Shown here one piece after another: positions 1 to 64,000 of a DNA stretch of 64,000 nucleotides. A model generated the notes under the pieces. The model did no database searches, had not been told where the DNA came from, and worked only from the letters and a program-made list of their open reading frames with translations. The DNA lies in the sequence record PZ445524.1; one strand, written 5' to 3'. The position numbers and the translations under genes are program-made. Within the stretch, counting starts at the first letter, position 1. Every line of letters starts with the position of its first letter. This DNA is from a phage.

Positions 1-265
1 GTTGACGTTTTAACTCTTTTATCATTTCTTCGTTCATCGTAATATAAAGATCGCGTAAAGCAGGTTTTAACATTCCATTTACTGGAGAACTAAATGGACA
101 TACATAATCTTTTCCTACAAGCTTTTTGGTGAATTCCATATCACAGAACTTAAATCCCGGCTCATTGGTATAAATTCCCCAATTAGTTGACATCATTTTA
201 TTGGCATATTCCAGTGCCTGGATTTGATTCATAATTCCATCAATTTGAAACTTTTTAATATTCAT
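1..265 (-). CDS. hypothetical protein, 5' part only (gene runs off window edge)
   Basis: ATG at 265-263 overlaps stop of upstream ORF (TAATG); frame open for 88 codons down to position 1 ([14 protein letters not shown]...); absent from ORF track because truncated. Confidence 0.45.
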   Translation of the reverse strand, partial: MNIKKFQIDGIMNQIQALEYANKMMSTNWGIYTNEPGFKFCDMEFTKKLVGKDYVCPFSSPVNGMLKPALRDLYITMNEEMIKELKRQ

Positions 266-726
266 TAGTAAAGGTCCTCAGAGTAAAGTTCTTTTTCACT
301 ACCACCACGTTCAATACGTACTTGTCCAGCGTAAGTTGCAATAATCATTGCTTCTTCACGTGTCCAATAATTACTATATTGGTCAATAAACCCTTGGTCA
401 TCATCACAAACTTGCTGAGTAACTAATTGAGGTTTAACTACATCTAAAACTTCTGCCATATCTTTAGAATAATGACGAGCACCTGGAATAATAAGAGTTC
501 GTCCATCTTTTAATTTAAAACGATTAGCTGCGCAAACAATTCGTCGTTGATACTTTTGATTTTCATCCCAATATGCAGTCTGCCAACAGATTTCAGGAAC
601 TTCTTTCAGAATATCTTCTTCTGTGCATTTATAACCATGCGCTTTAAATTTTTCAACAAGACTTTCTGGAGTTTCACGAGATAAAGGAACATTCAGCATT
701 TTTAAACGATTGATAAATGGGTTCAT
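265..726 (-). CDS. hypothetical early protein (153 aa)
   Basis: ORF track; same strand and tight packing with neighbours. Confidence 0.6.
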
Positions 727-1052
727 TTAAACCATCCTTTAATACGCTGCCACAAAGTTTTCTGCTGAGCTTTGTTAACACCAATTGAACGAATAACCGG
801 TTGAGATTCCTGGAATTCTTTATAATCGGCAAGGTAAATTTCGTAAGCTGCATCCGTAAATGAACTTATCGCTGCCATAAAATTATTGCGAATACCTACT
901 GGAGCATCTTTACTTTCACGAATAATCATGTATTTACCAGTCTTAATCTTTACAATAGTTCCAAGATAAGCTCCATGGTACCAAATATCCCAACCCTCTT
1001 GAGTAGGTTCTGCGCAACGACGAAGTTCATTAACGATTTCTAACTTGTTCAT
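723..1052 (-). CDS. hypothetical early protein (109 aa)
   Basis: ORF track; 4-nt overlap with downstream gene. Confidence 0.6.
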
Positions 1053-1062
1053 TATTTATTCC

Positions 1063-1698
1063 TCACAGTTCAGATGCTACAGTGATTACAGCTTCAATGT
1101 TTTCTGCCGAGCGTTTAATGTCAAGATACACATTACCGTTTTTAGCGATTTTACATGACATTCCGATATCAGTAAATTTCTGAATATGATGTTCCATCAT
1201 TTTGTATCCAAAAATTCGCATATTTCCATTGTTGTTAATTTCAAAATTACGAATTCCGTTAGTGCGTTTTTCTAAAATAGCAAGATAATTACTACGATAA
1301 ATTTCAACCTTTTTAAGAACAAATCCATTTTTATCTAAAAGTTTTAACACGAGGTCTTTATCTTCTTCCATATCGGAAGTAATCTCGCGAGCTTTACGAG
1401 TTGCTCGTTTTTTCAGTAGTTCCGGAGCATTTTCCTGTGCGTATAAAGTAGCTGCATTTGAAATAATATCCTGAGCTTCACCTGTAATGATTAATCCATC
1501 ACCAGATTTCTCCACCAGGCCTTTTTTAATCAATACCCCAATATTACTATTAACTACTGCGTTACCTAAATCTGGATGCACCTCACGAACTTCTGCAGCT
1601 GTAATGAAATCTTTCTTAGCAATGGTAATTAAAATCGTAGCAGTTTTTTCATTCAGAACATCGTTAGAAGCTTTGATGATGTAAGTTACTTTAGACAT
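1063..1698 (-). CDS. motA: MotA, activator of middle transcription (binds MotA box)
   Basis: 211 aa ORF; sequence recognised from memory as T4 MotA; lies downstream of gene 52 as in T4; preceded by early promoter/leader motif. Confidence 0.9.
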   Translation of the reverse strand: MSKVTYIIKASNDVLNEKTATILITIAKKDFITAAEVREVHPDLGNAVVNSNIGVLIKKGLVEKSGDGLIITGEAQDIISNAATLYAQENAPELLKKRATRKAREITSDMEEDKDLVLKLLDKNGFVLKKVEIYRSNYLAILEKRTNGIRNFEINNNGNMRIFGYKMMEHHIQKFTDIGMSCKIAKNGNVYLDIKRSAENIEAVITVASEL

Positions 1699-1739
1699 TT
1701 TCTAATCTCCGTAATTCTGTATCAGTAGTTGATAGTTGT

Positions 1740-1769
1740 ATAGTACCACAGTATGCTTTGGTTGTAAAC
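1740..1769 (-). promoter_or_regulatory. early promoter (GTTTAC -35, TGg-TACTAT -10) with conserved leader, upstream of motA
   Basis: minus strand reads GTTTAC-N18-TACTATACAACTATCAACT...GGAG-ATG; same module repeated at other sites. Confidence 0.6.
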
Positions 1770-1795
1770 CGTTTTGTGAAAAAATTTTTTGAAAT

Positions 1796-1822
1796 AAAAA
1801 AAGGGAGAGCCTCGGCTCTCCC
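1796..1822 (-). terminator. rho-independent terminator (GC hairpin + U-run on minus strand)
   Basis: minus strand GGGAGAGC-CGAG-GCTCTCCC followed by TTTTTTT; directly after stop of small gene at 1828. Confidence 0.6.
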
Positions 1823-1827
1823 TAAAA

Positions 1828-1977
1828 TTACTGCATGAATGTGATAACTATCATGATAACACGTTGAATTCCGAACGCAAGAAGACCTCCTGCTACGGCT
1901 GGAACAACACCTAACCCCGCCAGTAAAATGCTACCAGATACTAATGCAGCGCTTGTAATACCAATGAATGGACTCAT
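1828..1977 (-). CDS. small membrane protein (49 aa)
   Basis: hand-translated: MSPFIGITSAALVSGSILLAGLGVVPAVAGGLLAFGIQRVIMIVITFMQ; ATGA start/stop overlap with gene 52; below track size cut-off. Confidence 0.5.
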   Translation of the reverse strand: MSPFIGITSAALVSGSILLAGLGVVPAVAGGLLAFGIQRVIMIVITFMQ

Positions 1978-3302
1978 TTGATTTCCTCTAAATCTTTGGT
2001 GTATTCTGTAACTACATCAGTAGTTTTCCAATATTCGTTTTCTTCTTTTTTAGCTTTAGCTTCTTCAGCAAGTTTCTTCGCTTCATCGGAAGTCATATGA
2101 AAAATATTCATTCCAACTAGTTTATCAACATAAGAAGAATACATATCGATTTTCGAAAGTTCTTCGGTCAGTTCTTTACGAGTTTTACCCTGTACAACGA
2201 TTTCACCTGAAATTACCTTCTTAATGAAATGTGCCTTGGCAAAGGCTAAACGAAAAGCTGACTCAGTTTCTTTAATTTTGTTATCAATTCGTTTTTGGAC
2301 ATAAGTTTTACGAACTTCAACGAAGTCTTTAATTAAATCGACTACGTTATCGTAAACTTGTAGTTTTCCTTTCTCATTAATAACCGTAATATTCTGGGAA
2401 CGACGCTCAATCAACCCGAAGTCTTTCATAATTTTTGCATGGCGTTCTTCTTCGTTATCGCTCAAAGAGTATTCTTTGCGGAATTTAACTTTGAAGCCAA
2501 AGCCATGCTCACCACAAGCATCATCCCATGTAATGAAGCCTTTATCTTCAAGCGGGTCTAAGATTTTACTCACATAAGTTTCACGATCATACTTATACGG
2601 AATCTCAGTGATATGCATTTGAGTTCGTGAAGTAAACTTGTATGTTCCACGAATTTCATATTGCCCATCAATTTCAACGACTTCACCACGAAATTCTGGG
2701 AATTCTACTTTCGGTTTAGTTACTTTCTTTCCTTGAAGAGCTTGCAGTACAGCTTTCTTAACAGAAGAAACACTATGAGGAAGAATGTAAGTTGCATAAC
2801 CAGTTGCAATACCGGAAACGCCATTAAGAAGAACAGTAGGAATAACAGGCAAATAGAAAGCAGGCGGAATGTGTTCTTTATCTTGATGTACCGGAGCATA
2901 TTCAGTATCTTTATATACGTTATAGAAATTTTTACTTACACGAGCAAAAATATAACGACTTGCTGCTGCCTTTTGGACAGTACGAGAACCAAAGTTTCCT
3001 TGACCATCTAATAGAGGAAAGTTATTATTCCAAGTATTAGCCATCAAAGCGCCCGCATCTTGTGCAGAGTTTTCGCCATGATGATATCCAAGGTCCGCTA
3101 CACCACCTGCGATAGAAGCGAGTTTGTGAAACTTATCTTTATTTCCTCGTGCCAAATCAAGAGCTCGAGCAATAACAAATCGTTGAACTGGCTTAAATCC
3201 ATCAATCATATTTGGAATGGCACGATTTTCAACCGTGTACATAGCATAAGCCAATGCTTCATTATCAATGATACTTTTTAAATCGCGATTATTCAGTTGC
3301 AT
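1974..3302 (-). CDS. 52: DNA topoisomerase II medium subunit (GyrA-like)
   Basis: 442 aa, matches T4 gp52 length; GyrA/ParC-type N-terminal region (PNMIDGFKPVQRF); position beside motA and ndd. Confidence 0.95.
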   Translation of the reverse strand: MQLNNRDLKSIIDNEALAYAMYTVENRAIPNMIDGFKPVQRFVIARALDLARGNKDKFHKLASIAGGVADLGYHHGENSAQDAGALMANTWNNNFPLLDGQGNFGSRTVQKAAASRYIFARVSKNFYNVYKDTEYAPVHQDKEHIPPAFYLPVIPTVLLNGVSGIATGYATYILPHSVSSVKKAVLQALQGKKVTKPKVEFPEFRGEVVEIDGQYEIRGTYKFTSRTQMHITEIPYKYDRETYVSKILDPLEDKGFITWDDACGEHGFGFKVKFRKEYSLSDNEEERHAKIMKDFGLIERRSQNITVINEKGKLQVYDNVVDLIKDFVEVRKTYVQKRIDNKIKETESAFRLAFAKAHFIKKVISGEIVVQGKTRKELTEELSKIDMYSSYVDKLVGMNIFHMTSDEAKKLAEEAKAKKEENEYWKTTDVVTEYTKDLEEIK

Positions 3303-3439
3303 AAATTTACCATACTAGTGAATGTAGTGCCATAATAACATCAGAAATGAAAAGCACGACTTGAATTAATCCGAACATTACTCCATAATATAGTGCTACC
3401 AATAAAGTAGCAAGGGCTAATGAATAGCCCAAGATTTTC

Positions 3440-3598
3440 TTAATCATTAGTAGATAACAACACAAATGTTAAATATGCACACATACCCTGGGCTAAAGCT
3501 TGTGAAAACACACTGCTAGCATCGATACAGATAGTTAAAACACATGCTACTATCCAACAAATAAATGAAATAACTCCTAATAATTTTGCGATATTCAT
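3440..3598 (-). CDS. small membrane protein (52 aa), ac-like
   Basis: track ORF 3440..3628 trimmed to ATG at 3598, which is preceded by GAGGAG SD; single hydrophobic helix; at the position of ac/52.1 in T4. Confidence 0.5.
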   Translation of the reverse strand: MNIAKLLGVISFICWIVACVLTICIDASSVFSQALAQGMCAYLTFVLLSTND

Positions 3599-3608
3599 AA
3601 TATTCTCC

Positions 3609-3764
3609 TCAACTATTTTTAGAACCAATGTACGCGAATAATGATAAAATCGCTAATACGCCCTGAGCTGATGCTTGCAAAAATACTGAAGTTTCTCCAG
3701 TTATTACTGTTCCGATGCATAAAAAGAACCAACAGAAAAAGGCTATACCGTGAACAAATTTCAT
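3609..3764 (-). CDS. small membrane protein (51 aa), paralog of 3440..3598
   Basis: hand-translated MKFVHGIAFFCWFFLCIGTVITGETSVFLQASAQGVLAILSLFAYIGSKNS; shares the SVF.QA.AQG motif with its neighbour. Confidence 0.5.
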   Translation of the reverse strand: MKFVHGIAFFCWFFLCIGTVITGETSVFLQASAQGVLAILSLFAYIGSKNS

Positions 3765-3771
3765 ATTTTCC

Positions 3772-3852
3772 TCACTGGCGTCCGAAGACGCCTTTGGTTT
3801 TAAGATTGTTACGATAGAACTGCATCACATGTTCGTTATGGAAATTACTCAT
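3772..3852 (-). CDS. stp: Stp peptide (26 aa), activator of the host PrrC anticodon nuclease system
   Basis: hand-translated [26 protein letters not shown], which I recognise as T4 Stp; lies between ac-like genes and ndd as in T4. Confidence 0.8.
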
Positions 3853-4307
3853 TAATATGCCTGCAAAACAAATTTAAAGTTATCAGCCAACATACGGTTC
3901 ATTTCTTCAAGTGTTTGATACTCAGAATGATGATTACGAGTAAACGCCAAAGCTAACTGACCTTTTCCAAATCCCGTCGTCAGAGGTTTCATCTTAGAAG
4001 CAGGCAGATAAAACACTGTGTATGGAACATTGTTATTTGCAATAGTACGCGCAAGTTGAGACCGGCGTTGACGAATATGACTTAAAACCGCACTGAATCC
4101 TTGCTTAGAACGTTGATTACCTACATAAAATCGTGCAGACACACATGGATTACTAAATGGACGACCATCTAATTTACTTACTAAAAAGTAAAATCCAGGT
4201 TTAGATAAAATATCTTTATGCGGAGTTCCTAAAAACCATTCACCACCCTTGATTGTACCAATAACAGTTGCGCCTGCATTGTTCAGATCAGTAACAGTCA
4301 TGTATTT
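3852..4307 (-). CDS. ndd: Ndd nucleoid disruption protein
   Basis: 151 aa from [11 protein letters not shown] (track ORF extended 17 codons upstream); length and position match T4 ndd. Confidence 0.85.
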
Positions 4308-4370
4308 CATATTAATTTCCTCTAAATTATTTTCTACTCCAAGGCCGCATGAATACACACGGCCATTAAA

Positions 4371-4586
4371 TTAATCGTCGCAGTCGACGCTCAATTCCCA
4401 AAACTCTTCTACAGTATAAGTTTCAGTATCATTTTCAATACAGAAACGTTCATTACTGTTATTTGCTAAAGTAGCATTAACTGTCGGTTTCTCGCTAGTG
4501 CTCTTAAGAGGTGAAATACGAATTAACTGATCACCGTTATCTAAACAGAAAATTTCACCAACTTTTACATCTTTAAAACTTTTCAT
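4371..4586 (-). CDS. hypothetical protein (71 aa)
   Basis: ORF track. Confidence 0.55.
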   Translation of the reverse strand: MKSFKDVKVGEIFCLDNGDQLIRISPLKSTSEKPTVNATLANNSNERFCIENDTETYTVEEFWELSVDCDD

Positions 4587-4701
4587 AATTCACCTCAAGG
4601 AGTATAAAATCCAAATGCAGTTGTTGACCATCCCATCCAATACGGAAAATTTGCACCAATGTAAAACATGAGAATATAAAACCAACCGCTCAGCAAATTC
4701 A

Positions 4702-4920
4702 TCATTTTACACCATTCCAAATTGTTTCAACCACGGATTTTAAACCATTTTGATGAATATCAATTCCGACTACCGCCATCAAATAAATTCCAACTACAAC
4801 TGAACCTAAGGCAAAAATCAGCATGAAAATGAATAAAGCCGGAAAAATATTATCGAAAAACCATTCAATAAATGTAAAAGCACTGCGTTTACGCTTCATA
4901 TTTTCCTCACATAAATCCAA
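4702..4920 (-). CDS. small membrane protein (72 aa)
   Basis: ORF track; hydrophobic core. Confidence 0.5.
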   Translation of the reverse strand: MDLCEENMKRKRSAFTFIEWFFDNIFPALFIFMLIFALGSVVVGIYLMAVVGIDIHQNGLKSVVETIWNGVK

Positions 4921-5020
4921 AGTAAACGTTTAATACATCAATCATTAAAACGATTGGGAATATACTCAAAACTATTAGTATTATAACTACATTCCATATA
5001 GCTTTAATAATCTTTTTCAT
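4907..5020 (-). CDS. small membrane protein (37 aa)
   Basis: track ORF 4907..5116 runs through an early promoter; trimmed to ATG at 5020, which is preceded by GGAGG in the conserved leader. Confidence 0.45.
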   Translation of the reverse strand: MKKIIKAIWNVVIILIVLSIFPIVLMIDVLNVYFGFM

Positions 5021-5048
5021 TTTCTGTTCCTCCGTAGTTGATAGGGTA

Positions 5049-5078
5049 ATAGTACCACGGAAGAACAGTCTTGTAAAC
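5049..5078 (-). promoter_or_regulatory. early promoter with conserved leader
   Basis: GTTTAC-N18-TACTAT on minus strand, leader ...CAACTACGGAGGAACAGAAA-ATG. Confidence 0.55.
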
Positions 5079-5262
5079 AACTTTTTAAAAATATTCGTAA
5101 TAAATGTGAATACCAACTACTACCGCTGAAACCTGTGCAACCCACCACGCACAAGCAATAAGTACAGAATTCAAAATTTTCATAATAACCTCATCACAAA
5201 AGTAAATGTTAAACAAATTAATGGAATACTAATTAACCAAACAAAACACCACCATAATGAAC

Positions 5263-5535
5263 TCATAGTTCAATCTCAGCGATTTTCATTTCATTACTAT
5301 TAATAGCCGCTTTAAGACTATCTGAAAGAATTACATTCCAATGGTCATTCATATGACCACTAACTAAGCGTGTAATTTCTTCAGGAGTTGAAAAATAAGG
5401 CTGATCAGACTCCCAATGCGATAGTCCCAAGCGAGTATAAATCATACCTTCATCATCGCTAGAATATTCAACTGACACAAACTCATCAGTTATTTTATGT
5501 TTAGCGTAATAAAATTTAAATTTCATTTTACTCAA
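5263..5535 (-). CDS. hypothetical protein (90 aa)
   Basis: ORF track. Confidence 0.55.
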   Translation of the reverse strand: MSKMKFKFYYAKHKITDEFVSVEYSSDDEGMIYTRLGLSHWESDQPYFSTPEEITRLVSGHMNDHWNVILSDSLKAAINSNEMKIAEIEL

Positions 5536-5738
5536 TAATCCGCTAAAAGATCAACGATTGCATCACGAAGACACTTATTCGCAATACGTTTAAGAGCAAT
5601 TTCAGTTTCTGGAGCATTTTGAATAATCATTGAATTCAATTCAGCCTCAGCAAACTGAAGTTCTTTAACTAATTCAGCTTTATATTTTCCTTGCCCTTTC
5701 TTAGCTTTTGCTCGTTTTAATTCAGCTGTAGTAAACAT
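5532..5738 (-). CDS. hypothetical protein (68 aa)
   Basis: track ORF starts at TTG inside leader; trimmed to first ATG (MFTTAELKR) after GGAG. Confidence 0.55.
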   Translation of the reverse strand: MFTTAELKRAKAKKGQGKYKAELVKELQFAEAELNSMIIQNAPETEIALKRIANKCLRDAIVDLLADY

Positions 5739-5772
5739 TTTATTCTCCAAATCCGTATCAGTTGATAGTTGT

Positions 5773-5802
5773 ATATTACCACAGTCCTTGTGGTATGTAA
5801 AC
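5773..5802 (-). promoter_or_regulatory. early promoter with conserved leader
   Basis: GTTTAC-N18-TAATAT then ACAACTATCAACTGATACGGATTTGGAG-ATG. Confidence 0.55.
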
Positions 5803-5820
5803 CGTTTTGGGAAAAAATTT

Positions 5821-6378
5821 TTAAATGGAGAGATACCATCCGTTGTAGTTGCTTTTTCTTACAACCTTACGAAGGTCTTCTCTATCACCGATGAATTTCG
5901 GAGTGTACTGGATGACACCTGGGTGAATTTCTTTAGTGTTGAATATAATTATACAGTCAGCGACTTGGTGATTCAGAATGGGCCCTAGATTTATTCCAGA
6001 ACCGTATGGATACTCTCCGCTGCATCCGGTTGTTACCGAAATCCAACGTGAGTCAGTTTGATGTGTCTTAACTTCTACACGAAGCCCACAGTATTTTGGA
6101 TGCGCCAATACATCCCATGCATATGTGTACGGATCATCGACATCTTCTTGACCTTTGTTAACATACCCGCTCAGCCAATCTGCTACAAAAAACTCTGCGT
6201 ACACAGCGATACGGCATCTTTCGATAACTTCTGCCTTATCCTGATTTGGGTTTTGTTTTAAAGAGTATCTTGCAGTATCAGCAATTTTGACCTTCATTTC
6301 ACTGGTCAAGTCACTGTTCGATAGGGTAAATGTCGGAATCTGAAATAGTCTCTGTAACCCAGGATTCGTTTTCTGCAT
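5821..6378 (-). CDS. denB: endonuclease IV (DenB), cytosine-DNA-specific ssDNA endonuclease
   Basis: 185 aa, the T4 DenB length; sits immediately downstream of rIIB as in T4; assignment positional. Confidence 0.7.
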   Translation of the reverse strand: MQKTNPGLQRLFQIPTFTLSNSDLTSEMKVKIADTARYSLKQNPNQDKAEVIERCRIAVYAEFFVADWLSGYVNKGQEDVDDPYTYAWDVLAHPKYCGLRVEVKTHQTDSRWISVTTGCSGEYPYGSGINLGPILNHQVADCIIIFNTKEIHPGVIQYTPKFIGDREDLRKVVRKSNYNGWYLSI

Positions 6379-6462
6379 TTAAACTTTCCTTTATGTCGGA
6401 ATCACCGATATTCATATAATAAATCATAATTTCTCTTAAAACAAAAGGGCCGAAGCCCTTAT

Positions 6463-6657
6463 TTATTTGAATTGTGCAATTCTTTTCTCTAGACATTCAG
6501 CATAAGATTTCATTGAGATGAACTGTGAAAGTAGCAGTTCTTGCTCAACTGCGTTAACTGTTAGAAACTTTGTGCTTTCTAAAAATTTACTCAGTGCATT
6601 AATTTTGAGCATTAATTGATCATATTCTTCTTTTACTCGTGCTTGATAACCTAACAT
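6463..6657 (-). CDS. hypothetical protein (64 aa)
   Basis: ORF track; flanked by two GGGC-UUCG-GCCC hairpins. Confidence 0.5.
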   Translation of the reverse strand: MLGYQARVKEEYDQLMLKINALSKFLESTKFLTVNAVEQELLLSQFISMKSYAECLEKRIAQFK

Positions 6658-6689
6658 AATTTTCCTTAATATGATAAGGGCCGAAGCCC

Positions 6690-7628
6690 TTATTTAAATT
6701 GTTCAGTAACGTCTTCAACTACTTCGTATTGGCAGGTACGCATTTTAGCATCGTTGTAATCAATCGGAATTGATACTACATCACGCGGATGTACTTTAAC
6801 TTTTACAACTCGGCTAGTTGAACTGCCAAAGTGACGAATATAAGATTTAGAACACACATGCAGACCACGAGAACAAGTTTGTGTATCATCGTCATTCACA
6901 CGAGTACGTGGCATTTTAACTACTTTACCCGGACTGTTATCAAAGGTGTTTGAGTGACAGTCAAAGTAATTGCTGCGAACTACTTTCCAAGCATAGAAGT
7001 AACCATCTTCTGTAATTTCAATATCGTTTGCTACCAAGAAATCAAAGAGTCGAGATACCGCTTTTTGGCTTGGGTTTTCTAGCAGATTTTCCAAGAACGG
7101 AAAATAAAATTCAAAGTTTTCGCCTTTTTCCATCGAGTCAAGAATACGATCAACCAAACCAGACCGCAATTCAATATTTTGATAGAACAAGCTTCCACCT
7201 TCAATTCGAACATCGCCGGAAATATATTTTTCAACAGCACGACGAACATTAATTTTTTGTGCCGCTTCTTCCAACTTATCCGCTACAAGCAGATTAAGAA
7301 TTTCCTGGAAGTTTGAATGAGTATTAGGAGTTGCGTTATAAGTTACACCGTCAACAGTAATTGAAATGAATTTTTTAGATGCATTCCAAATAATGTCAGA
7401 TTTAGCAACTGGAGCAATAACTGCATCGCTATTAACTTTAACTGTAATATCACCGCTAATAGTAACTTTAGGGTGTTTAGCTTCTTCAGCATTTTTCAAA
7501 ACACGACGGATTGTGTCAACCGATACACCTTGCCAATCAGCCAATTCCTGTTGGGTATAATTACCACTTGAATACAGCTTAACAATTTCAGCTTGTTCGT
7601 TTTTGGTCAGGCATTTAATATTGTACAT
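6690..7628 (-). CDS. rIIB: rIIB protein
   Basis: 312 aa, T4 rIIB length; directly downstream of 725-aa rIIA. Confidence 0.9.
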   Translation of the reverse strand: MYNIKCLTKNEQAEIVKLYSSGNYTQQELADWQGVSVDTIRRVLKNAEEAKHPKVTISGDITVKVNSDAVIAPVAKSDIIWNASKKFISITVDGVTYNATPNTHSNFQEILNLLVADKLEEAAQKINVRRAVEKYISGDVRIEGGSLFYQNIELRSGLVDRILDSMEKGENFEFYFPFLENLLENPSQKAVSRLFDFLVANDIEITEDGYFYAWKVVRSNYFDCHSNTFDNSPGKVVKMPRTRVNDDDTQTCSRGLHVCSKSYIRHFGSSTSRVVKVKVHPRDVVSIPIDYNDAKMRTCQYEVVEDVTEQFK

Positions 7629-7639
7629 AATTTTCCTTA

Positions 7640-9817
7640 TTAGGCCGCAAGGGCCTTCATAGTTTTAGCGATTTGGGAAACTTCATCATCACTTAAAGAG
7701 TTGCGATAACCGATGAAGTCGGAAACAATACGGAATTTCTTGGTAAACTCAGCAACCATTTTATCACTGTTTTTTGAAGCATTATTTGATAATACATCAA
7801 AAAGATTAGTTACTGTCCAGATGTCATGACCGATGGTATCTTTTCCACCATTAAAATATACACCCTGTAATGAACTAACCATATTAGCAAGTCGTGTATA
7901 TTCTTCAGAAACTTCATCTACACTGAAGTACTTCATCATAAAATCTAACTCAGGATACTTGATAATTTTATCAATATATCGTTTAGCTGAACTTGAATAA
8001 CCTACATACTTATCATAATCTACATCATCAAAAGCATCTACATATAAATCACGCAAAGCTTCAAAAATACATTGGCACTGACCGAGTTCTTTTACCTTTT
8101 TCTGTAAAAGCGGACGAATAACATAAAATTCATTAATGCCAATAAGATTAGCCATACGAATCAAAATATTCATAGATGGATGACAAAGAGATGTAGTACC
8201 ATCCATAGAGAAAATATCAGAACGATGCATATACGCTACATAACCAGTAATTTCATCTGCTTCTGATGTGAGCGTAAATAATTCCTCTTTTTCCCAGCGC
8301 CCATCTTTAATTTCAAACTTAAATGCTGTAGCAGCTTTAGGACGAGGAGCTTTACTTTTAACTACCTTTGGAATATAGCTTTTAACTAAAGCTTCAATTT
8401 CTGACAAATAATGAATGTTAACTTCATCACTTTCAAACATCGCCATAATATCAGGAAGTAAATCAATCTGCGATTCTACTTCTGGATTAATAAACAGAAG
8501 ACGCTCATTGTGATGAATATTCAAAGTGTTATTAAATTCACTATCATCTAACGCATGCGCTAATCCACGAACAATATTAACACGATTTTTAATATTATCA
8601 ATAACGATATTAATTTTTGTTGTATTAATACCAAACAGACGATAACTTGATGCAACGGCTGAAGTTTCATGACTTTGCTTAATGCGCTTCAGTCGAGGGT
8701 CAAGATTTACTTCATACACAACTCCTGCATTGCATAACTTACTGTCAGGTTCAAACATGCTCTGCATCTTTTTATATGACAGATTTTTAGTCGTGAATTT
8801 GACTGAATTACTAATCATATAATCTCGAGCAGAATACCCCATCTTCATCAATTCACGATATGTGTGACGAGGAGATGTAGATTCTTTAAATCGTTTTACA
8901 TCTTCATTAAATGCTTTCTCACTGAGTTCTTTAACTCGTTCAATAATATTTTTACGAGTACGATCATCCAGTGAAAGAGCCTCGCGTGATGGAGCAATAT
9001 CCAATGAACCCATTGGAAACTTAATGTAATTCACTTCATTGCGAATGCTTAGCCAGTTACGGTCTCTAATAACACCATCGATAGGATAAACAATACCGCC
9101 GTAGATAGCATATAATCCACCACGATCAGGCCAGTATCTTTCTGGATTTACGCCGTAATAATCATCGAAATCCGGAAAATAATCAATTTCGCGGTCAAGA
9201 CCATTAATGATAGCCAAATCTTTGAATGGTCGCATGATATAAGAAACTTCATAAGCAAAGTTTCTAAAGTCTTTTTCTTCAACTGGAACTACGATTTCAA
9301 TACCAGTTTTATCATCTGGACCCATTTCTTTTACGAATGTAGGTTTAATTTGTGGACCATCGCCATCCATGTAAGCTACATAACCACGAATTTCACCTTT
9401 ATGATACGAAGTAATACTAAATGTATCAGTATAACTAAATGGAGATTTAGAACCTAAACCAAATCCGCCAATGAAATCGTTAGATTCAGCCTTAGATGAA
9501 CTGAAGTATGAATTATACAAACCAGGAGAATTATCATCACCCTGAATATCAAAATCACTCATACCCGGACCAAAATCTCGACAAACAAATCGTGGGTCTA
9601 AACGTCCAGGAACTTGTATGATAAATTTTTCAGGATTTCCATTAAGTGCATGGGCATCAATCATGTTGGTAATCAATTCACGGACTACTGCGCGAATCTT
9701 GTTTGTATACAAATCAGATGATAGAATTTTAAATACTTTAGGAGATGCTGTGATGCTAAATGCTTTTGATTTAGAACCATTACCAAGAATTGTTTCTTTT
9801 TCAGTGGTGATAATCAT
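7640..9817 (-). CDS. rIIA: rIIA protein
   Basis: 725 aa, T4 rIIA length; GHKL-ATPase-like N-terminus; followed by rIIB. Confidence 0.9.
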
Positions 9818-9827
9818 AATTTCCTCA

Positions 9828-10031
9828 TTAATTCATATTACGCTTAATAACTTCAGCAACTTCTAGTAATTCATCTTTAGTTGCGGTGTCGGATTGAATT
9901 TTATCTCTAATATCCTTAAAGCGGTTTTTAAATTCTTCGGCTTCTCCCATATCGAAAAAGCGTTGAATGATTCTATATTCTCGATGAACTGCTTTATCAA
10001 AAAGTTCTAAATTTACTCTATATGATTTCAT
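9828..10031 (-). CDS. hypothetical protein (67 aa), rIIA.1-like
   Basis: ORF track; between gene 60 and rIIA. Confidence 0.55.
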
Positions 10032-10056
10032 TTCAATATCCTCATTTGCCCAATTA

Positions 10057-10086
10057 ATTATACCACATCCTTGTGGTAAAGTAAAC
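10057..10086 (-). promoter_or_regulatory. early promoter (GTTTAC-N18-TATAAT)
   Basis: minus strand GTTTACTTTACCACAAGGATGTGGTATAAT; -35 overlaps gene 60 stop. Confidence 0.55.
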
Positions 10087-10430
10087 TACTGGCTCATCCA
10101 TTCTTTACGAAGGTCAGCATTATCTCCCATGAGCATTTCAAAAAGCTCTTTCCAGTTCTCAGGAAGTTTAACAACATCATATACTGGATTTTGAATCATT
10201 TCACGATATTCAGATTTTTCCAAAGAGCCAAGTCCTTTAATATAACGGATGCTATGTTTAGGTAAAGCATCTTTAGCACTCTCATATTCAGCGACTGTAT
10301 AAAACCATTCTTGTTTTTTACCGACCTGAGCGATGATTACAGGAGTTTTGACAAAGCGAATTCTTCCTTGTTCAAACAGTTCTGGCCAATTACTAAAAAA
10401 TCCGAGCAAAGAAGGATAAATAGAACCTAA
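10086..10430 (-). CDS. 60: DNA topoisomerase II small subunit gp60, segment 2 (codons 47-160, after the bypass)
   Basis: frame resumes with UUA right after landing GGA: LGSIYPSLLGFFSNWPE...; track ORF 10086..10409 is this segment. Confidence 0.9.
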   Translation of the reverse strand, partial: LGSIYPSLLGFFSNWPELFEQGRIRFVKTPVIIAQVGKKQEWFYTVAEYESAKDALPKHSIRYIKGLGSLEKSEYREMIQNPVYDVVKLPENWKELFEMLMGDNADLRKEWMSQ

Positions 10431-10480
10431 TCCAATAATCTCTTAATTATGAGGTATTTCTATAGATAGCCCGAAGGCTA
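10431..10480 (-). other. 60: 50-nt untranslated coding gap of gene 60 (translational bypass element)
   Basis: take-off GGA 10483-10481, stop UAG 10480-10478, UAGCC-UUCG-GGCUA hairpin 10481-10466, landing GGA 10433-10431. Confidence 0.9.
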
Positions 10481-10618
10481 TCCATCGTGATCTGCGTCTG
10501 TCATAATAGCGACATTCGCATAGTTCATTGAAGAGGATTTAATAGAACGACGAACATTGTTCTGCAATTTATATTTTTTCATATCAACGCTAGAAGAATC
10601 AATTTTTACAAATTTCAT
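10481..10618 (-). CDS. 60: DNA topoisomerase II small subunit gp60, segment 1 (codons 1-46)
   Basis: MKFVKIDSSSVDMKKYKLQNNVRRSIKSSSMNYANVAIMTDADHDG then UAG; GyrB-C-terminal-like TDADxDG motif. Confidence 0.9.
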
Positions 10619-11417
10619 TATACACCTCATAGAACTTTTCATCAGGAATCCAACCGCGTTTAAATTCATTAAATGCTCGGCCGAATAATTTTGAATTCAC
10701 AGTTATATTATTAACTGATTTCCATTTAGCAACTCCCGTTCGTTTATAATGATCGGGGTCATATTTCGTGACGTACCATTCATATAAATTTGGTATTAAT
10801 TTTACAGCCTCTGGATTTGTCGCTGATTTATTATACCATGGTTTCGCTTTTTCAAGTTCAGCTGCTTTTGCAGTAGCAGCAACAGTATTTCCAATACCAA
10901 CTAATTTTTCAGCTTTAATGCGTGGATCATTAACATGAAGACGAAAAACTTCGCCTTTTTCATTTTTAAAGCATGTCATGCCTTTAATTCCAGGAAGCTT
11001 AACACCTTTATTAACACCGCACCATTCCTTTGGGTTAAATGATCCTTTAATTAATAAGGCGCATTTACCCGATTTAATACTTCTCATTAAAACTTTATCT
11101 TTCATAAAGTTTTTTGACCATTCAGATACTGCTCTTTGATGGTAAATTCTAGCAATTTCATATAATTTACTAGAACGTAAATATTTTTCAGTGTTTAACA
11201 TTCTATTCATCGCATATGCCATTTCACGATTACGATGAATTTTATATAGTAGAAAATGTGCTAAAAAGTGTTCACGAAAAGTCAGTTTCACCAAATTTTC
11301 TTTATCATCAGAACCTCCCATTGATCTTGGAAGGATATGATGAATTTCACCCTTAAATTTAGAAACGCGGGTTTTACCCCGCACTATTAAGTCATTATAG
11401 ATTTTTTCGTAATTCAC
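10599..11417 (-). CDS. mobA: HNH homing endonuclease MobA
   Basis: 272 aa; HNH motif EIHHILPRSMGGSDDKENLVKLTFREHFLAH; located between 39 and 60. Confidence 0.85.
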   Translation of the reverse strand: MNYEKIYNDLIVRGKTRVSKFKGEIHHILPRSMGGSDDKENLVKLTFREHFLAHFLLYKIHRNREMAYAMNRMLNTEKYLRSSKLYEIARIYHQRAVSEWSKNFMKDKVLMRSIKSGKCALLIKGSFNPKEWCGVNKGVKLPGIKGMTCFKNEKGEVFRLHVNDPRIKAEKLVGIGNTVAATAKAAELEKAKPWYNKSATNPEAVKLIPNLYEWYVTKYDPDHYKRTGVAKWKSVNNITVNSKLFGRAFNEFKRGWIPDEKFYEVYNEICKN

Positions 11418-12948
11418 CTACTGTTATCCATTTACCATTAATCTGTACTTCATCATTTTCATTTACGATAATTGTATCGCCATTTAGTTCGAAAGTAAAC
11501 CACTCGCCATCTTCTTTTTCTTCAAACGCCTTTTCACCAAGAACTAGACCAGTGATTGCGCAAATATCAAATAGTTCTTTGTTTTTAAGCATATCGGCAT
11601 ATGACATACCCCAGCTATTAAGAACTTTACCGCGCAATGGATAACCACCATGAAGTTCTTTATCGCGAACATCAATAAGATATCCGATAGCAGAATCACC
11701 CTCAGTCAAGAAAAGAGTAGTGTCAGCATCTTTACCGCAAAGATTCGCTTTGATATGTTTATGAACCTTAGCTTTAGAAGCCTTTTTAGCTGCTTTAGTT
11801 TCTGCTGCTTTTTCTGCCGCCAATTTACGAGCCAAAGCAGCTTCAATAATCGGCATCAGAATTGCTTCATTATTTAGAATAGCGCGTGAAATCTTTTTAG
11901 CATCAAGCTGAATATGACTACGAATTTCACCAAATGGAGAAGTCAAACGCTCTTTAGTTTGAGAATCAAATCGCATGTTTTTCATATCACGAACAAACAT
12001 AACGATAGTCAAACATTCTTTAACACGTGCTTTAGTTACATCAATTTTGAACTTACGTTTGATTTGTGGAATAAGGTCTTCACAAATATCATCCATAACA
12101 CAGTCAATGTGATGGCCACCATTCTTAGTGTGGATGTTATTCACATAAGTTAATTGACGAAATCCATCCGGTGAACGACCAACCGCAATAGAACAATTTT
12201 CTTGTTCTTGAACAATAGCATGTTCATCATACTGCCGTGCATATTTCTTAAAATTGCCCTGAACCTTTTTACCATTAAAGGTAAATTGGATATCAGGATA
12301 AACAACAGCAAGTGTCTGGAGACGATCTAGTGTAATGTCAAGATAAACTTGGGACAGCTCATTAGTTTCAAATGACATAAAATCAGGAATGAAAGTAACA
12401 CGAGTTCCTTTCCATTTTCCAGGAATATCTTCCCATGATTTATTTTCCATGCCATTTGAACAACGAACTACAATATTATTTTGACCATCGCCAGTTTCAC
12501 CAACAAACATCACAGAAAAAATGTTTGTCAAACTAGAACCAACACCATTCATACCGCCAGTGACGCGTTCTTTATCATCACCAAAGTTACCACCTGCTTT
12601 TGGAATAGTCCATGCAGCAACAGGACCAGGAATTTCTTCACCGGTAGGTGTTTTAACCATCGCTTGTGGAATACCACGACCGTTATCTTCAACTGTTACT
12701 TGATTGTTTTTAATAGTAACATTAATTTTATTTGCGAATTTAAACTTAGTACGAATACCTTCATCTACTGAGTTATCGATAATTTCATCAATAAGCTTAA
12801 CAAGACCAGGTACATACTGAACACTTTCCCATTTACCAAACAGAAAGCGCTCATGCATTTCATTAGCAGAAGAGCCAATATACATGCCGCTACGCTTTTT
12901 GATATGTTCAATATCGCTCAGAATTTTAATTTCATTCTTAATCATCAC
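11395..12948 (-). CDS. 39: DNA topoisomerase II large subunit (GyrB-like ATPase)
   Basis: 517 aa; MIKNEIKILSDIEHIKKRSGMYIGS and GHKL ATPase motifs. Confidence 0.95.
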   Translation of the reverse strand: MMIKNEIKILSDIEHIKKRSGMYIGSSANEMHERFLFGKWESVQYVPGLVKLIDEIIDNSVDEGIRTKFKFANKINVTIKNNQVTVEDNGRGIPQAMVKTPTGEEIPGPVAAWTIPKAGGNFGDDKERVTGGMNGVGSSLTNIFSVMFVGETGDGQNNIVVRCSNGMENKSWEDIPGKWKGTRVTFIPDFMSFETNELSQVYLDITLDRLQTLAVVYPDIQFTFNGKKVQGNFKKYARQYDEHAIVQEQENCSIAVGRSPDGFRQLTYVNNIHTKNGGHHIDCVMDDICEDLIPQIKRKFKIDVTKARVKECLTIVMFVRDMKNMRFDSQTKERLTSPFGEIRSHIQLDAKKISRAILNNEAILMPIIEAALARKLAAEKAAETKAAKKASKAKVHKHIKANLCGKDADTTLFLTEGDSAIGYLIDVRDKELHGGYPLRGKVLNSWGMSYADMLKNKELFDICAITGLVLGEKAFEEKEDGEWFTFELNGDTIIVNENDEVQINGKWITVGELRKNL

Positions 12949-13014
12949 TTATCCTCGTTTGGTTTCGGGAATATTATACTCCAATAATCATAAAGCTAAA
13001 GGCCCGAAGGCCTT

Positions 13015-13284
13015 TTATTTAAAACGAATAGTCGAATCCTTGAAGAATAGTCCAGAACATACTGTTCCTTCTACTTTCTGCCCAGTAGGTCCAATAGCAC
13101 GAAATCCAGTATGCTGGAAATCATTTTCAGAGCAACCGAACCAATTATATCCAGTGATTTCAATATTAGTAAAACCACTTGAAGACAAAACTTTGGTTGC
13201 ATTATCAGCATCAGTACATCCTATTAAAGACACTGCTAATACTAATGCTGCAATAGAACGATTAATATATTTCATAATTTTCAC
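13015..13284 (-). CDS. putative lipoprotein (89 aa)
   Basis: N-terminal signal peptide with lipobox LIGC. Confidence 0.6.
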   Translation of the reverse strand: MKIMKYINRSIAALVLAVSLIGCTDADNATKVLSSSGFTNIEITGYNWFGCSENDFQHTGFRAIGPTGQKVEGTVCSGLFFKDSTIRFK

Positions 13285-13652
13285 TTAAATTTAATGGCTT
13301 GAAGAAGACTAATAACTCTCAAGCGGCTTCTTTCATCTTTAACTGTAAAAGAAAGAGGGTCACCAGATTTCATAGTGATAGTGCATCCAAAATCAAAATT
13401 TTCGGGAACTTCTTCGAAGAAGTCAAATTCTTCAGCATAAATTAGAACATTACTCTGCATACTGTGAAGAATTTTTCCATTATTTCCAGACGCTGTACTA
13501 ATCATCGTAACATTATGACCTTTCATATCTTCAACGATAAATTCGCTTGTAGATATTACAGCATTAATAGAACCATTCCTATAAATAGCAGACATTAGAT
13601 ATTTCTTTTCTTCGCCTTCGCGAATACGATATTTCTTACCGATTTTAAACAT
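13281..13652 (-). CDS. hypothetical protein (123 aa)
   Basis: track ORF starts at GTG 13658; first ATG at 13652. Confidence 0.6.
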   Translation of the reverse strand: MFKIGKKYRIREGEEKKYLMSAIYRNGSINAVISTSEFIVEDMKGHNVTMISTASGNNGKILHSMQSNVLIYAEEFDFFEEVPENFDFGCTITMKSGDPLSFTVKDERSRLRVISLLQAIKFK

Positions 13653-13654
13653 AA

Positions 13655-13831
13655 TCACCCTTTAAGTAAGTCGTAAAAACCACCATTCACATGCTTAGGA
13701 GCAGAAGGCCGACGAGTAGACAAACGATGACATTTAGGGCAAACATCATTTTCTCGTTCAGAAATCTTTTTAATTTTTTCATATTCATGCCCGCAGTCTT
13801 CAGATTGGCATTTATAATCATACATTGGCAT
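13655..13831 (-). CDS. small zinc-ribbon protein (58 aa)
   Basis: hand-translated MPMYDYKCQSEDCGHEYEKIKKISERENDVCPKCHRLSTRRPSAPKHVNGGFYDLLKG; two CxxC pairs; below track cut-off. Confidence 0.55.
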   Translation of the reverse strand: MPMYDYKCQSEDCGHEYEKIKKISERENDVCPKCHRLSTRRPSAPKHVNGGFYDLLKG

Positions 13832-13833
13832 AA

Positions 13834-14253
13834 TTATTCCTTAAAATGAGCTTTCAGCATCTGATACAAAGACCATGCCTGTTCATTATTTTCAATAGTA
13901 ACTTTCATTACCGGGAATTCTGTGAAATCTTCTATTTGTTCTTGCTCTTCCTGCTCTTGTTCTTCAGCAGCCTGATATGGATTTTCAACTTCGTCAAAGA
14001 ACCCAGCTTCGTTAGTAGAGAGCCAGATAAAGTTTTCGTCAAGGATATCACCGCCGGCACAACGTTTGAGTACACCTATGGATGTCATAATTTTAGTAGG
14101 ACGCCCAAGATAATCAGCATCTAAAATTTTAAAAGGCTCCATACCTAAACGTCGTGCATAGATTCCGTTATCAGTATGGTCTTTAATAAAATTTTCTTGA
14201 GCTTGTTTATTTTTAAATTGATACCATTTATTAACTTCAAATTTAATAGCCAT
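13834..14253 (-). CDS. hypothetical acidic protein (139 aa)
   Basis: ORF track; [10 protein letters not shown] acidic stretch. Confidence 0.6.
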
Positions 14254-14468
14254 TAATAAATTTCCTTCCAGTAAGTTGTGCCGTCTTCAGTAATTTCACG
14301 AAATACACCGTAAATTGGCTGTTTATCACCGACTTTCTCATACACATAAACAGAAGTCAAGTGAGTAAACTTGCTAGTATGTTCCTTTTGAACTACTACC
14401 AAATTTGGATCAAATAATACATCTTCAAATTCGTCATTAGTGCAATTCTGAACAATTTTACGTTTCAT
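14253..14468 (-). CDS. hypothetical protein (71 aa)
   Basis: ORF track; 1-nt overlap with upstream gene. Confidence 0.55.
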
Positions 14469-14481
14469 TATAATTTCCTCA

Positions 14482-14751
14482 TTAATTGAACATTGGAGCG
14501 ATACGTTTCAGAAGAGTAGCAGCACCTTTGGCGAATTTTACATCATGAAAAACAGTTTCTTCTTCCGTTACAACACGAACTTTAATGTTTTCACAATCCC
14601 AATTTTTACGAACAATCTTCAAAAGCTGCAGTAAATCTTTACATTCAGCAATATCGATAACACATCCACGAGAATCTTCCATTATCGCACGATAACCGTA
14701 AGCCATACCATAATCGTTGAAAGATTGCTCGATGATAATTAAGTTTTCCAT
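14482..14751 (-). CDS. hypothetical protein (89 aa)
   Basis: track ORF starts at TTG in leader; trimmed to ATG (MENLIIIEQ) after GGAG. Confidence 0.55.
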   Translation of the reverse strand: MENLIIIEQSFNDYGMAYGYRAIMEDSRGCVIDIAECKDLLQLLKIVRKNWDCENIKVRVVTEEETVFHDVKFAKGAATLLKRIAPMFN

Positions 14752-14775
14752 TTTATTCTCCAAGTTGTTTTCTGT

Positions 14776-14818
14776 ATCAGTAGTTGATATTGATATAGTA
14801 CCATAATCAACTACTGAT
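14776..14818. repeat. 13-bp perfect inverted repeat flanking a promoter -10 element
   Basis: atcagtagttgat (14776-14788) and atcaactactgat (14806-14818) are exact reverse complements, 17 bp apart. Confidence 0.8.
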
Positions 14819-14848
14819 GTATATAGTTTTATGAAAAAATTTTAAACT

Positions 14849-15346
14849 TTATGCACAGCGAGCTTTGCTATAGTGTTTAATCCAACTTTCAGGAATGACT
14901 TTGTATGTTCCTAAAAATACCGCGTTGTACAGCTTAACACCATCTTCTACCCACTGATCGGTAATGTATGCGCACATAGCACGAGTACGGTGTTTTTGAA
15001 CAACCCCTTCCTCATCTTCAGTAAATTCGAATTCATAAGGAGCAACGAACTTGATAGCTTGACCGAGTTTCCACTTAAAGTCTACACCTACATGCGAAGT
15101 ATCAATCGTTTCAATTCCTTTAGCAGGAACAGCTTTCAAAAACGCAGATTCAAGAAATTTCGCGCGAACATAACCAAACTGAGGTTTAGACTTTCCATCT
15201 TTAGGAATGATACGCACTTTTACTTCAGAATCTTCATCTTTAACGCCGTGTTTAAGCTGAATGCTTACAATTTCGACCAATTTTCCTGCTGCTTTAGAAC
15301 GGGATTTATCAGATACACGAGCAATTTCACCAATATTAATAATCAT
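14849..15346 (-). CDS. hypothetical protein (165 aa), MotB-region paralog A
   Basis: ORF track; C-terminal block CAYITDQWVEDGVKLYNAVFLG resembles that of 15423..15965. Confidence 0.6.
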   Translation of the reverse strand: MIINIGEIARVSDKSRSKAAGKLVEIVSIQLKHGVKDEDSEVKVRIIPKDGKSKPQFGYVRAKFLESAFLKAVPAKGIETIDTSHVGVDFKWKLGQAIKFVAPYEFEFTEDEEGVVQKHRTRAMCAYITDQWVEDGVKLYNAVFLGTYKVIPESWIKHYSKARCA

Positions 15347-15422
15347 AGTTATCTCTCACTTGTTAAAAAGATTTTATACTCCGCGGGACCATTATACTCT
15401 GGTCCCAAGAGTTTGTAAACTA

Positions 15423-15965
15423 TTAATTTAAAATAGCTACCACCGCACTACGAGGTACTACGCTAAAATCACCTGCATGAACAACGTTCAGAAGTTCAAC
15501 ACCATCTTCAATCCATTGGTCTGTTACCCAACCACAGACCGAAATAAATGGGGTCTTAATAGCTACTGCATGAGTCAAAAGGTCAGTAGGATCAACTTCT
15601 TTGAAGAGGATAAGCTCTGCTTCAAAGACTATAGTTTTAATTACTTCATCATTATCTAAGCGATGTGCTCGAATCACGTAAGCTTTATTCTTATCATACC
15701 AGTTACTTTTTGAAAAGCTTTTAACCACAAACTCGCCTTCACCAAAAGCATTAGTCAATGCTTTATAACCCAAATTTAGTTCAGTAGTTTTAATTTCAGT
15801 TTCAACCAGTTTGTAGGTTTTGCCAATTTCGATGGTCCGAGCAGTCATAAATGTTTCCTTAATTTCTAATGGTTTAACAAGAGTGCCGTACATGCTTGCT
15901 ATATCCATATCAAACGGTTTATCTACAGGATTCGGTGTGTATTCAGGATTATAATTAAATTTCAT
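15423..15965 (-). CDS. hypothetical protein (180 aa), MotB-region paralog B
   Basis: ORF track; C-terminal block CGWVTDQWIEDGVELLNVVHAG. Confidence 0.6.
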   Translation of the reverse strand: MKFNYNPEYTPNPVDKPFDMDIASMYGTLVKPLEIKETFMTARTIEIGKTYKLVETEIKTTELNLGYKALTNAFGEGEFVVKSFSKSNWYDKNKAYVIRAHRLDNDEVIKTIVFEAELILFKEVDPTDLLTHAVAIKTPFISVCGWVTDQWIEDGVELLNVVHAGDFSVVPRSAVVAILN

Positions 15966-15967
15966 AA

Positions 15968-16468
15968 TTATCTCATTTCAATAAAATCTACGAGTTCAGC
16001 ATGCGATTTGCGGAACATTACTTGATGCCCACCAATGATAACTTCATCTTCAGGAACTTCGTATACAGCGAGATAAAATCCTTTAGAAGATAATTCTTCC
16101 CGCTCTTCTCGTGTGAACCATCTCATCATATCATACTCACTAGCGAAAGCAAAATGATAAAGAGCTATAAACCATCCTGGAATATGATATTCTACTCCAA
16201 CATAATCTTTCTTGAACTTAGTATTAATTACTATATTAGCGTTTTTAACTAATAGTTTATCTTCGTGTGGTAAAGGAATTCTTTTATTATTATCGCTATG
16301 ATGCATAAAATTAGGTCTGTCATAACCTACGTGTAATAGCCACTCTTCGCTCCATGAATCTATTATACTCCTGTACGGCGTTATTTGAACACAAAGATTT
16401 CGACGTATTGTTATAGCGTCTTCATAATCAAGAATACTAAACGATGATTCAACACGATAAATTTTCAT
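15968..16468 (-). CDS. hypothetical protein (166 aa)
   Basis: ORF track; early promoter GTTTAC-N18-TATTAT upstream at about 16506-16535. Confidence 0.6.
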   Translation of the reverse strand: MKIYRVESSFSILDYEDAITIRRNLCVQITPYRSIIDSWSEEWLLHVGYDRPNFMHHSDNNKRIPLPHEDKLLVKNANIVINTKFKKDYVGVEYHIPGWFIALYHFAFASEYDMMRWFTREEREELSSKGFYLAVYEVPEDEVIIGGHQVMFRKSHAELVDFIEMR

Positions 16469-16532
16469 TTTTATTATCCTCAGTAGCTATGGTGTTATAA
16501 TACCATAACTAACCGAGGAAGTAAACAACTTT

Positions 16533-17216
16533 TTATCGTTTTGTTGGAAGAGATAGAGGATCGCATTCTTCCTCTGATGGAGCGTCTTCAAGACCCATAG
16601 CATACCGCAAAGCATACTTCATCATCAGGATGTCTTTCGCACAGTCATGAATAGAATCATGTGCAACAAATCCATCTAAAGTTCCCTTTGGAAGGGGGCA
16701 TGTGGTCATATCACGAACAAGGAGAAGTGCTTCAATTCTGGTACGAATATCACGCTGATTCCAGAATTTACATGGTTCTAACTTAAATGTGTCAAGTTCA
16801 TTCTCAGAAACACCATTAAGACGTTGAATATCACGAATGAGATCGACTAAAATTGGAAAATCAAACGACATTCCACGGCACCAGCCTTGAGATTTCCAAG
16901 GATCGATATTATGCGCATTGATGTAATCATTAAATTTTGCAATACCATCGATGGTGCTTACATCTTCATCTGATGGTGCAATATTTTTTCGAGCTTCAGG
17001 AGACTGATTTTTCCACCATTCGATAGTGCTTTTAGTAAAAAGACGATGTCCTTTTTGGCTTTTTAAATCAAATTTGATTTTAATGCCGCGTGAAACTAAT
17101 TCATCAAATGTTTCAACTACTTCTGGGTTAGGGTCAAAAGCAATTACAGCTAAATCAATAACAGCTGCTTTTTCACCACTTCCCATTGTTTCAAAATCTA
17201 TAATAAAATCAAACAT
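16533..17216 (-). CDS. dexA: exonuclease A (DEDD-family 3'-5' exonuclease)
   Basis: 227 aa, T4 DexA length; N-terminal DFET motif; position upstream of dda region. Confidence 0.85.
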   Translation of the reverse strand: MFDFIIDFETMGSGEKAAVIDLAVIAFDPNPEVVETFDELVSRGIKIKFDLKSQKGHRLFTKSTIEWWKNQSPEARKNIAPSDEDVSTIDGIAKFNDYINAHNIDPWKSQGWCRGMSFDFPILVDLIRDIQRLNGVSENELDTFKLEPCKFWNQRDIRTRIEALLLVRDMTTCPLPKGTLDGFVAHDSIHDCAKDILMMKYALRYAMGLEDAPSEEECDPLSLPTKR

Positions 17217-17491
17217 TAAATTTTCCTTGCTAAATCGCGAATTTGACCTACAGTATAGTCTTGAATATAAACTTTATTAATAGGTTCATCAATAAATTTT
17301 GCCATAGATTCAATATCTTTTTGCATCTCTTCAAGACTGTATATTATCTTTAAAGCTTTTTCGCGAATAGTAATATTTTCAGGACCAGAATTTTTCTCAA
17401 TGACAGCTTTAACATTTGTCATAAGAGATTTAAACTGACACCAACTTAATTCAATCATTAATAACCGCCTTATAAAGATGGCTAATTTCAC
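17216..17491 (-). CDS. hypothetical protein (91 aa)
   Basis: ORF track. Confidence 0.55.
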   Translation of the reverse strand: MKLAIFIRRLLMIELSWCQFKSLMTNVKAVIEKNSGPENITIREKALKIIYSLEEMQKDIESMAKFIDEPINKVYIQDYTVGQIRDLARKI

Positions 17492-17711
17492 CTAAAATGT
17501 AATCACTGATTGTAACAGTTTTTACTTCACCACAAAAGAATTCTAACGCAATCAAATCTCGTTCAATTTCTTCCAATTGAAGCATTAACTTGCCTGATTC
17601 AGTTTTCACATTTTTGCGATTTTTGCTATAAGCTATTTCATAAATTTCGCTTACTTTATCTTGAAGAAGATAAAACTGATCTTTAGTTATTTCCACGAAT
17701 AGCTTCCTCAA
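17451..17711 (-). CDS. hypothetical protein (86 aa)
   Basis: ORF track. Confidence 0.55.
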   Translation of the reverse strand: MRKLFVEITKDQFYLLQDKVSEIYEIAYSKNRKNVKTESGKLMLQLEEIERDLIALEFFCGEVKTVTISDYILGEISHLYKAVIND

Positions 17712-17717
17712 ATTTAA

Positions 17718-19037
17718 TCATACATAAAATACATCATAACGACCACGGGTAACACCAACATAAAGAAGTTGTTGGGCCAATTCAGCATCTGCATAATGAA
17801 TACAAGGCGTATAAATGAAAGCACGGTCTACAGACATACCCTGAGCTTTATGGAATGTTGATGCAGGAAGTGCTTTCACTTTACTGAACTGTGATTTAGC
17901 ATCCCAAAAATCACTCCACGGAGCTTTTCCGCCTTTGTTCCAATTTTTATAAGTTTCTGCCGTTTTACCTAAAAATAAATTAAACTTATATAGCTCTTCA
18001 TCAGATGAAATTATTTTAATCTTTTCACGATAATATTCATCATCGCCGTAAGTTTCTACTGTTAAATCCCAATGACGAATTAAGTATTCTCCAGAAACAC
18101 CACGAGCTTTAACAAAGGTTGATGTATACTCTGCTTCTATAATACGAACTAATTGTCCGTTATTAAAAATAATTTCTGACACAGGCTTTCCATCAATTTT
18201 ATATGTTTTAATTAATGGTTCCTGCATTACAATAATTTCACCGACAATAAAATCTTTATCAGTTTCAAAAATCTTTTTACGAATAATGCTATTTAACTTG
18301 TCAACAGATTTATTCGTAAATGCCATTACACGATTTTCAAACAAATCATCTAGTGATTTGACGATTGAAAAATAATTTACCATAAAATCGCGTAAAGCGG
18401 TATCACCAGTAAATCCACGTACTCCATGCCCGTCAACAACTTTATCATAAATCCACTTACCGTTACGAACGTCAGTAGCTACATCAATAATAGGAGCATT
18501 ACTGCGTTTAACTTCAGTGAGTTCACACTGATAAAAATCTTTATGTGTAAAGAATGGACTGATATAAGCAGTATTTTCTCCTGGGTCAACAGGTCTAATT
18601 TGCTTATTATCACCTATTCCAATTATGGTACACCAAGGTGGAATAGTTGAAAGCAGAATTTTAAATAGCTTTCTATCATACATTGACACTTCGTCGCAGA
18701 TTAATACCCTGCATTTAGCTAAATCTGGTACTTCCTTCTGCTCGAAGAGGACATTTTCTTCATATGTTACCGGGTTAATTTTAAGAATGCTATGAATAGT
18801 ACTTGCTTCTTTCCCTGATAGTTTTGAAAGAATCTTTTTAGCTGCATGAGTAGGAGCTGCTAAAATAATACCAGTTTCACCCGTAGATATTAAAGCTTCA
18901 ATGATGAACTTAGTAAGAGTAGTCTTACCAGTACCAGCAGGTCCATTAATAGTTACATGATGTTTCTTTTCTTTAATAGCCTTCATAACAATGTTAAAGG
19001 CATTTTTTTGACCTTCGGTCAAATCATCAAATGTCAT
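17718..19037 (-). CDS. dda: Dda DNA helicase (SF1B)
   Basis: 439 aa; Walker A GPAGTGKTT; T4 Dda length. Confidence 0.95.
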   Translation of the reverse strand: MTFDDLTEGQKNAFNIVMKAIKEKKHHVTINGPAGTGKTTLTKFIIEALISTGETGIILAAPTHAAKKILSKLSGKEASTIHSILKINPVTYEENVLFEQKEVPDLAKCRVLICDEVSMYDRKLFKILLSTIPPWCTIIGIGDNKQIRPVDPGENTAYISPFFTHKDFYQCELTEVKRSNAPIIDVATDVRNGKWIYDKVVDGHGVRGFTGDTALRDFMVNYFSIVKSLDDLFENRVMAFTNKSVDKLNSIIRKKIFETDKDFIVGEIIVMQEPLIKTYKIDGKPVSEIIFNNGQLVRIIEAEYTSTFVKARGVSGEYLIRHWDLTVETYGDDEYYREKIKIISSDEELYKFNLFLGKTAETYKNWNKGGKAPWSDFWDAKSQFSKVKALPASTFHKAQGMSVDRAFIYTPCIHYADAELAQQLLYVGVTRGRYDVFYV

Positions 19038-19345
19038 CGTAAATTCCCTGCAATTGGTATACTAACAATACGCCCAGTATCTAAAATTCGCCGATATAAT
19101 CTTTGTGTGTCTACATCAGGCTTAACATGTTTAACTTCTATTTTATTAAACCAAAACTTGCGTGGAGTCTCAACTAGTCTTGGAATTCCCATACCTAAAG
19201 CTAGTTTATATTGCTCTTTAAGAGTAGTAAATACTTTATCAGCAATCTCCCTTTCAAAAAATACAGCAGGACGATGTTCATCAAGTGGAACTGGCGCCGT
19301 AAATCCGTCTTTGTCTCGGTAAACTATCGCATATACATAAACCAT
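19034..19345 (-). CDS. hypothetical protein (103 aa)
   Basis: ORF track. Confidence 0.55.
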   Translation of the reverse strand: MVYVYAIVYRDKDGFTAPVPLDEHRPAVFFEREIADKVFTTLKEQYKLALGMGIPRLVETPRKFWFNKIEVKHVKPDVDTQRLYRRILDTGRIVSIPIAGNLR

Positions 19346-19346
19346 A

Positions 19347-20093
19347 TTATCCTCGGATAAGTTTAAAAATTGAACAATTTAGCGGATATCCTCTTTTCAG
19401 TTTAAGTTTATCAATAAAAGACAAATTTTGATACCGCTCTACACCTTGAATAATTTTATCACACATATCATATTGCATTTCTGCTTCTGACAACTTTTTC
19501 ACAATTTTCCAATCCGAGCCTTTAAGAAGAACGTTCAGTTTAACAACTTCAGCGCCTTCTGCTATGCGAGAACCATCAATACGAGCTTTAAGTGCTATAA
19601 TTCTTAGCTTAATGTCAGAGGTCTGTTTTGATTTAGAAAGCTGAGAAATGTGTTCAATTCGGTTTTCACGTTTTTTCTGTATAGCTTTAATTTGATTATA
19701 AGTCTTTTTGATTTTAGCCCATTTCTTTTCATCTAAATTTAGTTTATGAACTTTTTTCGCAGATGAACGACCAATTCGCAAAGCAAATAAATCACGTTTT
19801 TCAATCAACTCCTCTAAAGTATAATCAGAACGAAATGTATTATACTTTTTCTTTACTGCAATAACATTCCCTTTAATGTATCCAATGTTATTATCAAAAC
19901 GTTCTAATGATAATTTCTCTCCTTCAATACGATTATCAAAAGGTTCTCCTGAGTAAGCACAAACTTTCTGATCTAAAATGTTCTTAATGTAATTGAAATC
20001 TAAGTTAAAATCTTTAGAACGTCTTTTTGCAGATGCCTGAGTATGCTCTAGACGACGTTTAATTTTACGAATTTGATTATTAGACAGCTTCAT
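19347..20093 (-). CDS. srd: Srd-like protein (host sigma/RNase E modulator)
   Basis: 248 aa; positional match between dda and modA; assignment from memory. Confidence 0.6.
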   Translation of the reverse strand: MKLSNNQIRKIKRRLEHTQASAKRRSKDFNLDFNYIKNILDQKVCAYSGEPFDNRIEGEKLSLERFDNNIGYIKGNVIAVKKKYNTFRSDYTLEELIEKRDLFALRIGRSSAKKVHKLNLDEKKWAKIKKTYNQIKAIQKKRENRIEHISQLSKSKQTSDIKLRIIALKARIDGSRIAEGAEVVKLNVLLKGSDWKIVKKLSEAEMQYDMCDKIIQGVERYQNLSFIDKLKLKRGYPLNCSIFKLIRG

Positions 20094-20216
20094 ATTTTTC
20101 TCACATCTTACGGACGGTTAACTACTTATACTATAACATTTTTACCTTAACTTGTAAACAACTTTATGTAAAAATGCTTTAAAACTTTCATGGTATAATG
20201 AATTTAAGTCCTTCCA

Positions 20217-20819
20217 TTATAGATTAAATCCTTCAAAATCAAGAGTATAGATAGTGTATGTTGAATACTTTTTGTACTCATATCTATCTGCAATTCTAAA
20301 TACACTTCCAGCTGGTATCATTACTTCTTGTTCATCTGAAACTAATTCCATATTACGATAACGATGGCTATCCGGAAACTTAAAGTTTGGATTGTATTCT
20401 TTACAACGTAGAGCTTTTATAGCATACTCCTGGAAATTGAATACCATAGGAGCTTTGAATTCAAAAATAACTTGTGTGTTATACTCTAAACCGGAAGCAA
20501 AATGTAGAGCTATATTTTTATCATATGAAGCTGATACTACTTTATCAAATTTAATAATATCAATTCCTTGATTTAATACTTGTTTAGTCTCAGCTGGAAC
20601 ACCTCTCCAAAGAGGTTTATCGTTTGGAACCAAACGAGATTTGATTATTTCATTTAACCAAGTATGATCATCTGGCTTATTAGTAATACAATGAATTAAA
20701 AGTTCAATTTCAGATAAATTAAACCCTTCAGAAAGTAATTCTTCACGAATAGAAGCACGCACCGATGCATCCATTGATTTTATTTTAAAATCTTTTAGTT
20801 GCATTACTGAGTATTTCAT
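20217..20819 (-). CDS. modA: ADP-ribosyltransferase ModA
   Basis: 200 aa; ART-like R (LWRG), S.S and E.E (EQEVMIP) motifs. Confidence 0.8.
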   Translation of the reverse strand: MKYSVMQLKDFKIKSMDASVRASIREELLSEGFNLSEIELLIHCITNKPDDHTWLNEIIKSRLVPNDKPLWRGVPAETKQVLNQGIDIIKFDKVVSASYDKNIALHFASGLEYNTQVIFEFKAPMVFNFQEYAIKALRCKEYNPNFKFPDSHRYRNMELVSDEQEVMIPAGSVFRIADRYEYKKYSTYTIYTLDFEGFNL

Positions 20820-21439
20820 TCAACTACCTCAATATCATAAACTTTAAATGTTCCAAATGAATCGTGTAATTTTTCTTTTGAAATAGAAGTTATTCTATAC
20901 TTTCCAATTGGAATCATCCATTCTTGTTCACGCACAATCATCATTAAGTTATCAGTACGCTCTGAATCTAGCCCATCAGTATCTTCATACGTGTACTTGA
21001 ACTCAGTATTAGGAGAAGAAAGTATAATATCGCTGATATGGTCAGAATAATTAAAAGCTTTATCAGTTTTTAAGCGAAGTATTATTTTAGTAAAATATTC
21101 AGCATAAGAAAAAGAACATGCTGTGAGTAAACTAGTAGTAAATGAATCTACCCTGTTCGTTGAAAACACTTCTCCAACTTGTAAATCTTTAATAAGTTCT
21201 TCTGTTGATTTTGATATACCACGATATAACTGATAAGGCGATTTAGTTAAATGCTTTTTAATGATTTTATTCAATTGCCGATGAAGAGCTTCATTCTTTT
21301 TGGCTTCCATACATTGCCAAAGAACAGATTGCTCAAAGTCAGTAAATTTTTCACAGACTTTTTTATACATATCATATTGAAAATCAACGCTTTCAGCTTT
21401 TATAGATAACTGTTCAACATCTGCAAGATTAATAATCAT
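20816..21439 (-). CDS. modB: ADP-ribosyltransferase ModB
   Basis: 207 aa; paralog of ModA with LYRG and EQEWMIP motifs. Confidence 0.8.
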   Translation of the reverse strand: MIINLADVEQLSIKAESVDFQYDMYKKVCEKFTDFEQSVLWQCMEAKKNEALHRQLNKIIKKHLTKSPYQLYRGISKSTEELIKDLQVGEVFSTNRVDSFTTSLLTACSFSYAEYFTKIILRLKTDKAFNYSDHISDIILSSPNTEFKYTYEDTDGLDSERTDNLMMIVREQEWMIPIGKYRITSISKEKLHDSFGTFKVYDIEVVE

Positions 21440-21506
21440 GATAGCCTCCGTATACTTCAGAAGCTATCATATCATCGTTAGGAAGGAAAGTAAACAACTT
21501 TTTGAA

Positions 21507-21689
21507 TTATTTTGCCCAGGGAGCCCAGGGCGGAGGGTCAAGATGGTATGAAGCTAGTTCTTCTAGAAGAGCATCTGGGGCTTCAATTCCATAATTCTGT
21601 AATACTATACGGTACTCTTTCTTATAATCACTAGAATCATTCCGGATATTCGTAGAATGATTATCTTCTAACATCTCAAATAAATCCAT
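21507..21689 (-). CDS. hypothetical protein (60 aa)
   Basis: ORF track. Confidence 0.5.
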   Translation of the reverse strand: MDLFEMLEDNHSTNIRNDSSDYKKEYRIVLQNYGIEAPDALLEELASYHLDPPPWAPWAK

Positions 21690-21697
21690 ATTAATTC

Positions 21698-22168
21698 CTA
21701 GCGATAAAAACCAAAATAACGATTAGCTTCAATAATCTTTCTTTCTTCTTCGGACATTCTCCAACGTAGTCCAACATCAAAATGAGCCCAGACCATCTTA
21801 ACAAATGCGTTTATATCTTTAATATCTTCAATAATGAATGTTTTACTTTTAAAAGGCTGACTCGCTAATTTAACTTTATCATCTTCAAACAGGTCAAAAA
21901 GACCATATTCATGAGCTCTTTTATAGCCTTTAATAGTTAAAGCTTCAGAAGAAGAAAACGGTGAATCAGTATCCTGCAAAATATCTTCAGTATGCTTTAT
22001 AATTAGAATAACATTTTCTGGATATTTTCTTTCTTTTATATCTTCAATTAAAAAATCCGGATTTTCTGCTAAAGGAATAATTAATGAGCATTTTTTACCA
22101 AGAGTATTTACTGATTTACCTTCTTTAGACATGAATTCTACTGAATAATGTTTTGCTACTTCAATCAT
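21698..22168 (-). CDS. hypothetical protein (156 aa)
   Basis: ORF track. Confidence 0.6.
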
Positions 22169-22321
22169 GTGATTTCCTTTTGCCTACTAATGGACCATCG
22201 GGAATTTTGTTTTCCTGGATATATTTCTCATTTTCTTCCATCATTTTACGACCAATTTTAAGAAGCAAATCCATTGCTTCATTTGCTTTAGCTTTAGCCT
22301 CTTCTAACGTCATATCTTTGT

Positions 22322-22525
22322 TCATGATTTATCCCCATAGATGTCTCTCATCAATTTAAGCGCTGAGCGCTCTAATTTCTTTTCTTTCTCAGCACTAATC
22401 ATTGATTTCATCCATTCTTCCGATTCGTTCTGCATTTCTTTATTTGCTTGTTCAACCCAACCATCATCAATATACATTGAGTTTGGTCTATTGAACCATT
22501 CAAGAATTTTCTTCAGAACTTTCAT
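22322..22525 (-). CDS. hypothetical protein (67 aa)
   Basis: ORF track. Confidence 0.5.
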
Positions 22526-22997
22526 TTGTTTTACCTAAAACAATAGTAGGATTATCATCAAATTCATGAATTTTGAGTAAATTTGGATTTAAACTATTCC
22601 ATACAGAAGAAATAAAGTATGATAAAGCATCTTCACTCACAATTATAAACTTATTTCCTTTATCTATTTTCCAGTCATATACTGAATCGTACGAATAAAA
22701 AGATAAAGGATTACCATTATATTGTTCTGCGCTAACATTAATGTATTCGGATTTAGTAAATGCTTCAATTGCTCTAAACGGACTATTTGGCACAGTTTCA
22801 ATAATTCCGATCTTTTTAAGTTTTATTTCAACATCTTCTGGAACTGGCATTGAAACGAAATTTTCTACGAGATACATAGGGTTACAATAACCCTTATCAA
22901 TCACTACGGCTACAGTAATTGGAACATCTTTAGCAAACGACATGCTATTACTGCTAATATACATTTCAAACAAAATCGCTTCCATAATTTTCCTCAA
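22500..22997 (-). CDS. hypothetical protein (165 aa)
   Basis: ORF track. Confidence 0.6.
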
Positions 22998-23326
22998 TCA
23001 CAAGATGTAGATGAACAACTAGAATCACAAGAACTTCCACATGAATCGCCCGTCCATACATGAACAGGAACATTAGTATCATATGAATCAGAACTAGACT
23101 GCGCATTAGATGATGTAGTAGGTGTTGACCAGCGCCGAGGATTTTTATAATATTCTTGGGCTTCTTCATAAGTCATAGTAACTGCTTCTACTGTTCCATC
23201 TCCCATATAAACATATTCAACTACAGTTAAAGGAAGGTAGTCATTTGAAATAGGAACTACACCTTCCCCAGGAGTCGTAGAGAAAAAATCCGTAAAGAAA
23301 CTTTTAAACCAATTAAAGATAAACAT
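22994..23326 (-). CDS. hypothetical protein with Ser/Cys-rich C-terminal tail (110 aa)
   Basis: ORF track; tail [18 protein letters not shown]. Confidence 0.6.
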
Positions 23327-23532
23327 TACAAAAAGCCTCTTTTGAATTCAACTTGTTTATCGCCATAATCATATCGAATCTCTGCATTAAATTCGACAGA
23401 ACCATCGGCGTACATCATAAATGAATGCACAACAACTTCTGTAGACCATGGTTGTAGTTCATATTTCTTCATTACATGCCGTGAAATGATAATATCTAAA
23501 TCTTCATTCGGTTTAATCCAACGATTTAACAT
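23326..23532 (-). CDS. hypothetical protein (68 aa)
   Basis: ORF track. Confidence 0.5.
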   Translation of the reverse strand: MLNRWIKPNEDLDIIISRHVMKKYELQPWSTEVVVHSFMMYADGSVEFNAEIRYDYGDKQVEFKRGFL

Positions 23533-23598
23533 AGCGCTCTCCTCTATAAGATAATTCTATTATACCATACTCATTTTGGAAAGTAAACCGTTTAAATG

Positions 23599-23622
23599 AA
23601 AAAAGGACTCCCGAAGGAGTCC
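23599..23622 (-). terminator. rho-independent terminator downstream of soc
   Basis: minus strand GGACUCC-UUCG-GGAGUCC followed by UUUUUU. Confidence 0.65.
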
Positions 23623-23630
23623 TTGAATTA

Positions 23631-23867
23631 TTAACCACCTATTTCTGTTGGCGTAAACATTGCAGCATTCTTAGTTTTCCAGTCAGCTGCATCAGAAACT
23701 ACAGTAGAATATGCCGCCTTTTCAGAAGGAAAGGTCTGATAATGAGAATCTGCAATACGATGCTCGTTAGAATAGATTTCAAATGGAACAGAAACTTCCA
23801 TACCTTTAACTTCTTTACCTTCACCTGCTGGATGAGTAAAGGTCTTTATATTAACGAAACCACCCAT
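23631..23867 (-). CDS. soc: small outer capsid protein Soc
   Basis: 78 aa; HYQTFPSEKAAYSTV block recalled from Soc; late promoter TATAAATA and AAGGAG SD upstream. Confidence 0.8.
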   Translation of the reverse strand: MGGFVNIKTFTHPAGEGKEVKGMEVSVPFEIYSNEHRIADSHYQTFPSEKAAYSTVVSDAADWKTKNAAMFTPTEIGG

Positions 23868-23898
23868 AATAAACTCCTTTATTGTTTAATTACAGGTG

Positions 23899-23906
23899 TA
23901 TTTATA
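23899..23906 (-). promoter_or_regulatory. late promoter TATAAATA (gp55-dependent) for soc
   Basis: exact TATAAATA on minus strand about 30 nt upstream of soc ATG; overlaps stop codon of the HNH gene. Confidence 0.7.
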
Positions 23907-24753
23907 AACCATTTTCAAATCTCTTTATCATGTTTATATAATTTTCGTCAGGATAACCTAGGCTAACTGCTAGCTTTCTAAAATTGACATATTTAGGTTT
24001 GTTGTTATTAATCCATAATTCTCTAAGCTCTTTTTCATAATTCCATTTAAGTTGATTTCTGCGTGCAATTTTGCTTAAAGTTTTTCCTTTAGCTTTTAAA
24101 GCTTTTTCAGATGACTGTTTTAATTTTTGAATATTTAAAACTTCTTCTATAGATAAATTATTTTCCTTTGAATATCTTATGCAAAAATCTTTTACTATGG
24201 CTATTAGGCAATTTTTGTGAGTACCTAAAATTTCTGGATTATTTTCTTCAACTAAAATTCCCCAATACCTTCGATAGCGAGGCATATCCCTTGAAATCCA
24301 GTCATTATACCAAAAATCAAAGTTGGAATACATGAAAGATTTTCTTTTACGAAGAGTATCTTGGTTTATCCATTGCTCACGTTTATCAGCCCATAACTTA
24401 ATAGTAAAGTCTTTCTCTAAGTCAGAAAGCTTCTTAAATTGTGAGCTATTTACTGAGGTCATTCTCTGGAATGCATTCAGCAATCCAAATCTTCCAGTTG
24501 AACATAAGAGATAGTGAACATATATGTGTTGATATATTGGGAGATATACTCTATTCCAAGGATATATTTTAAAATCACTATACTCAGGAAATGCACATTT
24601 AGGAAGTATATGATGGGCTTCTGTTTTAGATTTAATGTGAGTGTTTAACTTATACTTATCTATAATTTTTAAATACTCATCTAAAAGTTCCCATTGCGGG
24701 AACTTTTCTTTAAGAGCAGATTTGAAATTAATATCCATTATCTTGACGTTCAA
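23902..24753 (-). CDS. free-standing HNH homing endonuclease (283 aa)
   Basis: HNH-like motif EAHHILPKCAFPEY similar to MobA/MobD-type motifs; basic C-terminal region; between soc and 56. Confidence 0.7.
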   Translation of the reverse strand: MNVKIMDINFKSALKEKFPQWELLDEYLKIIDKYKLNTHIKSKTEAHHILPKCAFPEYSDFKIYPWNRVYLPIYQHIYVHYLLCSTGRFGLLNAFQRMTSVNSSQFKKLSDLEKDFTIKLWADKREQWINQDTLRKRKSFMYSNFDFWYNDWISRDMPRYRRYWGILVEENNPEILGTHKNCLIAIVKDFCIRYSKENNLSIEEVLNIQKLKQSSEKALKAKGKTLSKIARRNQLKWNYEKELRELWINNNKPKYVNFRKLAVSLGYPDENYINMIKRFENGL

Positions 24754-25246
24754 AATTATGTTTGTTCTTCAAATAATAAAGTTTAAAGATTTCTTCAGCC
24801 GACATTCCAAGAGCAATAAATTTATTCATGAAAAAGTGAAATTGGTCAATCAGTTCAAATTTAATTTCAAGCTGATCTTCGGGAGATAAATCTTGAATTT
24901 TCTTGGATTGCATTTCAGAATAACGTTTCTTCCAAGGTTTCCATACAGCAGAAGCTTCTTTTTCACCATTACTCATACCACCAAGAGAAGTATATAGCTC
25001 GCGAGTTTCGTCTGCGATATAATCGTCTTGGTTTCGCAGCCAAGCAAGAACTTCTCCTGCAGTTTCAAGTGAATCGGGATGACGATTTGTTTCTGGTTTA
25101 TCATTAGCCAAACGAATCTGTAAATGCCGCTGCATATCAAGCATAACCTGCAATGGGTCTTTTTCATCACCGAGAATATCCCAGTATTCATTTTGAGCTT
25201 TATCAACACCTTCGATCAAATGAGCACATTCATTAAAGTGAGCCAT
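24728..25246 (-). CDS. 56: dCTP pyrophosphatase (dCTPase)
   Basis: 172 aa from MAHFNECAHLIEG; MazG-like; track N-terminal extension rejected because it runs through the RBS of an opposite-strand gene. Confidence 0.85.
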   Translation of the reverse strand: MAHFNECAHLIEGVDKAQNEYWDILGDEKDPLQVMLDMQRHLQIRLANDKPETNRHPDSLETAGEVLAWLRNQDDYIADETRELYTSLGGMSNGEKEASAVWKPWKKRYSEMQSKKIQDLSPEDQLEIKFELIDQFHFFMNKFIALGMSAEEIFKLYYLKNKHNFERQDNGY

Positions 25247-25317
25247 TATTTTTCCTTTCAATTCATGGGTTAGTAGATTAATTATACAATAAATATATAA
25301 AGCAATAAGGAGGACAT

Positions 25318-25518
25318 ATGGTACAAAAATTAATGGCACTTGTTGATGCCATAAAAGGTAATAAGAAACGTATAGCTTTTACTATTTCTGCTATGGTAGG
25401 AATTTTACTCTGGAACTTTATTTTATCACCTGTTGCAATTGCACATGGTATTAATATTCCAGTAGTTACTCTTGATACATTCGTAGATTTAGCATTTGCT
25501 TTAGTTGGGTTAATTTAA
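25318..25518 (+). CDS. small hydrophobic protein (66 aa), plus strand
   Basis: perfect SD AAGGAGG at 25307-25313, 4 nt before ATG; intergenic between 56 and 61; two hydrophobic segments. Confidence 0.6.
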   Translation: MVQKLMALVDAIKGNKKRIAFTISAMVGILLWNFILSPVAIAHGINIPVVTLDTFVDLAFALVGLI

Positions 25519-26543
25519 ATCTTAGCATATTTAGATAGCCGCATTTTAGCCATCAACCCCTGGGCAATATTATTTTTCATATATTCCATAATTTGTTCAG
25601 GGGTTGCACCTTCCTTTCTAATCATATCATTAACATCTTTTGATTTCCAGGGAGATTTATCCCAAAACATAACCCTTTCTCCTGCATCAACTAATTTAGT
25701 CATCCGTTTAATAGTGTCAGGGTGACGAGGTTCATTATCTAAAACCCACACTCGTCTATCTTTAAATGGAACAACTTCTAGGTCTAATTGACCACCCGTA
25801 ATAGCTATACCATTTTCAATAAAAAGTGAATCTATAGGTCCTTCTAGAACATATACATCACCATCTTTAACTCGTTCGACTCCATAGATTTTTGTTGCTT
25901 CAGGATAAGCTTTGATGGTGATATATTTTTGAGGAGCATCTTTCTTTAATGCACGTCCTTGAAAAGACTCAGCTTTTCCATTAGCATTATAAATTGGAAT
26001 AACAAGACGAGGCTCAGAAATTTCCTTTTTATATGTTCCCGGTGCTATGCTATTAACCAATTTAGGCCATTCGGTTGTAAACCAAAGATATTTCCATTTA
26101 TCCTTTGGAATACAACGAGCTTTTACATATTTTATAATTGGATGGTCTTCCGCCAGTTTATCTAATCTAACACATGACGGAAGAGATTTAATTATTTTCT
26201 TCTCAGGTTGTTTAGGAAGTTCTTTAGGTTTTTCTACTGGACGACTTTTACCTTTTTCTTTTCTTATTTCAAAGATATACTCACGATATAAATCAGGTTC
26301 AAACTCCTTTAAATATATTCCGATTGGTGCATGATAGTTACAGTTATAACAATGAATATTTCCTTCATTATTATCACCATAATACCATCCACGGGCTTTA
26401 TTTTGGTCGGTTTTTGAATCTCCACACACTGGGCATCTAAACCGTAATTTAAAAGTTGAACTATTATTTACTTGTGTGAATTTAGGTAAATGAGCTAATG
26501 CACGGTATGCAAACTCATTATCAATCCAAGGTATTGATGACAT
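25515..26543 (-). CDS. 61: DNA primase
   Basis: 342 aa; N-terminal zinc ribbon CPVCGDS...CYNC; T4 gp61 length. Confidence 0.95.
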   Translation of the reverse strand: MSSIPWIDNEFAYRALAHLPKFTQVNNSSTFKLRFRCPVCGDSKTDQNKARGWYYGDNNEGNIHCYNCNYHAPIGIYLKEFEPDLYREYIFEIRKEKGKSRPVEKPKELPKQPEKKIIKSLPSCVRLDKLAEDHPIIKYVKARCIPKDKWKYLWFTTEWPKLVNSIAPGTYKKEISEPRLVIPIYNANGKAESFQGRALKKDAPQKYITIKAYPEATKIYGVERVKDGDVYVLEGPIDSLFIENGIAITGGQLDLEVVPFKDRRVWVLDNEPRHPDTIKRMTKLVDAGERVMFWDKSPWKSKDVNDMIRKEGATPEQIMEYMKNNIAQGLMAKMRLSKYAKI

Positions 26544-26545
26544 TT

Positions 26546-26710
26546 TTACTCTTCTTTTTCTTTAGATTCCTCTTTTTTCTTTTTAGGAATCTGTTCAGGA
26601 CCTTTATTTACTACAGCGCCTGATGTTGTTCCAGTAGAGATATTTTCAGGACTACCACCTGAATCTCCAGCGACCATATCTTCTTTGATAAATTCTTTAT
26701 ATGTTTTCAT
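26546..26710 (-). CDS. small charged protein (54 aa)
   Basis: hand-translated MKTYKEFIKEDMVAGDSGGSPENIS...KKKKEESKEKEE; GAGG SD upstream. Confidence 0.5.
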   Translation of the reverse strand: MKTYKEFIKEDMVAGDSGGSPENISTGTTSGAVVNKGPEQIPKKKKEESKEKEE

Positions 26711-26711
26711 A

Positions 26712-27338
26712 TTAACCTCTATTCATAAAAGCATTAAAAATTTGGTCATCAATAGAAACATTTACTTTAGACTGTTTTTCGGATGGTAATTCATATCCAC
26801 ATATTACAATTTTGTGATCAATATCAAAATACACAGAAGCAATATGATTAATGATATTTTCAGTGAAGTCTAAATCAACATCAATGTCTTTTTGACCAAA
26901 GCCCAAAGGATAAATAATGCGAGTAATTCGATTATCTTTAACAAAGATTCCACCGACATACTCTGTGCTGCGTTTAAAGTCTACACGCCGACGAAATGAA
27001 AAATATTCAGGCTCTTTATGAGCTCGGCTCATAGGGCACAACGAATAACTAGAATAAGAAATGTCAAATCCTACGCCTTCAATATGAACTAAATTGTCAT
27101 GATTAAACCAATTATAATCATATGCCAAGTCCATTAGATTGTCATATGTGAAAGGCACCGGATTAACATCATTGGTCACAAGCATATAATTAGCAACTGC
27201 TATAATTTCATTATTTTTAACGAATACAAACCGTGATTGATGCGAATGGCCTGGACCTGCGTTTTCACGATTAATGATATAACACTGGGCACCTTTATAT
27301 TTGTACGTGTCTTTACACTTGTGCATTTGATAAAGCAT
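26712..27338 (-). CDS. hypothetical protein (208 aa)
   Basis: ORF track. Confidence 0.6.
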   Translation of the reverse strand: MLYQMHKCKDTYKYKGAQCYIINRENAGPGHSHQSRFVFVKNNEIIAVANYMLVTNDVNPVPFTYDNLMDLAYDYNWFNHDNLVHIEGVGFDISYSSYSLCPMSRAHKEPEYFSFRRRVDFKRSTEYVGGIFVKDNRITRIIYPLGFGQKDIDVDLDFTENIINHIASVYFDIDHKIVICGYELPSEKQSKVNVSIDDQIFNAFMNRG

Positions 27339-27631
27339 TATTCACCTACCACTTCAGCGATGATATTTTTATTATTAAAGTTTTTATCGCAATACAGAAC
27401 ATAATTATACTGCATTACACCACCAGACTTAAGCTGTTTTTGCACTTCAGCTTTCATTTCAGGACGATCGCGCTCAACGATATTCATAATATCTGCTTCA
27501 ATTTGAGTTTCAACCTCAGTCTGATCCGCAGTCATAGACCATTCGCACAAATCTTTATCATAACCTGCCATAGCAGGCTGAGCAGCACAAGAAGCTAAAG
27601 CAAAAATTGTAGCAAAGATAAATTTTTTCAT
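27338..27631 (-). CDS. sp: Spackle-like periplasmic protein (superinfection exclusion / lysozyme inhibitor)
   Basis: 97 aa with N-terminal signal peptide MKKFIFATIFALASCAAQPAMA; position between 61 and 41. Confidence 0.7.
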   Translation of the reverse strand: MKKFIFATIFALASCAAQPAMAGYDKDLCEWSMTADQTEVETQIEADIMNIVERDRPEMKAEVQKQLKSGGVMQYNYVLYCDKNFNNKNIIAEVVGE

Positions 27632-27691
27632 GATAATCTCCTCAGTAGTTTATGTTTATATAGTATCTCAATTTCCAACAAAAGTAAACAG

Positions 27692-27991
27692 TTATTTTAA
27701 AACTTCTGCATAATCACATGTTACAAACTGTTTCTCTAGCTTAACGATCTTACGAAAATACCTTTTACACTGACGAATCTGTCGCTTCGTAGGACGTACA
27801 GCAAACTTAATAAATTCCACTCGACCAAATGGAGGACTTTCTTCTGCTGGAATATCTAACACCAATTCCCACGTATCGGCAATAAGTGCTTTGAATTGCG
27901 TATTTTTCCTGACGCTATACGGAGTAGGTTTAAATAAAACAATATGCATATTATCCTCGGCAATCCACTTCACATACTTTCTTTTCATCAA
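27692..27991 (-). CDS. hypothetical protein (99 aa)
   Basis: ORF track. Confidence 0.55.
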   Translation of the reverse strand: MMKRKYVKWIAEDNMHIVLFKPTPYSVRKNTQFKALIADTWELVLDIPAEESPPFGRVEFIKFAVRPTKRQIRQCKRYFRKIVKLEKQFVTCDYAEVLK

Positions 27992-28133
27992 TGAAAGCTT
28001 TAACTAATGCTTTATTAACTTCAGCATACTGAGTAGTAGCCCATTGAACGTCATCTTTCATCATTGTGGTTTCTTTAGTAAACATGCTTTCATTCTTAAA
28101 CCACCCCATAAAAACTACCTTTACCAATTCCAT
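27951..28133 (-). CDS. dmd: Dmd antitoxin (inhibitor of host RnlA/LsoA RNase toxins)
   Basis: 60 aa MELVKVVFMGWFKNESMF..., recognised from memory; immediately upstream-adjacent to 41. Confidence 0.75.
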   Translation of the reverse strand: MELVKVVFMGWFKNESMFTKETTMMKDDVQWATTQYAEVNKALVKAFIDEKKVCEVDCRG

Positions 28134-28191
28134 AACAATCTCCTCATTTAACCAACAAGACTACTATACCATAGTCTTGTCAGCTTGTAAA

Positions 28192-29619
28192 CTAAAATTT
28201 TAATTCATTTGCCAAAGCATCTAACTGGGCTCGAGTGGATTCATTTCTTTGATAGCGATTCTGCTCAGCCTGAATCTGTTGTGAACCTGCTACTTCGTTC
28301 ACTTCAGTTGGAGTAGAATCTTGTTCAATTTCTACCCATTTCTGATTTCCTTTTTGAACACCCATCAAAAACTTATTCCATTTGTTCTTATCGCCATATC
28401 GTGATTTGATTTGCTTAATGAGTTGTTGTTCAGCAGCTGCTAACTCCTCGGTTTCAATGACCGCAAGCATAAAATCGGCTGTTGCTGGAAGACCGGCAGA
28501 TTCTGCAATATCGCTCATGTTAACATCAGAAGAATCCCAAGCTTGTTTACCAACCTGTGCTGCAGTCCAAAGAACAGTTTCGGTTTCAACAGCAAGAGCA
28601 CGCAATTCCTCTGCAATAGCTTTAACAGTTGTGTAACTATTTTCTGAATAAACTCTAATGCGGCAAGATTTACAAATACCCAGATAGTCGACAATAATGA
28701 TTGTTGGAACAAAATTCTTCTTGAGCTTCAATTCGTTTAAAAGTGATCGAAATGTATTAGCATCTGCTCCACCGGTAGGATACTGTTTAACGATTAAACG
28801 ACCGAGAGTAGATTTCTCACGCCATTTTTCCATTTTTCCTTTATATTCAGCGTAAGAAATATGCCCATCATCAATGTCATCAAGAGAAACATCAAGCATA
28901 TTAGCATCAATACGCTTAGCACAGACTTCTTCTGCCATTTCCATGGAAATGTAAAGAACATTATGTCCGAGCTGCAAATAATCTGCTGCCAATGAACACA
29001 GACCTAATGACTTACCAACGTTAACGCCAGCCATTAAAACGTTCAGTGTTCCAGTCTCAGCTCCGCCTTTAGTAATTTTGTTTAGAATTCTGAGTTTAAA
29101 TGGAACCTTACGAGCTTTATTCATATAAGATAGCCAACGTGCTTCGTAGTCAGCCATCCAATCATGACCAACGTAGCTATCAAATGAAATTGATAATGCT
29201 TGGCGCATGATGTCAGGAATAGCACCAACATCCGGCATTTTCTTATTTCGTTTTTCCGGAGGAAGCTCAGCATTAGTTTGAATTTCGATTATTTTAGACG
29301 TAGCATTAAACATCGCCCTTTGCTGAACATATTTTTCTGTTTCTTTTACTAACCAGCTGTGGTCTTCCGGAGAATCAGCCAGTTTTGAAATAAGTGTTTT
29401 TACACCAGAATATTCTGTTTCAGTAAATGAACTATTTTCTAATGCAACATTTAACGCATTAATAGATGGAACGCTATGATACTCATTGACATGAGATTTA
29501 ATTAATTTGAATGTATTTTTAGCTGGACCACTTTCAAAATATTCTGAATCCATATATGGCCAAACTTTTGAAAAATAAGCTTGATCAAATATGAGATGAG
29601 AAAGAATAATTTCTACCAC
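28192..29619 (-). CDS. 41: replicative DNA helicase (DnaB-like)
   Basis: 475 aa; Walker A GVNVGKS; T4 gp41 length. Confidence 0.95.
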   Translation of the reverse strand: MVEIILSHLIFDQAYFSKVWPYMDSEYFESGPAKNTFKLIKSHVNEYHSVPSINALNVALENSSFTETEYSGVKTLISKLADSPEDHSWLVKETEKYVQQRAMFNATSKIIEIQTNAELPPEKRNKKMPDVGAIPDIMRQALSISFDSYVGHDWMADYEARWLSYMNKARKVPFKLRILNKITKGGAETGTLNVLMAGVNVGKSLGLCSLAADYLQLGHNVLYISMEMAEEVCAKRIDANMLDVSLDDIDDGHISYAEYKGKMEKWREKSTLGRLIVKQYPTGGADANTFRSLLNELKLKKNFVPTIIIVDYLGICKSCRIRVYSENSYTTVKAIAEELRALAVETETVLWTAAQVGKQAWDSSDVNMSDIAESAGLPATADFMLAVIETEELAAAEQQLIKQIKSRYGDKNKWNKFLMGVQKGNQKWVEIEQDSTPTEVNEVAGSQQIQAEQNRYQRNESTRAQLDALANELKF

Positions 29620-29628
29620 ACTTACTCC

Positions 29629-29991
29629 TTAAAAGAATTTAAATTTTTTCTTTGACCTTTTATTAAATGCATCTTGTAGTTGCATTGTAATACATTTTTC
29701 TACATGAGGAGCTAACTCAGCTTTTCTTTCTTGGTCAAGAACAGCAAAGTCCATTACAACCTTTCCATCAACCCAATCCAGTTTAGTTACATACACTATA
29801 TGTGTAGAACCATCTTCTAGTTTAATGACAATCTCCTGGATAACATTTTCCATAGCGGATTTAATTATCTTAAGAGACTCATTAAAAAGACGTTCTTTTC
29901 TTTCTTCTTCCCCCTCCGAAGAGGGGGATTCATCGATAATTTCTAGATCTAAATCTAAATCATCTTTATTCATTAAATTCTTCCATATCAC
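29629..29991 (-). CDS. 40: gp40 head vertex assembly chaperone (positional)
   Basis: 120 aa ORF between uvsX and 41, as gene 40 in T4. Confidence 0.6.
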   Translation of the reverse strand: MIWKNLMNKDDLDLDLEIIDESPSSEGEEERKERLFNESLKIIKSAMENVIQEIVIKLEDGSTHIVYVTKLDWVDGKVVMDFAVLDQERKAELAPHVEKCITMQLQDAFNKRSKKKFKFF

Positions 29992-31147
29992 TTAACTGTT
30001 CAAGGTCAGTTTCTAAATCAGCTGCTGATTTACTTTTACTTTCTGGAGATTTAAATTTTTCAACCTTTGAGTTAATCAATTCATCAACTTCAGCTTCAAC
30101 AATTTCATTACTATCAATAGCACCTAACTGATAAGCACGTTTAATAGCATCTCGGAATGGTTGATGCTTAAATAAAGGACCCCAGAATGTAGTACAGTTA
30201 GTATCTTTTGCACGCCAAGATTTTTCTTCGCGAATCATCTCGCCGGTTTCTTCGTCAAGAAATTCACGAGCATACCAGCCATTTTTTGGTTTTACTACAA
30301 ATCCTAATTCTAGAGCCATATCTAACAATCCAGAATAAGGATCGATACCACCGTCAAATTTAACATCAATAAAGAATTTACTTTTTTCTTTAACGGTACG
30401 AGATTTTTCTACATTTAGAACAAATTGATACCCCTGAAGATCAGAACCATCTTTAATCTGACGCTTACCGATAATGAATACAGTATCAGCCGAATACATT
30501 ACGCCTGTACCACCTGTCATCACGGTTTTACTAAACATTTCAATTGTTTCAATTGTATGGTTAACCGCAACACATGGAATATTTTTAATGCTAAAATAAG
30601 GAGTAACAATACGGAATAATGACTTCAGTGATTTAGCACGAGTCATATCTGCCACAGATTTTTCATTCAAGGCATCTTCCGTTTCTTTCTTAGAAGCCAT
30701 ATTACCGATTGAGTCGATGAATACAATAACCTTTTCACCACGCTCAATAGCTTCAAGCTGGTTCACCATATCAATTTTCAGCTGTTCAACTGACTGAATT
30801 GGCGTATGAATTACTCGTTCCGGGTCAACTCCCATGGATCGCAAATAAGCTGGAGTAATACCAAATTCGCTATCATAGAATAAACAAACCGCGTCAGGAT
30901 ATTTGTTCAAATACGCTGCAACCATAGTCAAAGACATATTTGATTTAAAGTGTTTAGAAGGCCCTGCGAAAATAGTTAAACCAGACTGCATACCGCCATC
31001 AATCGCACCAGAAATAGCAATATTAAGCATTGGGATTTTTGTGCGAATTACATCCTTTTCATTAAAGAATTTAGATGTAGTCAGTTCAGCAGTCATTTTA
31101 GAAGTGGAAGCTTTAATCAAACGGGATTTTAAATCTGCAATAGACAT
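29966..31147 (-). CDS. uvsX: UvsX recombinase (RecA-like)
   Basis: 393 aa; Walker A GPSKHFKS; RecA fold; T4 UvsX length. Confidence 0.95.
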   Translation of the reverse strand: MSIADLKSRLIKASTSKMTAELTTSKFFNEKDVIRTKIPMLNIAISGAIDGGMQSGLTIFAGPSKHFKSNMSLTMVAAYLNKYPDAVCLFYDSEFGITPAYLRSMGVDPERVIHTPIQSVEQLKIDMVNQLEAIERGEKVIVFIDSIGNMASKKETEDALNEKSVADMTRAKSLKSLFRIVTPYFSIKNIPCVAVNHTIETIEMFSKTVMTGGTGVMYSADTVFIIGKRQIKDGSDLQGYQFVLNVEKSRTVKEKSKFFIDVKFDGGIDPYSGLLDMALELGFVVKPKNGWYAREFLDEETGEMIREEKSWRAKDTNCTTFWGPLFKHQPFRDAIKRAYQLGAIDSNEIVEAEVDELINSKVEKFKSPESKSKSAADLETDLEQLSDMEEFNE

Positions 31148-31454
31148 TCATTTTTTCCATAGGCATCATTATATTTTTCTCGCGGTTTATAATAAAGGGT
31201 TTATACTTAGAGTTTAACTACATTAAAACTTATTTAAGATAGAATAATTTTATCACTCAATCTTTTAGCATTATCGCTTGAAGTCTCAGTTAACTGAGCA
31301 TTTGGCTATTCGATGAACTTCTCTCTTTTCTAATCAATATAACAAAAGAAGTCCCAAAAAGCAAACAGACCTAAACCGATAATAAGCAATAAAGGTCCTA
31401 ACATTTATTCCACCGGTTAAAGATAAATAACTTTCTAATAATAGTTCATAATTT

Positions 31455-32510
31455 TTATAAATCAATAGCTTTTTTGAACGCATCTTGCCATTCGGCTTTC
31501 TTTTCACGGGTTTTATTTAAAATATCATGTTGAATAGAAAGCATCTCTTTACGTAAAACATCACTGTGTTTTAACTCATTGACTCTATCAATGAGTTCAG
31601 CACGATTATTTACATAAAAACGAGCATCATTAATAATTCGATGTTTGGTATCAAATTCTTCGTCAATTAGCATCACTGCATCAGATGCCATTGTTTCCCA
31701 GACGCGTAAGGTAATAAAGTTGTCATTATAATTCTTGTCACCAATAATTAATGCAGCAATAGCTTGACTATTCTTTTCAGATACCATGTTCATAGGAATT
31801 TTTCCAGTGAACACCGGAGCTTTGGTCCAAGGATATTTAGGATTTTTAAACTGTTTTTCTCGTGCATTGCCAAAAAACTCAATATTTAAACCGGTGTCAA
31901 ATAAGAATTCTACCATCTTGGATTCGCGTTGACCGGACCGAAATGAACCGCCATAAATAACATCCAAAGTTTTCTTGGTAGGCTTAGATAATTGAAAATC
32001 GTTCATATGAATTTTATATTGTTCAATAGGAAAATATTCAAATTCAATAACATTATCAACTTTCTTATGCGCAGCCTTAGCAATGTCTAAATTTATACCT
32101 TGGGAAATCACTTTAATTGGTGATTTAATTAATAGCTCTTCTTCAGTGTACAAATATGCCCATGGTCTATTTTTAACATTTGGCCAAGACTGCGAAAACG
32201 GCAAACGTATATCTGTAAATAAATAATAAATTTTACTTTTGTATTTTGCCATAAATTTTTGCGCAGATAAAATTGCTAAATTAGGTTTACCACCAAAAAA
32301 GTTAATAGAAGAATTAACAACTATCAAACGGTCATAATCATTAACATCTACTTCATCAAAAGATTTAGTGTAAACACCATTTTTAAGAGAAATAATGTCG
32401 ACATTAAGACCCATTTCAGAAATAACTTTAAAAAGATAAATAGTTTCAGAAGATGGAACAGTTTTAAAATTAATAACATTATTACCCATATTAATTATAG
32501 CAATTTTCAT
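31455..32510 (-). CDS. bgt: DNA beta-glucosyltransferase
   Basis: 351 aa; sequence recognised as T4 beta-gt (MKIAIINMGNNVINFKTV...). Confidence 0.9.
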   Translation of the reverse strand: MKIAIINMGNNVINFKTVPSSETIYLFKVISEMGLNVDIISLKNGVYTKSFDEVDVNDYDRLIVVNSSINFFGGKPNLAILSAQKFMAKYKSKIYYLFTDIRLPFSQSWPNVKNRPWAYLYTEEELLIKSPIKVISQGINLDIAKAAHKKVDNVIEFEYFPIEQYKIHMNDFQLSKPTKKTLDVIYGGSFRSGQRESKMVEFLFDTGLNIEFFGNAREKQFKNPKYPWTKAPVFTGKIPMNMVSEKNSQAIAALIIGDKNYNDNFITLRVWETMASDAVMLIDEEFDTKHRIINDARFYVNNRAELIDRVNELKHSDVLRKEMLSIQHDILNKTREKKAEWQDAFKKAIDL

Positions 32511-32533
32511 ATTATTCCTTTTATGTTAAACGA

Positions 32534-33274
32534 TTAAGCGTATTTTCCTACATAATCTTTTTTCGAAATATGTGTTTCGCCAGTATTCCACCAATGATCA
32601 ACCAAGTAAAAATGACGAGAATACACATGTAGGCTTCCAACATTCCATATAATGGAACCTGCTTTATACTGGCGAGTTGAATCACCTGCATTCAAATCAG
32701 ATACTAATTTATCTAATACGTATTTTTGCCATGCATAATCATTACGGAATCCGAAGACCACGTCATTTGAGCGCATGTTAACAACCGCATTGATTTTCTT
32801 GTCACGAATCAGGTATTGTACTGTATTCGTGCACATAAAATCTGACATACCATCTTTATTATAGTCAAACTGCATAGATGGACGAGTATAAATCATGATA
32901 CCACGTCGAGAATCAGGATTTTGACCAAGTTCAGCTAAACACATATCATACTGGGCATAGTTATCTTCTGACCAAATAGCCCAACCATAATTCGAGTTAA
33001 TTTCGCCTTTAGAAGATGCTACTTGTTGCCAAATCTTCGGTGTTTCACCCGGAATATCTTTAACGAACAAGCTCTTAGATTTATACCATTCAAGTTCACG
33101 CTGAATGTATTCATCATTAAGAGCGCCAAAAATAAACGGTTCATCTGCTACAAATGATGCGCCAATAATTTCAATAGTTTTAACACCAGTTTTATCAACT
33201 ACGAAATCTTTTTCTTTTAATGCAAGCCCCAAATGAAGACGGATTTCTTCAACTGTCATAGAGTCACTAATCAT
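32534..33274 (-). CDS. 42: dCMP hydroxymethylase
   Basis: 246 aa; thymidylate-synthase-like fold; T4 gp42 length. Confidence 0.9.
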   Translation of the reverse strand: MISDSMTVEEIRLHLGLALKEKDFVVDKTGVKTIEIIGASFVADEPFIFGALNDEYIQRELEWYKSKSLFVKDIPGETPKIWQQVASSKGEINSNYGWAIWSEDNYAQYDMCLAELGQNPDSRRGIMIYTRPSMQFDYNKDGMSDFMCTNTVQYLIRDKKINAVVNMRSNDVVFGFRNDYAWQKYVLDKLVSDLNAGDSTRQYKAGSIIWNVGSLHVYSRHFYLVDHWWNTGETHISKKDYVGKYA

Positions 33275-33427
33275 TTAAACCTCAATTGATACATTCATAT
33301 TTAACTTGTAACAGTAATAAACCCCAACCTAAAATAATAGTTGGAATCATAAGAGGAACCGTTACACTATAGTATATACTTATTATAACCATCAAGATTA
33401 AAAGCAATGCTGCTATAATTTTGCTTT

Positions 33428-33679
33428 TCATTCCTTCTCTCTGATGATAATTACCTGATTTGGCTGTGCAGACTTTTTAGTTTCACCGGCAATTGACCAA
33501 ATAAATGTAATAAACCAACCAATAATTGACCAGTTAAACAGTAAAGATGTGAAAAAGATTCCTACTGTCGATTTTGACCCACGCATCAAGGCAATGAACC
33601 ATGGAAGCATGTATATAATAATAGCCAACACGCCTGAAACTAAAACCATAAAAATTGAACCTGCTACTAAAGTTTCCAT
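33428..33679 (-). CDS. imm: Imm superinfection immunity membrane protein
   Basis: 83 aa, two TM helices; between 42 and 43. Confidence 0.8.
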   Translation of the reverse strand: METLVAGSIFMVLVSGVLAIIIYMLPWFIALMRGSKSTVGIFFTSLLFNWSIIGWFITFIWSIAGETKKSAQPNQVIIIREKE

Positions 33680-33686
33680 GTTTTCC

Positions 33687-34067
33687 TCACTTAGTCAAAT
33701 TTTTTACACATGAATTATAAGAATTCACTACATACTCCATCGGAGCATTTTTACCGGTACGCCACTGGTAATTATTAGCCCAATTTGCCCAAAGCACAGC
33801 ACAGTAGTTTTCAATTTTTTCTTCGCGTGTAATTACATCCGAATTACGATATGCTTGAGCAGATTCATCTGGACGAATAGCTTCGTCAAAATTCGCCTGC
33901 ATTTGTTCTACTGTCTGTTTTGGAGCTTCTTTATAACACTTGACATTAGGATTATAAAATTTGCTTGAACAGTTTACAATTTTTCCTACATCAGACTGAT
34001 TTACTACCGGTCCTTGAGCTACACAACCAGCAAGACCTAATGCAATAACCAAAATAGCGATTTTCAT
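33687..34067 (-). CDS. putative lipoprotein (126 aa), imm.1-like
   Basis: trimmed from TTG to ATG (MKIAILVIALGLAGC lipobox); conserved leader GGAG upstream. Confidence 0.6.
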   Translation of the reverse strand: MKIAILVIALGLAGCVAQGPVVNQSDVGKIVNCSSKFYNPNVKCYKEAPKQTVEQMQANFDEAIRPDESAQAYRNSDVITREEKIENYCAVLWANWANNYQWRTGKNAPMEYVVNSYNSCVKNLTK

Positions 34068-34104
34068 TTCATTCTCCAAATCCGTATCAGTAGTTGATAG
34101 TTGT

Positions 34105-34134
34105 ATAGTACCATAGAAGAACAGGGATGTAAAC
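34105..34134 (-). promoter_or_regulatory. early promoter with conserved leader
   Basis: GTTTAC-N18-TACTATACAACTATCAACTACTGATACGGATTTGGAG. Confidence 0.55.
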
Positions 34135-34219
34135 AGTTTTATGAAAAAAAATTTTTAGGGAATCCAAAGGGTCCAGAATCATCTCTTTTTCATAAGTATA
34201 GATTTATATTACTTGTATG

Positions 34220-34240
34220 AAAAAGGGACCTGGAGGTCCC
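34220..34240 (-). terminator. rho-independent terminator downstream of gene 43
   Basis: minus strand GGGACC-UCCA-GGUCCC followed by UUUUU. Confidence 0.65.
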
Positions 34241-34253
34241 TAGATTTATTCTA

Positions 34254-36950
34254 TCAGCCAAACAGGAAGTCTAACGAAGCTTTTTCTTCATAGTCCATGC
34301 CAGCCGATTCACACATACCCGCAAGCGGTTTAACAAACGATTTTTGGAACAAAGTTGAGTGGTCAATCCAAGATAGTACATCAGAACGAATTTCTTTTGG
34401 AAGTTCTGTACCCGATGGCCAAGCAATGCACTTGTCACCAAATGGATTTCCTTCACGTAATGGAAGAACCATTACCTTATTTCCATCCAAAATTGGAGCT
34501 ACACCCAGACCACTAACAGCTCGACGATAAGTTAGCACACCGCGAATATGGAACGGGCATTTAAATCCTGGCCAACCTTTATCATCATATTTCGCTATAT
34601 CGTTCGCAGTTTTTACTTCAGCAATAACTTTATAGTCAAGTTGACGATATTCTTTCTCGAAGTTCTTGTAGTATTCTTGGACAGACTCTTCACCTTCCTG
34701 AAGAATACGACGAATACTTTCTTCGAGAGCTTCTTGCACTGCTTTTGGTGTTGAACTCTGCTGAGTTTCCATACCCATGATTTTTAGATGCGGTTCAGCA
34801 AATCGTTTATCTTCCATATCATAAACGTTCAGAGCATAACGCTTTTTCGCTTTCCAAAATCCACCAACACCCTTTGAACCAAGTGGAGGGCAAGAAATAG
34901 CTTCACGGTCCATATGCATCAGATGCTCGCGGTTATTCATATAATCACATAACTCACGATATGCAACATCAATCATAGGTTCCATCTTTTTCTTACCGAA
35001 CTGATTCATAAATTCAACCAAATCGTTCTGCTCTTTGAATCGGTCAAGACCTACTTTTTCAATAACTTTATCTACACAAACATATACAGAATCAGTATCA
35101 CCTGCTGCAATGAAATCTTCGCCATTAGTTCCGCATACTTTATTCAGATATTCATTAATTTTACGAGCAATCCACTGAATACCGACTTGACCAAAAATTG
35201 TGATAGCAGTAGCATTTCGCAAATCATAGTAACGGAAATGAATATTACCAAGAGCACCATAAAGACTGTTAATGAGAATTTTACGGTTTAGCTGATTTGT
35301 ATTAGCAAGTGTAGCCGCTTTTTCACATTCTTCAATCAGACTATTGAGAACAGATTCGGTGTAATTCGATAGTTCATTTAAGAAATCATCACTGAACTTA
35401 ACATATCGTTCAACTTCTGGTTTAGTTGAACAAGACCCTGCGCCTTTCATAATAATCTTTTTAATAGCTTCGGCATTCATTTCTTCAGCGAACATTTTCT
35501 TTTTCCAATCTTTACGCTGGAAAAATACTTTAGCGATTTCCTTTGGAATGATACCTTCTTGATGCTTATCATACATCCATCCATTCGGAGAACAAGAATA
35601 TTCATCACTCGGTTTAGGAGCTGTTCCTGCGATATATTCATGAATTGGATGAACTTTAAACTGACCACGAATAGTCTCAGGACTAATGTTAACCTGACGA
35701 ATAATGCTCGGATACAGAGACGTCAAGTCAAAACTCATAATATATCGACGAGCAATTGGTTTAGGTTCAAATACAAATGCACCCGGAAAACTTTGTTTAA
35801 CGTGCGAACCTTGCTGAGGAATAACCTTATGTTCACCTTTCAATGAGTTAAAAATAATAGCATCCCAAGTTTTAATAGGACTCATTACGCCAGAAAAAGG
35901 CATTTTAGCGTAATAAGACATACTTAAAACTAGATCGATAAACCCGCGAATTTTATCGATTGCTTGAACTGATTCTACGTCAATGATGTTATAACTAATG
36001 TATCGTTGATGATTAGTCTCACGAAGTTTATTAATAGGACCGTCGTATGGTAATTTACCTTTTTTGGTTTCATGCTGAGCAACTGATTCCAAAGAGAATG
36101 ACGGCAAATTAGTAAAAGCGAATTTCTTGTACAAATCTAAATAATCAAGAATAGATACGCCATCAATAGAATAAATTTCTTTGCTACCGTACATATTTTG
36201 AATTAGTTTAGATTTTACCCGACCGATTGGAGAGAAGCGTTTCATACTGCGTTCACCCAGAATCATTTTAACGCGATTCATGATATACGGAACGTCAAAT
36301 CCCTCAATATTCCAACCAGTAAAAATAGCAGGTCGTTTCTGTTCCCAGAGATTGATATATTCCATGAGCATATCACGCTCATTATCGAATGGCATATAAA
36401 TTACTCGGTCAAGAATTTCTTGAGGAACTTCATCACCACCTTCACAGTCAAGCTTAGCAGCTAACTTTGCATCCCATTTTGATACTGAACCATACATTGA
36501 ATTCAAAAGGTCGAAAACATAAAAACGGTCATCAATTGAATCGTAATGAGTGATAGCATCAATTTCATATTCAGCTTTCATTGGGTCAGGAAATTTATCA
36601 CCAGTAACCTCAATGTCACAGTTAGCTACACGAACAAATTTTCGGTCATAAACAATTTCTGAACCATACGTATCACTGATATAAGCGAGTTTAAAATCGT
36701 TCATACCGAGAGCTTCGAGACCGATGTCTTCCATTCGCTTCATCCAATCTCGAGCATCTTTCATTGATGGAAATTTTTGAGGAGCGCAATTTTTACCATA
36801 GATGTCTTTGTACTTTGACTCTTCCTTACAATGCCTAAACATAGTCGGAAGATATTCTACTTCACGAGTACGTTCCTTTCCGTTTTCATCAATATAACGT
36901 TCAACAATGTTATTTCCGACTGTTTCAATAGAGATATAAAATTCTTTCAT
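34254..36950 (-). CDS. 43: DNA polymerase (family B) with 3'-5' exonuclease
   Basis: 898 aa; sequence recognised as T4-type gp43; exo motifs and DTDS polymerase motif. Confidence 0.98.
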   Translation of the reverse strand: MKEFYISIETVGNNIVERYIDENGKERTREVEYLPTMFRHCKEESKYKDIYGKNCAPQKFPSMKDARDWMKRMEDIGLEALGMNDFKLAYISDTYGSEIVYDRKFVRVANCDIEVTGDKFPDPMKAEYEIDAITHYDSIDDRFYVFDLLNSMYGSVSKWDAKLAAKLDCEGGDEVPQEILDRVIYMPFDNERDMLMEYINLWEQKRPAIFTGWNIEGFDVPYIMNRVKMILGERSMKRFSPIGRVKSKLIQNMYGSKEIYSIDGVSILDYLDLYKKFAFTNLPSFSLESVAQHETKKGKLPYDGPINKLRETNHQRYISYNIIDVESVQAIDKIRGFIDLVLSMSYYAKMPFSGVMSPIKTWDAIIFNSLKGEHKVIPQQGSHVKQSFPGAFVFEPKPIARRYIMSFDLTSLYPSIIRQVNISPETIRGQFKVHPIHEYIAGTAPKPSDEYSCSPNGWMYDKHQEGIIPKEIAKVFFQRKDWKKKMFAEEMNAEAIKKIIMKGAGSCSTKPEVERYVKFSDDFLNELSNYTESVLNSLIEECEKAATLANTNQLNRKILINSLYGALGNIHFRYYDLRNATAITIFGQVGIQWIARKINEYLNKVCGTNGEDFIAAGDTDSVYVCVDKVIEKVGLDRFKEQNDLVEFMNQFGKKKMEPMIDVAYRELCDYMNNREHLMHMDREAISCPPLGSKGVGGFWKAKKRYALNVYDMEDKRFAEPHLKIMGMETQQSSTPKAVQEALEESIRRILQEGEESVQEYYKNFEKEYRQLDYKVIAEVKTANDIAKYDDKGWPGFKCPFHIRGVLTYRRAVSGLGVAPILDGNKVMVLPLREGNPFGDKCIAWPSGTELPKEIRSDVLSWIDHSTLFQKSFVKPLAGMCESAGMDYEEKASLDFLFG

Positions 36951-36986
36951 AGATATTCCTTAGTTTATAGCCCGAGTTATTAGGCT
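36951..36986 (-). promoter_or_regulatory. gene 43 translational operator (hairpin + SD region bound by gp43)
   Basis: RNA AGCCU-AAUAACUC-GGGCU (5-bp stem, 8-nt loop) at 36986-36969, followed by AUAAACUAAGGAAUAUCU-AUG. Confidence 0.7.
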
Positions 36987-37010
36987 CTTGATATATTATA
37001 CTCCAAATAA

Positions 37011-37024
37011 GGGGCCGAAGCCCC
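37011..37024 (-). promoter_or_regulatory. GGGGC-UUCG-GCCCC tetraloop hairpin between regA and 43
   Basis: perfect stem with UUCG loop on minus-strand RNA, right after regA stop. Confidence 0.6.
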
Positions 37025-37028
37025 TTGC

Positions 37029-37397
37029 TTAATTACCAATCGTATATTTAGGAACGAGTTTCCATTCATGTTTTTGTTTAAAAGAAATAACTCGGAAGTT
37101 ATTAGTTAAATCTTTCATAAAAGTTCTTTGACCAGGAACGATTTCAATCAGTCCCCAATCTTCTAACAGCCATGCAATCGAATCACGACGAACTTCATCT
37201 TCTTCTGTCATTTCAACTTGGCGACCATCCATACGAAGCATTTCTTTAAAATGAACGATATAGTATAGTCCTTTTTTCTGAAGAATATGACAGGACTGAT
37301 ACAGAACTTTATCTTTATTATTAGCAATTCCCATACGAGTCAAAGTTTCTTTTACTTTCAGAAAATCTTCAGGTTTTTTAAGAGTAATTTCAATCAT
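37029..37397 (-). CDS. regA: RegA translational repressor
   Basis: 122 aa, T4 RegA length; position 62-regA-43. Confidence 0.9.
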   Translation of the reverse strand: MIEITLKKPEDFLKVKETLTRMGIANNKDKVLYQSCHILQKKGLYYIVHFKEMLRMDGRQVEMTEEDEVRRDSIAWLLEDWGLIEIVPGQRTFMKDLTNNFRVISFKQKHEWKLVPKYTIGN

Positions 37398-37398
37398 T

Positions 37399-37962
37399 TT
37401 ACCATTCCAATGCTAGTTTTTTGAGTTGTTTCTGTTCTTTTACGTTCTTAGTCACTTCTTTCAAAAAATCATCCGTGACTAAACCTTTTAGTTCTTTTAA
37501 TACTAAAGGAAGTTTTCCATTTTTAGTAAGAATTGATTTATAGTTAATTGCATCATTTGTATTAACTTGATACCGCTTAGCAAGTAACTTAATAATCAAT
37601 ACTTCGGTGGAATCTTCAACCAGTTTTGCCCATTTACCATATCTTTTACCACGAGGAACTGCAGCCATTAGATAATTAAAATGAGCTTCATCACTTAAGC
37701 CTGATCCAATTAAATTCATAGCATATACAGCTGGCATGCACTCTGGAAATTGTGATAATGCATTCTCAACCATGAATTTTGAATAATCTTTTTGAGCAAT
37801 AGAACATTTAGTTTTATTATTGATAGCTCCAATTATTTCAAAAAATTCATTTTCAGCTTTTTCTTTAAAAGAATCAGCAGCGGATTGGACAGCTGTCCAA
37901 TCTTTTGAATACCAAGCAACTTGATGCTCGTTTAATTGAATATCATCTTCAAATAAGCTCAT
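37399..37962 (-). CDS. 62: clamp loader small subunit
   Basis: 187 aa from MSLFEDD; downstream of 44. Confidence 0.9.
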
Positions 37963-37963
37963 A

Positions 37964-38923
37964 TCACTTCCACTGCATTTCACATGCTAATTGAATGAAA
38001 AGATAAGCTAGATGCAATTCAGTATTAGCTGCAATACCATGATACTGATTATTTTCGCCGACAATTTCGTACATACGAATAATACTTTGTGGAGTTACAC
38101 GTGAATAGATTTCTTCGGCAAGTTTACCCACGAACCACGAATAATCAGCTGCATATTTTGGTGCTAAAGCTCTGAGTTGTTTAACATCTTTATTTTTGAG
38201 AGACTCAAGAACATCATCAATAGCACCACGATCGTTAGTAACCAGTGATAAAATACCAGCATCCAAAACACCTTTAGATGAATAACTATCGAGCTCGCCA
38301 ATAGTTTTACGAAAATCAGGAAAATTCTTTTTAACCAAAGCTGCTACAACTTTCATATCAGCTATAGCAATTCCTTCATGCTTACAGATTTCAGTCAATC
38401 GACGAATCATCTGCTTCATCATTTCAATTTTATCTTCATCGGTCGGTTGACCGAATGTAATAACTCGACAGCGTGACTGAAGTGGTTTAATAATACCATC
38501 AATATTGTTAGCAGTAATAATAATACTACAGTTTGAACTATAAGCTTCCATAAAGGAACGAAGATGTCGCTGAGACTCTGCTAACCCTGAGCGGTCAAAT
38601 TCATCAATAACGATTACTTTTTGACGACCATCAAATGAAGCGGCGCTGGCAAAATTAGTCAAAGGACCGCGAACGAAATCAATTTTACAGTCTGATCCAT
38701 TTACAAACATCATATCAGCATTTACATCATGACACAATGCTTTTGCTACAGTTGTTTTACCTGTTCCTGGAGAAGGAGAATGAAGAATAATATGTGGAAT
38801 CTTACCTTTACTTGTAATAGATTTAAAGGTTTCTTTATCAAAGGCGGGAAGAATACATTCATCGATAGTAGATGGACGATATTTCTGTTCAAGAATGTGT
38901 TCTTTTTCATTTACGGTAATCAT
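37964..38923 (-). CDS. 44: clamp loader ATPase subunit (AAA+)
   Basis: 319 aa from [15 protein letters not shown]; Walker A GTGKTT. Confidence 0.95.
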
Positions 38924-38957
38924 AATTTCCTCATTCAAGTTTTAGTGTAAATTATAA

Positions 38958-38971
38958 AGGGCCGAAGCCCT
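38958..38971 (-). promoter_or_regulatory. AGGGC-UUCG-GCCCU hairpin between 45 and 44
   Basis: seen on minus-strand RNA immediately after gene 45 stop. Confidence 0.55.
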
Positions 38972-38974
38972 CTA

Positions 38975-39661
38975 TTAAAAATCGTGGGTAGAATCAGCTT
39001 CAAGAGCTACTACATAATTCGCATGTTCACCTTCAAATTTAGCAGCACCTTGTTTACCTTTTGCCCAGAGCAGAAGTTTATAATTTCCTGGTTGCATTTT
39101 CATATTTGCCATATTGATAATGAAATTAAATGTATTTTCACCATCATAATCACCAAGAGTCAAAGAATATTTAACACGGGTCAAAGCAGAATCTTCTACT
39201 TTATTAAAACCGTTAATTACGATTTTACCTTCTTTTACCGTGATAGCAATTGTATCAATTTGCAGACCACGAGATACACGCAACAGTTGTTGAAGGTCTT
39301 CAGCTTTAATTTCAGTAACAACAGATGCTACCGGGAATGGAATTGGTTTATTAGGAGCAACTACTGTACTCGGATCGGCTGCTGGCCAAAAAATTGTTGA
39401 ACGAGCATCAGCAATTTTAATATTTCCATCTTCTGACTGGGAAATTTCTGCATCATCATTAACTAGAGACAGAATACCGAGAAAACCGTTCAAATCGTAA
39501 ATTGCTACATCAAAATCAATAACGTCAGAAATATTTGCTTCCGCATAAGTTGTACCATTAACTGCACGAGTCATAATAAATTGACCTGATTTAAGCATAA
39601 TGCCAGAGTTAATAGTAGCGAAATTTTTAAGCAGAGCAGTAGTATCTTTAGACAGTTTCAT
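38975..39661 (-). CDS. 45: sliding clamp
   Basis: 228 aa, T4 gp45 length and position. Confidence 0.95.
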   Translation of the reverse strand: MKLSKDTTALLKNFATINSGIMLKSGQFIMTRAVNGTTYAEANISDVIDFDVAIYDLNGFLGILSLVNDDAEISQSEDGNIKIADARSTIFWPAADPSTVVAPNKPIPFPVASVVTEIKAEDLQQLLRVSRGLQIDTIAITVKEGKIVINGFNKVEDSALTRVKYSLTLGDYDGENTFNFIINMANMKMQPGNYKLLLWAKGKQGAAKFEGEHANYVVALEADSTHDF

Positions 39662-39716
39662 GTAATTTCCTTCAATTCAAATGAGATTTAATTTTATAAC
39701 TAATTTAATAAAGCAA

Positions 39717-40106
39717 TTAACGATTAAAATCAGCCGCAATTGTTTCCGCAACAATTTGAGCAGCAACAATTAGACGTTCATCTGCGTTACCGCAATAATC
39801 ATCTTCAAGACGTTCACCACATGAAGTCATAATAAATTTAGCACCGGCGTTTAGGGATTCTGTAGTATGTTTGCGCATCAGTTCAATCCATTTATTACTC
39901 ACTTCACAATCGATAGCTTCATAATATGCATGACGAGCAGGTGCAGATTTAATTTTGTTCTGAATAACTTCCATCGCGTTATCAGAAAGAGACAAAACCC
40001 ATGCTCGACGAATTTTATTTTGGTTTTGTGGATTTGATTCAGAACGCACGTGTTTTGGCTGAATATCTTTTACGTCAACAGTATAATTCACAGTAATTTT
40101 AGTCAT
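39717..40106 (-). CDS. rpbA: RNA polymerase-binding protein RpbA
   Basis: 129 aa; between 46 and 45 as in T4. Confidence 0.65.
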
Positions 40107-40115
40107 AATACACCT

Positions 40116-40304
40116 TTAGTCATAATAATCAGTAACAGTCCAAGCTTCATTTCTATTGGACATTATTTTTGTATATTCTGCTTTAAATGCATTCCTAAGC
40201 ATAGATTCAGTAACTATATGCTCTTCATTAGAAAAATTATTTCTCAGAATATATCGTTTTATTTCAGGAATAGTTAATAGATGCTGTCCAGTTGAATATT
40301 CCAT
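40116..40304 (-). CDS. hypothetical protein (62 aa)
   Basis: ORF track. Confidence 0.5.
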   Translation of the reverse strand: MEYSTGQHLLTIPEIKRYILRNNFSNEEHIVTESMLRNAFKAEYTKIMSNRNEAWTVTDYYD

Positions 40305-40359
40305 GTTTTTCCTCCATAGAGATTATACTCTAATAAATTAAAGCATAATCTCTTATAAA

Positions 40360-42042
40360 TTAAACCATTACAGTAAATCGACCAACTTTCTTCATTTGAA
40401 GATGCTGACCATATTCTTGCGGGTCATGGTCTTTATGCGAAATTATAAAAACATTAGTGTTTTTCATTGAATTTATAATATTAGCTACACCTTTAATACC
40501 TTCGGCATCAAATGACCCATCAAACACTTCATCGAGTATTAATGTACTAATACTAACACCAGATACAGTAGAAGCAATATCACGCCAAGTAAATAAAAGA
40601 GCAATATCAATTCTTGCTTTTTCACCTTCACTAAATGAAGCATAACTAAAATCTTCGCGACCACGGGATTTAATTGTCTCATTAAATTCTTCATCTAATG
40701 TAAACACATAATCCGCTTCCATTATTTTAAGATAATGGTTAATCTGCTTATTAAATAATGGAATGTACTTTTTAATAATAGCACCTTTAATACCAGAATC
40801 TTTGAGCATATCAGTCAAAATTCCTCGGTGGTATTTTTCCATTACTAAATTAGTTTTTGTCTTAACAATTTTATCAAGTTCTTCTTGAAGCAGTGCTATT
40901 TCATCAGCATGGTCAATAAACTCAGAAGATGCTTTTTCTATAGCCGCTTTAACCTTTTTAGCTTTATCTACTGCTGCGATCAGAGATTGCTTTTTATTGC
41001 GAATATCATTTGCCAACGACTGCTGGGTTTTAATATTATCTCGGTATTCATCAACAAGAACTTTTAAATTATCACGATGTGTTGAAAGCTGTTCAAACGA
41101 ATGCGTACATTCAGAAACTTTATCTTTAATTTTAGAAACAACTTTATCACCGGAACTCAATTGCGACAAACAGGTTGGACATAATCCACCTTCGTGATAC
41201 ATATTAATGACTTTATTATATGAGTCAATTTTTGATTTAATTAAAACTGCTTCTTGACCGATTTTATTAAATGCATCAGTCGGGTCTTCATCTAAAACAA
41301 TATTAACTAATCTTTCATTAGCTTCTTCTATTTCCGATTTTAGCGTTCTAGCTTCTTTTGCCAAATCATCATACATATTTTGCAGACGAGTAAGGTTGTC
41401 ACCCGTTAATTTTTTCTGGCGTTCAACGTTATCATTATATATTTTAATTTGTTGGATAATACTATCTTTTTTAACATCAAGCACTTGGTTTTGTGAATTT
41501 AATTCGCGTATTAGTGCTTTATTAAGCTTATCCATTTCAGCTAATGTTCCTACCTCGAGCAGGTCTTCCACAAGCTTTCTTCGCGCAGGGGTCGACAAAC
41601 CCATGAAAGGGGTATACCCTGCTGTACCAAGGACAACAATCTGCTTGAAACTGGCATATGACATTCCGATAAGCTGTTCAAATTCTGCTTGGAAATCTTT
41701 ACTGCTGGCAGATTCATTAAGACGTGTACCGTTAACGGTGATTTCGAAAACGTTTGGTTTTTGTCCTCTTTTGATATAATACTTTTTCTCATCATATTCC
41801 ATCCACAGTTCAACTAAAAGTTCTTTCTTATTTGTGCTGTTTATTAATTGACCTTTCTTTACATCGCGAAATGGCTTGCCAAAAAGCCCAAATGTGATGG
41901 CTTCTAGCATAGTAGACTTACCACCGCCATTTCGTCCAGTAATAAGAGTTTTTTGAACCTTATCTAATTGAATGTCAACTCCATTTTGACCAACTGACAT
42001 TATATTTTTATATTTTACTCTATTAAGTTTAAAATTCTTCAC
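40360..42042 (-). CDS. 46: recombination nuclease subunit (Rad50/SbcC-like ATPase)
   Basis: 560 aa; Walker A GRNGGGKST, coiled coil, CPTC zinc hook. Confidence 0.95.
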   Translation of the reverse strand: MKNFKLNRVKYKNIMSVGQNGVDIQLDKVQKTLITGRNGGGKSTMLEAITFGLFGKPFRDVKKGQLINSTNKKELLVELWMEYDEKKYYIKRGQKPNVFEITVNGTRLNESASSKDFQAEFEQLIGMSYASFKQIVVLGTAGYTPFMGLSTPARRKLVEDLLEVGTLAEMDKLNKALIRELNSQNQVLDVKKDSIIQQIKIYNDNVERQKKLTGDNLTRLQNMYDDLAKEARTLKSEIEEANERLVNIVLDEDPTDAFNKIGQEAVLIKSKIDSYNKVINMYHEGGLCPTCLSQLSSGDKVVSKIKDKVSECTHSFEQLSTHRDNLKVLVDEYRDNIKTQQSLANDIRNKKQSLIAAVDKAKKVKAAIEKASSEFIDHADEIALLQEELDKIVKTKTNLVMEKYHRGILTDMLKDSGIKGAIIKKYIPLFNKQINHYLKIMEADYVFTLDEEFNETIKSRGREDFSYASFSEGEKARIDIALLFTWRDIASTVSGVSISTLILDEVFDGSFDAEGIKGVANIINSMKNTNVFIISHKDHDPQEYGQHLQMKKVGRFTVMV

Positions 42043-42302
42043 AAAAGATTCCTTTTAATGTATCTTTTAGACCATTCTATCATATCATCATAATCTAAAA
42101 AGTATTCATCAAATTCAGCCATGCAAACAACACCTTGTGCTGTTTTTGATGTAATATAAATTATTCCAACATATCTAGAATCTTCTTCGATATAATCAAT
42201 ATTTGCTATGAATTCATCATTAATGTCAAATGTCGAAAACTTCACAGTATGCATCCTTAATACAAGATACAGCCATATCTTGTAGTGATTTAGGTGTGTC
42301 AT
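42039..42302 (-). CDS. hypothetical protein (87 aa)
   Basis: ORF track; start uncertain (overlaps next ORF). Confidence 0.5.
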   Translation of the reverse strand: MTHLNHYKIWLYLVLRMHTVKFSTFDINDEFIANIDYIEEDSRYVGIIYITSKTAQGVVCMAEFDEYFLDYDDMIEWSKRYIKRNLL

Positions 42303-42489
42303 TATCTAAAATGTTGAAGTTAAAAGATACAGCCCAGTCAGTGCAGACTGTAACCTTTTTAATACAATTATCTTCAACTTCTAGCGGTTCAAACCAGTAT
42401 TCAATAATTTCTTTATGCCCAATATCATCTTTTACTTCGCATTCAAAATGCTGACTCATCATAACATTTTTAAATTCATCAAAAGTCAT
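42226..42489 (-). CDS. hypothetical protein (87 aa)
   Basis: ORF track. Confidence 0.5.
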   Translation of the reverse strand: MTFDEFKNVMMSQHFECEVKDDIGHKEIIEYWFEPLEVEDNCIKKVTVCTDWAVSFNFNILDNDTPKSLQDMAVSCIKDAYCEVFDI

Positions 42490-43505
42490 TGTGTTGCCTC
42501 TACATATAGCTGATTTGCATATTGAATAAGTGCTTCACGGTCAGAATCAGTGATGTCTGGAATTGCATTAATATACTCTTCCATTAATGTCTGAAGCGAT
42601 TGAACTTCAACTTCTTCACTGTCATCTGACTCGACAGAGTTATCAATCTTTGACACAACTCGTAACGAATGCACAACTTTTTCTAGTTCAGATTCGAACT
42701 TCGTCAGATTTTTGTCTACTTCAGTTACTATAACACGTACTGATAGATTTGTAAAATCTTTATAGTCAATTTTTCCTTTAAATGGATAATGAATTCTACG
42801 ATGCCAGGTAGTATTGTTTGGAATAAATTCCATTCGTTCTGTTTCTGTATCAAACATCCAGAACCCACGAGGGTCATTCTCGTCACCTGCAGTTAGTGTC
42901 CATGGTGTCCCAATATATCTGACGTTTGCAGCCTCAGAAATAGTATGGAAGTGACCAGACCACACTTCTTTATAAGTCTTAAGGAAATCAGGTTCAAGAC
43001 CGTGAGATTTCATTCCTTTATAAAAATAAAATCCATTCAGTTCCCAGTGACCAACACAAAAAGAAGCAGATGAAGTTTTGATGTGCTCAAGAATTTCACC
43101 AGTATTTTCTTCGCACATCCAAGGAATCAAATCAATCAAACATCCGTCAAAATCTACTGTAGTAGGCTTATCATATACTTTAACATTAGGATATTTAGCC
43201 AAAAGCTCAGTAGAAGCATTTGGAGTTAAAGTATTTTTAAAGTGCATATCATGGTTTCCTACAACAGTATGCAGGGTAATACCAGCATCATCAAGCATTT
43301 GAACTATTTCACGAGCAAACTCCATAGTTTTATGCGTGATTGCTTTTCGCACATCAAAAATATCGCCGTATTGAATCCAGGTAGTAATTCCATTTTTCTT
43401 AGAATATTCTATCGCTTGCTTAATTCCATCCAACTGAATGGATTGAACCCACTCATCATCGGCTTTAACGCCTAAATGCCAATCACCTAAATTTAAAATT
43501 TTCAT
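42486..43505 (-). CDS. 47: recombination nuclease subunit (Mre11/SbcD-like)
   Basis: 339 aa; phosphoesterase motifs DWHLG, GNHD. Confidence 0.95.
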   Translation of the reverse strand: MKILNLGDWHLGVKADDEWVQSIQLDGIKQAIEYSKKNGITTWIQYGDIFDVRKAITHKTMEFAREIVQMLDDAGITLHTVVGNHDMHFKNTLTPNASTELLAKYPNVKVYDKPTTVDFDGCLIDLIPWMCEENTGEILEHIKTSSASFCVGHWELNGFYFYKGMKSHGLEPDFLKTYKEVWSGHFHTISEAANVRYIGTPWTLTAGDENDPRGFWMFDTETERMEFIPNNTTWHRRIHYPFKGKIDYKDFTNLSVRVIVTEVDKNLTKFESELEKVVHSLRVVSKIDNSVESDDSEEVEVQSLQTLMEEYINAIPDITDSDREALIQYANQLYVEATQ

Positions 43506-43642
43506 ATATCAAGAACCGTCATTGAAATGCAAAATAAAATTATTGAAATAAATCCATCTGGAGTGCTAAAGAACCCAATCCAACATGCTCTAGTGAATAG
43601 ATAAAATGCAAGAAAAAGTATCACATATCCAAGAAATATCAT
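43502..43642 (-). CDS. small membrane protein (46 aa)
   Basis: hand-translated MIFLGYVILFLAFYLFTRACWIGFF...; GGAG SD; ATGA overlap with gene 47 start. Confidence 0.45.
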   Translation of the reverse strand: MIFLGYVILFLAFYLFTRACWIGFFSTPDGFISIILFCISMTVLDI

Positions 43643-43667
43643 TATATCAAACTCCGTATAAAGCTAA

Positions 43668-43681
43668 AGGGCCGAAGCCCT
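43668..43681 (-). promoter_or_regulatory. AGGGC-UUCG-GCCCU hairpin at 3' end of alpha-gt
   Basis: seen in sequence. Confidence 0.55.
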
Positions 43682-44884
43682 TTATTTTGTAATAATGTCA
43701 AACTGTTCTTTAAAGCAGAAGCTTGAATCTTGATGCTGATACAAAAATTCATATGCTTTTTCTCGCTCACGGTCATAAAGAGCTCGGTCAGATGACAGTT
43801 CTTTAATACGTTCAAATGTTGATTCCATGTCATTTTCATCAAACCAAATGATACCGCTATCATGCGAGGTCAAAGGAGTATTATCAACACGGAATTTTAA
43901 ATTTTCGCCAGTAGATTTCCAGAAAACAGGAATTGTACCGCAAGCACCTAATTCAAGATGAGTATATTCGAGTGAGCGTTGTAAGTATTTCTGGTTAAGT
44001 TTACTCAACTGATATCCAAAGCCAGATTTACTCATTCGTTCAAGCATTTCACTATTAATATAACAATCTAGGATTTGTGCCGGTTGATTCGGCGCGAGAT
44101 TCATTTTATCAATCTCACGATTACCGTAATATTCATACGGAATACCTTTTTCCTTAATTGCAATAAAAGCAGGGGAACGTTCAAGACCTTCCATTACAGT
44201 GGATTTACCAGAAGGTTTTAAGAATTTTTCGTGAAAATCAAACATCTGATAAAAACCTTTCCATGTAGTCGTACGACCAATCCAACGGTTGATGTTCATG
44301 TTAATTTCAGAAACATCTTTCCAATAAGTTGACCGAACCTTCGCAATATCCATAGGAGGCTGAAAGTTATATACTGTCGGTGCTTCTTCAATATCATCAA
44401 ACAGAGAAACAGTTTCTGGATACCATTCTTTCATCAGAACTTTATTAAAATCACCATTATCAGAATGGCTAAAAATAACATCAGCTCGACGAACAGTTTC
44501 TTCTAATCCCAAATTTCGACGCAAAGAAAGAACAGAATGATCATGCTGATAAACTACAACACGAATAGAAGGTTTAATATTATCTAAAAGTTTTTTATAG
44601 TTATTAATCGTGGCTTCTTGAACGGAAGTAGCAGGAACAGAATTAATAATTAGAATATCACAATCATTAATCAGTTTAAGTGCTTTATCGTATTCTTTAG
44701 CTAAAATAACTGGAATTGAAAATGATTTGTGGTCATGAGAACTTGTACGAGTAAATGATTTATCTTTAGCATAAACCAAAGTTACTTCATGACCATTTTT
44801 AATAAACCAATCACGTTGCTCGAGTGAGAATTTTGTTACACCACAACCTTCAAGACCCCGAGCCAGAAAAATGCATACTTTCAT
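43682..44884 (-). CDS. agt: DNA alpha-glucosyltransferase
   Basis: 400 aa, T4 alpha-gt length; position between 55 and 47. Confidence 0.9.
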   Translation of the reverse strand: MKVCIFLARGLEGCGVTKFSLEQRDWFIKNGHEVTLVYAKDKSFTRTSSHDHKSFSIPVILAKEYDKALKLINDCDILIINSVPATSVQEATINNYKKLLDNIKPSIRVVVYQHDHSVLSLRRNLGLEETVRRADVIFSHSDNGDFNKVLMKEWYPETVSLFDDIEEAPTVYNFQPPMDIAKVRSTYWKDVSEINMNINRWIGRTTTWKGFYQMFDFHEKFLKPSGKSTVMEGLERSPAFIAIKEKGIPYEYYGNREIDKMNLAPNQPAQILDCYINSEMLERMSKSGFGYQLSKLNQKYLQRSLEYTHLELGACGTIPVFWKSTGENLKFRVDNTPLTSHDSGIIWFDENDMESTFERIKELSSDRALYDREREKAYEFLYQHQDSSFCFKEQFDIITK

Positions 44885-44908
44885 TTAATATCCTCTTTGT
44901 TTTGGTTC

Positions 44909-44932
44909 ATTTTACCAAAAAATTTATAAAGC
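44909..44932 (-). promoter_or_regulatory. MotA-dependent middle promoter for alpha-gt
   Basis: minus strand ATTGCTTTATAA (MotA box) - 11 nt - TAAAAT, about 25 nt upstream of ATG. Confidence 0.55.
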
Positions 44933-45128
44933 AATATAGGAGCCGAAGCTCCTATCCACATAATACGCCATACAGAGGCTCGTTAGAACTTTTAAATTTT
45001 ATGCGCTTATATGTTATAGTTCCTTCTGCTTTAGCTTTATCATGAGACTCTTTAAAGCGTCTCATCATTTCCTCTTTAGAGGAACGAATTTTATTATAAT
45101 CTATTTCAGAAGTCTGGGTGTTCATCTT

Positions 45129-45335
45129 TCACAGTTGCCACCATTTTTTGACTTGATAAGAATCAACCCACACTTTCATATTAGGGTCTGCTCTTACAAT
45201 AGGAGGATTAACTTCTTTAATTGAACTATTACGGTATTCTTTTTCAGAAATTTTCACACAAAGATGACCATTCAAAGATTCAGTAAATCCTGCATTAATT
45301 TTAAGACGCTTGAATTTTACGCGTGTAAGCATCAA
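45129..45335 (-). CDS. hypothetical protein (68 aa)
   Basis: ORF track; start uncertain. Confidence 0.4.
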   Translation of the reverse strand: MMLTRVKFKRLKINAGFTESLNGHLCVKISEKEYRNSSIKEVNPPIVRADPNMKVWVDSYQVKKWWQL

Positions 45336-45618
45336 TCATATCCTCAATCTGCGATCTAGTAGTCTTCCAAAGAATACTAATGAGTTCATCGTTATATGGC
45401 TGTTTTAGAATATCCCGACTTTTCTTGATAGCATATTCGTATTGAGCAAAATTATTATTTTCAGCTGCAATCTGAGCGTGCTTATAAAGACGATTCAGTT
45501 CGCGTTTGTTTTTAGACAATAACTTATTTGCTTTTCTTTCTGCTTCAAGACGGTTCTTTTCTTCAATAGAAGAAATAAGCTTTTCCACTTCATCATTAAT
45601 TTCGGGTTTATCAGTCAT
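45301..45618 (-). CDS. hypothetical protein (105 aa)
   Basis: ORF track. Confidence 0.55.
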   Translation of the reverse strand: MTDKPEINDEVEKLISSIEEKNRLEAERKANKLLSKNKRELNRLYKHAQIAAENNNFAQYEYAIKKSRDILKQPYNDELISILWKTTRSQIEDMIDAYTRKIQAS

Positions 45619-45619
45619 A

Positions 45620-45838
45620 TTATTTCTCTAATATAAAATAAAAATCATCATCTGTTAAATGATACCGATAGTTTAATTCTACACCATTAGATTTAAAAGC
45701 GGTATCATACGGATTTTCTGGATCAATATCAATGTCAAGAGCTAAAACTTCCCTGAGATACATTTTAAGTAAATAGGGAATAGCTTCAACTTCAGGTATT
45801 TCTTCCAAGAATCCGGAGAGGTTAATCGTTAGCCTCAT
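45620..45838 (-). CDS. hypothetical protein (72 aa)
   Basis: ORF track. Confidence 0.5.
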
Positions 45839-46379
45839 ATAAAAAATCCAAACTAGGAGAATCGTCTACAACACTTTTCTTTTCAGCCCCCGGTGTTCTA
45901 TAGGTTGATTCTTCGTAATGCGTCATTTTATCGTAGATGTCTTGAATAAAAGTTTCATCTACTAACGCAACCATATCGTCGTCACGACTGTCATAGACAT
46001 TGTGAACGAAGTAACTATATTTCTTTGCAACTTCCTTACGTTCTTTTTTAATACGTTGGACGAATGCATTAAAACAAGCTTGAGTTATATACGCATGTGG
46101 GTTTTTATATTTCGTTTCATCAAAATTATGAAGCCCCTTAATAGAAGCTTCTATACCATCTGCAATCATTTCTTGTTTCCAAGACTGGGTGTATCCTGAA
46201 AAGTTGAAACGTTTAGATAAGCCTTCTGCAATAAGCATAATGGCTAATCCGATAGTATCATTCTGACGAACTACTTTATTTGGGTCTTTATTATTTGCTA
46301 ATTCTGTTTTCCAATCAATAATAGCTTGTAAAAGCTCTTTATTGTTTACGTAATTATATTTAGGCTTAGTTTCTGACAT
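45822..46379 (-). CDS. 55: late-transcription sigma factor gp55
   Basis: 185 aa from [10 protein letters not shown]; region-2-like sigma motif; T4 gp55 length. Confidence 0.9.
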
Positions 46380-46457
46380 TTTCACCTCTTAGCTCAATTC
46401 ATAGATCTATTATATCATAATATTTGAAGATCTATCTTAAAGCATAGAGGATATCAG

Positions 46458-46727
46458 TTATCTAAGTAAGCAGTATGCTTGGAACACTTTCTCCATCATC
46501 TTTTTAAATTCATGAATATCTATATAATGACTAGTTAAATCAGCATGATATAAAAAGTCTAAAAACTTTTCATGTGTGCTAACATATTCACTTTCATTTA
46601 ATTCAGAAACATGACTTTCCCAATATCCAACACCAGTCTTATTTGGGAAAAATGAAATTTTCATGTATTGGTCAACATAGAAAATGCCATAATTTTCAAT
46701 AGTAATAGAAATATTAATAAATTTCAT
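46458..46727 (-). CDS. hypothetical protein (89 aa)
   Basis: ORF track. Confidence 0.55.
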   Translation of the reverse strand: MKFINISITIENYGIFYVDQYMKISFFPNKTGVGYWESHVSELNESEYVSTHEKFLDFLYHADLTSHYIDIHEFKKMMEKVFQAYCLLR

Positions 46728-46945
46728 ACATTCATCAACTTAGCCGCTTCAAGAGCTGCATCTAGTGAATCAAATTGATCGACATATTCAATCAGTTCGC
46801 CGTAATTAGCATATAACCACCATTGGCTAAATTCATACTCAAGGATGAATCCGTTTCCTTCAATTTGAGTTAAACCAATGCCATTTGTATTTACTTCATA
46901 TCCAGCAAGACGCAAATCGTTAATAAGAGCTTCGTTCATATTCAT
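46724..46945 (-). CDS. hypothetical protein (73 aa)
   Basis: ORF track. Confidence 0.55.
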   Translation of the reverse strand: MNMNEALINDLRLAGYEVNTNGIGLTQIEGNGFILEYEFSQWWLYANYGELIEYVDQFDSLDAALEAAKLMNV

Positions 46946-47268
46946 ACCTTAGTAATTTTCAGGTCTGCAAATTTTTTCTTGCGTTGATTTTTCATGCGAC
47001 GAATAGTTTTATCGGAAATTTCATGCTTTTGATAAGCTTTAGATTCTACACCAAAAGCTTTAACATCAAATTCTGACAAGATATATTGAACCAACAATTC
47101 ACGGACAGTATTGCGTCCAATCTTCTGATCATTCTGTTTCATCGTCTGATGAAGCTCTTTTTCCCATTTATCCAAAATTTGAGGAGTTACAATATCGCCT
47201 TTTTCTAGCAAAGAAACTACTTTATCATATGCGTAAGAATTAATGACGTTTTTAATTTGAATAGTCAT
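46942..47268 (-). CDS. hypothetical protein (108 aa)
   Basis: ORF track. Confidence 0.55.
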   Translation of the reverse strand: MTIQIKNVINSYAYDKVVSLLEKGDIVTPQILDKWEKELHQTMKQNDQKIGRNTVRELLVQYILSEFDVKAFGVESKAYQKHEISDKTIRRMKNQRKKKFADLKITKV

Positions 47269-47303
47269 ACATTATCCTCAATTACGTTAAAATTTTATCA
47301 TCC

Positions 47304-47320
47304 AAAAAGGGCCGAAGCCC
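47304..47320 (-). terminator. GGGC-UUCG-GCCC hairpin + U5 terminator
   Basis: directly after stop of 47321..47521. Confidence 0.6.
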
Positions 47321-47521
47321 TTAGCTAAACTTTTTGGCACCCTTCCAGCCTTCGTACATCATTGCGGCTGATATTAATATTGCTCCTGAGCAACTTGAAT
47401 ATTTGTGGTTCCAAAACCAATTCAGAAAAACTTCGTCATCAATACCTTGGGCTATCATATTTTCAAAGAACTGACGACGAGCTTCGGCAATTCGCTGCGA
47501 TAATTTAGATTCAGGATTCAT
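47321..47521 (-). CDS. hypothetical protein (66 aa)
   Basis: ORF track. Confidence 0.55.
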   Translation of the reverse strand: MNPESKLSQRIAEARRQFFENMIAQGIDDEVFLNWFWNHKYSSCSGAILISAAMMYEGWKGAKKFS

Positions 47522-47653
47522 TTAAATTTCCCAATTACCATTTTCATCAATAAATTTAATCCAGTCATTTACTGACCACTTAGTTGTATCGCCTTTTGGA
47601 GTAACATTTAAAGTATATAGTCCTTGCTTAAAAAGCATTCGTTTGATATTCAT
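47522..47653 (-). CDS. hypothetical protein (43 aa)
   Basis: track ORF 47522..47737 trimmed to internal ATG (MNIKRMLFKQ) to remove overlap with upstream gene. Confidence 0.4.
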   Translation of the reverse strand: MNIKRMLFKQGLYTLNVTPKGDTTKWSVNDWIKFIDENGNWEI

Positions 47654-47660
47654 ATTTTCC

Positions 47661-47954
47661 TCAGCTATAACGATAACACTCGTTTGATTTACGCTTAGCA
47701 ACCCGTTGAGAAGTATTATAATCAAAATCATCGTCAATGTAAACTGATTTTTTCAACTTTCTTACTTCACCGCGTAATTGACGATTTAACTCATCTTTAA
47801 CTTCTGAATCAATGCCTTTCATTCTACGCCATTTATCTGAGCGAAAAATGTTTTCAACCATATCTTTATGACTTACCCCATCAGGAGCTTTACGCTTTCC
47901 GAAATAGTCATAATCACGAACTTTCAAGTCTTTACGACGATACGTTTTACCCAT
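47661..47954 (-). CDS. hypothetical basic protein (97 aa)
   Basis: track ORF trimmed to MGKTYRRKDLK. Confidence 0.5.
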   Translation of the reverse strand: MGKTYRRKDLKVRDYDYFGKRKAPDGVSHKDMVENIFRSDKWRRMKGIDSEVKDELNRQLRGEVRKLKKSVYIDDDFDYNTSQRVAKRKSNECYRYS

Positions 47955-48254
47955 GGAGTTTAATTTCCTTAGCAACTGAACTAAATACAGCACGATCACA
48001 AACCATGCGTTTGTTCCATTTAATCACAGTATAATGAACATCTAGATCATCGACTGCTGTAACAATAACGATATGTCCGTTAACACGATAATACTGATCA
48101 ATTTTAATCTCTTTATCAACCATATCAATTCCTCAAAGGCAATTCATGTGTTAATAATACCACAGTTTGAGCTCGTTGTAAACAACTTTGTGAAAATTAT
48201 TTTAGGGAATGATAAGAAGGGAACGATAGCTTAGAATGGTAATATACAGAATGT

Positions 48255-48277
48255 GAGAAAGAAAGGCCCAGAGGGCC
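48255..48277 (-). terminator. GC hairpin + U-rich tract downstream of nrdH
   Basis: minus strand GGGCC-UCU-GGGCC then UUUCUUUCU. Confidence 0.5.
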
Positions 48278-48281
48278 CGTC

Positions 48282-48590
48282 TTAATCTTCTATGATATCT
48301 CTATCATATCCAAGTGAAATGAGAGTTTCTTTGAAGTGTTTAATGTTCTTTTGTCTAGAATCATTAATGAAAATGACTGGATAACGAATGTTAAGAGATG
48401 TGAATCCAGCGCGTTTAGCAAGAGATACAATCAGTGGACGATCATACTCAATCTTACCATTATTTGTAAGAACTTTATAGAAAGTAAAAGGAGCATTGAG
48501 CTCCTTTAGAAGTTTTGTAACTGATTGACATCCAGGACAACGACCTACTTCATCTGGAATTCCATAGACTTCAATCTTATTTTGTTTCAC
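48282..48590 (-). CDS. nrdH: glutaredoxin-like protein NrdH
   Basis: 102 aa; CPGC redox motif. Confidence 0.85.
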   Translation of the reverse strand: MKQNKIEVYGIPDEVGRCPGCQSVTKLLKELNAPFTFYKVLTNNGKIEYDRPLIVSLAKRAGFTSLNIRYPVIFINDSRQKNIKHFKETLISLGYDRDIIED

Positions 48591-48592
48591 AA

Positions 48593-48805
48593 CTATTCCT
48601 TACTAAGAGCAGCATTCAGCTTGTTAGTAATTTTATCCAGACGCTCATTGAACTCACTAGAAGATAAGCCCTTTTCTGGAGAAATCAAACTAATCACGAA
48701 AAATATAGCAATAAAAGGAATAAGGAAAATAGCTCCAACTGCCATAAACAGAAAGAATGTTACAGTTGTAAGAAAATCAGCTAAACCTTTACGAAATTTA
48801 TACAT
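48593..48805 (-). CDS. small membrane protein (70 aa)
   Basis: ORF track; hydrophobic. Confidence 0.55.
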   Translation of the reverse strand: MYKFRKGLADFLTTVTFFLFMAVGAIFLIPFIAIFFVISLISPEKGLSSSEFNERLDKITNKLNAALSKE

Positions 48806-48923
48806 TTACCTTTACCTTTAATTAATTAACCAAGCATTGATAAGCACTAAACTATACTGGGAATAAAATTCTGGACCAAAATGAAAAATCATATCATTTA
48901 TAGTATCCATAATATAATTCAAT

Positions 48924-49394
48924 TTAATCATGTTTCCACACCCCATCGGTATTTGACCAAAGCCGCTGATTATCTGATCCTCGCCACAGCTTTTTAGTCG
49001 GAAGATTTTTCTCATACTTCCCATCAATAATAACATCAACATATTTAAGCATTTCTAGTTGTTTAATATCTTCAAACTTATATCCAGTCCACAACCAAAT
49101 GCTTTTATTGGGATAAAGATTTTTTACTGTTTGAACAATGCAATGAATAACATCTCGGTTATCAGGATAGAGAGGGTCACCTCCGGTTATAGTCAATCCT
49201 TCTATATAATCATTATTCAAACATTCAATTAATTGTTCTAGTGTTTCACCAGTGAATGGAACGCCATTTCTAGCATTCCATGTTGATTTATTATAACACC
49301 CTTCACATTTATGCAAACAGCCTGTAACGAAAAGAACGGTCCTGCAGCCAGGACCATTAATAAAATCGCAAGGATAAAATCTATCATAATTCAT
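48924..49394 (-). CDS. nrdG: anaerobic ribonucleotide reductase activating protein (radical SAM)
   Basis: 156 aa; CxxxCxxC-type cluster motif GCLHKCEGC. Confidence 0.9.
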   Translation of the reverse strand: MNYDRFYPCDFINGPGCRTVLFVTGCLHKCEGCYNKSTWNARNGVPFTGETLEQLIECLNNDYIEGLTITGGDPLYPDNRDVIHCIVQTVKNLYPNKSIWLWTGYKFEDIKQLEMLKYVDVIIDGKYEKNLPTKKLWRGSDNQRLWSNTDGVWKHD

Positions 49395-51208
49395 TGGTGT
49401 TTAACCCTATGCATGATTTCTTTATTTTTGCCGAGATTAAATCCGCGTTCGTTCGGATTTCCCAAATAACCACACGTTCTTCTTATTGTGTTCATCTTTT
49501 TAGGATCAGTTTCTCCACAAATAGAACAAACAAATCCGTTTTCAGTAGGAGTCATTTCATGGGTACTTCCACATGTAAAACATTTATCTACTGGCATATT
49601 AACACCAAAATAATCTAAATGTTGTGCAGCATAATCCCACACGGCCTCAAGACCTTTCAAGTTATTTTTCATATCAGGAAGTTCAACATAAGAAATGTGA
49701 CCACCTGTCGCAATGAAATGATATGGCGCTTCACGAGAAATCTTTTCAAACGGAGTAATATTTTCTTCTACTGAAACATGGAAACTGTTAGTGTACCAAC
49801 CTTTATCGGTAACATCTTTTACGCTTCCATATTTTTCTGTATCGAGTTTACAGAAGCGATAACAAAGGTTTTCAGCAGGAGTCGAATATAAACTAAAAGC
49901 AAATCCAGTTCTTTCAGTCCACTGTTTAAGACGAGCATTCATTTTAGTTAAAATTTCTCGTCCAATATCACGACCGGCAAGAATATTCAATTCGTGAATA
50001 CCAATGTATCCTAAAGACACTGAACTTCTACCGTTTTTAAATAACTCAATTATGTCGTCATCAGGTTTAAGACGAACCCCGAATGCACCTTCTTGGTAAA
50101 GAATAGGAGCAACAGTAGCTTTAACTCCTTTTAAGGAACTAATTCTACACATCAAAGCTTCAAAACATAAATCCATTCGTTCATTAAATAGCTCAACAAA
50201 TTTCTGTTCATTGAACTGTGTTCCAATATAAGAATCTAACGCGATGCGAGGAAGATTCAGTGTTACAACACCAAGATTATTACGTCCATCAAGAATTTCA
50301 TTACCAGTCGAATCTTTCCATACGCTCAAGAAACTACGGCATCCCATCGGAGAAACAGGAACAGATGAACCAGTGATAGCTTTATTGTTCTTAGCTGAAA
50401 TAATATCAGGATACATCCTTTTGCTTGCACACTCTAGAGCAAGCTGCTTAATATCATAGTTCGGATCATCTTTATAAAGATTAACACCTTCTTCGACGAA
50501 CATAACAAGCTTAGGGAAAATAGGAGTTATCCCATCACGACCAAGACCTTTAATACGATTTTTCAGAATTGCTTTCTGAATCATTCGTTCAGTCCAGTCA
50601 GTTCCCGTACCAAATGTAATTGTTACAAAAGGTGTTTGCCCGTTTGAACTAAAGAGAGTATTTACTTCATATTCATAAGCTTGGAATGCATCGTATACGT
50701 CTTTTTCTGTTTTAGATTGAGCATAATTCAACGCATCAGCGATTTGCCATTTTTCTGCATCTTCAATATGTTTTGCATAGGTGCGTTTAACATAAGGAGA
50801 AAGTACTTTATCTACATTCGCAAAAGTCGTTCCGCCGTATTGGTGAGAAGCAACCTGTGCAGTAATTTGTGCCATAATTGCAGTAGCAACACCGATTGAT
50901 TTAGGAGTTTCAATCTGCGCATTACCAAGCTTAAATCCGTTCTCAAGCATTCCTTTTAAATCTACTAAACAGCAATTAGTAAATGGAAGAGCAGGGGAAT
51001 AATCAATATCATGGAAATGAATAATTCCGCTTTCATGCGCTTTCATAATAAAAGACGGGACCATATTTTTGGCAATGTGTTTAGACACAATACCAGCCAT
51101 AAGGTCCCGTTGAGTTGGAAAAACACGAGAATCTTTATTAGCATTCTCGTTTAAAAGGTCTTTATTAGTTTTATGAATCAATCCTTCAATTTCTTTTTCA
51201 ATTGTCAT
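49391..51208 (-). CDS. nrdD: anaerobic ribonucleoside-triphosphate reductase, uninterrupted
   Basis: 605 aa continuous ORF; C-terminal glycyl-radical and Cys-rich region; 4-nt overlap with nrdG. Confidence 0.95.
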   Translation of the reverse strand: MTIEKEIEGLIHKTNKDLLNENANKDSRVFPTQRDLMAGIVSKHIAKNMVPSFIMKAHESGIIHFHDIDYSPALPFTNCCLVDLKGMLENGFKLGNAQIETPKSIGVATAIMAQITAQVASHQYGGTTFANVDKVLSPYVKRTYAKHIEDAEKWQIADALNYAQSKTEKDVYDAFQAYEYEVNTLFSSNGQTPFVTITFGTGTDWTERMIQKAILKNRIKGLGRDGITPIFPKLVMFVEEGVNLYKDDPNYDIKQLALECASKRMYPDIISAKNNKAITGSSVPVSPMGCRSFLSVWKDSTGNEILDGRNNLGVVTLNLPRIALDSYIGTQFNEQKFVELFNERMDLCFEALMCRISSLKGVKATVAPILYQEGAFGVRLKPDDDIIELFKNGRSSVSLGYIGIHELNILAGRDIGREILTKMNARLKQWTERTGFAFSLYSTPAENLCYRFCKLDTEKYGSVKDVTDKGWYTNSFHVSVEENITPFEKISREAPYHFIATGGHISYVELPDMKNNLKGLEAVWDYAAQHLDYFGVNMPVDKCFTCGSTHEMTPTENGFVCSICGETDPKKMNTIRRTCGYLGNPNERGFNLGKNKEIMHRVKHQ

Positions 51209-51678
51209 TTTAAACTCTTTCTAAGCTGCTTCTTGAATGAAGCTATTAATTGTGTTTTGGTGTCAGATTCATTATATTCAAATCCTCTTTGAAGCATCTC
51301 GGCCATCATTTCCTCTTTTCCTAAACGAGAAAATTCCTTTGATTTATCTCCAACAAAGTTAGGGTGAATATTATTTTGGGTGTAATCGGATTTTAAATAA
51401 GTAAGTAAATTTTCTAACCATTCAAGATAATCAACACCTTGTCCCTTTAAGCCAGAACGATTAAATTTATGCTTCATTTGACCTTCTGCGGCATTGCATA
51501 GATTACAAAGCAATCCACGTACCTTTCCTGCTTTTGGTCCATTTAATTCATGGTCATGATCGAGGTGATTAGCTTGAACATCAGGATTTAGTTCTCGTTG
51601 GCAAATTAAGCATTTACCGTTTTGTGCATCATAAAATTTCTGTTTTTCTTCTTTATATAATTTGCCAGTCAATAACAT
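51205..51678 (-). CDS. 49: endonuclease VII (Holliday junction resolvase)
   Basis: 157 aa; zinc-binding CxxC...C motifs; T4 gp49 length. Confidence 0.9.
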   Translation of the reverse strand: MLLTGKLYKEEKQKFYDAQNGKCLICQRELNPDVQANHLDHDHELNGPKAGKVRGLLCNLCNAAEGQMKHKFNRSGLKGQGVDYLEWLENLLTYLKSDYTQNNIHPNFVGDKSKEFSRLGKEEMMAEMLQRGFEYNESDTKTQLIASFKKQLRKSLK

Positions 51679-51719
51679 AATAAACCCTTACCTTAAATAG
51701 ATAAGGGTATTTATTATTT

Positions 51720-52205
51720 TCAAGTATTGTAAAACATTTGATGCAATCGCTTATATTGCCGAATCTTTTGGTCAGAAAAAGAAATTTGAGTTTCAAGCCA
51801 TTCAATATATTCTGCCGCAGCTTGCATCAAATTTCCTTCGTAATCATCAATATCTTTTTTCAACGCCGATTTAGCTAATGCGTATGAAATACGTTCACCT
51901 TGAAAACCGGCTTTAGGCTTCTGAATAACTTGATTAGTTCGCTCTACAACTTCTTCAATTTCGCCATTTTCGACTGATTCAGTATTCCACAAGCACCAAT
52001 ACGTAATTGGCTTATCATAGATGTTAATAATCTTTCCATCAGAAAGTTCAATTTCAATAATTCCAGTATCAGGTTCTATATCATCTTCACATTCTTTTGC
52101 AAGTTCACGAACTTTAAAGACAGTACCTGCACTAAGTTCCGGCCAGTAATTACACAGCCCTATATCAGCACGATTAATTCTAAACCACTTATCTACTGTA
52201 ATCAT
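51720..52205 (-). CDS. pin: Pin-like protein (inhibitor of host Lon protease), positional
   Basis: 161 aa from MITVDKWFRIN; between 49 and nrdC as pin in T4. Confidence 0.55.
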   Translation of the reverse strand: MITVDKWFRINRADIGLCNYWPELSAGTVFKVRELAKECEDDIEPDTGIIEIELSDGKIINIYDKPITYWCLWNTESVENGEIEEVVERTNQVIQKPKAGFQGERISYALAKSALKKDIDDYEGNLMQAAAEYIEWLETQISFSDQKIRQYKRLHQMFYNT

Positions 52206-52327
52206 GTCCCATCTCCATATCAATTAAGTCATTTATTGTAGGTTCATTGTATACTGTTTCTTCATCAGTGTAAACCGGTTCTTCCGGCTCTGGCTCTACA
52301 GTTTCCCATCTAGCCGCCCACCAGGGT

Positions 52328-52537
52328 TTAACCCCGAAGCTTATTAAGTTCTTCATAATCAATCCAGGATTCTAATCCTGATGGCAAATCAGATTCAATT
52401 TCCCAAAGAAGTTCTTCAATTTTATGAAGACGATCTAATTCTTCAGCTGGAATAGTAACCATTGATGGAGTTCTTGATACACTAATATCGTAAATCATAT
52501 TTACCCCAGTTTGACCATGCAATCGCCGTATTTCCAC
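52328..52537 (-). CDS. hypothetical protein (69 aa)
   Basis: ORF track. Confidence 0.5.
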   Translation of the reverse strand: MEIRRLHGQTGVNMIYDISVSRTPSMVTIPAEELDRLHKIEELLWEIESDLPSGLESWIDYEELNKLRG

Positions 52538-52716
52538 TTAGAAATAGACTTTTCGCCATTAGAATAATAAACTTCGAGTTTAGCACGATTATTTTTAATT
52601 TGAATAACCTTGGCTGTCATCAAAGTTCCATATCCATAGTAAACTGCAACTTCATCACCTACATATACCGCGCTTCCGCGGTAATCATGGATATAATCAG
52701 TTCCTTCGAGCATCAT
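52501..52716 (-). CDS. hypothetical protein (71 aa)
   Basis: ORF track. Confidence 0.5.
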   Translation of the reverse strand: MMLEGTDYIHDYRGSAVYVGDEVAVYYGYGTLMTAKVIQIKNNRAKLEVYYSNGEKSISKWKYGDCMVKLG

Positions 52717-52976
52717 TTAAAGTATTCCCGCAATTGGTCAAATCCACCAATATGACTTCCATCAGGAGCAAATACCTGAGGCATTGTCAAGCCGATTTGA
52801 GTATCACGACCTAGTTTAGTCAGAAGCTCAGCAATTTTCTCATCATCAAAAACACCTTTTTCCGGCATAATGTTGATAAATTCAAACGGCTGTTTCTTCA
52901 CAGTCAAAAGACGTTTTGCATTATCGCAATACACACATTTATGGATGTTGCTATCATAACCATATACTTTAAACAT
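52713..52976 (-). CDS. nrdC: thioredoxin/glutaredoxin NrdC
   Basis: 87 aa; CVYC redox motif; T4 NrdC length. Confidence 0.9.
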   Translation of the reverse strand: MFKVYGYDSNIHKCVYCDNAKRLLTVKKQPFEFINIMPEKGVFDDEKIAELLTKLGRDTQIGLTMPQVFAPDGSHIGGFDQLREYFK

Positions 52977-52977
52977 A

Positions 52978-53220
52978 TTATTCCTTAATTCCTAGTACTT
53001 GTTTAAAAGTCTCGTCGTAATCAAGACTTTGGCCCGTTTGTTCTTTATGTTTGTATATAATATCACTTACTTCTGATAGCATATTTTTATATGAACGAGT
53101 TAAAGCTGATTTAAGCACGCTGTATCTATCAGGAAATTTACCGTGTTCATTATAATAAGCTATTGCTAATTCACGGACTGCCTTTTCGGCAGTCTCCATA
53201 TATTCTTTACGCTTGGTCAT
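52978..53220 (-). CDS. hypothetical protein (80 aa)
   Basis: track ORF trimmed to [13 protein letters not shown] to remove overlap. Confidence 0.5.
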
Positions 53221-53503
53221 TTTCTTCTCGGTCAAATCGGTGTTTACAATGGCGACATTTATAACGAAGATTATTAGTCTGCCAATGGACCAATTGCACC
53301 TGTTCAGTTCCACATTCAGGGCAATTAGGAACGTATTTAGAAGCCCTTTCGCGACGTTTAACCATAGCCATAATGGCATCCCATGCTGGAGGTTTAAAAT
53401 CTAAATCGTCAGTAACTAGCAGTCCTTTATCAAACCCAGCGCATGGAGTCCATTCAGGAAAATCTGAAGCTTCGGCAATATCTTCTAATAGACGCTTTTT
53501 CAT
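53207..53503 (-). CDS. zinc-ribbon protein (98 aa)
   Basis: CPECGTE...CRHCKHRF four-Cys motif. Confidence 0.6.
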
Positions 53504-54426
53504 TTCAATACCTCAATAGCATTACGTAAACCATTTGCTTTTGCATTAAGAGCTTTTAACAATTTGGTGTGTTCTGCAATTTGGGCTTCAACTTCAATCA
53601 AACGAGCATTGAGATATTCGCGTTCTTCTTTCATAGTATCATTCCCATGATTGGATTTTGGTGTAGGTTTAAATTCACTAGGGTCCTTTAATTTAATAAC
53701 AAATTTAGTTTCAAACAGTGAAAGACCATAATTCATATTATCATCAAAGGATTTGACTACATCCATATCAGATAATAACACGCGTAAATTATAAGCCAAA
53801 GAACTAATAGTTTCATTGTGTTTATTAGCTTCGCGTGGTTTCATATACGGAAGATTTTTATATATCTCGTGCGGAGCACAAATGATAATTGACAATTCAA
53901 ATTGCCCATTCTGGGACGATGGAGTGAATTTAGCCGTAACCCAGTCTTTTACATTTACATTAATAGTACGGTTATCACCATGACAAAACAGTCTACGAGA
54001 ATGCTTAAAAAGCATATTCACATTATTATTAAATTCGTGTGAAAATTCACTAGCAAATTTTTCTTTACTATCTTTAGAAAACCATTCTTCTAAATAAGTT
54101 CTTTTCACGTCGTTAATAATATTAAATGTAACAACACTAGCATTTGATACATTAGTCTCAATGTAGCTTGGATACATAAATTTTTTAACATTATTAACAG
54201 CTATCACAGAAGATAGTAATCGGGAACGTTTGAACCACTCGAGCAAAGAACCAAGAGAATGTGAATATGCATTTTGTGTATCTTTACAAATATGGTTTTC
54301 CCATCCAATATAGTCTAAAAAATCACGAAGAATATTATTGATTACTGCTCTGTGTCCTATCTGATAATTACGATGTTTAGTAATAAGACTGTCAAAATAA
54401 TCAATATAATGTTTACGAGTTTTCAT
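53500..54426 (-). CDS. hypothetical protein, coiled-coil-tailed family member 1 (308 aa)
   Basis: ORF track; C-terminal heptad-like segment EEREYLNARLIEVEAQIAEHTKLLKALNAK. Confidence 0.65.
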   Translation of the reverse strand: MKTRKHYIDYFDSLITKHRNYQIGHRAVINNILRDFLDYIGWENHICKDTQNAYSHSLGSLLEWFKRSRLLSSVIAVNNVKKFMYPSYIETNVSNASVVTFNIINDVKRTYLEEWFSKDSKEKFASEFSHEFNNNVNMLFKHSRRLFCHGDNRTINVNVKDWVTAKFTPSSQNGQFELSIIICAPHEIYKNLPYMKPREANKHNETISSLAYNLRVLLSDMDVVKSFDDNMNYGLSLFETKFVIKLKDPSEFKPTPKSNHGNDTMKEEREYLNARLIEVEAQIAEHTKLLKALNAKANGLRNAIEVLK

Positions 54427-54478
54427 GTTCTTCTCACTTGGTTAATGATTTATACTCCGAGCCATCCTTGGCTTTAAA

Positions 54479-55480
54479 TTACTTAATTAACTGTAAAGCT
54501 TGTTCCAGACGATCAAGACGATTAACAGATTCTTCCCAAATCCTTTTAGCCTGCTCATATTCTTTCTGCGCTTTATTAGAAATTTCTAGAACTTCTTTAT
54601 AAGCTTTTTCTAGTGCAATAACTTCTGGACGAATTTCTATCGGTTCAGGTGAATCATCAAGACATTCCATTAGTTCCTCAAGGGTAGTTTCTTCTTTAGG
54701 AGTATTCACAATTTCATCACATTTTTGTTGATAAATTTCTTTATCAGTAGGTGAGTACGCGCACTTTACTTCACGAAGACTAATTACAATTTTATATCCT
54801 TCCCAACCGCATATATTCTTAAAAGGATAAGTATGAATATTTTCTACTGTTTCCATACAAAGTAATGCGGTCTCTAATTGACGAGTTATAGTGCTAGCAA
54901 TTGAGAAAAATTTATTAATGTTCTTTTGGTTAGTTTCTGGTGTAAAAAATCCATAATTCACAAAAATAGATACTTTATTTTTATCAAGTTCATATTCTTT
55001 TATGATAATCATATCAGAAGCCAAAGGATGAATTTGACGATAATCGCCATAACATAATTTAGAAGCTGATTTTAGAATCTGTCCTTTGAAAAGTCTGAAA
55101 TTACTAATCCAACGACGAGTAAAAATATTCTCAGGGTCTTCTTTATTATTAAGATGATAAGAATTAACATCACCGAACCAATTATATCCTACTACATCTT
55201 TGGTTCGTTTAATTTCTTTCCCAAAATTACCAAGAATATCCCGATTAACCAAATATGAAAGAAGACGAGACTCTTTAAAGGTTTTCTTGATAAGATCTTT
55301 ATCTACACGGCTAGAAATTTTACGAATTTCATGAATAAATTTAGTAGAAGAAACAATACCTGCATCAACACTATTGAGCCATTGATTGATAATAGAAAGA
55401 ACGCTATTTTGGCCAAACATCGGTATAGCTTTATCATCAATAACGCTATTGAATGATTTGATATATTCGTTACGAGTCAT
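54479..55480 (-). CDS. hypothetical protein, coiled-coil-tailed family member 2 (333 aa)
   Basis: track ORF trimmed (it ran through an early promoter) to ATG after GGAG; C-terminal coiled-coil-like tail. Confidence 0.65.
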   Translation of the reverse strand: MTRNEYIKSFNSVIDDKAIPMFGQNSVLSIINQWLNSVDAGIVSSTKFIHEIRKISSRVDKDLIKKTFKESRLLSYLVNRDILGNFGKEIKRTKDVVGYNWFGDVNSYHLNNKEDPENIFTRRWISNFRLFKGQILKSASKLCYGDYRQIHPLASDMIIIKEYELDKNKVSIFVNYGFFTPETNQKNINKFFSIASTITRQLETALLCMETVENIHTYPFKNICGWEGYKIVISLREVKCAYSPTDKEIYQQKCDEIVNTPKEETTLEELMECLDDSPEPIEIRPEVIALEKAYKEVLEISNKAQKEYEQAKRIWEESVNRLDRLEQALQLIK

Positions 55481-55508
55481 ATTAATCTCCTCAGTAGAAA
55501 GTAAGAAC

Positions 55509-55538
55509 ATTATACCACATCCTTGTGGCAAAGTAAAC
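55509..55538 (-). promoter_or_regulatory. early promoter (GTTTAC-N18-TATAAT)
   Basis: minus strand GTTTACTTTGCCACAAGGATGTGGTATAAT. Confidence 0.55.
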
Positions 55539-56563
55539 TAGTTCAGTGCATTTAGTGCATTGTTCAGTTTAGAACGTTGCTTTGTCAGATTTTGAACCCT
55601 TGACTGAGCTTGTTTTAACACCTTTTCAGCTTCTAGCACTTCATTGGTCGCTTTAACGAGTTCAGCATCTACTGCTTTAAGAGACTTCTCAATCGCATCT
55701 GCATGCCATTTTTCAACAGGTTTAAGACTCGGATTTTCAACAGGAAGAAAATTCACTTTATTGAATTTCCATGCATCTTTATTACCTGAACTATACATCC
55801 AAAATTTAGGATCGTTTGATAAGTAATTGGATAAATTTAAATTTAAGTTATCTTGCACTTCCTGCTTTTTCTCTTGCGGGACTTCGTCCTTTCTCAAAAA
55901 TTCATATTTAAATGAAACGATCATATCAAGTTCATATGATGTTGTATCTAACTTAAATCGTTCAAAACGAGGTAAAATCTTAGATTGAACAGCAGCAACA
56001 ACATCCATATACTTAAATGCTTCTGTCAACTGTGATTTAAGGCATTCACAAATTGAAAGAGAATTTTTTGTATTAGGTTTAAAGCTAATTCGTGCAGTTC
56101 TATTATTTTCTTTTAACGGTCTTACTTCCATCTGAAGAGTATAACCATCAAATTTCAGATTCTTTAAGTTAATATCAGAGCCTTTTAATCGACTAGCAGT
56201 AGACAAAATTTGCTTTAATTGTCTACGGAATAGAGCAATAAATCTCCATTCAAGACGATAATGATTTGGATTGAAAAATCCAGATGATAAATCGACCTTA
56301 CTTTGACCAACGCCTTGAACAAATAGAGGATTTTTATAATCAATAGTTTTACAGAAATCGGTGAGCTGCTCACGAGCAGTCATTTGTGTAATATACCCCG
56401 CTTTACTAAAATGACGTAACCATTCACTGCTATTCATATATTTAAAGTGAATATCACGATTAACTTTATCAGGGTCTAAATTATTTTGGCACAAAAATGT
56501 CATAACATCACGAGTATAGCTGGCATTACGAACCATATCTTCAATTTGAGAACGAGTTTTCAT
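55538..56563 (-). CDS. hypothetical protein, coiled-coil-tailed family member 3 (341 aa)
   Basis: ORF track; N-terminus MKTR... like member 1; C-terminal coiled-coil-like tail. Confidence 0.65.
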   Translation of the reverse strand: MKTRSQIEDMVRNASYTRDVMTFLCQNNLDPDKVNRDIHFKYMNSSEWLRHFSKAGYITQMTAREQLTDFCKTIDYKNPLFVQGVGQSKVDLSSGFFNPNHYRLEWRFIALFRRQLKQILSTASRLKGSDINLKNLKFDGYTLQMEVRPLKENNRTARISFKPNTKNSLSICECLKSQLTEAFKYMDVVAAVQSKILPRFERFKLDTTSYELDMIVSFKYEFLRKDEVPQEKKQEVQDNLNLNLSNYLSNDPKFWMYSSGNKDAWKFNKVNFLPVENPSLKPVEKWHADAIEKSLKAVDAELVKATNEVLEAEKVLKQAQSRVQNLTKQRSKLNNALNALN

Positions 56564-56571
56564 GGTGTTCC

Positions 56572-57459
56572 TTAAGATTTAAGTAAATCAACAATTTTAA
56601 TTAACTTTTCACGCTCAGATTTAGCTTTACTACTCAATCCAGATAGTCTGAAAATTTCATCATCATATTGTTGAATAGAAATATTCAGCTCTTCAATCTG
56701 TTTATTAAAATAATCAATTTGTTCAGAATGTTTTTCGTTACTACGAAATGGTACAAGTTTTGTAGGCAATTTAGTTGAACTGGATTCATTCGGGCGATAA
56801 ATTAAAATGCAATTTGAACCAATCGGGCATTTAGCACCAGATGAATATTCTAACGTTCCAGCTTCTTTTAAAACTTCAAAAGCTAAACAGAGATGATGCC
56901 CCATATTAACATAATCTGTAGAGCGAGCTCTGATGTAATAATCATCTCCACGAGTACTAAATTTAAAGCATTTAAGGTCTTCTGTATTATTGGTCTTAAA
57001 AATCATTTGTTTATCTAGACCTTTAGCTAATCGAGCACCTAATGCTAATAATCGTCGTTGATTTTCCCACAAATCTGCGATCATTTGGTCGAATGATAAT
57101 TTCGGCATTAGTCGGCCATAAAGGTCATATCCTTTATTATAATTACGAAGGATTTCACTCGCGTTAATACGAGACAATGCTCCAATTTTATTAAGGGCTT
57201 TCATAATGCGATTAGATAAACTCATTCCAGACCCGTTTGTTCGCTGTAAATGTTTATCTAATCCAAACCCAATATCAACTTTAAATTTATCTAAAATTTC
57301 TGCATGAACATCTTTATCAATAACATTCAAATCCAAAGTTGGGTTAAATCTATGAAAAAATTTATCTGGCTCTCCACGACGAAGTACAGTCCATTCATTC
57401 AATTTTTTATTAACTAAAGATTTAATTACTGCATTGACATTATTAATTACTACTGACAT
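56572..57459 (-). CDS. hypothetical protein, coiled-coil-tailed family member 4 (295 aa)
   Basis: trimmed from TTG to ATG after GAGGAA; C-terminal coiled-coil-like tail. Confidence 0.65.
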   Translation of the reverse strand: MSVVINNVNAVIKSLVNKKLNEWTVLRRGEPDKFFHRFNPTLDLNVIDKDVHAEILDKFKVDIGFGLDKHLQRTNGSGMSLSNRIMKALNKIGALSRINASEILRNYNKGYDLYGRLMPKLSFDQMIADLWENQRRLLALGARLAKGLDKQMIFKTNNTEDLKCFKFSTRGDDYYIRARSTDYVNMGHHLCLAFEVLKEAGTLEYSSGAKCPIGSNCILIYRPNESSSTKLPTKLVPFRSNEKHSEQIDYFNKQIEELNISIQQYDDEIFRLSGLSSKAKSEREKLIKIVDLLKS

Positions 57460-57466
57460 ATTTTCC

Positions 57467-57874
57467 TCACTCAATTTCAATTTTACTAAATATACAGAAT
57501 AAGATAGAACAGACTATATAAGCACCACACACAGATTGAACTAATACCATTCCAAAGAACCAAACAATATTATCAAACCATGTCTGTTTTACGTCGAAAG
57601 GACGTAAACTTACAGTAATATTATCACCTTTTTCTATTGAAGAATACATCTCCGGTGAAATATATTCGCTAAATCTATAACCGTCTTTGAGTTCATATAC
57701 AGCAATAAACGATAAACTAGACCCCTTTCCTTGAGTTCCTGTAAGGGTATTAACTACAGTAACATCATAATCTTTATAATGCATATAATCATTAATTGCG
57801 TAATAACCATATGCAATTACTATACATAAACAACATATCAATAAATTCAATCTTTTAATTATCAACTGTTTCAT
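57467..57874 (-). CDS. membrane protein (135 aa)
   Basis: ORF track; N- and C-terminal hydrophobic helices. Confidence 0.6.
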   Translation of the reverse strand: MKQLIIKRLNLLICCLCIVIAYGYYAINDYMHYKDYDVTVVNTLTGTQGKGSSLSFIAVYELKDGYRFSEYISPEMYSSIEKGDNITVSLRPFDVKQTWFDNIVWFFGMVLVQSVCGAYIVCSILFCIFSKIEIE

Positions 57875-57929
57875 AATAATCTCAATTAAAAGGGCTTAGA
57901 ACCATTATACCATCCTTGGTATAAAGCGG

Positions 57930-58457
57930 TTATGCGAGTACCGTCTTTAACCGTTCTTCAAACTTCCGAAGAGTGTTCTGGCGTTCAGCTCTTTGCTTTT
58001 TGTAAGTTTCAATACGCTCTGAAATGAGAGTGTATCGTTCATTTACTGATTCTTTCATAAAATCAGGAATTTCACGAGAAGCTTTAATCTCATCAAATTT
58101 ATCAATAACAGCTTGCTCTTCAGCAATTAAGTTATCATACATCAAAATATCTTTCTTGATGAACTCAATATCTTCTTGAGTTACACGAGATAATTTAGAT
58201 GCTTTATCCTTTTTGTACTGTTCATTAGTATCACGAGACCAGTGTAATGTACGATTTTTATTCGTATTTTTGTAAATTTCTACAATACCAATCTCATCGA
58301 TAATAACGATCCAATTCCAACGAGATTTGTAAATTTGCCCTCCGTCAACCGTGATTTCACCTCCGATTGAGATGTCATTAAAGAACTTGCTTTGTGCTTC
58401 AGATTTAAATTTACCATCGTTGTAATTTACCAGGTTGAAAATATCTTTAGCGTTCAT
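57930..58457 (-). CDS. hypothetical protein (175 aa)
   Basis: ORF track; conserved early leader upstream. Confidence 0.6.
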   Translation of the reverse strand: MNAKDIFNLVNYNDGKFKSEAQSKFFNDISIGGEITVDGGQIYKSRWNWIVIIDEIGIVEIYKNTNKNRTLHWSRDTNEQYKKDKASKLSRVTQEDIEFIKKDILMYDNLIAEEQAVIDKFDEIKASREIPDFMKESVNERYTLISERIETYKKQRAERQNTLRKFEERLKTVLA

Positions 58458-58485
58458 TTTGTGTTCCTCCGTAGTTGATAGTTGT

Positions 58486-58515
58486 ATAGTACCACAGAGG
58501 AACAGTCTTGTAAAC
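58486..58515 (-). promoter_or_regulatory. early promoter with conserved leader
   Basis: GTTTAC-N18-TACTATACAACTATCAACTACGGAGGAACAC. Confidence 0.55.
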
Positions 58516-58517
58516 CA

Positions 58518-58832
58518 CTAAAAGAAACTTCTTTCACAATTTTTTCCACTGAACCACGCGCTCACTGCTTTCTTAGTCTCAGGAGCAGTGTTATCCATAA
58601 ACCATTCAAAGGCAGCCTTTTTATGATTCTGGAGGGCTTCTCGGGCTTTAATCTGCTCACGGTCTATTAACACTAACATATGAGCCTTTCTTGTCACCAG
58701 GGGCTTCTTATGATTTTTTGAATACTCCCAATCATTTGTCCATCGCATCGTTGTTGCGAATTGAAGTACAGCTTCTTTAATCTTAGTTTCGTAAATTTCA
58801 CGAGCCTTTGAGTATAACATCATTACCTCCAT
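58518..58832 (-). CDS. hypothetical protein (104 aa)
   Basis: ORF track. Confidence 0.55.
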   Translation of the reverse strand: MEVMMLYSKAREIYETKIKEAVLQFATTMRWTNDWEYSKNHKKPLVTRKAHMLVLIDREQIKAREALQNHKKAAFEWFMDNTAPETKKAVSAWFSGKNCERSFF

Positions 58833-58921
58833 TTACCAGTTTAATTCTAGTCATCTTTTTGATGGCAGTCCATATAATCTATTTCTGAACTGCCTTTTTG
58901 TCACAGAAGGCCTCTTATGAA

Positions 58922-59890
58922 TTATTTCAGAAGAGTAACCTCAGCGATTTCTTCCCAACCGTTTTTGTCGGTCATAATAAAGTCAGCAAGATAAAGAGCA
59001 GTACGCAGTGAAACATTGCGTAAACGGTTAACATTGACTTTCATCCATGATAATGCTTTATAAGTTTCTTCATCAGAAAGACCGCGCTTTTGCATCATGT
59101 CAGTTGAAAGAATAACATCTTCAACCCTGACCATAATTTCTTCATTAGTGTGAACACCCAAATCCAAATAAACTGAGCGGGACACTAATGCTTGTAAATG
59201 TGGAGCAAGTTTAGTACCACGGTCTAATTCGCGGTCAATGTCAACGTTTGTGATAAAAACAATCGTTCCTTTAAATTCAAACTCACGCTCAATGCCTTTT
59301 TCTTCTAAATAAGAAGATGCAGTGCTCCAGCAGACTTTACGGGTCTCTCCAGTGTCCAGAGCAGCTTTCAGAAGATTAAGAATGTCCATATCAGAGAAAA
59401 CATCCACATCATCAATCAAAAGGACAGAATTCTCTTCACGATTATTCCAGAGCTGTTCATAAAGACCGATACCAGAGATTTTACCGTTAATGCTTTTATA
59501 TTCAATGTATCCAATATCATTTGCTTTATTTAAAGCTTTATCTAAAGAATACGTTTTACCAATACCTGCTGCTCCCGAGATAATTAATGAACGAATATTT
59601 CCGTTAATAATACCATTCGTCATCATTCCCATAACATTAAATCTTTTATTAATGCGGGTTTTCATATCTTCATATGATTCTTTAACTTCTTCAACTTTTA
59701 CACCATCATATGAAATGTCTGATTTGTAAACCCAAACACCACGACGTTTACCGTCAATTTCAACAAAAACTTTACCATCTCCTTGTGCATCTACTGGTGC
59801 ATTATCTGGGAACCATTCGCCTAAGAGCTCAAAAGTTCCAGAGATTTCTTTACCGAAGTAGATACCCTTATTGATAGTTACAGTTTTCAT
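58922..59890 (-). CDS. AAA+ family ATPase (322 aa)
   Basis: Walker A GAAGIGKT, Walker B VLLIDDVD; trimmed from TTG to ATG after GGAG in conserved leader. Confidence 0.7.
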   Translation of the reverse strand: MKTVTINKGIYFGKEISGTFELLGEWFPDNAPVDAQGDGKVFVEIDGKRRGVWVYKSDISYDGVKVEEVKESYEDMKTRINKRFNVMGMMTNGIINGNIRSLIISGAAGIGKTYSLDKALNKANDIGYIEYKSINGKISGIGLYEQLWNNREENSVLLIDDVDVFSDMDILNLLKAALDTGETRKVCWSTASSYLEEKGIEREFEFKGTIVFITNVDIDRELDRGTKLAPHLQALVSRSVYLDLGVHTNEEIMVRVEDVILSTDMMQKRGLSDEETYKALSWMKVNVNRLRNVSLRTALYLADFIMTDKNGWEEIAEVTLLK

Positions 59891-59924
59891 TTTATTCTCC
59901 AAATCCGTATCAGTTGATAGTTGT

Positions 59925-59954
59925 ATAGTACCATAAAGCTTTATGCTTGTAAAC
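59925..59954 (-). promoter_or_regulatory. early promoter with conserved leader
   Basis: GTTTAC-N18-TACTATACAACTATCAACTGATACGGATTTGGAG. Confidence 0.55.
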
Positions 59955-59978
59955 AGTTTTGTGAAAAATTTTTGAAAT

Positions 59979-60002
59979 AAAAAAGGGAGCCCGAAGGCTC
60001 CC
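59979..60002 (-). terminator. rho-independent terminator (UUCG hairpin + U-run)
   Basis: GGGAGCC-UUCG-GGCUCCC then UUUUUU, right after stop at 60005. Confidence 0.65.
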
Positions 60003-60004
60003 TA

Positions 60005-61051
60005 TCATTTATAATAACTTCGGTGGTTTTCAAGATAGACCTTCTCAAGGAAGTCATCCCAGAAACCCATGTCTACTTTTTGCTGCATACCGTTCTTAGA
60101 AGCTTCAGTAGATGCTGCTTCTACTTGATCGACCACATCTTCCAAAAACTCTTGAACCGTTTTAAATGGATGTTTACCCAACTTCACGTCGAGAATAAAT
60201 GGAGCGTCTTTGAGTGGATAGACTAAGTCGCCAGTTTTGTAAATTTCCAATAGTTGAAGTCCACCACGACAAGCATGGCTCAGAGCTTTCCAGTCAATGC
60301 CTTCGTTGGCTTCGGCCTTACGAGCGCGTTCACCATATTCAGCATCTAATTTGTTCAGTGACTGCTTAAGCTCAATAAGAGAAAGAGTTGTCTGATATTT
60401 ACGACCCAACACAGTGTAGAACGTTTGTGGGCCTGTTTTCTCATGATTATGAAATACCCATTCACAGAACTCGTTCTCTGGAAGACGATGCTTAATATCT
60501 TCAACTTTAGTGCGACGCTGCTTAATAGAACCATCTTCTTGGTAATCAACCCATTGCTCAGGGATTTGATTAACTACTTTCAATACATCGCGTAATGCAG
60601 CCAAACGAGAACCCTTGACACCGTATTTAGAAGCTTGCTTGCGAACATATCCTAAATATGATTTCATGTTAGTCGTATAAAAACGAGAACGGTTGTCTTG
60701 AATAAACTTCCACACATCAGGCAAATCAGATTTAACCACTAGCTCAGGTGGAGTGTGAAGCATATCTAATGCTACAGTTTCACCATCTGCTGCTAATTTA
60801 AAGAAATACTTAAGACTGTATAGTTCATGGTCAATATCATCTTTAGTGTTTTTAGATGATGTGTTGTTAGTGTTTTTACTCATATGCTCTTTGACGTTTC
60901 CGATAAGAATATCGCGAGCAGGAGGAACAAAAATTTCTTTAAAATCTACATCAGATTCTGGGGTAGAAGTTCCATAAAGATGACTACCAAAATAAGACTT
61001 AACTACAGTTTTCATTATTAGACCTTTCATAATCTTCATTAAATTGTACAA
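60005..61051 (-). CDS. putative nucleotidyltransferase-fold protein (about 335-348 aa)
   Basis: N-terminal GS...D.D pattern (GSHLYGTSTPESDVDF) typical of pol-beta-superfamily NTases; true start may be ATG at 61015. Confidence 0.55.
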   Translation of the reverse strand: MYNLMKIMKGLIMKTVVKSYFGSHLYGTSTPESDVDFKEIFVPPARDILIGNVKEHMSKNTNNTSSKNTKDDIDHELYSLKYFFKLAADGETVALDMLHTPPELVVKSDLPDVWKFIQDNRSRFYTTNMKSYLGYVRKQASKYGVKGSRLAALRDVLKVVNQIPEQWVDYQEDGSIKQRRTKVEDIKHRLPENEFCEWVFHNHEKTGPQTFYTVLGRKYQTTLSLIELKQSLNKLDAEYGERARKAEANEGIDWKALSHACRGGLQLLEIYKTGDLVYPLKDAPFILDVKLGKHPFKTVQEFLEDVVDQVEAASTEASKNGMQQKVDMGFWDDFLEKVYLENHRSYYK

Positions 61052-61778
61052 TCAATCGATGATAATTAGATTTTGGATATCCTAATTTACTTATATAAGT
61101 TCCGAATGACCCACGTTTAGGTCTATTTAATTTAATCCATAACTTATAAAGTAAGTCATAGTCTTGCCAATGTTTACCAGTTCTTTGTCTAATTTTAGAT
61201 GAATTTGATTGTTTCTTTTTAGTTTCAAAATTATTCAAAGATTTTTTGACTGCAGCAGAGTGTTTTTCTTTAACTCCCGGTCGTTTAAAAGCAGCTTTCA
61301 CCCCTTTAGATATTTTTTCTTTAACTTCCGGTTTGTTTTGTGCTTCTAACTGGGATTCTGAAATTTTAGCCCTTATTTCAGGAAGACTTAATGTTATCGA
61401 ACGTTTTTCTCTGTATTCATTAGACTTCCACATTTCTTTCATTGTATTAGAATGTATTTTTGAAAATTTTTCTCTAACTAACTGATATCCTCTTGAAGTT
61501 AATTTGAGATTTCTTCCTAAAGAATCTTCTCCAAAATTATAAAATGACCACCATGCATAAATTAATCCAGGCGAATTATAATGAATTTTAGCTAAAAGCC
61601 AATGGGCTATAAAATGCTCTCTAGCTGTTAATAAAACTAGATTATCAGAATCATCATTACCACCAATACAAGATGGAATAATATGATGCTTTTCCGTATA
61701 AAAATTTAATTTAGATTTATCTAATTTTCTGAGTTTTCCTTTCTTAATTAAATTATTATATACTTTAGTATAATTCAT
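60999..61778 (-). CDS. HNH homing endonuclease, MobD-like
   Basis: 259 aa; HNH motif KHHIIPSCIGGNDDSDNLVLLTAREHFIAH; N-terminus similar to MobA. Confidence 0.8.
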   Translation of the reverse strand: MNYTKVYNNLIKKGKLRKLDKSKLNFYTEKHHIIPSCIGGNDDSDNLVLLTAREHFIAHWLLAKIHYNSPGLIYAWWSFYNFGEDSLGRNLKLTSRGYQLVREKFSKIHSNTMKEMWKSNEYREKRSITLSLPEIRAKISESQLEAQNKPEVKEKISKGVKAAFKRPGVKEKHSAAVKKSLNNFETKKKQSNSSKIRQRTGKHWQDYDLLYKLWIKLNRPKRGSFGTYISKLGYPKSNYHRLIVQFNEDYERSNNENCS

Positions 61779-61852
61779 TGGTTCTTCGTCTCATTTAATT
61801 TTGCTTTGCATTTATAACACATGTCTGTTCCACTTGAAATAAACATATTTCC

Positions 61853-62410
61853 TCACTTTGAAATCATAGTTGGAATAACAGAATCAAGATAAGTCTTTAG
61901 TGCAATAGCTTCGTCTTTGTTTAATGTAATGATATGTGATCGAAAATCGTCAATTTGACGAATAGATACTATATCTCCCTCTTCATAGCATTTTGACACA
62001 TTTAAAATAGTTTCATCATTATGATTACAGGAGTTAGTAATAATAGCATTACATTTTTTAAACCATTTTAAATTATGTTTTCTTTTAGTAGAATCATAAA
62101 AATATTTAATGTTAGTTATAAAATTATCCCAATTATTAATTGATAAGCACATTGACTCGCTTTTAATATTAAATCCTGGGCATGAAGAATAAAAATGAAT
62201 TTTATGCTCATCATTAATGCTTACAATTTTATCAGTGTAAGCATATTCAATTTGGGTTAAACGAACAATTTCGCTAGGCGTAAAATATAACATGTCATCT
62301 TCTTGCGTCAAACGATACATGTTATTTACTTTTTCTATAGCCAATTCACCAAAAAGCGGACTAACTTCTAATACTAATCGTTTCATATTGATTCTCTTCG
62401 ACTCACTCAC
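61853..62410 (-). CDS. hypothetical protein (185 aa)
   Basis: ORF track. Confidence 0.6.
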   Translation of the reverse strand: MSESKRINMKRLVLEVSPLFGELAIEKVNNMYRLTQEDDMLYFTPSEIVRLTQIEYAYTDKIVSINDEHKIHFYSSCPGFNIKSESMCLSINNWDNFITNIKYFYDSTKRKHNLKWFKKCNAIITNSCNHNDETILNVSKCYEEGDIVSIRQIDDFRSHIITLNKDEAIALKTYLDSVIPTMISK

Positions 62411-62740
62411 AATTACATACTCCTTTGAATAATATCAATAATGTTGTTCACCAGATTATAAGTAAACATTGGGTAATTATATTGAATCATCACATACACA
62501 ACAAACAAAATTTTCATTCTCTTCTCCTTGACAGTTGACAAGATTACTATACCATAACCTTGCCAACTTGTAAACCATTAAATGACGTTTTCAATAAAAT
62601 TCTGAAGCTTTGTGTGAGCATCAACCATGATTTTCATTTCTTCCTTTGCGAAAGCTGTACCTCTTTCCCGAGAAGAACATTCATAGTCAGAAACTGCATT
62701 AGCATATTCTTCAATTAGCTTCATTAAAAACATCTGCTTT

Positions 62741-62935
62741 TCAGTTTTCATTATTCCACCTAATCATTTCAAGATATTGAACTAACTTAGCTTTAGATTT
62801 ATCCAAATCCTTTTTAGCTGCTTCTATACCGTCGTATGAATATCCTTCACAATGCTCAACTGCTAATTGGTATGAATCTATTTCAATATCACGTGCTAAT
62901 TTAATGATTTTTTCAAACTGTTCACGTGTTAGCAT
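62741..62935 (-). CDS. hypothetical protein (64 aa)
   Basis: ORF track. Confidence 0.5.
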   Translation of the reverse strand: MLTREQFEKIIKLARDIEIDSYQLAVEHCEGYSYDGIEAAKKDLDKSKAKLVQYLEMIRWNNEN

Positions 62936-62937
62936 AA

Positions 62938-63156
62938 TTAAACTCTCGTATTATGATCGATAATTTCATCAAGAAACATATCTAACGCTTCTAAAGCATT
63001 ATCAACTTTAGCTTCAAGTTCTTCAATACCTGATAAGGCAAAGTTAATGCGTTCCTCATCTGCTTTACGAATTAAAGCTACCAATTCCTTAATTTTATCA
63101 GCTTGTTCGATACTAATCATTATTCCACCACATATGAAAGAGAGAATATTGCACAC
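62938..63156 (-). CDS. hypothetical protein (72 aa)
   Basis: ORF track. Confidence 0.5.
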
Positions 63157-63308
63157 GCCATGTGAGTTGCAACTTCATCACACATATTATAACGTTTCTT
63201 AAGAAGTTCTACAAGTTCTTCACTAGTAACTTCATCCATGTCGACGAAAAAATCACCATTAATGATGACGTAGATATTTCCTTCTTGATTGAGTGCTTCA
63301 ATTTTCAT
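63120..63308 (-). CDS. hypothetical protein (62 aa)
   Basis: track ORF trimmed to ATG (MKIEALNQ) after AGGAG, downstream of promoter. Confidence 0.5.
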
Positions 63309-63336
63309 GATGTTCTCCTCTTTATCCGATGGTTGT

Positions 63337-63366
63337 ATAGTACCACAGCTCAAACGGAAAGTAAAC
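63337..63366 (-). promoter_or_regulatory. early promoter
   Basis: GTTTAC-N18-TACTATACAACCATCGGATAAAGAGGAG. Confidence 0.55.
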
Positions 63367-63376
63367 CGGTAAAATG

Positions 63377-63398
63377 AAAAAAGTCTCCCGAAGGAGAC
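63377..63398 (-). terminator. rho-independent terminator (UUCG hairpin + U-run)
   Basis: GUCUCC-UUCG-GGAGAC then UUUUUU after stop at 63404. Confidence 0.6.
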
Positions 63399-63403
63399 TA
63401 ATG

Positions 63404-63790
63404 TTATTCGAGGGAAAGAAGATACTTACTCTGGTAAAACATTCCAGTAATATCATCTATCGTGCTTTGGATGGCTGGAGGCATTTCTTTATAAATGCTG
63501 TTAGATTGGTCTAGTATGCGATCAATCATTTTAATTGTGTCGGTAGGAAGTTTACTAGCATCTGGAATTGAAGGTGTGTATTTTCTACCAGAATACCCCA
63601 AATATTGCTCACCAAATTTATCAATCAAATCTGGCAACTCGGAGAAAATAAAATCGTATGCTTTGTGTCTAGCATAACTTTTAGTTTCAAAATGTGCAGA
63701 ATGAAAATAAGCTTGTGCAGCCATTAATAAACCTAAGTATTCATCTGCCTTTGAAGGTTTTCCACTTTGTGAAAAGTCGCTGAATTTCAT
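63404..63790 (-). CDS. hypothetical protein (128 aa)
   Basis: ORF track. Confidence 0.6.
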
Positions 63791-63981
63791 TCAGTCTCCA
63801 ATTTAATGTTCATAATTCTAGCGTATGATTGTGCCATCTCCGCGCCTCGTTCTATACATTCAAAATCAGAAGAGCACGGGTCATTTTTATAGGTCGTTCT
63901 CATAAAACTATAGAATTGTTCAGACGATTCTACGCTTTTATTTTCAAAAAGCATATAAACGTGCCTAATACCAGATTCCAT
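63787..63981 (-). CDS. hypothetical protein (64 aa)
   Basis: ORF track. Confidence 0.5.
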   Translation of the reverse strand: MESGIRHVYMLFENKSVESSEQFYSFMRTTYKNDPCSSDFECIERGAEMAQSYARIMNIKLETE

Positions 63982-64000
63982 AAATTTATCAAAATGAGGA

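Follow-up and report, generated by a model that had tools for sequence, protein, structure and literature searches.

A conserved gene for a predicted small membrane protein between genes 56 and 61 of T4-like phages

Results

Gene content of the 56-61 interval

The window (the whole stretch of 64,000 nucleotides analysed here, from phage record PZ445524.1) is a Tequatrovirus (T4-like) segment, and its 56-61 region was 97–98% identical to those of PhiZZ23, JK38 and RB18. The interval is bounded on the left by gene 56 (dCTPase/dUTPase; 24728..25246, minus strand), which was identified from its ORF, from DNA approximately 97% identical to annotated Tequatrovirus dCTP pyrophosphatase genes, and from the annotation of T4 gene 56 at the equivalent position; its product also gave a weak match to the Pfam dUTPase_2 profile. 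The right flank is formed by gene 61 (DNA primase; 25515..26543, minus strand). The start codon of gene 56 occupies 25244..25246, so that the intergenic space extends over 25247..25514; this measured 268 bp, where about 270 bp had been predicted. Further along, a 283-aa ORF (23902..24753, minus strand) overlaps the 3' end of gene 56 and lies in the position held in T4 by segF, a GIY-YIG endonuclease gene. The RefSeq entry for PhiZZ23 names its product an HNH endonuclease, while Pfam returned no match; the segF slot appears to hold another free-standing endonuclease.

The ORF listing placed a plus-strand ORF at 25318..25518, opposite in orientation to both flanking genes. Its 66-aa product, MVQKLMALVDAIKGNKKRIAFTISAMVGILLWNFILSPVAIAHGINIPVVTLDTFVDLAFALVGLI, matched PHROG 2024 (phrog_2024) over the full length of the profile (E = 4.1e-31, residues 2–66 against profile positions 1–65 of 65). 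The stop codons of the ORF and of gene 61 overlap convergently at 25515..25518. A Shine-Dalgarno sequence, AAGGAGG, is found at 25307..25313 on the plus strand, 4 nt before the ATG. The ORF, its orientation and its Shine-Dalgarno sequence were as the original prediction, which was made from the DNA sequence, had described them.

A putative late promoter ahead of the ORF

A late-promoter-like sequence upstream of the ORF had also been predicted, and one was located at 25288..25295 (plus strand), where the box AATAAATA agrees with the T4 box TATAAATA at 7 of 8 positions and makes a plausible late promoter. The T4 late box spans positions -13 to -6 relative to the transcript start, with A or T common at -13 and often A in T4-like phages (PMC1524935). 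Given this span, the predicted transcript would start near 25301 and carry a 17-nt leader. As is typical of T4-type late genes, a TATAAATA-type box thus stood approximately 6 nt upstream of the predicted start and ahead of the Shine-Dalgarno sequence.

This arrangement recurred elsewhere. Of 12 loci, 10 had the motif NATAAATA at 21–30 nt before the ATG, across several unrelated upstream sequence types; the loci of CF1 and S16 had ATTAAATA instead, while Potts1 and Entb_45 carried a perfect TATAAATA. The T4 box (GATAAATA) and the window box (AATAAATA) are both imperfect versions of TATAAATA, and both fall within segments that are non-homologous between these two phages. In addition, WATAAATA was strongly depleted: the window contained 7 matches, where shuffled sequences predicted 26 +/- 5.5, and the copy ahead of the ORF is therefore unlikely to be incidental. 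The depletion could reflect selection against late promoters in stray positions. Taken from these sequence features, the ORF is probably transcribed late by the gp55 polymerase.

One of the seven WATAAATA matches is a perfect TATAAATA (23899..23906, minus strand) ahead of a soc-like gene (23631..23867, minus strand), a late gene that runs in the same direction as the early genes surrounding it. No convincing gene was found downstream of the other two plus-strand matches, at 13580 and 32218; both lie inside minus-strand genes, where they may start late antisense RNAs.

Signals on the minus strand

The minus strand of the same segment reads ATTGCTTTA - 11 nt - TATAAT (i.e., TGCTT + 13 nt + TATAAT), with the MotA box at 25298..25306 and the -10 element at 25281..25286. 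This matches the expected form of a MotA-dependent promoter, (a/t)(a/t)TGCTT(t/c)A approximately 12 bp upstream of a sigma-70 -10 element, and the region 25281..25306 is a candidate MotA-type middle promoter for gene 56. The nearest counterpart is T4 oriA / P(M)16.53, which has been described experimentally and is annotated in X01416; it has nearly the same spacing (TGCTT + 14 nt + TATAAT) and precedes the same gene 56 Shine-Dalgarno sequence and start. By analogy with this promoter, 25281..25306 probably works as the middle promoter of gene 56. The two phages differ in that the opposite-strand late box of the window lies inside the spacer of the middle promoter, whereas in T4 the late box and the middle promoter are separated by dam.

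A weak terminator-like hairpin (25333..25352) was also present on the minus strand (ATGGCAtcaacaagTGCCAT plus a T-run, 25323..25352), approximately 160 nt past the gene 61 stop and inside codons 6–12 of the ORF. It comprises 7 pairs (3 G-C) followed by TAATTTTTGT, a form of which shuffled sequence also yields one such site (1.2 +/- 1.1). In Yersinia phage fPS-90, the same hairpin bears a terminator annotation. It was found only in Tequatrovirus loci and was absent from other genera, and the wider conservation of the ORF is therefore not explained by it; a gene 61 terminator was rejected on this ground as the cause of ORF conservation. On the plus strand, no terminator was found after the ORF within 24600..26700, and a late transcript would consequently continue antisense into gene 61.

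Distribution of the ORF among T4 and its relatives

The ORF is also present in T4 (NC_000866.4, 17738..17938; 97% identity), where the order is 56 - dam - ORF - 61. It has no annotation in NC_000866, where 17626..17934 is left empty, and appears as a 'hypothetical protein' in OL964735. A tblastn search with the 66-aa protein showed that the ORF is encoded in 693 phage records. The window protein is 100% identical to deposited hypothetical proteins (e.g., JK38_00030 and slur02-type entries), and hundreds of relatives annotate the gene under that label. The novelty implied by the original prediction was accordingly lost: the gene is already known as a sequence, deposited many times as 'hypothetical' and without an assigned function. 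The T-even-like members of PHROG 2024 (JK38_00030, RB55_p033, gp16.1 of Salmonella phage S16 and the T4 ORF) share the position, strand, Shine-Dalgarno sequence and promoter box of the window gene and showed no difference from it. No member of PHROG 2024 has been characterised, and full-text literature searches found no paper on the ORF.

Within Tequatrovirus, 503 records contained the ORF (at least 80% identity) compared with 502 containing the primase (at least 95%), i.e., it occurs in essentially every record. In at least nine T-even-like genera (Tevenvirinae and, in addition, Marfavirus), the ORF converges on the 3' end of the primase gene, and the two stop codons in most cases overlap by 4 nt. 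These genera are Tequatro-, Mosig-, Gapriver-, Dhaka-, Marfa-, Mosuguk-, Kanagawa-, Moon- and Gelderlandvirus. No convergent ORF was found after the primase gene in Krisch-, Slopek- or Pseudotevenvirus, Twarogvirinae (Ac42) or Emmerichvirinae. In the Krischvirus KFS-EC, a 590-bp gap after the primase gene is filled by an unannotated 187-aa HNH/AP2-like ORF (L018, 2244..2807, plus strand). The gene is ancestral to the T-even-like phages and present in T4 itself.

Two local variations were observed. Gaprivervirus carries two tandem paralogues, types A and B, that are 22% identical; in vB_EcoM_VR26 (L003, 2495..2692 and 2701..2901) and likewise in TH40 (L004), the second follows the first at a distance of 8 nt and lacks its own promoter box. 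In T6 (NC_054907.1; L010, ~1322), ATT replaces the ATG of the ORF while the Shine-Dalgarno sequence is intact; the RefSeq annotation begins at an internal Met (61 aa) and bears an unreliable name, 'putative head morphogenesis protein'.

The dam cassette and the 56-61 slot

The original prediction placed dam between genes 56 and 61 in T4 and found no Dam-like ORF in the window. Both statements held: the annotation of the T4 record places dam there, the best tblastn match of T4 Dam to the window had E = 0.8, and no ORF for a DPPY-type methyltransferase was present. Among the outcomes that would tell against it, that prediction had named the combination of this ORF in T4 itself with a dam gene lying elsewhere; the first half is the case and the second is not. 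Nor does the ORF stand in place of dam, for T4 carries both.

When the window was aligned to the 56-61 region of T4 by blastn, homology stopped at 25286 and resumed at 25307. The intervening 20-bp junction segment (25287..25306) corresponds to 899 bp in T4 (NC_000866.4, 16826..17724), comprising dam, which encodes an N6-adenine methyltransferase, with 99 bp upstream and 20 bp downstream; the T4 cassette and the window junction occupy the same chromosomal slot. In the phage collection, 182 records had a T4-type Dam at 90% identity or above, and 326 had a contiguous junction between gene 56 and the ORF. Together these counts account for the ORF total, which indicates that dam is an accessory cassette in approximately one third of the genus. 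The dam-less layout is therefore the majority state in Tequatrovirus and not unusual, and genomes of this kind appear to lack dam altogether. T6 is dam-less at the 56-61 site, and in the representatives of Mosigvirus, Gaprivervirus, Dhakavirus and Gelderlandvirus that were examined, gene 56 and the ORF are adjacent with no dam between them. The missing dam is an ordinary presence/absence polymorphism among T4 relatives.

The 56-61 slot is an insertion hot spot more generally. The position of T4 dam is taken by a homing endonuclease in fPS-90 and PYPS2T, while Potts1, Entb_45 and CF1 have other small genes between gene 56 and the ORF. The endonuclease gene of Yersinia phage fPS-90 (L009, 1294..1944) appears to take over the gene 56 upstream region. 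Klebsiella phage Lion_ER11 has a Dam homologue, with 60% identity to T4 Dam, in the rIIB-denB-ndd region (L023, 2501..3286) rather than in the 56-61 interval, which shows that dam moves between loci in T4-like genomes.

Evidence for coding function

The length of the ORF was not significant by itself, because many spurious ORFs of 30–95 aa occur on the same strand. Comparison between genera by the Nei-Gojobori method showed that synonymous sites were saturated (pS = 0.62–0.89) while nonsynonymous differences were limited (pN = 0.12–0.34); for VR26b and Potts1, these values were 0.89 and 0.14 respectively. Closer pairs gave dN/dS of 0.13–0.35, with one pair at 0.56. Down to approximately 20% identity, the ORF kept a length of 57–70 aa and the family motif W-N-x4-P-x-A-x3-G-x2-L-P-x-[VI]-x2-[DE], and a strong GGAG-type Shine-Dalgarno sequence preceded it in 12 of 12 loci compared. 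When 1.84 billion representative proteins were searched exhaustively with a profile, only 16 reached E <= 1e-3, and their sizes were all similar.

These observations were weighed against the reading that the ORF is no functional gene, such that the region is kept as DNA for the gene 61 3' UTR and terminator and for promoters, and the late promoter only makes RNA antisense to the primase gene. The minus-strand hairpin inside the ORF, the lack of a plus-strand terminator (whereby the transcript would enter gene 61 antisense) and the omission of the ORF from the curated T4 reference annotation would all suit such a reading. It does not account for synonymous saturation alongside amino acid conservation, nor for the persistence of the ORF, its length and its Shine-Dalgarno sequence at 20% identity; moreover, the hairpin is missing outside Tequatrovirus, and prophage homologues (described below) have no primase nearby. 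A non-coding explanation is consequently very improbable. Saturated synonymous sites, conserved length and motif, the Shine-Dalgarno sequence and the tandem Gaprivervirus paralogues together show that the ORF is a gene, and the substitution pattern indicates that it is truly coding and under purifying selection as a protein. The prediction that a small hydrophobic protein is genuinely encoded on the plus strand was upheld in this respect by conservation, by substitution pattern and by the conserved Shine-Dalgarno sequence and promoter box. An antisense effect on gene 61 may exist besides the coding function.

Predicted structure of the protein

Three helices, at residues 2–12, 16–42 and 52–63, were predicted by an AlphaFold2 model (pLDDT 78). 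The most hydrophobic 19-mer of the window protein spans residues 23–41 (KD 2.01), and across the family one strong segment of this kind was found (KD 1.9–2.6). The 66 residues can thus be divided into a basic N-terminus (1–18), a transmembrane helix (~19–42) and a C-terminal helix (~52–63); like holins, the protein is small and was predicted, both by hydropathy and by AlphaFold2, to contain at least one transmembrane domain. The N-terminal flank was net positive or neutral across the family, with 4–8 K+R in all but one member, and the C-terminal flank was acidic or near-neutral. The distribution of charge suggests an N-in, single-pass topology with the short C-terminal helix outside. However, the C-terminal segment of type A proteins, including the window protein, reached KD 1.86, which is hydrophobic enough for a second membrane span, and the topology is therefore unsettled. 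The conserved positions are concentrated in two places, the periplasmic end of the helix and the linker that follows it.

Searches of Pfam, NCBIfam, PADLOC, PDB sequences and BFVD folds returned family members only and no characterised homologue; any assignment of a role is for this reason a guess. Homology to the T4 antiholin RI was considered and rejected; there is a local resemblance (FILSPVAIA versus FVLSPSIEA), but hhalign gave a probability of 0.1%. RI is likewise small, with an N-terminal membrane segment and the remainder periplasmic, as predicted for the 66-aa protein; its periplasmic domain is approximately 70 aa long, compared with approximately 24 residues after the transmembrane helix here.

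A second branch in prophages

A wider profile search identified a second branch of the family, with proteins of 93–101 aa, in prophages of Enterobacterales; one member of this long branch was present on more than 900 contigs. Alignment of the long branch with the T4-like family by hhalign gave a probability of 97% (E = 4e-11) over the transmembrane and C-terminal helices. Gene order around the prophage homologue was the same in eight viral contigs and four genomes: tail-tip protein - DUF8377 - transmembrane/coiled-coil protein - T4-type lysozyme - (sometimes a SegE-type endonuclease) - 189-aa protein - 103-aa protein - family member. The transmembrane/coiled-coil protein gave weak matches to Rz, XhlA and DUF2730. 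The prophage ends with the family member, which belongs to the lysozyme block although it is three genes away from the lysozyme gene itself.

Several other features of these loci were observed. Three genes of the block (L029, L032-L035) have T4-like affinities: those for the lysozyme (T4-type), for the GIY-YIG endonuclease (SegE-type) and for the PHROG 2024 homologue. No relatives are known for the 189-aa and 103-aa genes, which are co-transcribed with the homologue, and a KAP NTPase gene often follows the block. A distant member, P0117, lies at a contig end, and a match in Anaerocolumna (L044) is an uninformative fragment beside a transposase.

The Pfam family GTA_holin_3TM (PF11351) was the top match for 30 of 30 prophage members, and for 6 of 23 proteins in a mixed set. 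Scores for the long branch were 19–20.5 bits against a cut-off of 24.8. In a reversed-sequence control, 8 of 9 sequences matched an unrelated membrane family (DUF2244) equally well, the lowest E being 1.3e-3. The similarity to PF11351, being below the cut-off and no better than this control, was not counted as evidence.

Discussion

The region 25247..25518 is best explained as a compact unit expressed in both directions. The MotA-type middle promoter on the minus strand would drive gene 56; on the plus strand, the late box AATAAATA, placed inside the spacer of that promoter, and the strong Shine-Dalgarno sequence would drive the 66-codon gene. The product would be a small inner-membrane protein with a cytoplasmic basic N-terminus, one transmembrane helix bearing the conserved W-N-x4-P, a conserved G-x2-L-P linker, and a short amphipathic or hydrophobic C-terminal helix with a conserved acidic residue, located in the periplasm; hydropathy, flanking charge and the structural model make membrane insertion in this topology probable. 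The dam gene would be a separate accessory cassette between gene 56 and the 66-aa gene, which the window phage simply does without. Taken as a whole, i.e., a two-way unit, an ancestral late membrane-protein gene and dam as a distinct cassette, this explanation is held with high confidence, although the imperfect late box, the ATT of T6, the lack of a characterised homologue and the possible second membrane span of type A proteins weigh against it.

The function of the protein can be proposed only tentatively. It may perhaps act on the cell envelope late in infection, e.g., in lysis timing or as an accessory to the holin; a role in lysis or the envelope is the best lead because a T4-type lysozyme is encoded in the same block as the prophage homologues. 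Put more specifically, the protein could be of the holin or holin-accessory type, accumulating in the inner membrane late and aiding hole formation or its timing, which is possible although rather doubtful. Its small size, predicted membrane embedding and late promoter box fit such a protein, as does the constant association of the long prophage branch with lysozyme and an Rz/XhlA/DUF2730-like protein in a single block. PF11351 as top match in prophage members, at the noise level of the control, and one UniProt entry automatically named 'Holin' point the same way. PF11351 holins are likewise small late membrane proteins, and the prophage homologues share their block with lysozyme; however, the family has three transmembrane helices where the T4-type protein has one clear helix, the scores of the long branch fell short of the cut-off and were equalled by reversed controls, and the 66-aa T4-type proteins gave no Pfam match at all. 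The charged C-terminal tail of a holin is also missing, since the terminus (...DLAFALVGLI) has a net charge of -2 and forms no basic tail. In neither the window nor any T4-like locus is the gene beside lysis genes, its neighbours being 56, dam and 61, and lysis by T4 is already served by a sufficient holin (T), together with the antiholin RI and spanins. Even in prophages, the homologue is three genes from the lysozyme gene and last in the prophage, a position that is also typical of exclusion or 'moron' genes.

Another explanation is that the protein confers envelope protection or superinfection exclusion/anti-defence through a partner, of host or phage origin and located in the inner membrane or periplasm, that is bound by its W-N...P...G..LP face. 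The conserved residues at the periplasmic helix end and linker could form such a surface; in prophages, the homologue is at the end of the element, with tail-fibre genes and cargo of the defence type (e.g., the KAP NTPase) next to it; and subtypes A and B either replace one another or co-occur, as in VR26, which could indicate adaptation to a partner. On the other hand, the known T4 exclusion genes, imm and sp, are early genes, and the 66-aa gene has a late promoter box. The dN/dS values of 0.13–0.35 in most pairs (0.56 in one) reflect ordinary constraint and not an arms race, and neither PADLOC nor any other search gave a match. Exclusion or protection is thus unlikely. The prophage neighbourhood gives modest support to a role in lysis or the envelope, and an exclusion gene could just as well be found at the prophage end. 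To return to the lysis and envelope lead in its fullest form, a late gene found throughout the T-even-like phages might take a hitherto unrecognised part in envelope handling or the control of lysis, and its product would correspond by homology to the C-terminal half of a prophage protein of approximately 96 aa that always travels with a T4-type lysozyme; in this form the proposal is doubtful.

For the most part, the finding tidies the record: the ORF is no replacement for dam, and the dam-less layout is common in the genus. The locus also illustrates how tightly signals can be packed in T4-like phages, with a late promoter box inside the spacer of an opposite-strand middle promoter, two ribosome-binding sites within 70 bp, and two genes ending on overlapping stop codons. 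The residual interest is that T4, the best-studied phage, has a conserved small gene, apparently expressed late and encoding a membrane protein, that is absent from its reference annotation and for which no study was found. The 66-aa gene could prove to be a further participant in the lysis or envelope biology of T-even phages.

Follow-up and report, generated by a model that had tools for sequence, protein, structure and literature searches.

The window, by which we mean the whole 64,000-nucleotide stretch of phage DNA analysed here (sequence record PZ445524.1), comes from a T4-like (Tequatrovirus) genome and has its genes on the minus strand. The list of open reading frames (ORFs) gives the gene order 41 (28192-29619), 40, uvsX, spacer, b-gt, 42, imm and 43. 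The recombinase gene uvsX (29966..31147, minus strand, 393 aa) lies downstream of the spacer and is 89.9% identical overall to T4 uvsX. At the protein level, residues 236-393 of UvsX are 100% identical to the T4 protein and residues 1-235 are 80-91% identical. On the other side lies b-gt (31455..32510, minus strand), which encodes a beta-glucosyltransferase of 351 aa, 99.7% identical to that of T4. The spacer between the two genes spans 307 bp (31148-31454), the extent given for it in the initial annotation of this DNA.

In T4, the corresponding junction is occupied by segA, the gene of a free-standing GIY-YIG homing endonuclease. The initial annotation gave this arrangement for T4, and the NC_000866 record agrees with it, placing uvsX at 22386-23561, segA at 23570-24235 (666 bp) and b-gt at 24400-25455. 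The possibility that T4 has an equally short spacer at this position was checked, and T4 has segA there. Alignment of the two genomes, which the annotation had proposed, recovers the same flanking genes in the same order and orientation, with segA in T4 only. Two blastn blocks define the junction: T4 24250-25545 corresponds to window 31305-32600 with 99.7% identity, and T4 22020-23555 corresponds to window 29600-31135 with 89.9% identity. The breakpoints, window 31135/31305 and T4 23555/24250, mark discrete cassette boundaries. When identity to T4 is followed in a sliding window over 26-37 kb, it stays at 96-100% outside the 5′ tract of uvsX and one exceptional bin (92.5% at 27600-27800).

Between these breakpoints, the window has 169 bp (31136..31304) where T4 has 694 bp, which comprise segA with its embedded promoter PuvsX and a few flanking bases. 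The 169-bp segment is homologous to segA-less relatives. The adjoining 150 bp next to b-gt (31305-31454) are identical to the segA/b-gt spacer of T4. T4 therefore has exactly the same micro-ORF as the window, and the counterpart of the segA cassette is confined to 31136-31304. The T4 locus thus shares with the window the flanking genes and their order, b-gt and the adjoining 150 bp (99.7-100% identical), the promoter motif of PsegA and the micro-ORF. It differs in that the window lacks both segA and the embedded PuvsX and carries instead 157 bp of putatively native uvsX upstream sequence, together with the common allele of the first 700 nt of uvsX rather than the divergent allele of T4.

The absence of segA, as first reported in the initial annotation, was confirmed, as the site holds no segA ORF. 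Searches of the window for a segA remnant, by tblastn with the SegA protein and by blastn with the T4 cassette DNA, returned only short chance-level matches in the spacer. Among 50,697 phage records searched, segA (at least 90% amino-acid identity) occurs in only 27, and the whole spacer of the window occurs in only 10, at about 95-96% identity. It is textbook knowledge that T-even phages vary in their homing-endonuclease content, and the lack of segA in the window is an ordinary, known kind of variation; the small number of segA-bearing records supports the annotation's suggestion that the absence fits this pattern. The phage is a very close relative of T4, and its spacer most likely represents the segA-free, or empty-site, allele of the junction between uvsX and b-gt.

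A separate observation concerns the position that segF occupies in T4, between soc and 56. There, window 23906-24728 does not align with T4, and tblastn detects a weak resemblance (E = 3e-6) between 23917..24063 (minus strand) and the SegA C-terminal domain. This suggests that the window may carry a different free-standing endonuclease at the segF position.

Promoters and the region upstream of uvsX

The spacer can be viewed as two parts of different character. The uvsX-proximal 157 bp (31148-31304) would represent the native upstream region of uvsX, with a TATAAT/ribosome-binding block and a candidate MotA-type promoter. The b-gt-proximal 150 bp would be read by transcripts arriving from upstream and by those from a resident equivalent of PsegA.

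Just upstream of the uvsX ATG lies the 30-nt block GAGnAAAATATAATGnTGCnTATGGAAAAA (31181..31152, minus strand), which contains a perfect TATAAT (31173..31168) and the ribosome-binding region. The block is invariant in the window, PTE-Eco15, KMB26, PP01 and Mizar, although the uvsX of Mizar is only about 71% identical. T4 lacks it, and there the 3′ end of segA abuts uvsX and supplies a different ribosome-binding site. The block putatively serves as a promoter and ribosome-binding element of uvsX.

Middle promoters were recognized by two elements 11-13 bp apart, a MotA box resembling (a/t)(a/t)(a/t)TGCTT(t/c)A and, downstream of it, a -10 element of the form TAnnnT. A candidate native middle-type promoter for uvsX is found at 31272..31247 (minus strand), where AATGCTAAA (31272..31264) is followed after 11 bp by TAAAAT (31252..31247). 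The box has the GCT core and the correct spacing, but departs twice from the TGCTT(t/c)A consensus. The arrangement is conserved in KMB26 as AATGCTAAA-11-TATAAT. A generic sigma-70 scan gave nothing above shuffled sequences.

The mapped middle promoters of T4 provide a reference for this region. Transcription start sites have been placed at 23752 for PuvsX and at 24460 for PsegA (PMC2988021, Table 1). In T4 coordinates, the PuvsX start falls inside segA and the PsegA start falls within the 3′ end of b-gt. The PuvsX sequence of T4 reads TTTGCTTAA...TATAAT. Applying the T4 offset of +7055, the PsegA equivalent of the window (31515..31545, minus strand) consists of GATGCTTTC (31545..31537), a gap of 12 bp and TATTTT (31524..31519), with a predicted start near 31515. 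It has the MotA box and -10 element of a middle promoter and is identical to the mapped promoter motif of T4. The motif is invariant in T4, the window, PTE-Eco15, Pu-Krd-SF5 and HMD-9, with or without segA.

This conservation bears on the history of the two promoters. Since the PsegA motif is unchanged in all segA-less b-gt phages examined, it would be a resident promoter older than segA. PuvsX, on the same comparison, appears to be cassette-borne. This agrees with a general statement in PMC2988022, according to which native promoters were displaced by endonuclease insertions that bring embedded replacements with them. In the phage studied here, the PsegA equivalent would read through the micro-ORF towards uvsX.

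Edges of the T4 cassette and the 5′ tract of uvsX

The target of SegA is reported to lie inside uvsX, where the cut leaves a 2-nt 3′ extension (PMC2988022). A remnant of the SegA recognition site, which the initial annotation had suggested looking for, would therefore be expected in the 5′ region of uvsX and not in the spacer. The first ~700 nt of uvsX in the window (30448..31147, minus strand) are the common Tequatrovirus allele found in segA-less phages and are presumed to contain the SegA target region.

Relative to T4, this tract (about window 30400-31135) is 74-88% identical and is the sole sharply divergent tract across 26-37 kb. The outlier is T4, which is 74-85% identical to the window, PTE-Eco15, PP01 and KMB26 in the uvsX 5′ tract. 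From uvsX nt 150 on, these four phages are mutually 87-99% identical; in the first 150 nt, KMB26 falls to 83%. The divergent tract of T4 is shared, at 94-100% identity, with PD112 and 215Ecol030PP, two segA-bearing phages that have beta-alpha-gt in place of b-gt.

A search with the T4 uvsX 5′ tract joined to the 3′ part of segA addressed the linkage between them. Phage records with the T4-type uvsX tract number 29, and 27 of these also have segA; the other uvsX-only matches are at most 80% identical. The tract occurs without segA only in Salmonella phage SG1 (two records). In SG1 (L019, 725-1990), the divergent uvsX 5′ tract of T4 (99.7% identity) is combined with a PP01-type 77-bp spacer and no segA. 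SG1 is an endonuclease-free carrier of the segA-linked allele, and the linkage of tract and endonuclease is not absolute. As segA and the divergent tract are linked and SegA is reported to cut uvsX, the linkage is such as co-conversion during homing would produce.

Two further observations concern uvsX in other phages. In KMB26 (L003, 3120-4295), the first ~450 nt of uvsX form a third allele, 83-88% identical to the window type and 73-79% identical to T4, and the gene is about 98% identical beyond ~450 nt. The 5′ end of uvsX is thus a general mosaic hot spot and not a peculiarity of T4 alone. In Shewanella phage Thanatos-1 (L017, 685-3085), a SegA homologue with 51% identity lies between two ORFs annotated as 'recombination protein'. 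This endonuclease appears to split uvsX, as would be expected if endonucleases of its lineage target that gene.

The other edge of the T4 cassette lies on the b-gt side. T4 matches the window down to T4 24250, and from T4 24262 on it matches 215Ecol030PP, with 99.2% identity over 1913 nt. The transition occurs in a 13-nt patch, TTCATCGAATAGC (31305..31317, minus strand), which we take as the recombination joint at which T4 switches from window-like sequence to that of a segA-bearing beta-alpha-gt-type phage. In T4, the 17 nt before the segA ATG (AGCAGTTGATTAATGAC) represent the final codons of beta-alpha-gt with their stop, as found in PD112 and in PP01, which is segA-less. T4 itself has no beta-alpha-gt gene, although this 3′ end is kept just upstream of segA. 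In PD112 and 215Ecol030PP (L015/L016, 1596-2275), segA follows the stop of beta-alpha-gt by 4 nt and precedes uvsX by 8 nt, so that one and the same cassette is found in two different upstream contexts.

The part of the spacer downstream of the micro-ORF was compared with the 3′ end of beta-alpha-gt (RKEKSEAFH...IAVD* against EKREFHRIAKRPVN*) as a possible relic of that gene, which the two sequences suggest on visual inspection. The local alignment scored 25, against 20.8 +/- 4.0 in shuffled sequences, and 153 of 1000 shuffles did as well. The longer relic was rejected as unsupported, and the claim is limited to the 13-nt joint patch.

These features suggest the following origin for the T4 arrangement. 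The recipient would have been a window-like b-gt phage and the donor a segA-bearing beta-alpha-gt-type phage. In the T4 lineage, the native uvsX upstream part and the first ~700 nt of uvsX would have been overwritten by a donor segment carrying segA, the internal PuvsX promoter and the divergent uvsX 5′ tract. The event would have been resolved at the 13-nt patch (31305-31317) on one side and inside uvsX on the other. The joint on the b-gt side may be this short because no longer homology was available there. Such a pattern would be expected of double-strand-break repair after SegA cuts uvsX, that is, of intronless homing with co-conversion. An empty-site spacer in the window and an overwriting of the T4 lineage by a copied segA segment is, with high probability, the best explanation of the locus.

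The direction of this event is open to another reading. The window lineage could have carried segA and the T4-type uvsX tract and lost both through recombination with a segA-less b-gt-type phage. The b-gt side of the junction is 99.7% T4-like and the uvsX 5′ side resembles PTE-Eco15 and PP01 (96-99%), as such an exchange could leave them, and SG1 demonstrates that tract and segA are separable by recombination. Against this, the window follows T4 and not the SF5/PTE type at all informative sites down to 31318, which would confine a loss crossover to the 13 nt of the joint patch. Moreover, the 3′ end of beta-alpha-gt kept before T4 segA identifies T4 as the recombinant state, which a loss in the window lineage leaves unexplained, and the search for a segA remnant in the window found none. 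A secondary loss is accordingly considered improbable. Gain of the segA segment by the T4 lineage is the direction we prefer; the window most likely preserves an uninvaded segA site, and on the simplest reading it is the best view available of what the T4 locus looked like before it was invaded.

The proposed event resembles the intronless homing of SegE, SegF, SegG and MobE of T4. As in those systems, the endonuclease gene lies between conserved genes and its reported target is in a neighbouring gene; a divergent tract flanks segA and shows tight linkage with it, and close relatives carry an endonuclease-free allele. It differs in that the linkage of segA is comparative only and in that one T4 end is resolved in a 13-nt patch and not in extended homology. 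The segA-less Tequatroviruses of the beta-alpha-gt type (PP01, T2/T6 type) have the uvsX 5′ allele and the TATAAT/ribosome-binding block of the window and no segA; unlike the window, they have neither b-gt nor the micro-ORF, and a spacer of 77 bp directly follows their beta-alpha-gt.

With near-T4 sequence on one side of the site and the common allele on the opposite side, the window locates the boundaries of the T4 segA cassette to within 13 nt. It also points to a beta-alpha-gt-type phage as the origin of that cassette, which would have come with about 700 nt of foreign uvsX. This constitutes comparative evidence for SegA homing with co-conversion, a process shown before for SegE, SegF and SegG. 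The accessible literature yielded no report of SegA homing with co-conversion or in mixed infection.

The micro-ORF and the palindrome of the spacer

The b-gt-proximal 150 bp contain the micro-ORF MLGPLLLIIGLGLFAFWDFFCYID (31330..31404, minus strand, 24 aa), which appears in the ORF list. A Shine-Dalgarno (SD)-like motif, GGTGGA (31414..31409, minus strand), lies 4 nt upstream of its ATG (31404). The hydrophobic 24-codon ORF and its SD are thus present in the spacer as the initial annotation described them. The annotation also summarized the spacer as having no segA, only the micro-ORF and a palindrome. This is correct, but the micro-ORF does not replace segA, as T4 has both genes: the T4 copy is identical and lies, unannotated, at NC_000866 24275-24349, between segA and b-gt.

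Taken alone, the micro-ORF is statistically within chance. Its hydropathy ranks 13th among the 304 ATG ORFs of 20-45 aa in the window, four of which are at least as hydrophobic and have an SD-like motif. Mean Kyte-Doolittle hydropathy over the 24 aa is 1.74, and the peptide is long enough to span a membrane. The long alleles found in relatives reach 1.9-2.6 on the same scale in 19-residue windows.

Comparison among relatives reveals several forms of this ORF. The 24-aa allele MLGPLLLIIGLGLFAFWDFFCYID is common to the window and T4. PTE-Eco15 has an annotated allele of 38 aa (MLGPLLLIIGLGLFAFWDFLLCWLEKREFHRIAKRPVN) and Pu-Krd-SF5 one of 37 aa (MLGPLLLIIGLGLFAFLGLFVMLVRKERISSNSQTPS). In 236Ecol005PP and HMD-9, a 2-bp deletion shifts the frame after codon 7 and leaves 23 aa. 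Finally, 12 phages of the KMB26/G2540 type, most of which have the ORF annotated, carry an allele of 37 aa (MLGPLLFITGLGIFTAVSLAGLYLYDLYESKKSKSKC). The frame has not been kept intact, as four reading-frame states occur among ~40 closely related genomes.

The KMB26/G2540-type phages represent a single divergent lineage, and their b-gt homologue is only 55% identical. The KMB26 micro-ORF homologue keeps 11 of the first 14 residues of the window form, while the C-terminal halves are unrelated. Six of these first 14 codons differ between the two, and three of the six changes are synonymous only. The SD of the KMB26 homologue is GAGG, unlike the GGTGGA of the window. The Pu-Krd-SF5 and KMB26 forms have a common architecture, in which a hydrophobic helix of ~24 residues is followed by a charged tail.

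Translating every allele in three frames locates the difference between the short and long forms. In the window, the segment 31290..31364 (minus strand) is displaced by a T-run of five versus six residues (31360..31356) and a 2-nt indel near 31349. By virtue of this displacement, the 24-aa ORF looks like a frameshift-truncated allele. It is most likely a truncated member of a family of single-pass membrane ORFs of ~37-38 aa located directly after b-gt.

Small single-pass membrane proteins of 20-50 aa include KdpF, MgtS and AcrZ as well as the type I toxins TisB and Ibs, and intergenic ORFs for small proteins that are led by an SD are typically missed by annotation. The micro-ORF resembles these proteins in size and in its one hydrophobic helix, followed in the long alleles by a short charged tail. 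It differs from KdpF, MgtS, AcrZ, TisB and Ibs in that it shares no sequence similarity with them and its frame is unstable among relatives.

Searches beyond the close relatives were negative. With the 24-aa peptide as query, tblastn of phage genomes gave no match, probably owing to the low-complexity filter. No PHROGs family matched the micro-ORF, and degenerate back-translated patterns together with a 17-nt exact scan of IMG/VR and JGI metagenomes gave only chance matches in unrelated sequence. Homologues were not found in b-gt phages of other genera (PS2, CC31), the peptide was not found in a literature search, and its exact sequence is absent from the protein collection searched. For the leader as RNA, Rfam at a permissive threshold returned only sub-threshold noise, and the fold of the whole leader showed no extra stability over shuffled sequences (z = -0.67). 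A 43-aa ORF annotated over the spacer in FL12 was considered as a form of the micro-ORF and rejected, being in a different frame and overlapping the end of b-gt. This PHANOTATE prediction (L018, 1530..1661, minus strand) corresponds to a 57-aa GTG ORF of the window at 31334..31507 and is probably spurious.

Whether the family is translated is finely balanced. The micro-ORF may equally well be a chance open frame in an untranslated leader, with the shared N-terminus reflecting recent ancestry or a conserved RNA or DNA element. ORFs of this size are indeed common in the window, the frame states vary among close relatives down to the codon-7 frameshift of 236Ecol005PP and HMD-9, and the ORF is unannotated in T4 and has neither a PHROG nor a wider homologue. 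Set against a chance frame are its intergenic position and the presence of an SD in both divergent versions even though the SD sequences differ. The 37-aa forms of Pu-Krd-SF5 and KMB26, with their same helix-then-tail architecture, also argue for a coding sequence, as does the synonymous half of the codon changes near the N-terminus. Nor does a conserved RNA element find support in an Rfam match or in an unusual fold. On this evidence, we judge the family about as likely as not to encode a real protein, and the 24-aa allele less likely than that to be functional.

If the family is indeed coding, the T4 micro-ORF may be the remnant of a membrane micro-protein or a minimal form of one. Even in T4, the best-annotated phage, a micro-protein gene between segA and b-gt may have escaped annotation. 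A broader proposal combines this with the history of the locus. T4 and its b-gt relatives would encode an unannotated single-pass membrane micro-protein after b-gt, of ~37 aa when intact and 24 aa in T4 and the window, that is expressed from PsegA; the window would show the state before invasion, and PsegA, older than segA, would originally have served both the ORF and uvsX. We put this combined proposal forward only tentatively and consider it rather doubtful as a whole.

The palindrome noted in the initial annotation is likewise present in the spacer, as a perfect 14-bp sequence, CTCAGTTAACTGAG, at 31285-31298. It lies 6 bp from the T4 homology breakpoint and could be imagined to form a hairpin that acts between b-gt and uvsX in termination or processing, or to be the recognition site of an endonuclease. 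Its frequency is nevertheless that of chance: the window contains 12 perfect 14-bp palindromes against 7.6 +/- 2.8 in shuffled sequences, and 5% of shuffled spacers contain one. A terminator scan found none, and the palindrome is not followed by a T-run. It is present with one mismatch in the closest segA-less relatives, PTE-Eco15, Pu-Krd-SF5, 236Ecol005PP and HMD-9, which have the same spacer; KMB26 and T4 lack it. In addition, the SegA target is reported to be in uvsX (PMC2988022), and the leader fold (z-score above) shows no added stability. The palindrome also contains the stop codons (TAA, TGA) of two of the long small-ORF alleles. A functional role is thus very unlikely, and we regard the palindrome as a product of chance without evident role.

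Two other small hydrophobic ORFs were noted in the window. The gap between gene 42 and imm is filled by an ORF of 49 aa, MKSKIIAALLLILMVIISIYYSVTVPLMIPTIILGWGLLLLQVKYECIN (33282..33431, minus strand). T4 has this ORF with two residue changes (L001, 4978..5127; NC_000866, about 26227-26376), where it is missing from the annotation consulted, and PTE-Eco15 annotates it as hypothetical. T4 may thus carry another unannotated micro-protein gene, of 49 aa, between 42 and imm. The census of ORF hydropathy also brought out a strongly hydrophobic ORF of 37 aa, MKKIIKAIWNVVIILIVLSIFPIVLMIDVLNVYFGFM, with an SD-like motif at 4907..5020 (minus strand).

Follow-up and report, generated by a model that had tools for sequence, protein, structure and literature searches.

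The sequence immediately upstream of the DNA polymerase gene in this phage genome is very probably the published T4-type autogenous translational operator of gene 43. The entire regA-43 intergenic region (36930-37050, 121 bp) is 100% identical to T4 records, 897 of the 898 residues of gp43 are those of T4 gp43 and all 122 residues of RegA are those of T4 RegA, and it is on these three identities that the assignment is based. The window, by which we mean the whole stretch of DNA that was analysed (64,000 nucleotides, record PZ445524.1), is ~97.4% identical to T4 across 14 kb and at most 97.8% identical to any record, and by this measure the genome is a Tequatrovirus near T4 and not T4 itself.

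Both the operator and the CUUCGG hairpin next to it are already known, textbook elements. Because the operator is identical to T4 base for base and lies beside one of the classic, ultra-stable UUCG hairpins of T4, the finding, though correct, is an ordinary one. In RNA biology the gene 43 operator has classic status, both as an early case of a replication enzyme that represses translation of its own mRNA and as the element targeted in the first SELEX experiment, that of Tuerk and Gold (PMC6566374). Its intact presence in a T4 relative adds no new biology, and it anchors the annotation of regA, P43 and gene 43 in the window.

Identity and layout of the gene 43 operator

The T4-type records matched at 100% are M10160 (the original regA/g43 sequence), HM137666, KJ477684 and the NC_000866-type records, and of the 503 phage records that match across the same interval, 455 do so at 99% identity or higher. 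The Pfam domains of gp43 are DNA_pol_B and DNA_pol_B_exo1, while RegA matches PF01818 with E = 1e-74. The sole amino-acid change relative to T4 gp43 is G610 instead of D610 (codon 35122-35124, minus strand). The features of the junction, with the evidence for each in brackets, are as follows:

37029-37397, minus strand: regA, translational repressor of other early mRNAs, 122 aa (ORF, PF01818, T4 identity)
37009-37026, minus strand: AAGGGGC-UUCG-GCCCCUU, C(UUCG)G tetraloop on a 7-bp stem, then AUUUGG (fold, covariation, RNAalifold)
37001-37004, minus strand: GGAG between the two hairpins, candidate RegB site in read-through RNA or promoter spacer (12 of 19 leaders; partial consensus)
36995-37000, minus strand: TATAAT, -10 element of P43 (mapped start, PMC2988021; near-invariant in 19 leaders)
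36948-36990, minus strand: probable gene 43 operator in its entirety, from the P43 mRNA 5' end through hairpin, tract and Shine-Dalgarno to the AUG (T4 identity, PMC3014915, PMC2988021)
36969-36986, minus strand: operator hairpin AGCCU-AAUAACUC-GGGCU, 18 nt, 5-bp stem (sequence, fold, covariation, RNAalifold)
36986-36982, minus strand: operator 5' arm, AGCCU (sequence)
36981-36974, minus strand: operator loop AAUAACUC, 8 nt (sequence)
36973-36969, minus strand: operator 3' arm, GGGCU (sequence)
36968-36951, minus strand: unpaired A/U-rich tract AUAAACUAAGGAAUAUCU (sequence)
36957-36961, minus strand: Shine-Dalgarno AAGGA, 6 nt 5' of the AUG (sequence; unpaired in the centroid; conserved in leaders)
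36950-36948, minus strand: gene 43 AUG (sequence)
34254-36950, minus strand: gene 43, family-B DNA polymerase, 898 aa, at once the regulated gene and the repressor protein (ORF, T4 identity, Pfam)

A preliminary description had pointed to the span 36951-37024, which runs from the first G of GGGGC through the last base ahead of the gene 43 AUG, and had proposed an AGCCU/GGGCU hairpin ahead of the polymerase start, followed by a single-stranded tract and the AUG. The hairpin is present as described on the minus strand at 36986-36969, and the tract (36968-36951) and the start codon follow in the proposed order. Relative to the AUG (+1), the hairpin occupies -36 to -19 and the Shine-Dalgarno sequence -11 to -7; the stem pairs are A-U, G-C, C-G, C-G and a closing U.G.

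According to the literature, gp43 is an autoregulatory translational repressor whose RNA operator consists of a hairpin 5' of the start codon and a stretch of RNA overlapping the ribosome binding site (PMC3014915). The hairpin-loop measures 18 bases in T4 and 16 in RB69; the UAAC loop sequence was also predominant among the RNAs selected in the first SELEX experiment, and for gp43 binding the loop's 3' AC (AA in RB49) matters especially (PMC3014915). Some T4-related polymerases are without autoregulation (PMC3014915). The element in the window has the 18-base hairpin-loop, the UAAC loop core and the sequence overlapping the ribosome binding site, so that the match to the T4 operator architecture claimed by the preliminary description stands, and its reading as the gene 43 translational operator is supported by the T4 identity, the cognate gp43, RegA upstream and the published account. 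An Rfam search of 36000-38000 with a permissive E-value gave no family for either hairpin, only chance matches under the gathering scores, and a literature search with the loop AAUAACUC returned only unrelated siRNA and miRNA papers.

The start of the middle promoter P43 has been placed at T4 position 29933 (PMC2988021 Table 1). With the T4 gene 43 ATG at 29893, this start lies at -40, which corresponds to ~36990 in the window, five bases 3' of TATAAT and four ahead of the operator stem; the spacer between TATAAT and the stem is AUAUCAAG (minus strand). The P43 mRNA therefore lacks the UUCG hairpin and carries the operator hairpin at its 5' end.

The mechanism that we propose follows the T4 and RB69 literature. 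RNA started by P43 (TATAAT, 37000-36995) at ~36990 would open 4 bases ahead of the 18-nt hairpin, on the 3' side of which ~18 unpaired bases with the Shine-Dalgarno sequence, and then the AUG, would follow. Free gp43, that is, gp43 not on primer-template DNA, would bind the hairpin loop and the adjoining single strand. The bound protein would cover the ribosome binding site and block 30S initiation, and polymerase synthesis would therefore be tied to the quantity of unoccupied polymerase. DNA-engaged polymerase is unavailable for RNA binding, so gene 43 translation follows polymerase demand. Our analysis covers sequence identity, the cognate protein and conservation of the structure; gp43 binding and translational repression at this operator are expected from the literature on T4, whose RNA is identical, and on RB69. 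The T4 operator was reportedly studied by Andrake and Karam, by Tuerk and Gold in 1990 as a SELEX target and by Pavlov and Karam in 1994, and the RB69 operator by Wang, Pavlov and Karam in 1997 and by Petrov and Karam in 2002.

Folding and conservation of the operator hairpin

Folding of the 96-nt leader with RNAfold placed both hairpins in the centroid structure and left the Shine-Dalgarno tract unpaired, so that the two hairpins of the preliminary description are both predicted. A long-range GGAG/CUAU pairing appeared in the MFE structure only and was rejected, being absent from the centroid and from the consensus fold. The operator hairpin has a free energy of -5.2 kcal/mol (z = -2.1), and 8 of 200 shuffles fold equally well; for the UUCG hairpin the values are -12.9 kcal/mol and z = -2.6, with none of 200 shuffles equally stable, and for the complete leader z = -1.0. 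Thermodynamics alone is weak evidence here, the stability of the operator hairpin being ordinary in comparison with shuffles. That this hairpin is more than chance follows from its identity to T4 and from covariation in relatives, and not from its energy.

The comparative set was anchored on RegA and comprised 80 IMG/VR loci, with the RB69 and RB49 leaders read directly; 41 of the 80 loci and two T4 records contain regA together with a gp43 N-terminus sharing 53-100% identity with that of the window. In the 100 nt 5' of gene 43 a near-universal Tevenvirinae-type layout was seen, in which a GC-rich tetraloop hairpin, a U-run and (GGAG)TATAAT are followed by a 2-25 nt spacer, a 4-5-bp stem with an 8-nt loop, the Shine-Dalgarno sequence and the AUG. 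Three leaders depart from it: that of RB49 is described further below, that of Acj61 (L042) has no operator-like hairpin, and that of locus L043 has AGAC-AAUAACUG-GUCU abutting its Shine-Dalgarno sequence, the UUCG hairpin being absent.

For the operator, the alignment was anchored by the loop motif only and the stems were unselected, which yielded 17 distinct gap-free 22-mers. Within these, 85.9% of the stem cells are paired and 25 double-sided changes fall on 4 of the 5 pairs; the outermost pair is present only in the 5-bp class, RB69-type hairpins having 4 bp. None of 500 shuffles reaches the covariation score, which is 0.79 at slide 0 and at most 0.19 in any slid register. The loop, on the other hand, is nearly fixed as AAUNACUC. 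Its positions 1-3 and 5-7 are invariant across the 17 operators (AAU-N-ACUC), position 4 is A, U or C, and position 8 is C in all but one, which has G. The loop keeps this constancy in phages that share only 57-84% identity with the window in the N-terminus of gp43. A fixed loop on a covarying stem is the pattern expected of a loop that is recognised by a protein. The CAAC core, the major SELEX variant that was asked about in the earlier literature (PMC3014915), occurs in none of the 17 distinct natural operators.

An unconstrained RNAalifold run, for which 19 whole leaders were aligned with plain MAFFT, returned exactly two helices, the operator and the UUCG hairpin, with 9 of the 11 consensus pairs compensatory. 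AAGGA or AGGA is conserved in the aligned leaders. The operator hairpin is thus kept among the relatives, with a covarying stem and a near-fixed loop, and the relatives provide a compact picture of natural mutagenesis in line with the biochemistry, with a stem that covaries freely and a loop that is fixed except at position 4.

Could the hairpin be a mere 5'-terminal stabilising structure, or a chance stem, that no protein recognises? We give this reading almost no weight, since a hairpin only 4 nt from the mRNA 5' end and of modest free energy, matched by 8 of 200 shuffles, might suit it, but a purely structural element would not be expected to combine a freely covarying stem with an 8-nt loop in which 6 positions never vary, and experiments have shown that gp43 binds the identical RNA (PMC3014915, PMC6566374). 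The sole other match to an operator-like hairpin in the window, a 4-bp stem around AATTACTC within regA (37393-37378), was judged to be chance.

The UUCG hairpin and the promoter P43

The preliminary description had also placed a separate GGGGC-UUCG-GCCCC hairpin just upstream, after regA. This hairpin is indeed found there, its core spanning 37024-37011 on the minus strand, 2 nt past the regA stop codon (UAA, 37031-37029, minus strand). Two A-U pairs extend the stem to 7 bp, the UUCG loop is closed by C-G on a Watson-Crick stem, and the order on the minus strand is hairpin, AUUU, GGAG, UAUAAU. Its adjacency to the operator, as originally described, is true of the DNA; it does not extend to the promoter-proximal gene 43 mRNA, which with a P43 start at -40 leaves the UUCG hairpin outside. 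The UUCG stem exists in 23 distinct versions with 31 double-sided changes, a result reached by none of 500 shuffles; 99.4% of its cells are paired, a percentage that is inflated by an alignment in which the best stem was chosen for each sequence, and the RNAalifold run is the fairer test.

The hairpin stands directly 3' of whichever ORF comes last before gene 43, which in T4 is regA. Some Tequatroviruses (L006:1868-2092, L008 and many other records, for example RB51 'RB32ORF047c') have an insert of ~220-250 bp between regA and the hairpin. It encodes an ORF of ~70 aa whose start overlaps the regA stop (TAATATG) and whose stop recreates TAA-GCA-GGGGC, and the hairpin, P43 and the operator therefore stay attached to gene 43. 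The window is without this insert.

Hairpins of this kind are frequent in the window. On both strands together there are 17 hairpins with a UUCG loop and a stem of 5 bp or more, compared to 3.3 +/- 1.6 in shuffles, and the 14 strong C(UUCG)G hairpins (stems of 5-10 bp) are all on the early/middle mRNA strand:

63399-63382, minus strand: strong C(UUCG)G hairpin
60003-59984, minus strand: the same
47322-47307, minus strand: the same
44955-44936, minus strand: the same
43684-43665, minus strand: the same
38975-38954, minus strand: the same
37026-37009, minus strand: the same, the hairpin after regA
29928-29909, minus strand: the same
23624-23603, minus strand: the same
13015-12998, minus strand: the same
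10485-10462, minus strand: the same
6693-6674, minus strand: the same
6460-6445, minus strand: the same
3792-3777, minus strand: the same

Tuerk et al. reportedly described the extra-stable C(UUCG)G hairpins of T4 intercistronic regions in 1988. The extra-stable C(UUCG)G hairpin was discovered in T4 mRNA (PMC4371310). Plus-strand readings of the region were rejected: the hairpin would there have the loop CGAA, strong hairpins of the UUCG class are absent from that strand, and a 50-aa ORF at 36831-36983 (plus strand) is a mechanical, unsupported ORF antisense to the gene 43 start.

What might the UUCG hairpin do? It follows the stop codon of the last ORF, it belongs to the UUCG hairpin class and it has a U-rich tail that is conserved in relatives, and for these reasons we somewhat favour the reading that it acts as an intrinsic terminator of partial effect and/or as a hairpin that protects the 3' ends of the 45-44-62-regA transcripts. 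Counted after the 5-bp GC core, the tail is UUAUUUGG, with 5 U in 8; after the full 7-bp stem it is AUUUGGAG, with only 3 U. A simple terminator pattern scan called no terminator at the hairpin, and we found neither a published T4 RNA-end mapping (Term-seq, cappable-seq) nor a text that maps a 3' end at this hairpin. The UUCG hairpin would be present only in read-through RNA, from P45 and early promoters, as an element separate from the operator. In such RNA it would terminate part of the upstream transcription and/or keep exonucleases from attacking the upstream mRNA at its 3' end. In the DNA, these bases would fill the upstream activator region of P43, a terminator and a promoter being overlaid.

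This overlap raises the alternative that the UUCG hairpin is mainly a DNA promoter element, its loop and flanks (GGGGCTTCG) being the MotA box of P43 and the RNA hairpin a by-product. The MotA-dependent middle promoters listed in PMC2988021 include P43, which starts at -40, and in published RNA-seq the region that includes gene 43 is strongly MotA-dependent. In P43 the hairpin DNA extends from about -20 to -37, over the promoter's upstream half, and lies 8 bp from the -10 element. A promoter pattern scan did not call P43, which has no -35 element, as is expected of a middle promoter. The consensus of the MotA box is (a/t)(a/t)(a/t)TGCTTtA at 12 +/- 1 bp from the -10 element, and MotA tolerates deviations. 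The best candidate is GGCTTCG, formed by the UUCG loop and its flanks: its GCTTC contains the CTT centre of the box, and it agrees with TGCTTtA at 4 of 7 positions, or at 5 with the permitted t/c variant. In RB69 the string is ACTTCG and its spacer, at 13 bp, falls in the consensus range, and a second site in the window (47322) repeats the compressed layout of P43 as GGCTTCG-15-TAAAAT. At P43 itself, however, the spacer to TATAAT is 15 bp and lies outside that range, and GGCTTCG is a weak candidate for a MotA box. Moreover, a DNA site that binds protein needs no base pairing, yet the UUCG stem carries 31 compensatory changes. The stem is retained, but the CTT core is not, in relatives whose loop is UACG, GAAA or UUAC, and lineages such as the CC31-like phages, which have a separate TGCTAT(C) box 12 bp from TATAAT, still keep the hairpin farther upstream. 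Since the stem is kept where the CTT core is lost, base pairing is the primary constraint, which implies a role in RNA, with a role in DNA as a possible addition. The two roles are compatible and not mutually exclusive; that the DNA role is the main one we consider unlikely, although its probability is not negligible.

A further alternative concerns the GGAG at 37004-37001, which could be a RegB site. Cleavage of read-through RNA there would separate the gene 43 mRNA from the upstream cistrons, would explain the stimulation of gp43 by RegB, and would leave an upstream fragment ending in the exonuclease-resistant UUCG hairpin. RegB is known to cut intergenic GGAG, and processing by RegB was reported to stimulate gp43 synthesis (PMC3014915). 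The GGAG is unpaired in the centroid fold and recurs in 12 of 19 leaders, and GGAGUAUAAUA matches the consensus of strong RegB sites, GG*AGRAYARAA, in GGAG and in 5 of the 7 following positions. However, not every intergenic GGAG is cut and most middle transcripts are RegB-resistant; several lineages have GUAG, GGGG or UGGG in place of GGAG; the A/U-rich sequence 3' of GGAG is already accounted for by the TATAAT box; and GGAGTATAAT also occurs at another promoter, near 12980. We found no published text that maps a RegB cut at this GGAG. On this evidence cleavage by RegB at the junction seems quite improbable. GGAG stands directly 5' of TATAAT both at P43 and at the promoter after the 13015 hairpin (12985-12982 region), with ttGGAGTATAATAT in both, and may be either a RegB site or a preferred promoter spacer.

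It is very improbable that the UUCG hairpin is itself part of the gp43 operator and aids polymerase binding. The two hairpins are only 22 nt apart (36987-37008 between them), they are co-conserved in most T4-like phages, and read-through transcripts with the UUCG hairpin also encode gp43. Nevertheless, the UUCG hairpin is upstream of the mapped P43 start and missing from the promoter-proximal mRNA, and the operator has been described as a single hairpin plus the region of the ribosome binding site (PMC3014915). The spacing between the hairpins ranges from ~16 to 49 nt among relatives, the operator-type hairpin of L043 and the different hairpin of RB49 both occur without a UUCG hairpin, and no protein is known to bind CUUCGG loops (PMC4371310).

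The terminator or 3'-end-protecting reading of the UUCG hairpin can be combined with a role of the same DNA in P43. Several CUUCGG hairpins in the window directly precede a MotA-type promoter, in which AGCTTTA or TGCTTTA is followed after 12 bp by TATAAT or TAAAAT. The sites with a hairpin and then a middle promoter are:

43684-43630, minus strand: hairpin 43684-43665, then AGCTTTA-12-TATAAT, which corresponds to the published T4 P47 start (36576 + 7057 = 43633)
44955-44905, minus strand: hairpin, then middle promoter
13015-12965, minus strand: hairpin, then middle promoter
47322-47290, minus strand: hairpin, then middle promoter in the compressed layout

Such a combination of a hairpin with a middle promoter after it has the look of a recurrent module. 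We tentatively hypothesize that the regA-43 junction is a compressed, dual-use version, in which the 18 bp of the hairpin serve in RNA as terminator or 3'-end protector and in DNA as the element of P43 that contacts MotA, possibly with RegB cleavage at the adjacent conserved GGAG before 3'-end protection; on balance we think this doubtful. If it were true, two selective constraints would together hold the near-universal UUCG (CTTC) loop in place, and the hairpin-then-middle-promoter arrangement would be a general building block of T4-type early and middle regions, with four or five sites in the window.

Comparison with known systems

The comparison with the T4 and RB69 operators bears out the likeness to the T4 operator drawn in the preliminary description. 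With T4, the sequence, the position, the 5-bp stem, the AAUAACUC loop, the Shine-Dalgarno sequence and the AUG are all the same, and the element is without any difference in a genome that is itself ~97.4% identical and encodes a gp43 with G610 for D610. RB69 has the same order as the window, namely UUCG hairpin, GGAGTATAAT, spacer, a hairpin with the identical AAUAACUC loop, Shine-Dalgarno sequence and AUG. Its operator, AGAC-AAUAACUC-GUCU, is a 16-nt hairpin whose 4-bp stem covaries with the T4 stem; compared to T4, 11 more nt separate the hairpin from the -10 element and the hairpin is nearer to the Shine-Dalgarno sequence. In RB49 the gene 43 leader (L087:4461-4565, minus strand) has a full sigma-70 promoter, TTGACA-17-TATAAT, annotated as 'hypothetical early promoter'. 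It is without the UUCG hairpin and contains a small hairpin, CUUUC-GUAAAU-GAAGG, with a UAAA loop and a 3' arm that is part of the Shine-Dalgarno sequence. The RB49 leader is a different solution to the same regulatory problem. As read here, the RB69 and RB49 leaders both agree with the published account (PMC3014915).

The UUCG hairpin shares its loop, the C-G closure, the GC-rich stem and the intercistronic position on the mRNA strand with the C(UUCG)G hairpins of T4 intercistronic regions. Unlike that class, it is packed 8 bp from the next -10 element, and the DNA of its loop lies at the site expected for a MotA box. It also resembles an intrinsic terminator with a downstream promoter in having a GC-rich hairpin and U-rich sequence after a stop codon and before the next promoter, an arrangement that is reported, as terminator-promoter coupling, to be widespread in bacteria. 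Compared to intrinsic terminators, however, the U tract is short and interrupted (UUAUUUGG) and was not called by the pattern scan, and termination here is putative.

The leader of T4 gene 32 likewise serves a replication protein that, once in excess over its DNA ligand, represses the translation of its own mRNA (PMC3014915). In gene 32 this works through a pseudoknot and the cooperative coating of single-stranded RNA, whereas in gene 43 the element is a simple hairpin whose loop is sequence-specific, and for the gene 43 operator there is no evidence for a pseudoknot (PMC3014915).

Follow-up and report, generated by a model that had tools for sequence, protein, structure and literature searches.

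The 64,000-nucleotide stretch of phage DNA analysed here (the window) carries genes 49, nrdD and nrdG as an unbroken block, which we read, with a probability of about 0.9, as the common uninvaded state of this block in a Tequatrovirus (T4-like coliphage); the additional elements found at the same place in T4 would be optional selfish insertions of whose arrival this phage shows no sign. T4 introns and free-standing endonuclease genes have been known since the late 1980s to be optional and patchily distributed, with T4 unusually rich in them, and an uninterrupted nrdD adjoining nrdG is a majority state already anticipated by the literature. The features of the block are as follows.

51205–51678, minus strand: gene 49, endonuclease VII, upstream neighbour of nrdD (157 aa; Pfam Endonuclease_7 and Endonuc-dimeris).
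49391–51208, minus strand: nrdD, large subunit of the anaerobic (class III) ribonucleoside-triphosphate reductase (605 aa, uninterrupted; Pfam, PHROG 487 and PDB alignment).
Between 50672 and 50671, minus strand: unoccupied intron insertion site (alignment to T4 exon ends).
49391–49394, minus strand: overlap ATGA of the nrdD stop and nrdG start (the nrdG ATG overlaps the nrdD TGA).
49374–49394, minus strand: unoccupied mobC insertion site, 21 nt that are the first nrdG codons (alignment to T4).
48924–49394, minus strand: nrdG, radical-SAM activating enzyme of NrdD (156 aa; Pfam, PHROG 626).

The six-frame list of open reading frames (ORFs) gives nrdD as a single ATG-initiated frame of 605 aa, and its coordinates, together with the shared ATGA, bear out a preliminary description of this DNA that had reported one undivided 605-aa frame overlapping nrdG by 4 nt. 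The translated protein covers the whole NRDD profile (PF13597; E = 1.5e-171, profile positions 1–562 of 562) and matches Gly_radical (PF01228; 1.2e-25, residues 481–586) in Pfam. Alignment to T4 nrdD had been set beforehand as the check on this frame; it showed that the ORF is not a fused artefact and that T4 nrdD is indeed interrupted (NC_000866). An artefactual fusion is ruled out because residues 1–605 align to residues 1–605 of crystallised T4 NrdD (PDB 1H78_A) with no gap, as they do in four other PDB entries. The radical glycine G580 (T4 numbering; motif RRTCGYLG) is kept in the window protein—1H78_A is the crystallised G580A mutant—and the C-terminal Cys4 metal site (CFTCGS...CSICGE) is likewise conserved in the alignment to 1H78_A. 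Compared with spliced T4 nrdD, the window gene differs at 38 of 1,818 nt and three residues (97.9% nucleotide and 99.5% amino acid identity). From this amino acid identity to a characterized enzyme, we infer that NrdD of the window reduces NTPs under anaerobiosis, acting as a glycyl-radical class III reductase that would supply dNTPs from NTPs without oxygen.

NrdG matches Fer4_12 (4.1e-48) and Radical_SAM (1.7e-7) in Pfam, has a CxxxCxxC motif that reads CLHKCEGC in the translation and, by homology to the characterized T4 protein, would be the radical-SAM activase that introduces the glycyl radical into NrdD. The gene 49 product shares 100% amino acid identity with T4 gp49, and gene 49 and the start of nrdD share 4 nt, just as nrdD and nrdG do. 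Because ATGA stop/start overlaps chain the three genes, they are presumably co-transcribed and translationally coupled.

The T4 annotation (NC_000866) gives nrdD as a two-piece join (43535–46385) with I-TevII at 44836–45612 inside the intervening sequence, and mobC at 42906–43538 between nrdD and nrdG, in agreement with the preliminary description, which placed a group I intron with I-TevII in T4 nrdD (sunY) and mobC nearby. The window aligns to T4 43518–44814 and 45850–47506 with nothing between, so that the 1033 nt of the intron have no counterpart in the window. The sequence across the T4 junction reads ...GCTTATGAGT–intron–ATGAAGTGAAC..., the intron following codon 179 plus 1 nt; we set the splice point by the group I rule (the 5′ exon ends in U and the intron in G) and the U5 sequence, so that exon 1 ends ...GAGT and exon 2 starts ATGAAG. 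Through the corresponding point, the nrdD coding sequence of the window is continuous. An Rfam scan at the gathering threshold found no group I intron (RF00028) anywhere in the window (the T4 control locus scored 105.3 bits), and tblastn with T4 I-TevII (E ≤ 1e-3) found no homologue of the endonuclease in the whole window.

At the nrdD/nrdG junction, window positions 49374–49394 align twice to T4 (43518–43538 and 42896–42916), on either side of a 601-nt insert. The N terminus of MobC, MNYDRIY, is the same as that of NrdG, and its C terminus, ...KDEL and stop (AAA GAT GAA TTA TGA), recreates the nrdG ATG; mobC is therefore a cassette that lies 21 nt into nrdG and carries an nrdG start of its own. 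Searched against the whole window with tblastn, MobC matched only its paralogues MobA and MobD, at 30–40% identity. The gaps relative to T4 are clean at both places (1033 nt and 601 nt) and the Rfam and tblastn searches agree with them, so that the reported lack of the intron with I-TevII and of mobC holds for the window. The nrdG sequence itself is of T2 type—96.6–98.3% identical at the nucleotide level to T2 and slur03 and only 77.3% to T4 (79.6% for the protein)—and the 5′ half of T4 nrdG departs from it by 24–30 nt per 60 nt. This divergence in T4 suggests that the MobC target may be located within the first 300 nt of nrdG (window positions 49100–49394).

We propose that the T4 intron with its GIY-YIG endonuclease I-TevII and the free-standing HNH gene mobC are optional selfish insertions, of which the window shows no sign, and that both would spread when their endonucleases trigger gene conversion during mixed infection. 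Since selfish elements spread in this way, the absence of both needs no special mechanism. In the window, the exon sequence at the intron site and the 5′ half of nrdG are both of T2 type and lack the divergent tracts found beside the intron and mobC in T4. No observation speaks against this reading. The block may instead have been invaded once and then replaced through recombination with an uninvaded allele, as T-even genomes are mosaics.

Surveys of sequence records place the window with the majority. Uninterrupted nrdD occurs in about 97% of sequenced relatives; the intron site is uninterrupted in 828 of the 831 records that matched a 60-nt probe across the site of the window (at least 80% covered), and, of 749 records, 605 have an uninterrupted nrdD/nrdG junction, as counted with a 120-nt probe across the junction, which an insert of any kind would break. 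The full-length T4 intron was found in 25 phage records, roughly half of which are T4 or strains derived from it in the laboratory (the query was offset by 1 nt from the splice point, which leaves the counts unaffected), and mobC in 32 records. That an intron-free nrdD abutting nrdG is the rule in the group and laboratory T4 the exception is already known: a 2010 review describes T4, of all the T-even phages, as the outlier in endonuclease content, with introns that occur variably (PMC2988022). T2, slur03, SG1 and ESCO47 (Mosigvirus) have an identical layout (474, 1,818 and 471 nt with 4-nt overlaps), and PG7 (Karamvirus) has the same gene order, with abutting genes that differ slightly in length and an nrdD/nrdG overlap of 11 nt. 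In U5 the intron is present, yet nrdD and nrdG overlap by 4 nt. A collapsed assembly or mis-joined contig that only mimics an uninterrupted nrdD is vanishingly improbable, given the absence of any gap or frame change relative to the 605-aa crystallized protein, the exact codon-level continuation at the junction within the invariant motif AFQAYEYEVNTLFSSNGQTP and the same structure in hundreds of independent genomes.

T2 (MH751506 and other T2 records) shares the order, lengths and overlaps of 49–nrdD–nrdG and has neither intron nor mobC; its nrdD and nrdG are 98.1% and 96.6% identical to those of the window at the nucleotide level, with no more than scattered point changes between the two blocks. 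T4 resembles the window in its orthologous NrdD, identical gp49 and same flanking genes, and differs in the 1033-nt intron with I-TevII, the 601-nt mobC insert and the diverged exon-2 flank and nrdG 5′ half. The best overall match to the 3-kb block, BF15 (MW822007; 98% identity), has an intron-free nrdD with an identical intron-site sequence, but its junction, unlike the empty one of the window, holds another homing endonuclease gene, of HNH/NUMOD type (228 aa). This gene is built like mobC: the nrdG 5′ end is duplicated, and the C terminus (...INEL and stop) rebuilds the nrdG start. The position of the gene agrees with the description of the nrdD/nrdG gap as a recurrent endonuclease insertion spot that holds mobC or segH (bioRxiv 10.1101/2022.08.31.505936). 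Secondary loss, in which an ancestor had the nrdD intron and/or mobC and precise deletion followed, appears very unlikely. Loss and decay of endonuclease genes are documented in the group, and the intron-free ESCO47 and SG1, with their T4-type exon-2 flank, show a possible footprint of such an event; the window, however, has no such footprint, as its exon-2 flank (six differences from T4 in +1 to +22, all synonymous) and nrdG 5′ half are both of T2 type. The near relatives slur03 and BF15 are also intron-empty with the same T2-type site, and the uninvaded layout, found in other genera too, is the simpler ancestral state.

The intron insertion site lies within the following feature.

50652–50681, minus strand: 30 bp corresponding to the I-TevII homing site (−10 to +20), GCTTATGAAT before and ATGAAGTAAATACTCTCTTT after the insertion point (alignment to T4 exon ends).

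We take the I-TevII recognition sequence to be the 30-bp stretch GCTTATGAGTATGAAGTGAACACGTTATTC, cleaved slightly more than 12 nucleotides 3′ of the insertion site. The corresponding window sequence is identical to the T4 spliced junction at 23 of 30 positions and differs at −2, +8, +11, +14, +15, +17 and +20, in each case synonymously; on this site map, six of these seven differences sit around the cleavage region. They belong to a wider cluster: 10 of the 38 nrdD differences between the window and T4 fall within 40 nt of the insertion site, where 0.84 would be expected (Bonferroni-corrected P of about 1e-6), and all ten are synonymous. T2 is identical to the window from −30 to +31, and slur03 and BF15 are identical across all 80 nt compared. 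Among intron-free phages, the best full-length match to the T4 junction 60-mer reached 94.9%, and about 778 records lay at 80–90%; only four intron-free records, with at least 89.8% identity to this 60-mer, carry a T4-type flank, which we confirmed at base level for ESCO47 and SG1. The encoded motif is invariant over six genera bar one residue in S16, and almost all of the variation is at third codon positions. The simplest reading, which these data suggest, is that the T4 flank is a rare haplotype that hitchhikes on the intron, because homing necessarily co-converts the interval between insertion and cleavage sites.

The same cluster could also mark an escape allele, in which the synonymous variants of the window and T2 type at +8 to +20 protect the site from I-TevII and bar intron homing. 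The 7 of 30 differing positions, clustered far above background, and the rarity of intron-free alleles with a T4-type flank (4 records compared with about 778) would fit this proposal. We nonetheless consider it unlikely, as the obligatory co-conversion accounts for the cluster without selection and the window type is not obviously derived: four of five outgroup genera are nearer to it (three differences in +1 to +22) than to the T4 type (four or five), EcS1 being the exception (four differences to the window type and three to the T4 type). A derived origin of the window-type site thus receives no support from the outgroup comparison. I-TevII tolerates sequence changes in its target, and T2 has served as a recipient of the intron. 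Within the intron, the bases immediately before the I-TevII ORF look like the homing site (TATGAATA.GA.GTGAA) and include an A at −2, like the window. According to a review, I-TevII cuts a fusion of the intron sequences that flank its ORF (PMC3984707), and the likeness of this internal pseudo-site to the window gives a weak hint that the enzyme may tolerate window-type bases—weak because the fusion point of the published experiment is uncertain. In a broader form, the common haplotype at +8 to +20 would lower or abolish I-TevII cleavage across the population, producing a stand-off between a homing endonuclease and refractory target alleles, with the window phage a typical refractory member; this is similarly doubtful, although, if true, it would cover both the scarcity of T4-type intron-free flanks (about 4 of roughly 800 records) and the rarity of the intron. 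As a further weak point against an escape allele, the best-fitting reconstruction of the ORF-deleted fusion, for which we guessed the fusion point, matches the window at +14 and +15.

A query with the 3-kb locus matched about 1000 phage records, of which the closest were nearly all Tequatrovirus at 97–98% identity (among them T2, RB18, RB27, ECML-134 and slur03). In an alignment to T4 nt 1–75000, T4 position 1 falls at window position 7629, and the rest is colinear bar a handful of indels. The record search found no near-identical genome over 25 kb, the best matches reaching about 95–96% in several pieces; the sequence thus comes from a T4-like mosaic phage, and the collection searched holds no twin of it. 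The homing endonuclease genes and the gene 39/60 region of the window are listed below.

60999–61778, minus strand: mobD, retained (99.6% amino acid identity to T4 MobD; PHROG 655).
23902–24753, minus strand: HNH homing endonuclease gene of the mob type, lying between soc and gene 56 in the place of T4 segF (283 aa; PHROG 655, 1.8e-33).
11395–12948: gene 39 (ORF list).
10599–11417, minus strand: mobA, an intact 272-aa HNH homing endonuclease gene between genes 39 and 60 (PHROG 655, 2.5e-57).
10478–10669 and 10086–10409: gene 60 in two pieces (ORF list).
10431–10480, minus strand: 50-nt translational bypass element of gene 60, identical to T4 2803–2852.

The Mob proteins were named by PHROGs, as Pfam HNH matches fell below the gathering score. 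Alignment to T4 and tblastn across the whole window found no segA, mobB or segF; mobD is kept and another mob-type gene occupies the place of segF, so that the characterization of this phage as a T4 relative with a different load of selfish elements proved apt. The phage has a homing endonuclease set of its own, comprising intact mobA with the gene 60 bypass, the mob-like gene at soc/56 and mobD, and this inventory of the 64-kb stretch (with no I-TevII, mobC, mobB, segA or segF) is of value for annotation, as is the intact anaerobic ribonucleotide reductase operon in a mosaic Tequatrovirus. As a natural recipient that is free of both the intron and mobC, the phage would suit homing experiments.

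The preliminary description had also placed a mobile element at the 39/60 locus, and the 272-aa MobA ORF and the bypass element identical to that of T4 substantiate this. Window positions 10028–13017 are colinear with T4 2400–5400 at 97.5% identity, and the region combines a split topoisomerase gene, an HNH MobA of ~270 aa, a 50-nt bypass and GGA take-off and landing codons. The split 39/60 arrangement, 272-aa MobA and 50-nt bypass fit the description of clade 1 (T4 relatives) of the MobA/bypass cassette, in which intact MobA proteins of T4 relatives have 269–279 aa (bioRxiv 10.1101/2022.08.31.505936). T2, by contrast, is described there as having a fused gene 39 topoisomerase subunit and no mobA/bypass cassette, a difference from the window outside the otherwise closely similar nrdD block. 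In laboratory T4, mobA is a pseudogene (60.1 and a 37-aa fragment), whereas that of the window is intact, with the T4 60.1 fragment mapping inside it at 98% identity.

Comparison of the nrdG genes of T4 and the window (T4 nrdD/nrdG locus L001, 4447-4917; window 48924-49394) revealed 24-30 nucleotide differences per 60 nt across nt ~110-290 of nrdG, and the two NrdG proteins share 79.6% amino acid identity. The same tract differs from that of the window by 0-11 nucleotides per 60 nt in T2, slur03, SG1, ESCO47 and BF15. In the survey made with a 120-nt probe spanning the nrdD/nrdG junction of the window, identity in the 5' part of nrdG was also reduced (80-91%) in the other phages that carry an endonuclease gene at this junction. 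Given that the diverged tract adjoins mobC, the pattern suggests that the putative MobC target lies within the 5' half of nrdG. Three Klebsiella phages (Wolf_ER13, Boboto and Shark_ER15; H68, H81 and H96 in the search with T4 mobC) have mobC sequences 99.3-100% identical to that of T4, which implies very recent passage of the cassette between phages of different hosts.

Within nrdD, nt 539-560 of the intron-free genes of the Mosigvirus ESCO47 (L007) and of SG1 (L008) match the T4-type exon-2 flank exactly (ATGAAGTGAACACGTTATTCAG). This flank was otherwise found only in intron-containing phages, and the two genes represent either intron-loss alleles or the source lineage of the intron and its flank.

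Endonuclease genes also distinguish the window from T4 at two other loci. The T4 reference retains mobA only as fragments (60.1 and a 37-aa mobA), whereas the window encodes an intact protein; in the interval between soc and gene 56, T4 holds the GIY-YIG gene segF and the window a mob-type HNH gene.

10599-11417, minus strand: mobA, intact MobA homing endonuclease ORF (272 aa, GTG start)
10431-10480: 50-nt bypass, identical to that of T4
23902-24753, minus strand: mob-type HNH homing endonuclease gene between soc and gene 56 (283 aa; PHROG 655)

Taken together, the intact MobA ORF and the identical bypass make the cassette look potentially active. The genes flanking the 283-aa endonuclease are unusually diverged from T4 (amino acid identity of 47% for Soc and 78% for gp56), as would be expected around an endonuclease target.

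The window also lacks dam (DNA adenine methyltransferase), which is present in T4: ~20 nt (25286-25307) stand in place of ~900 nt (T4 16825-17725), and tblastn detected no Dam homologue across the whole 64-kb window. T4 genes 49.2 and 49.3 (620 nt), of which no homologues were found in the 64-kb window, are replaced by 382 nt (52330-52711) with two small, unrelated ORFs.

52328..52537: first small ORF
52501..52716: second small ORF

Four short stretches of ~90-100 nt (5736-5826, 14744-14846, 34065-34157 and 59884-59973; 85-87% identity) align to T4 at non-syntenic positions (near 55.3 kb, 70.6 kb and 27.0 kb) and resemble copies of a short intergenic repeat that is dispersed in the genome.
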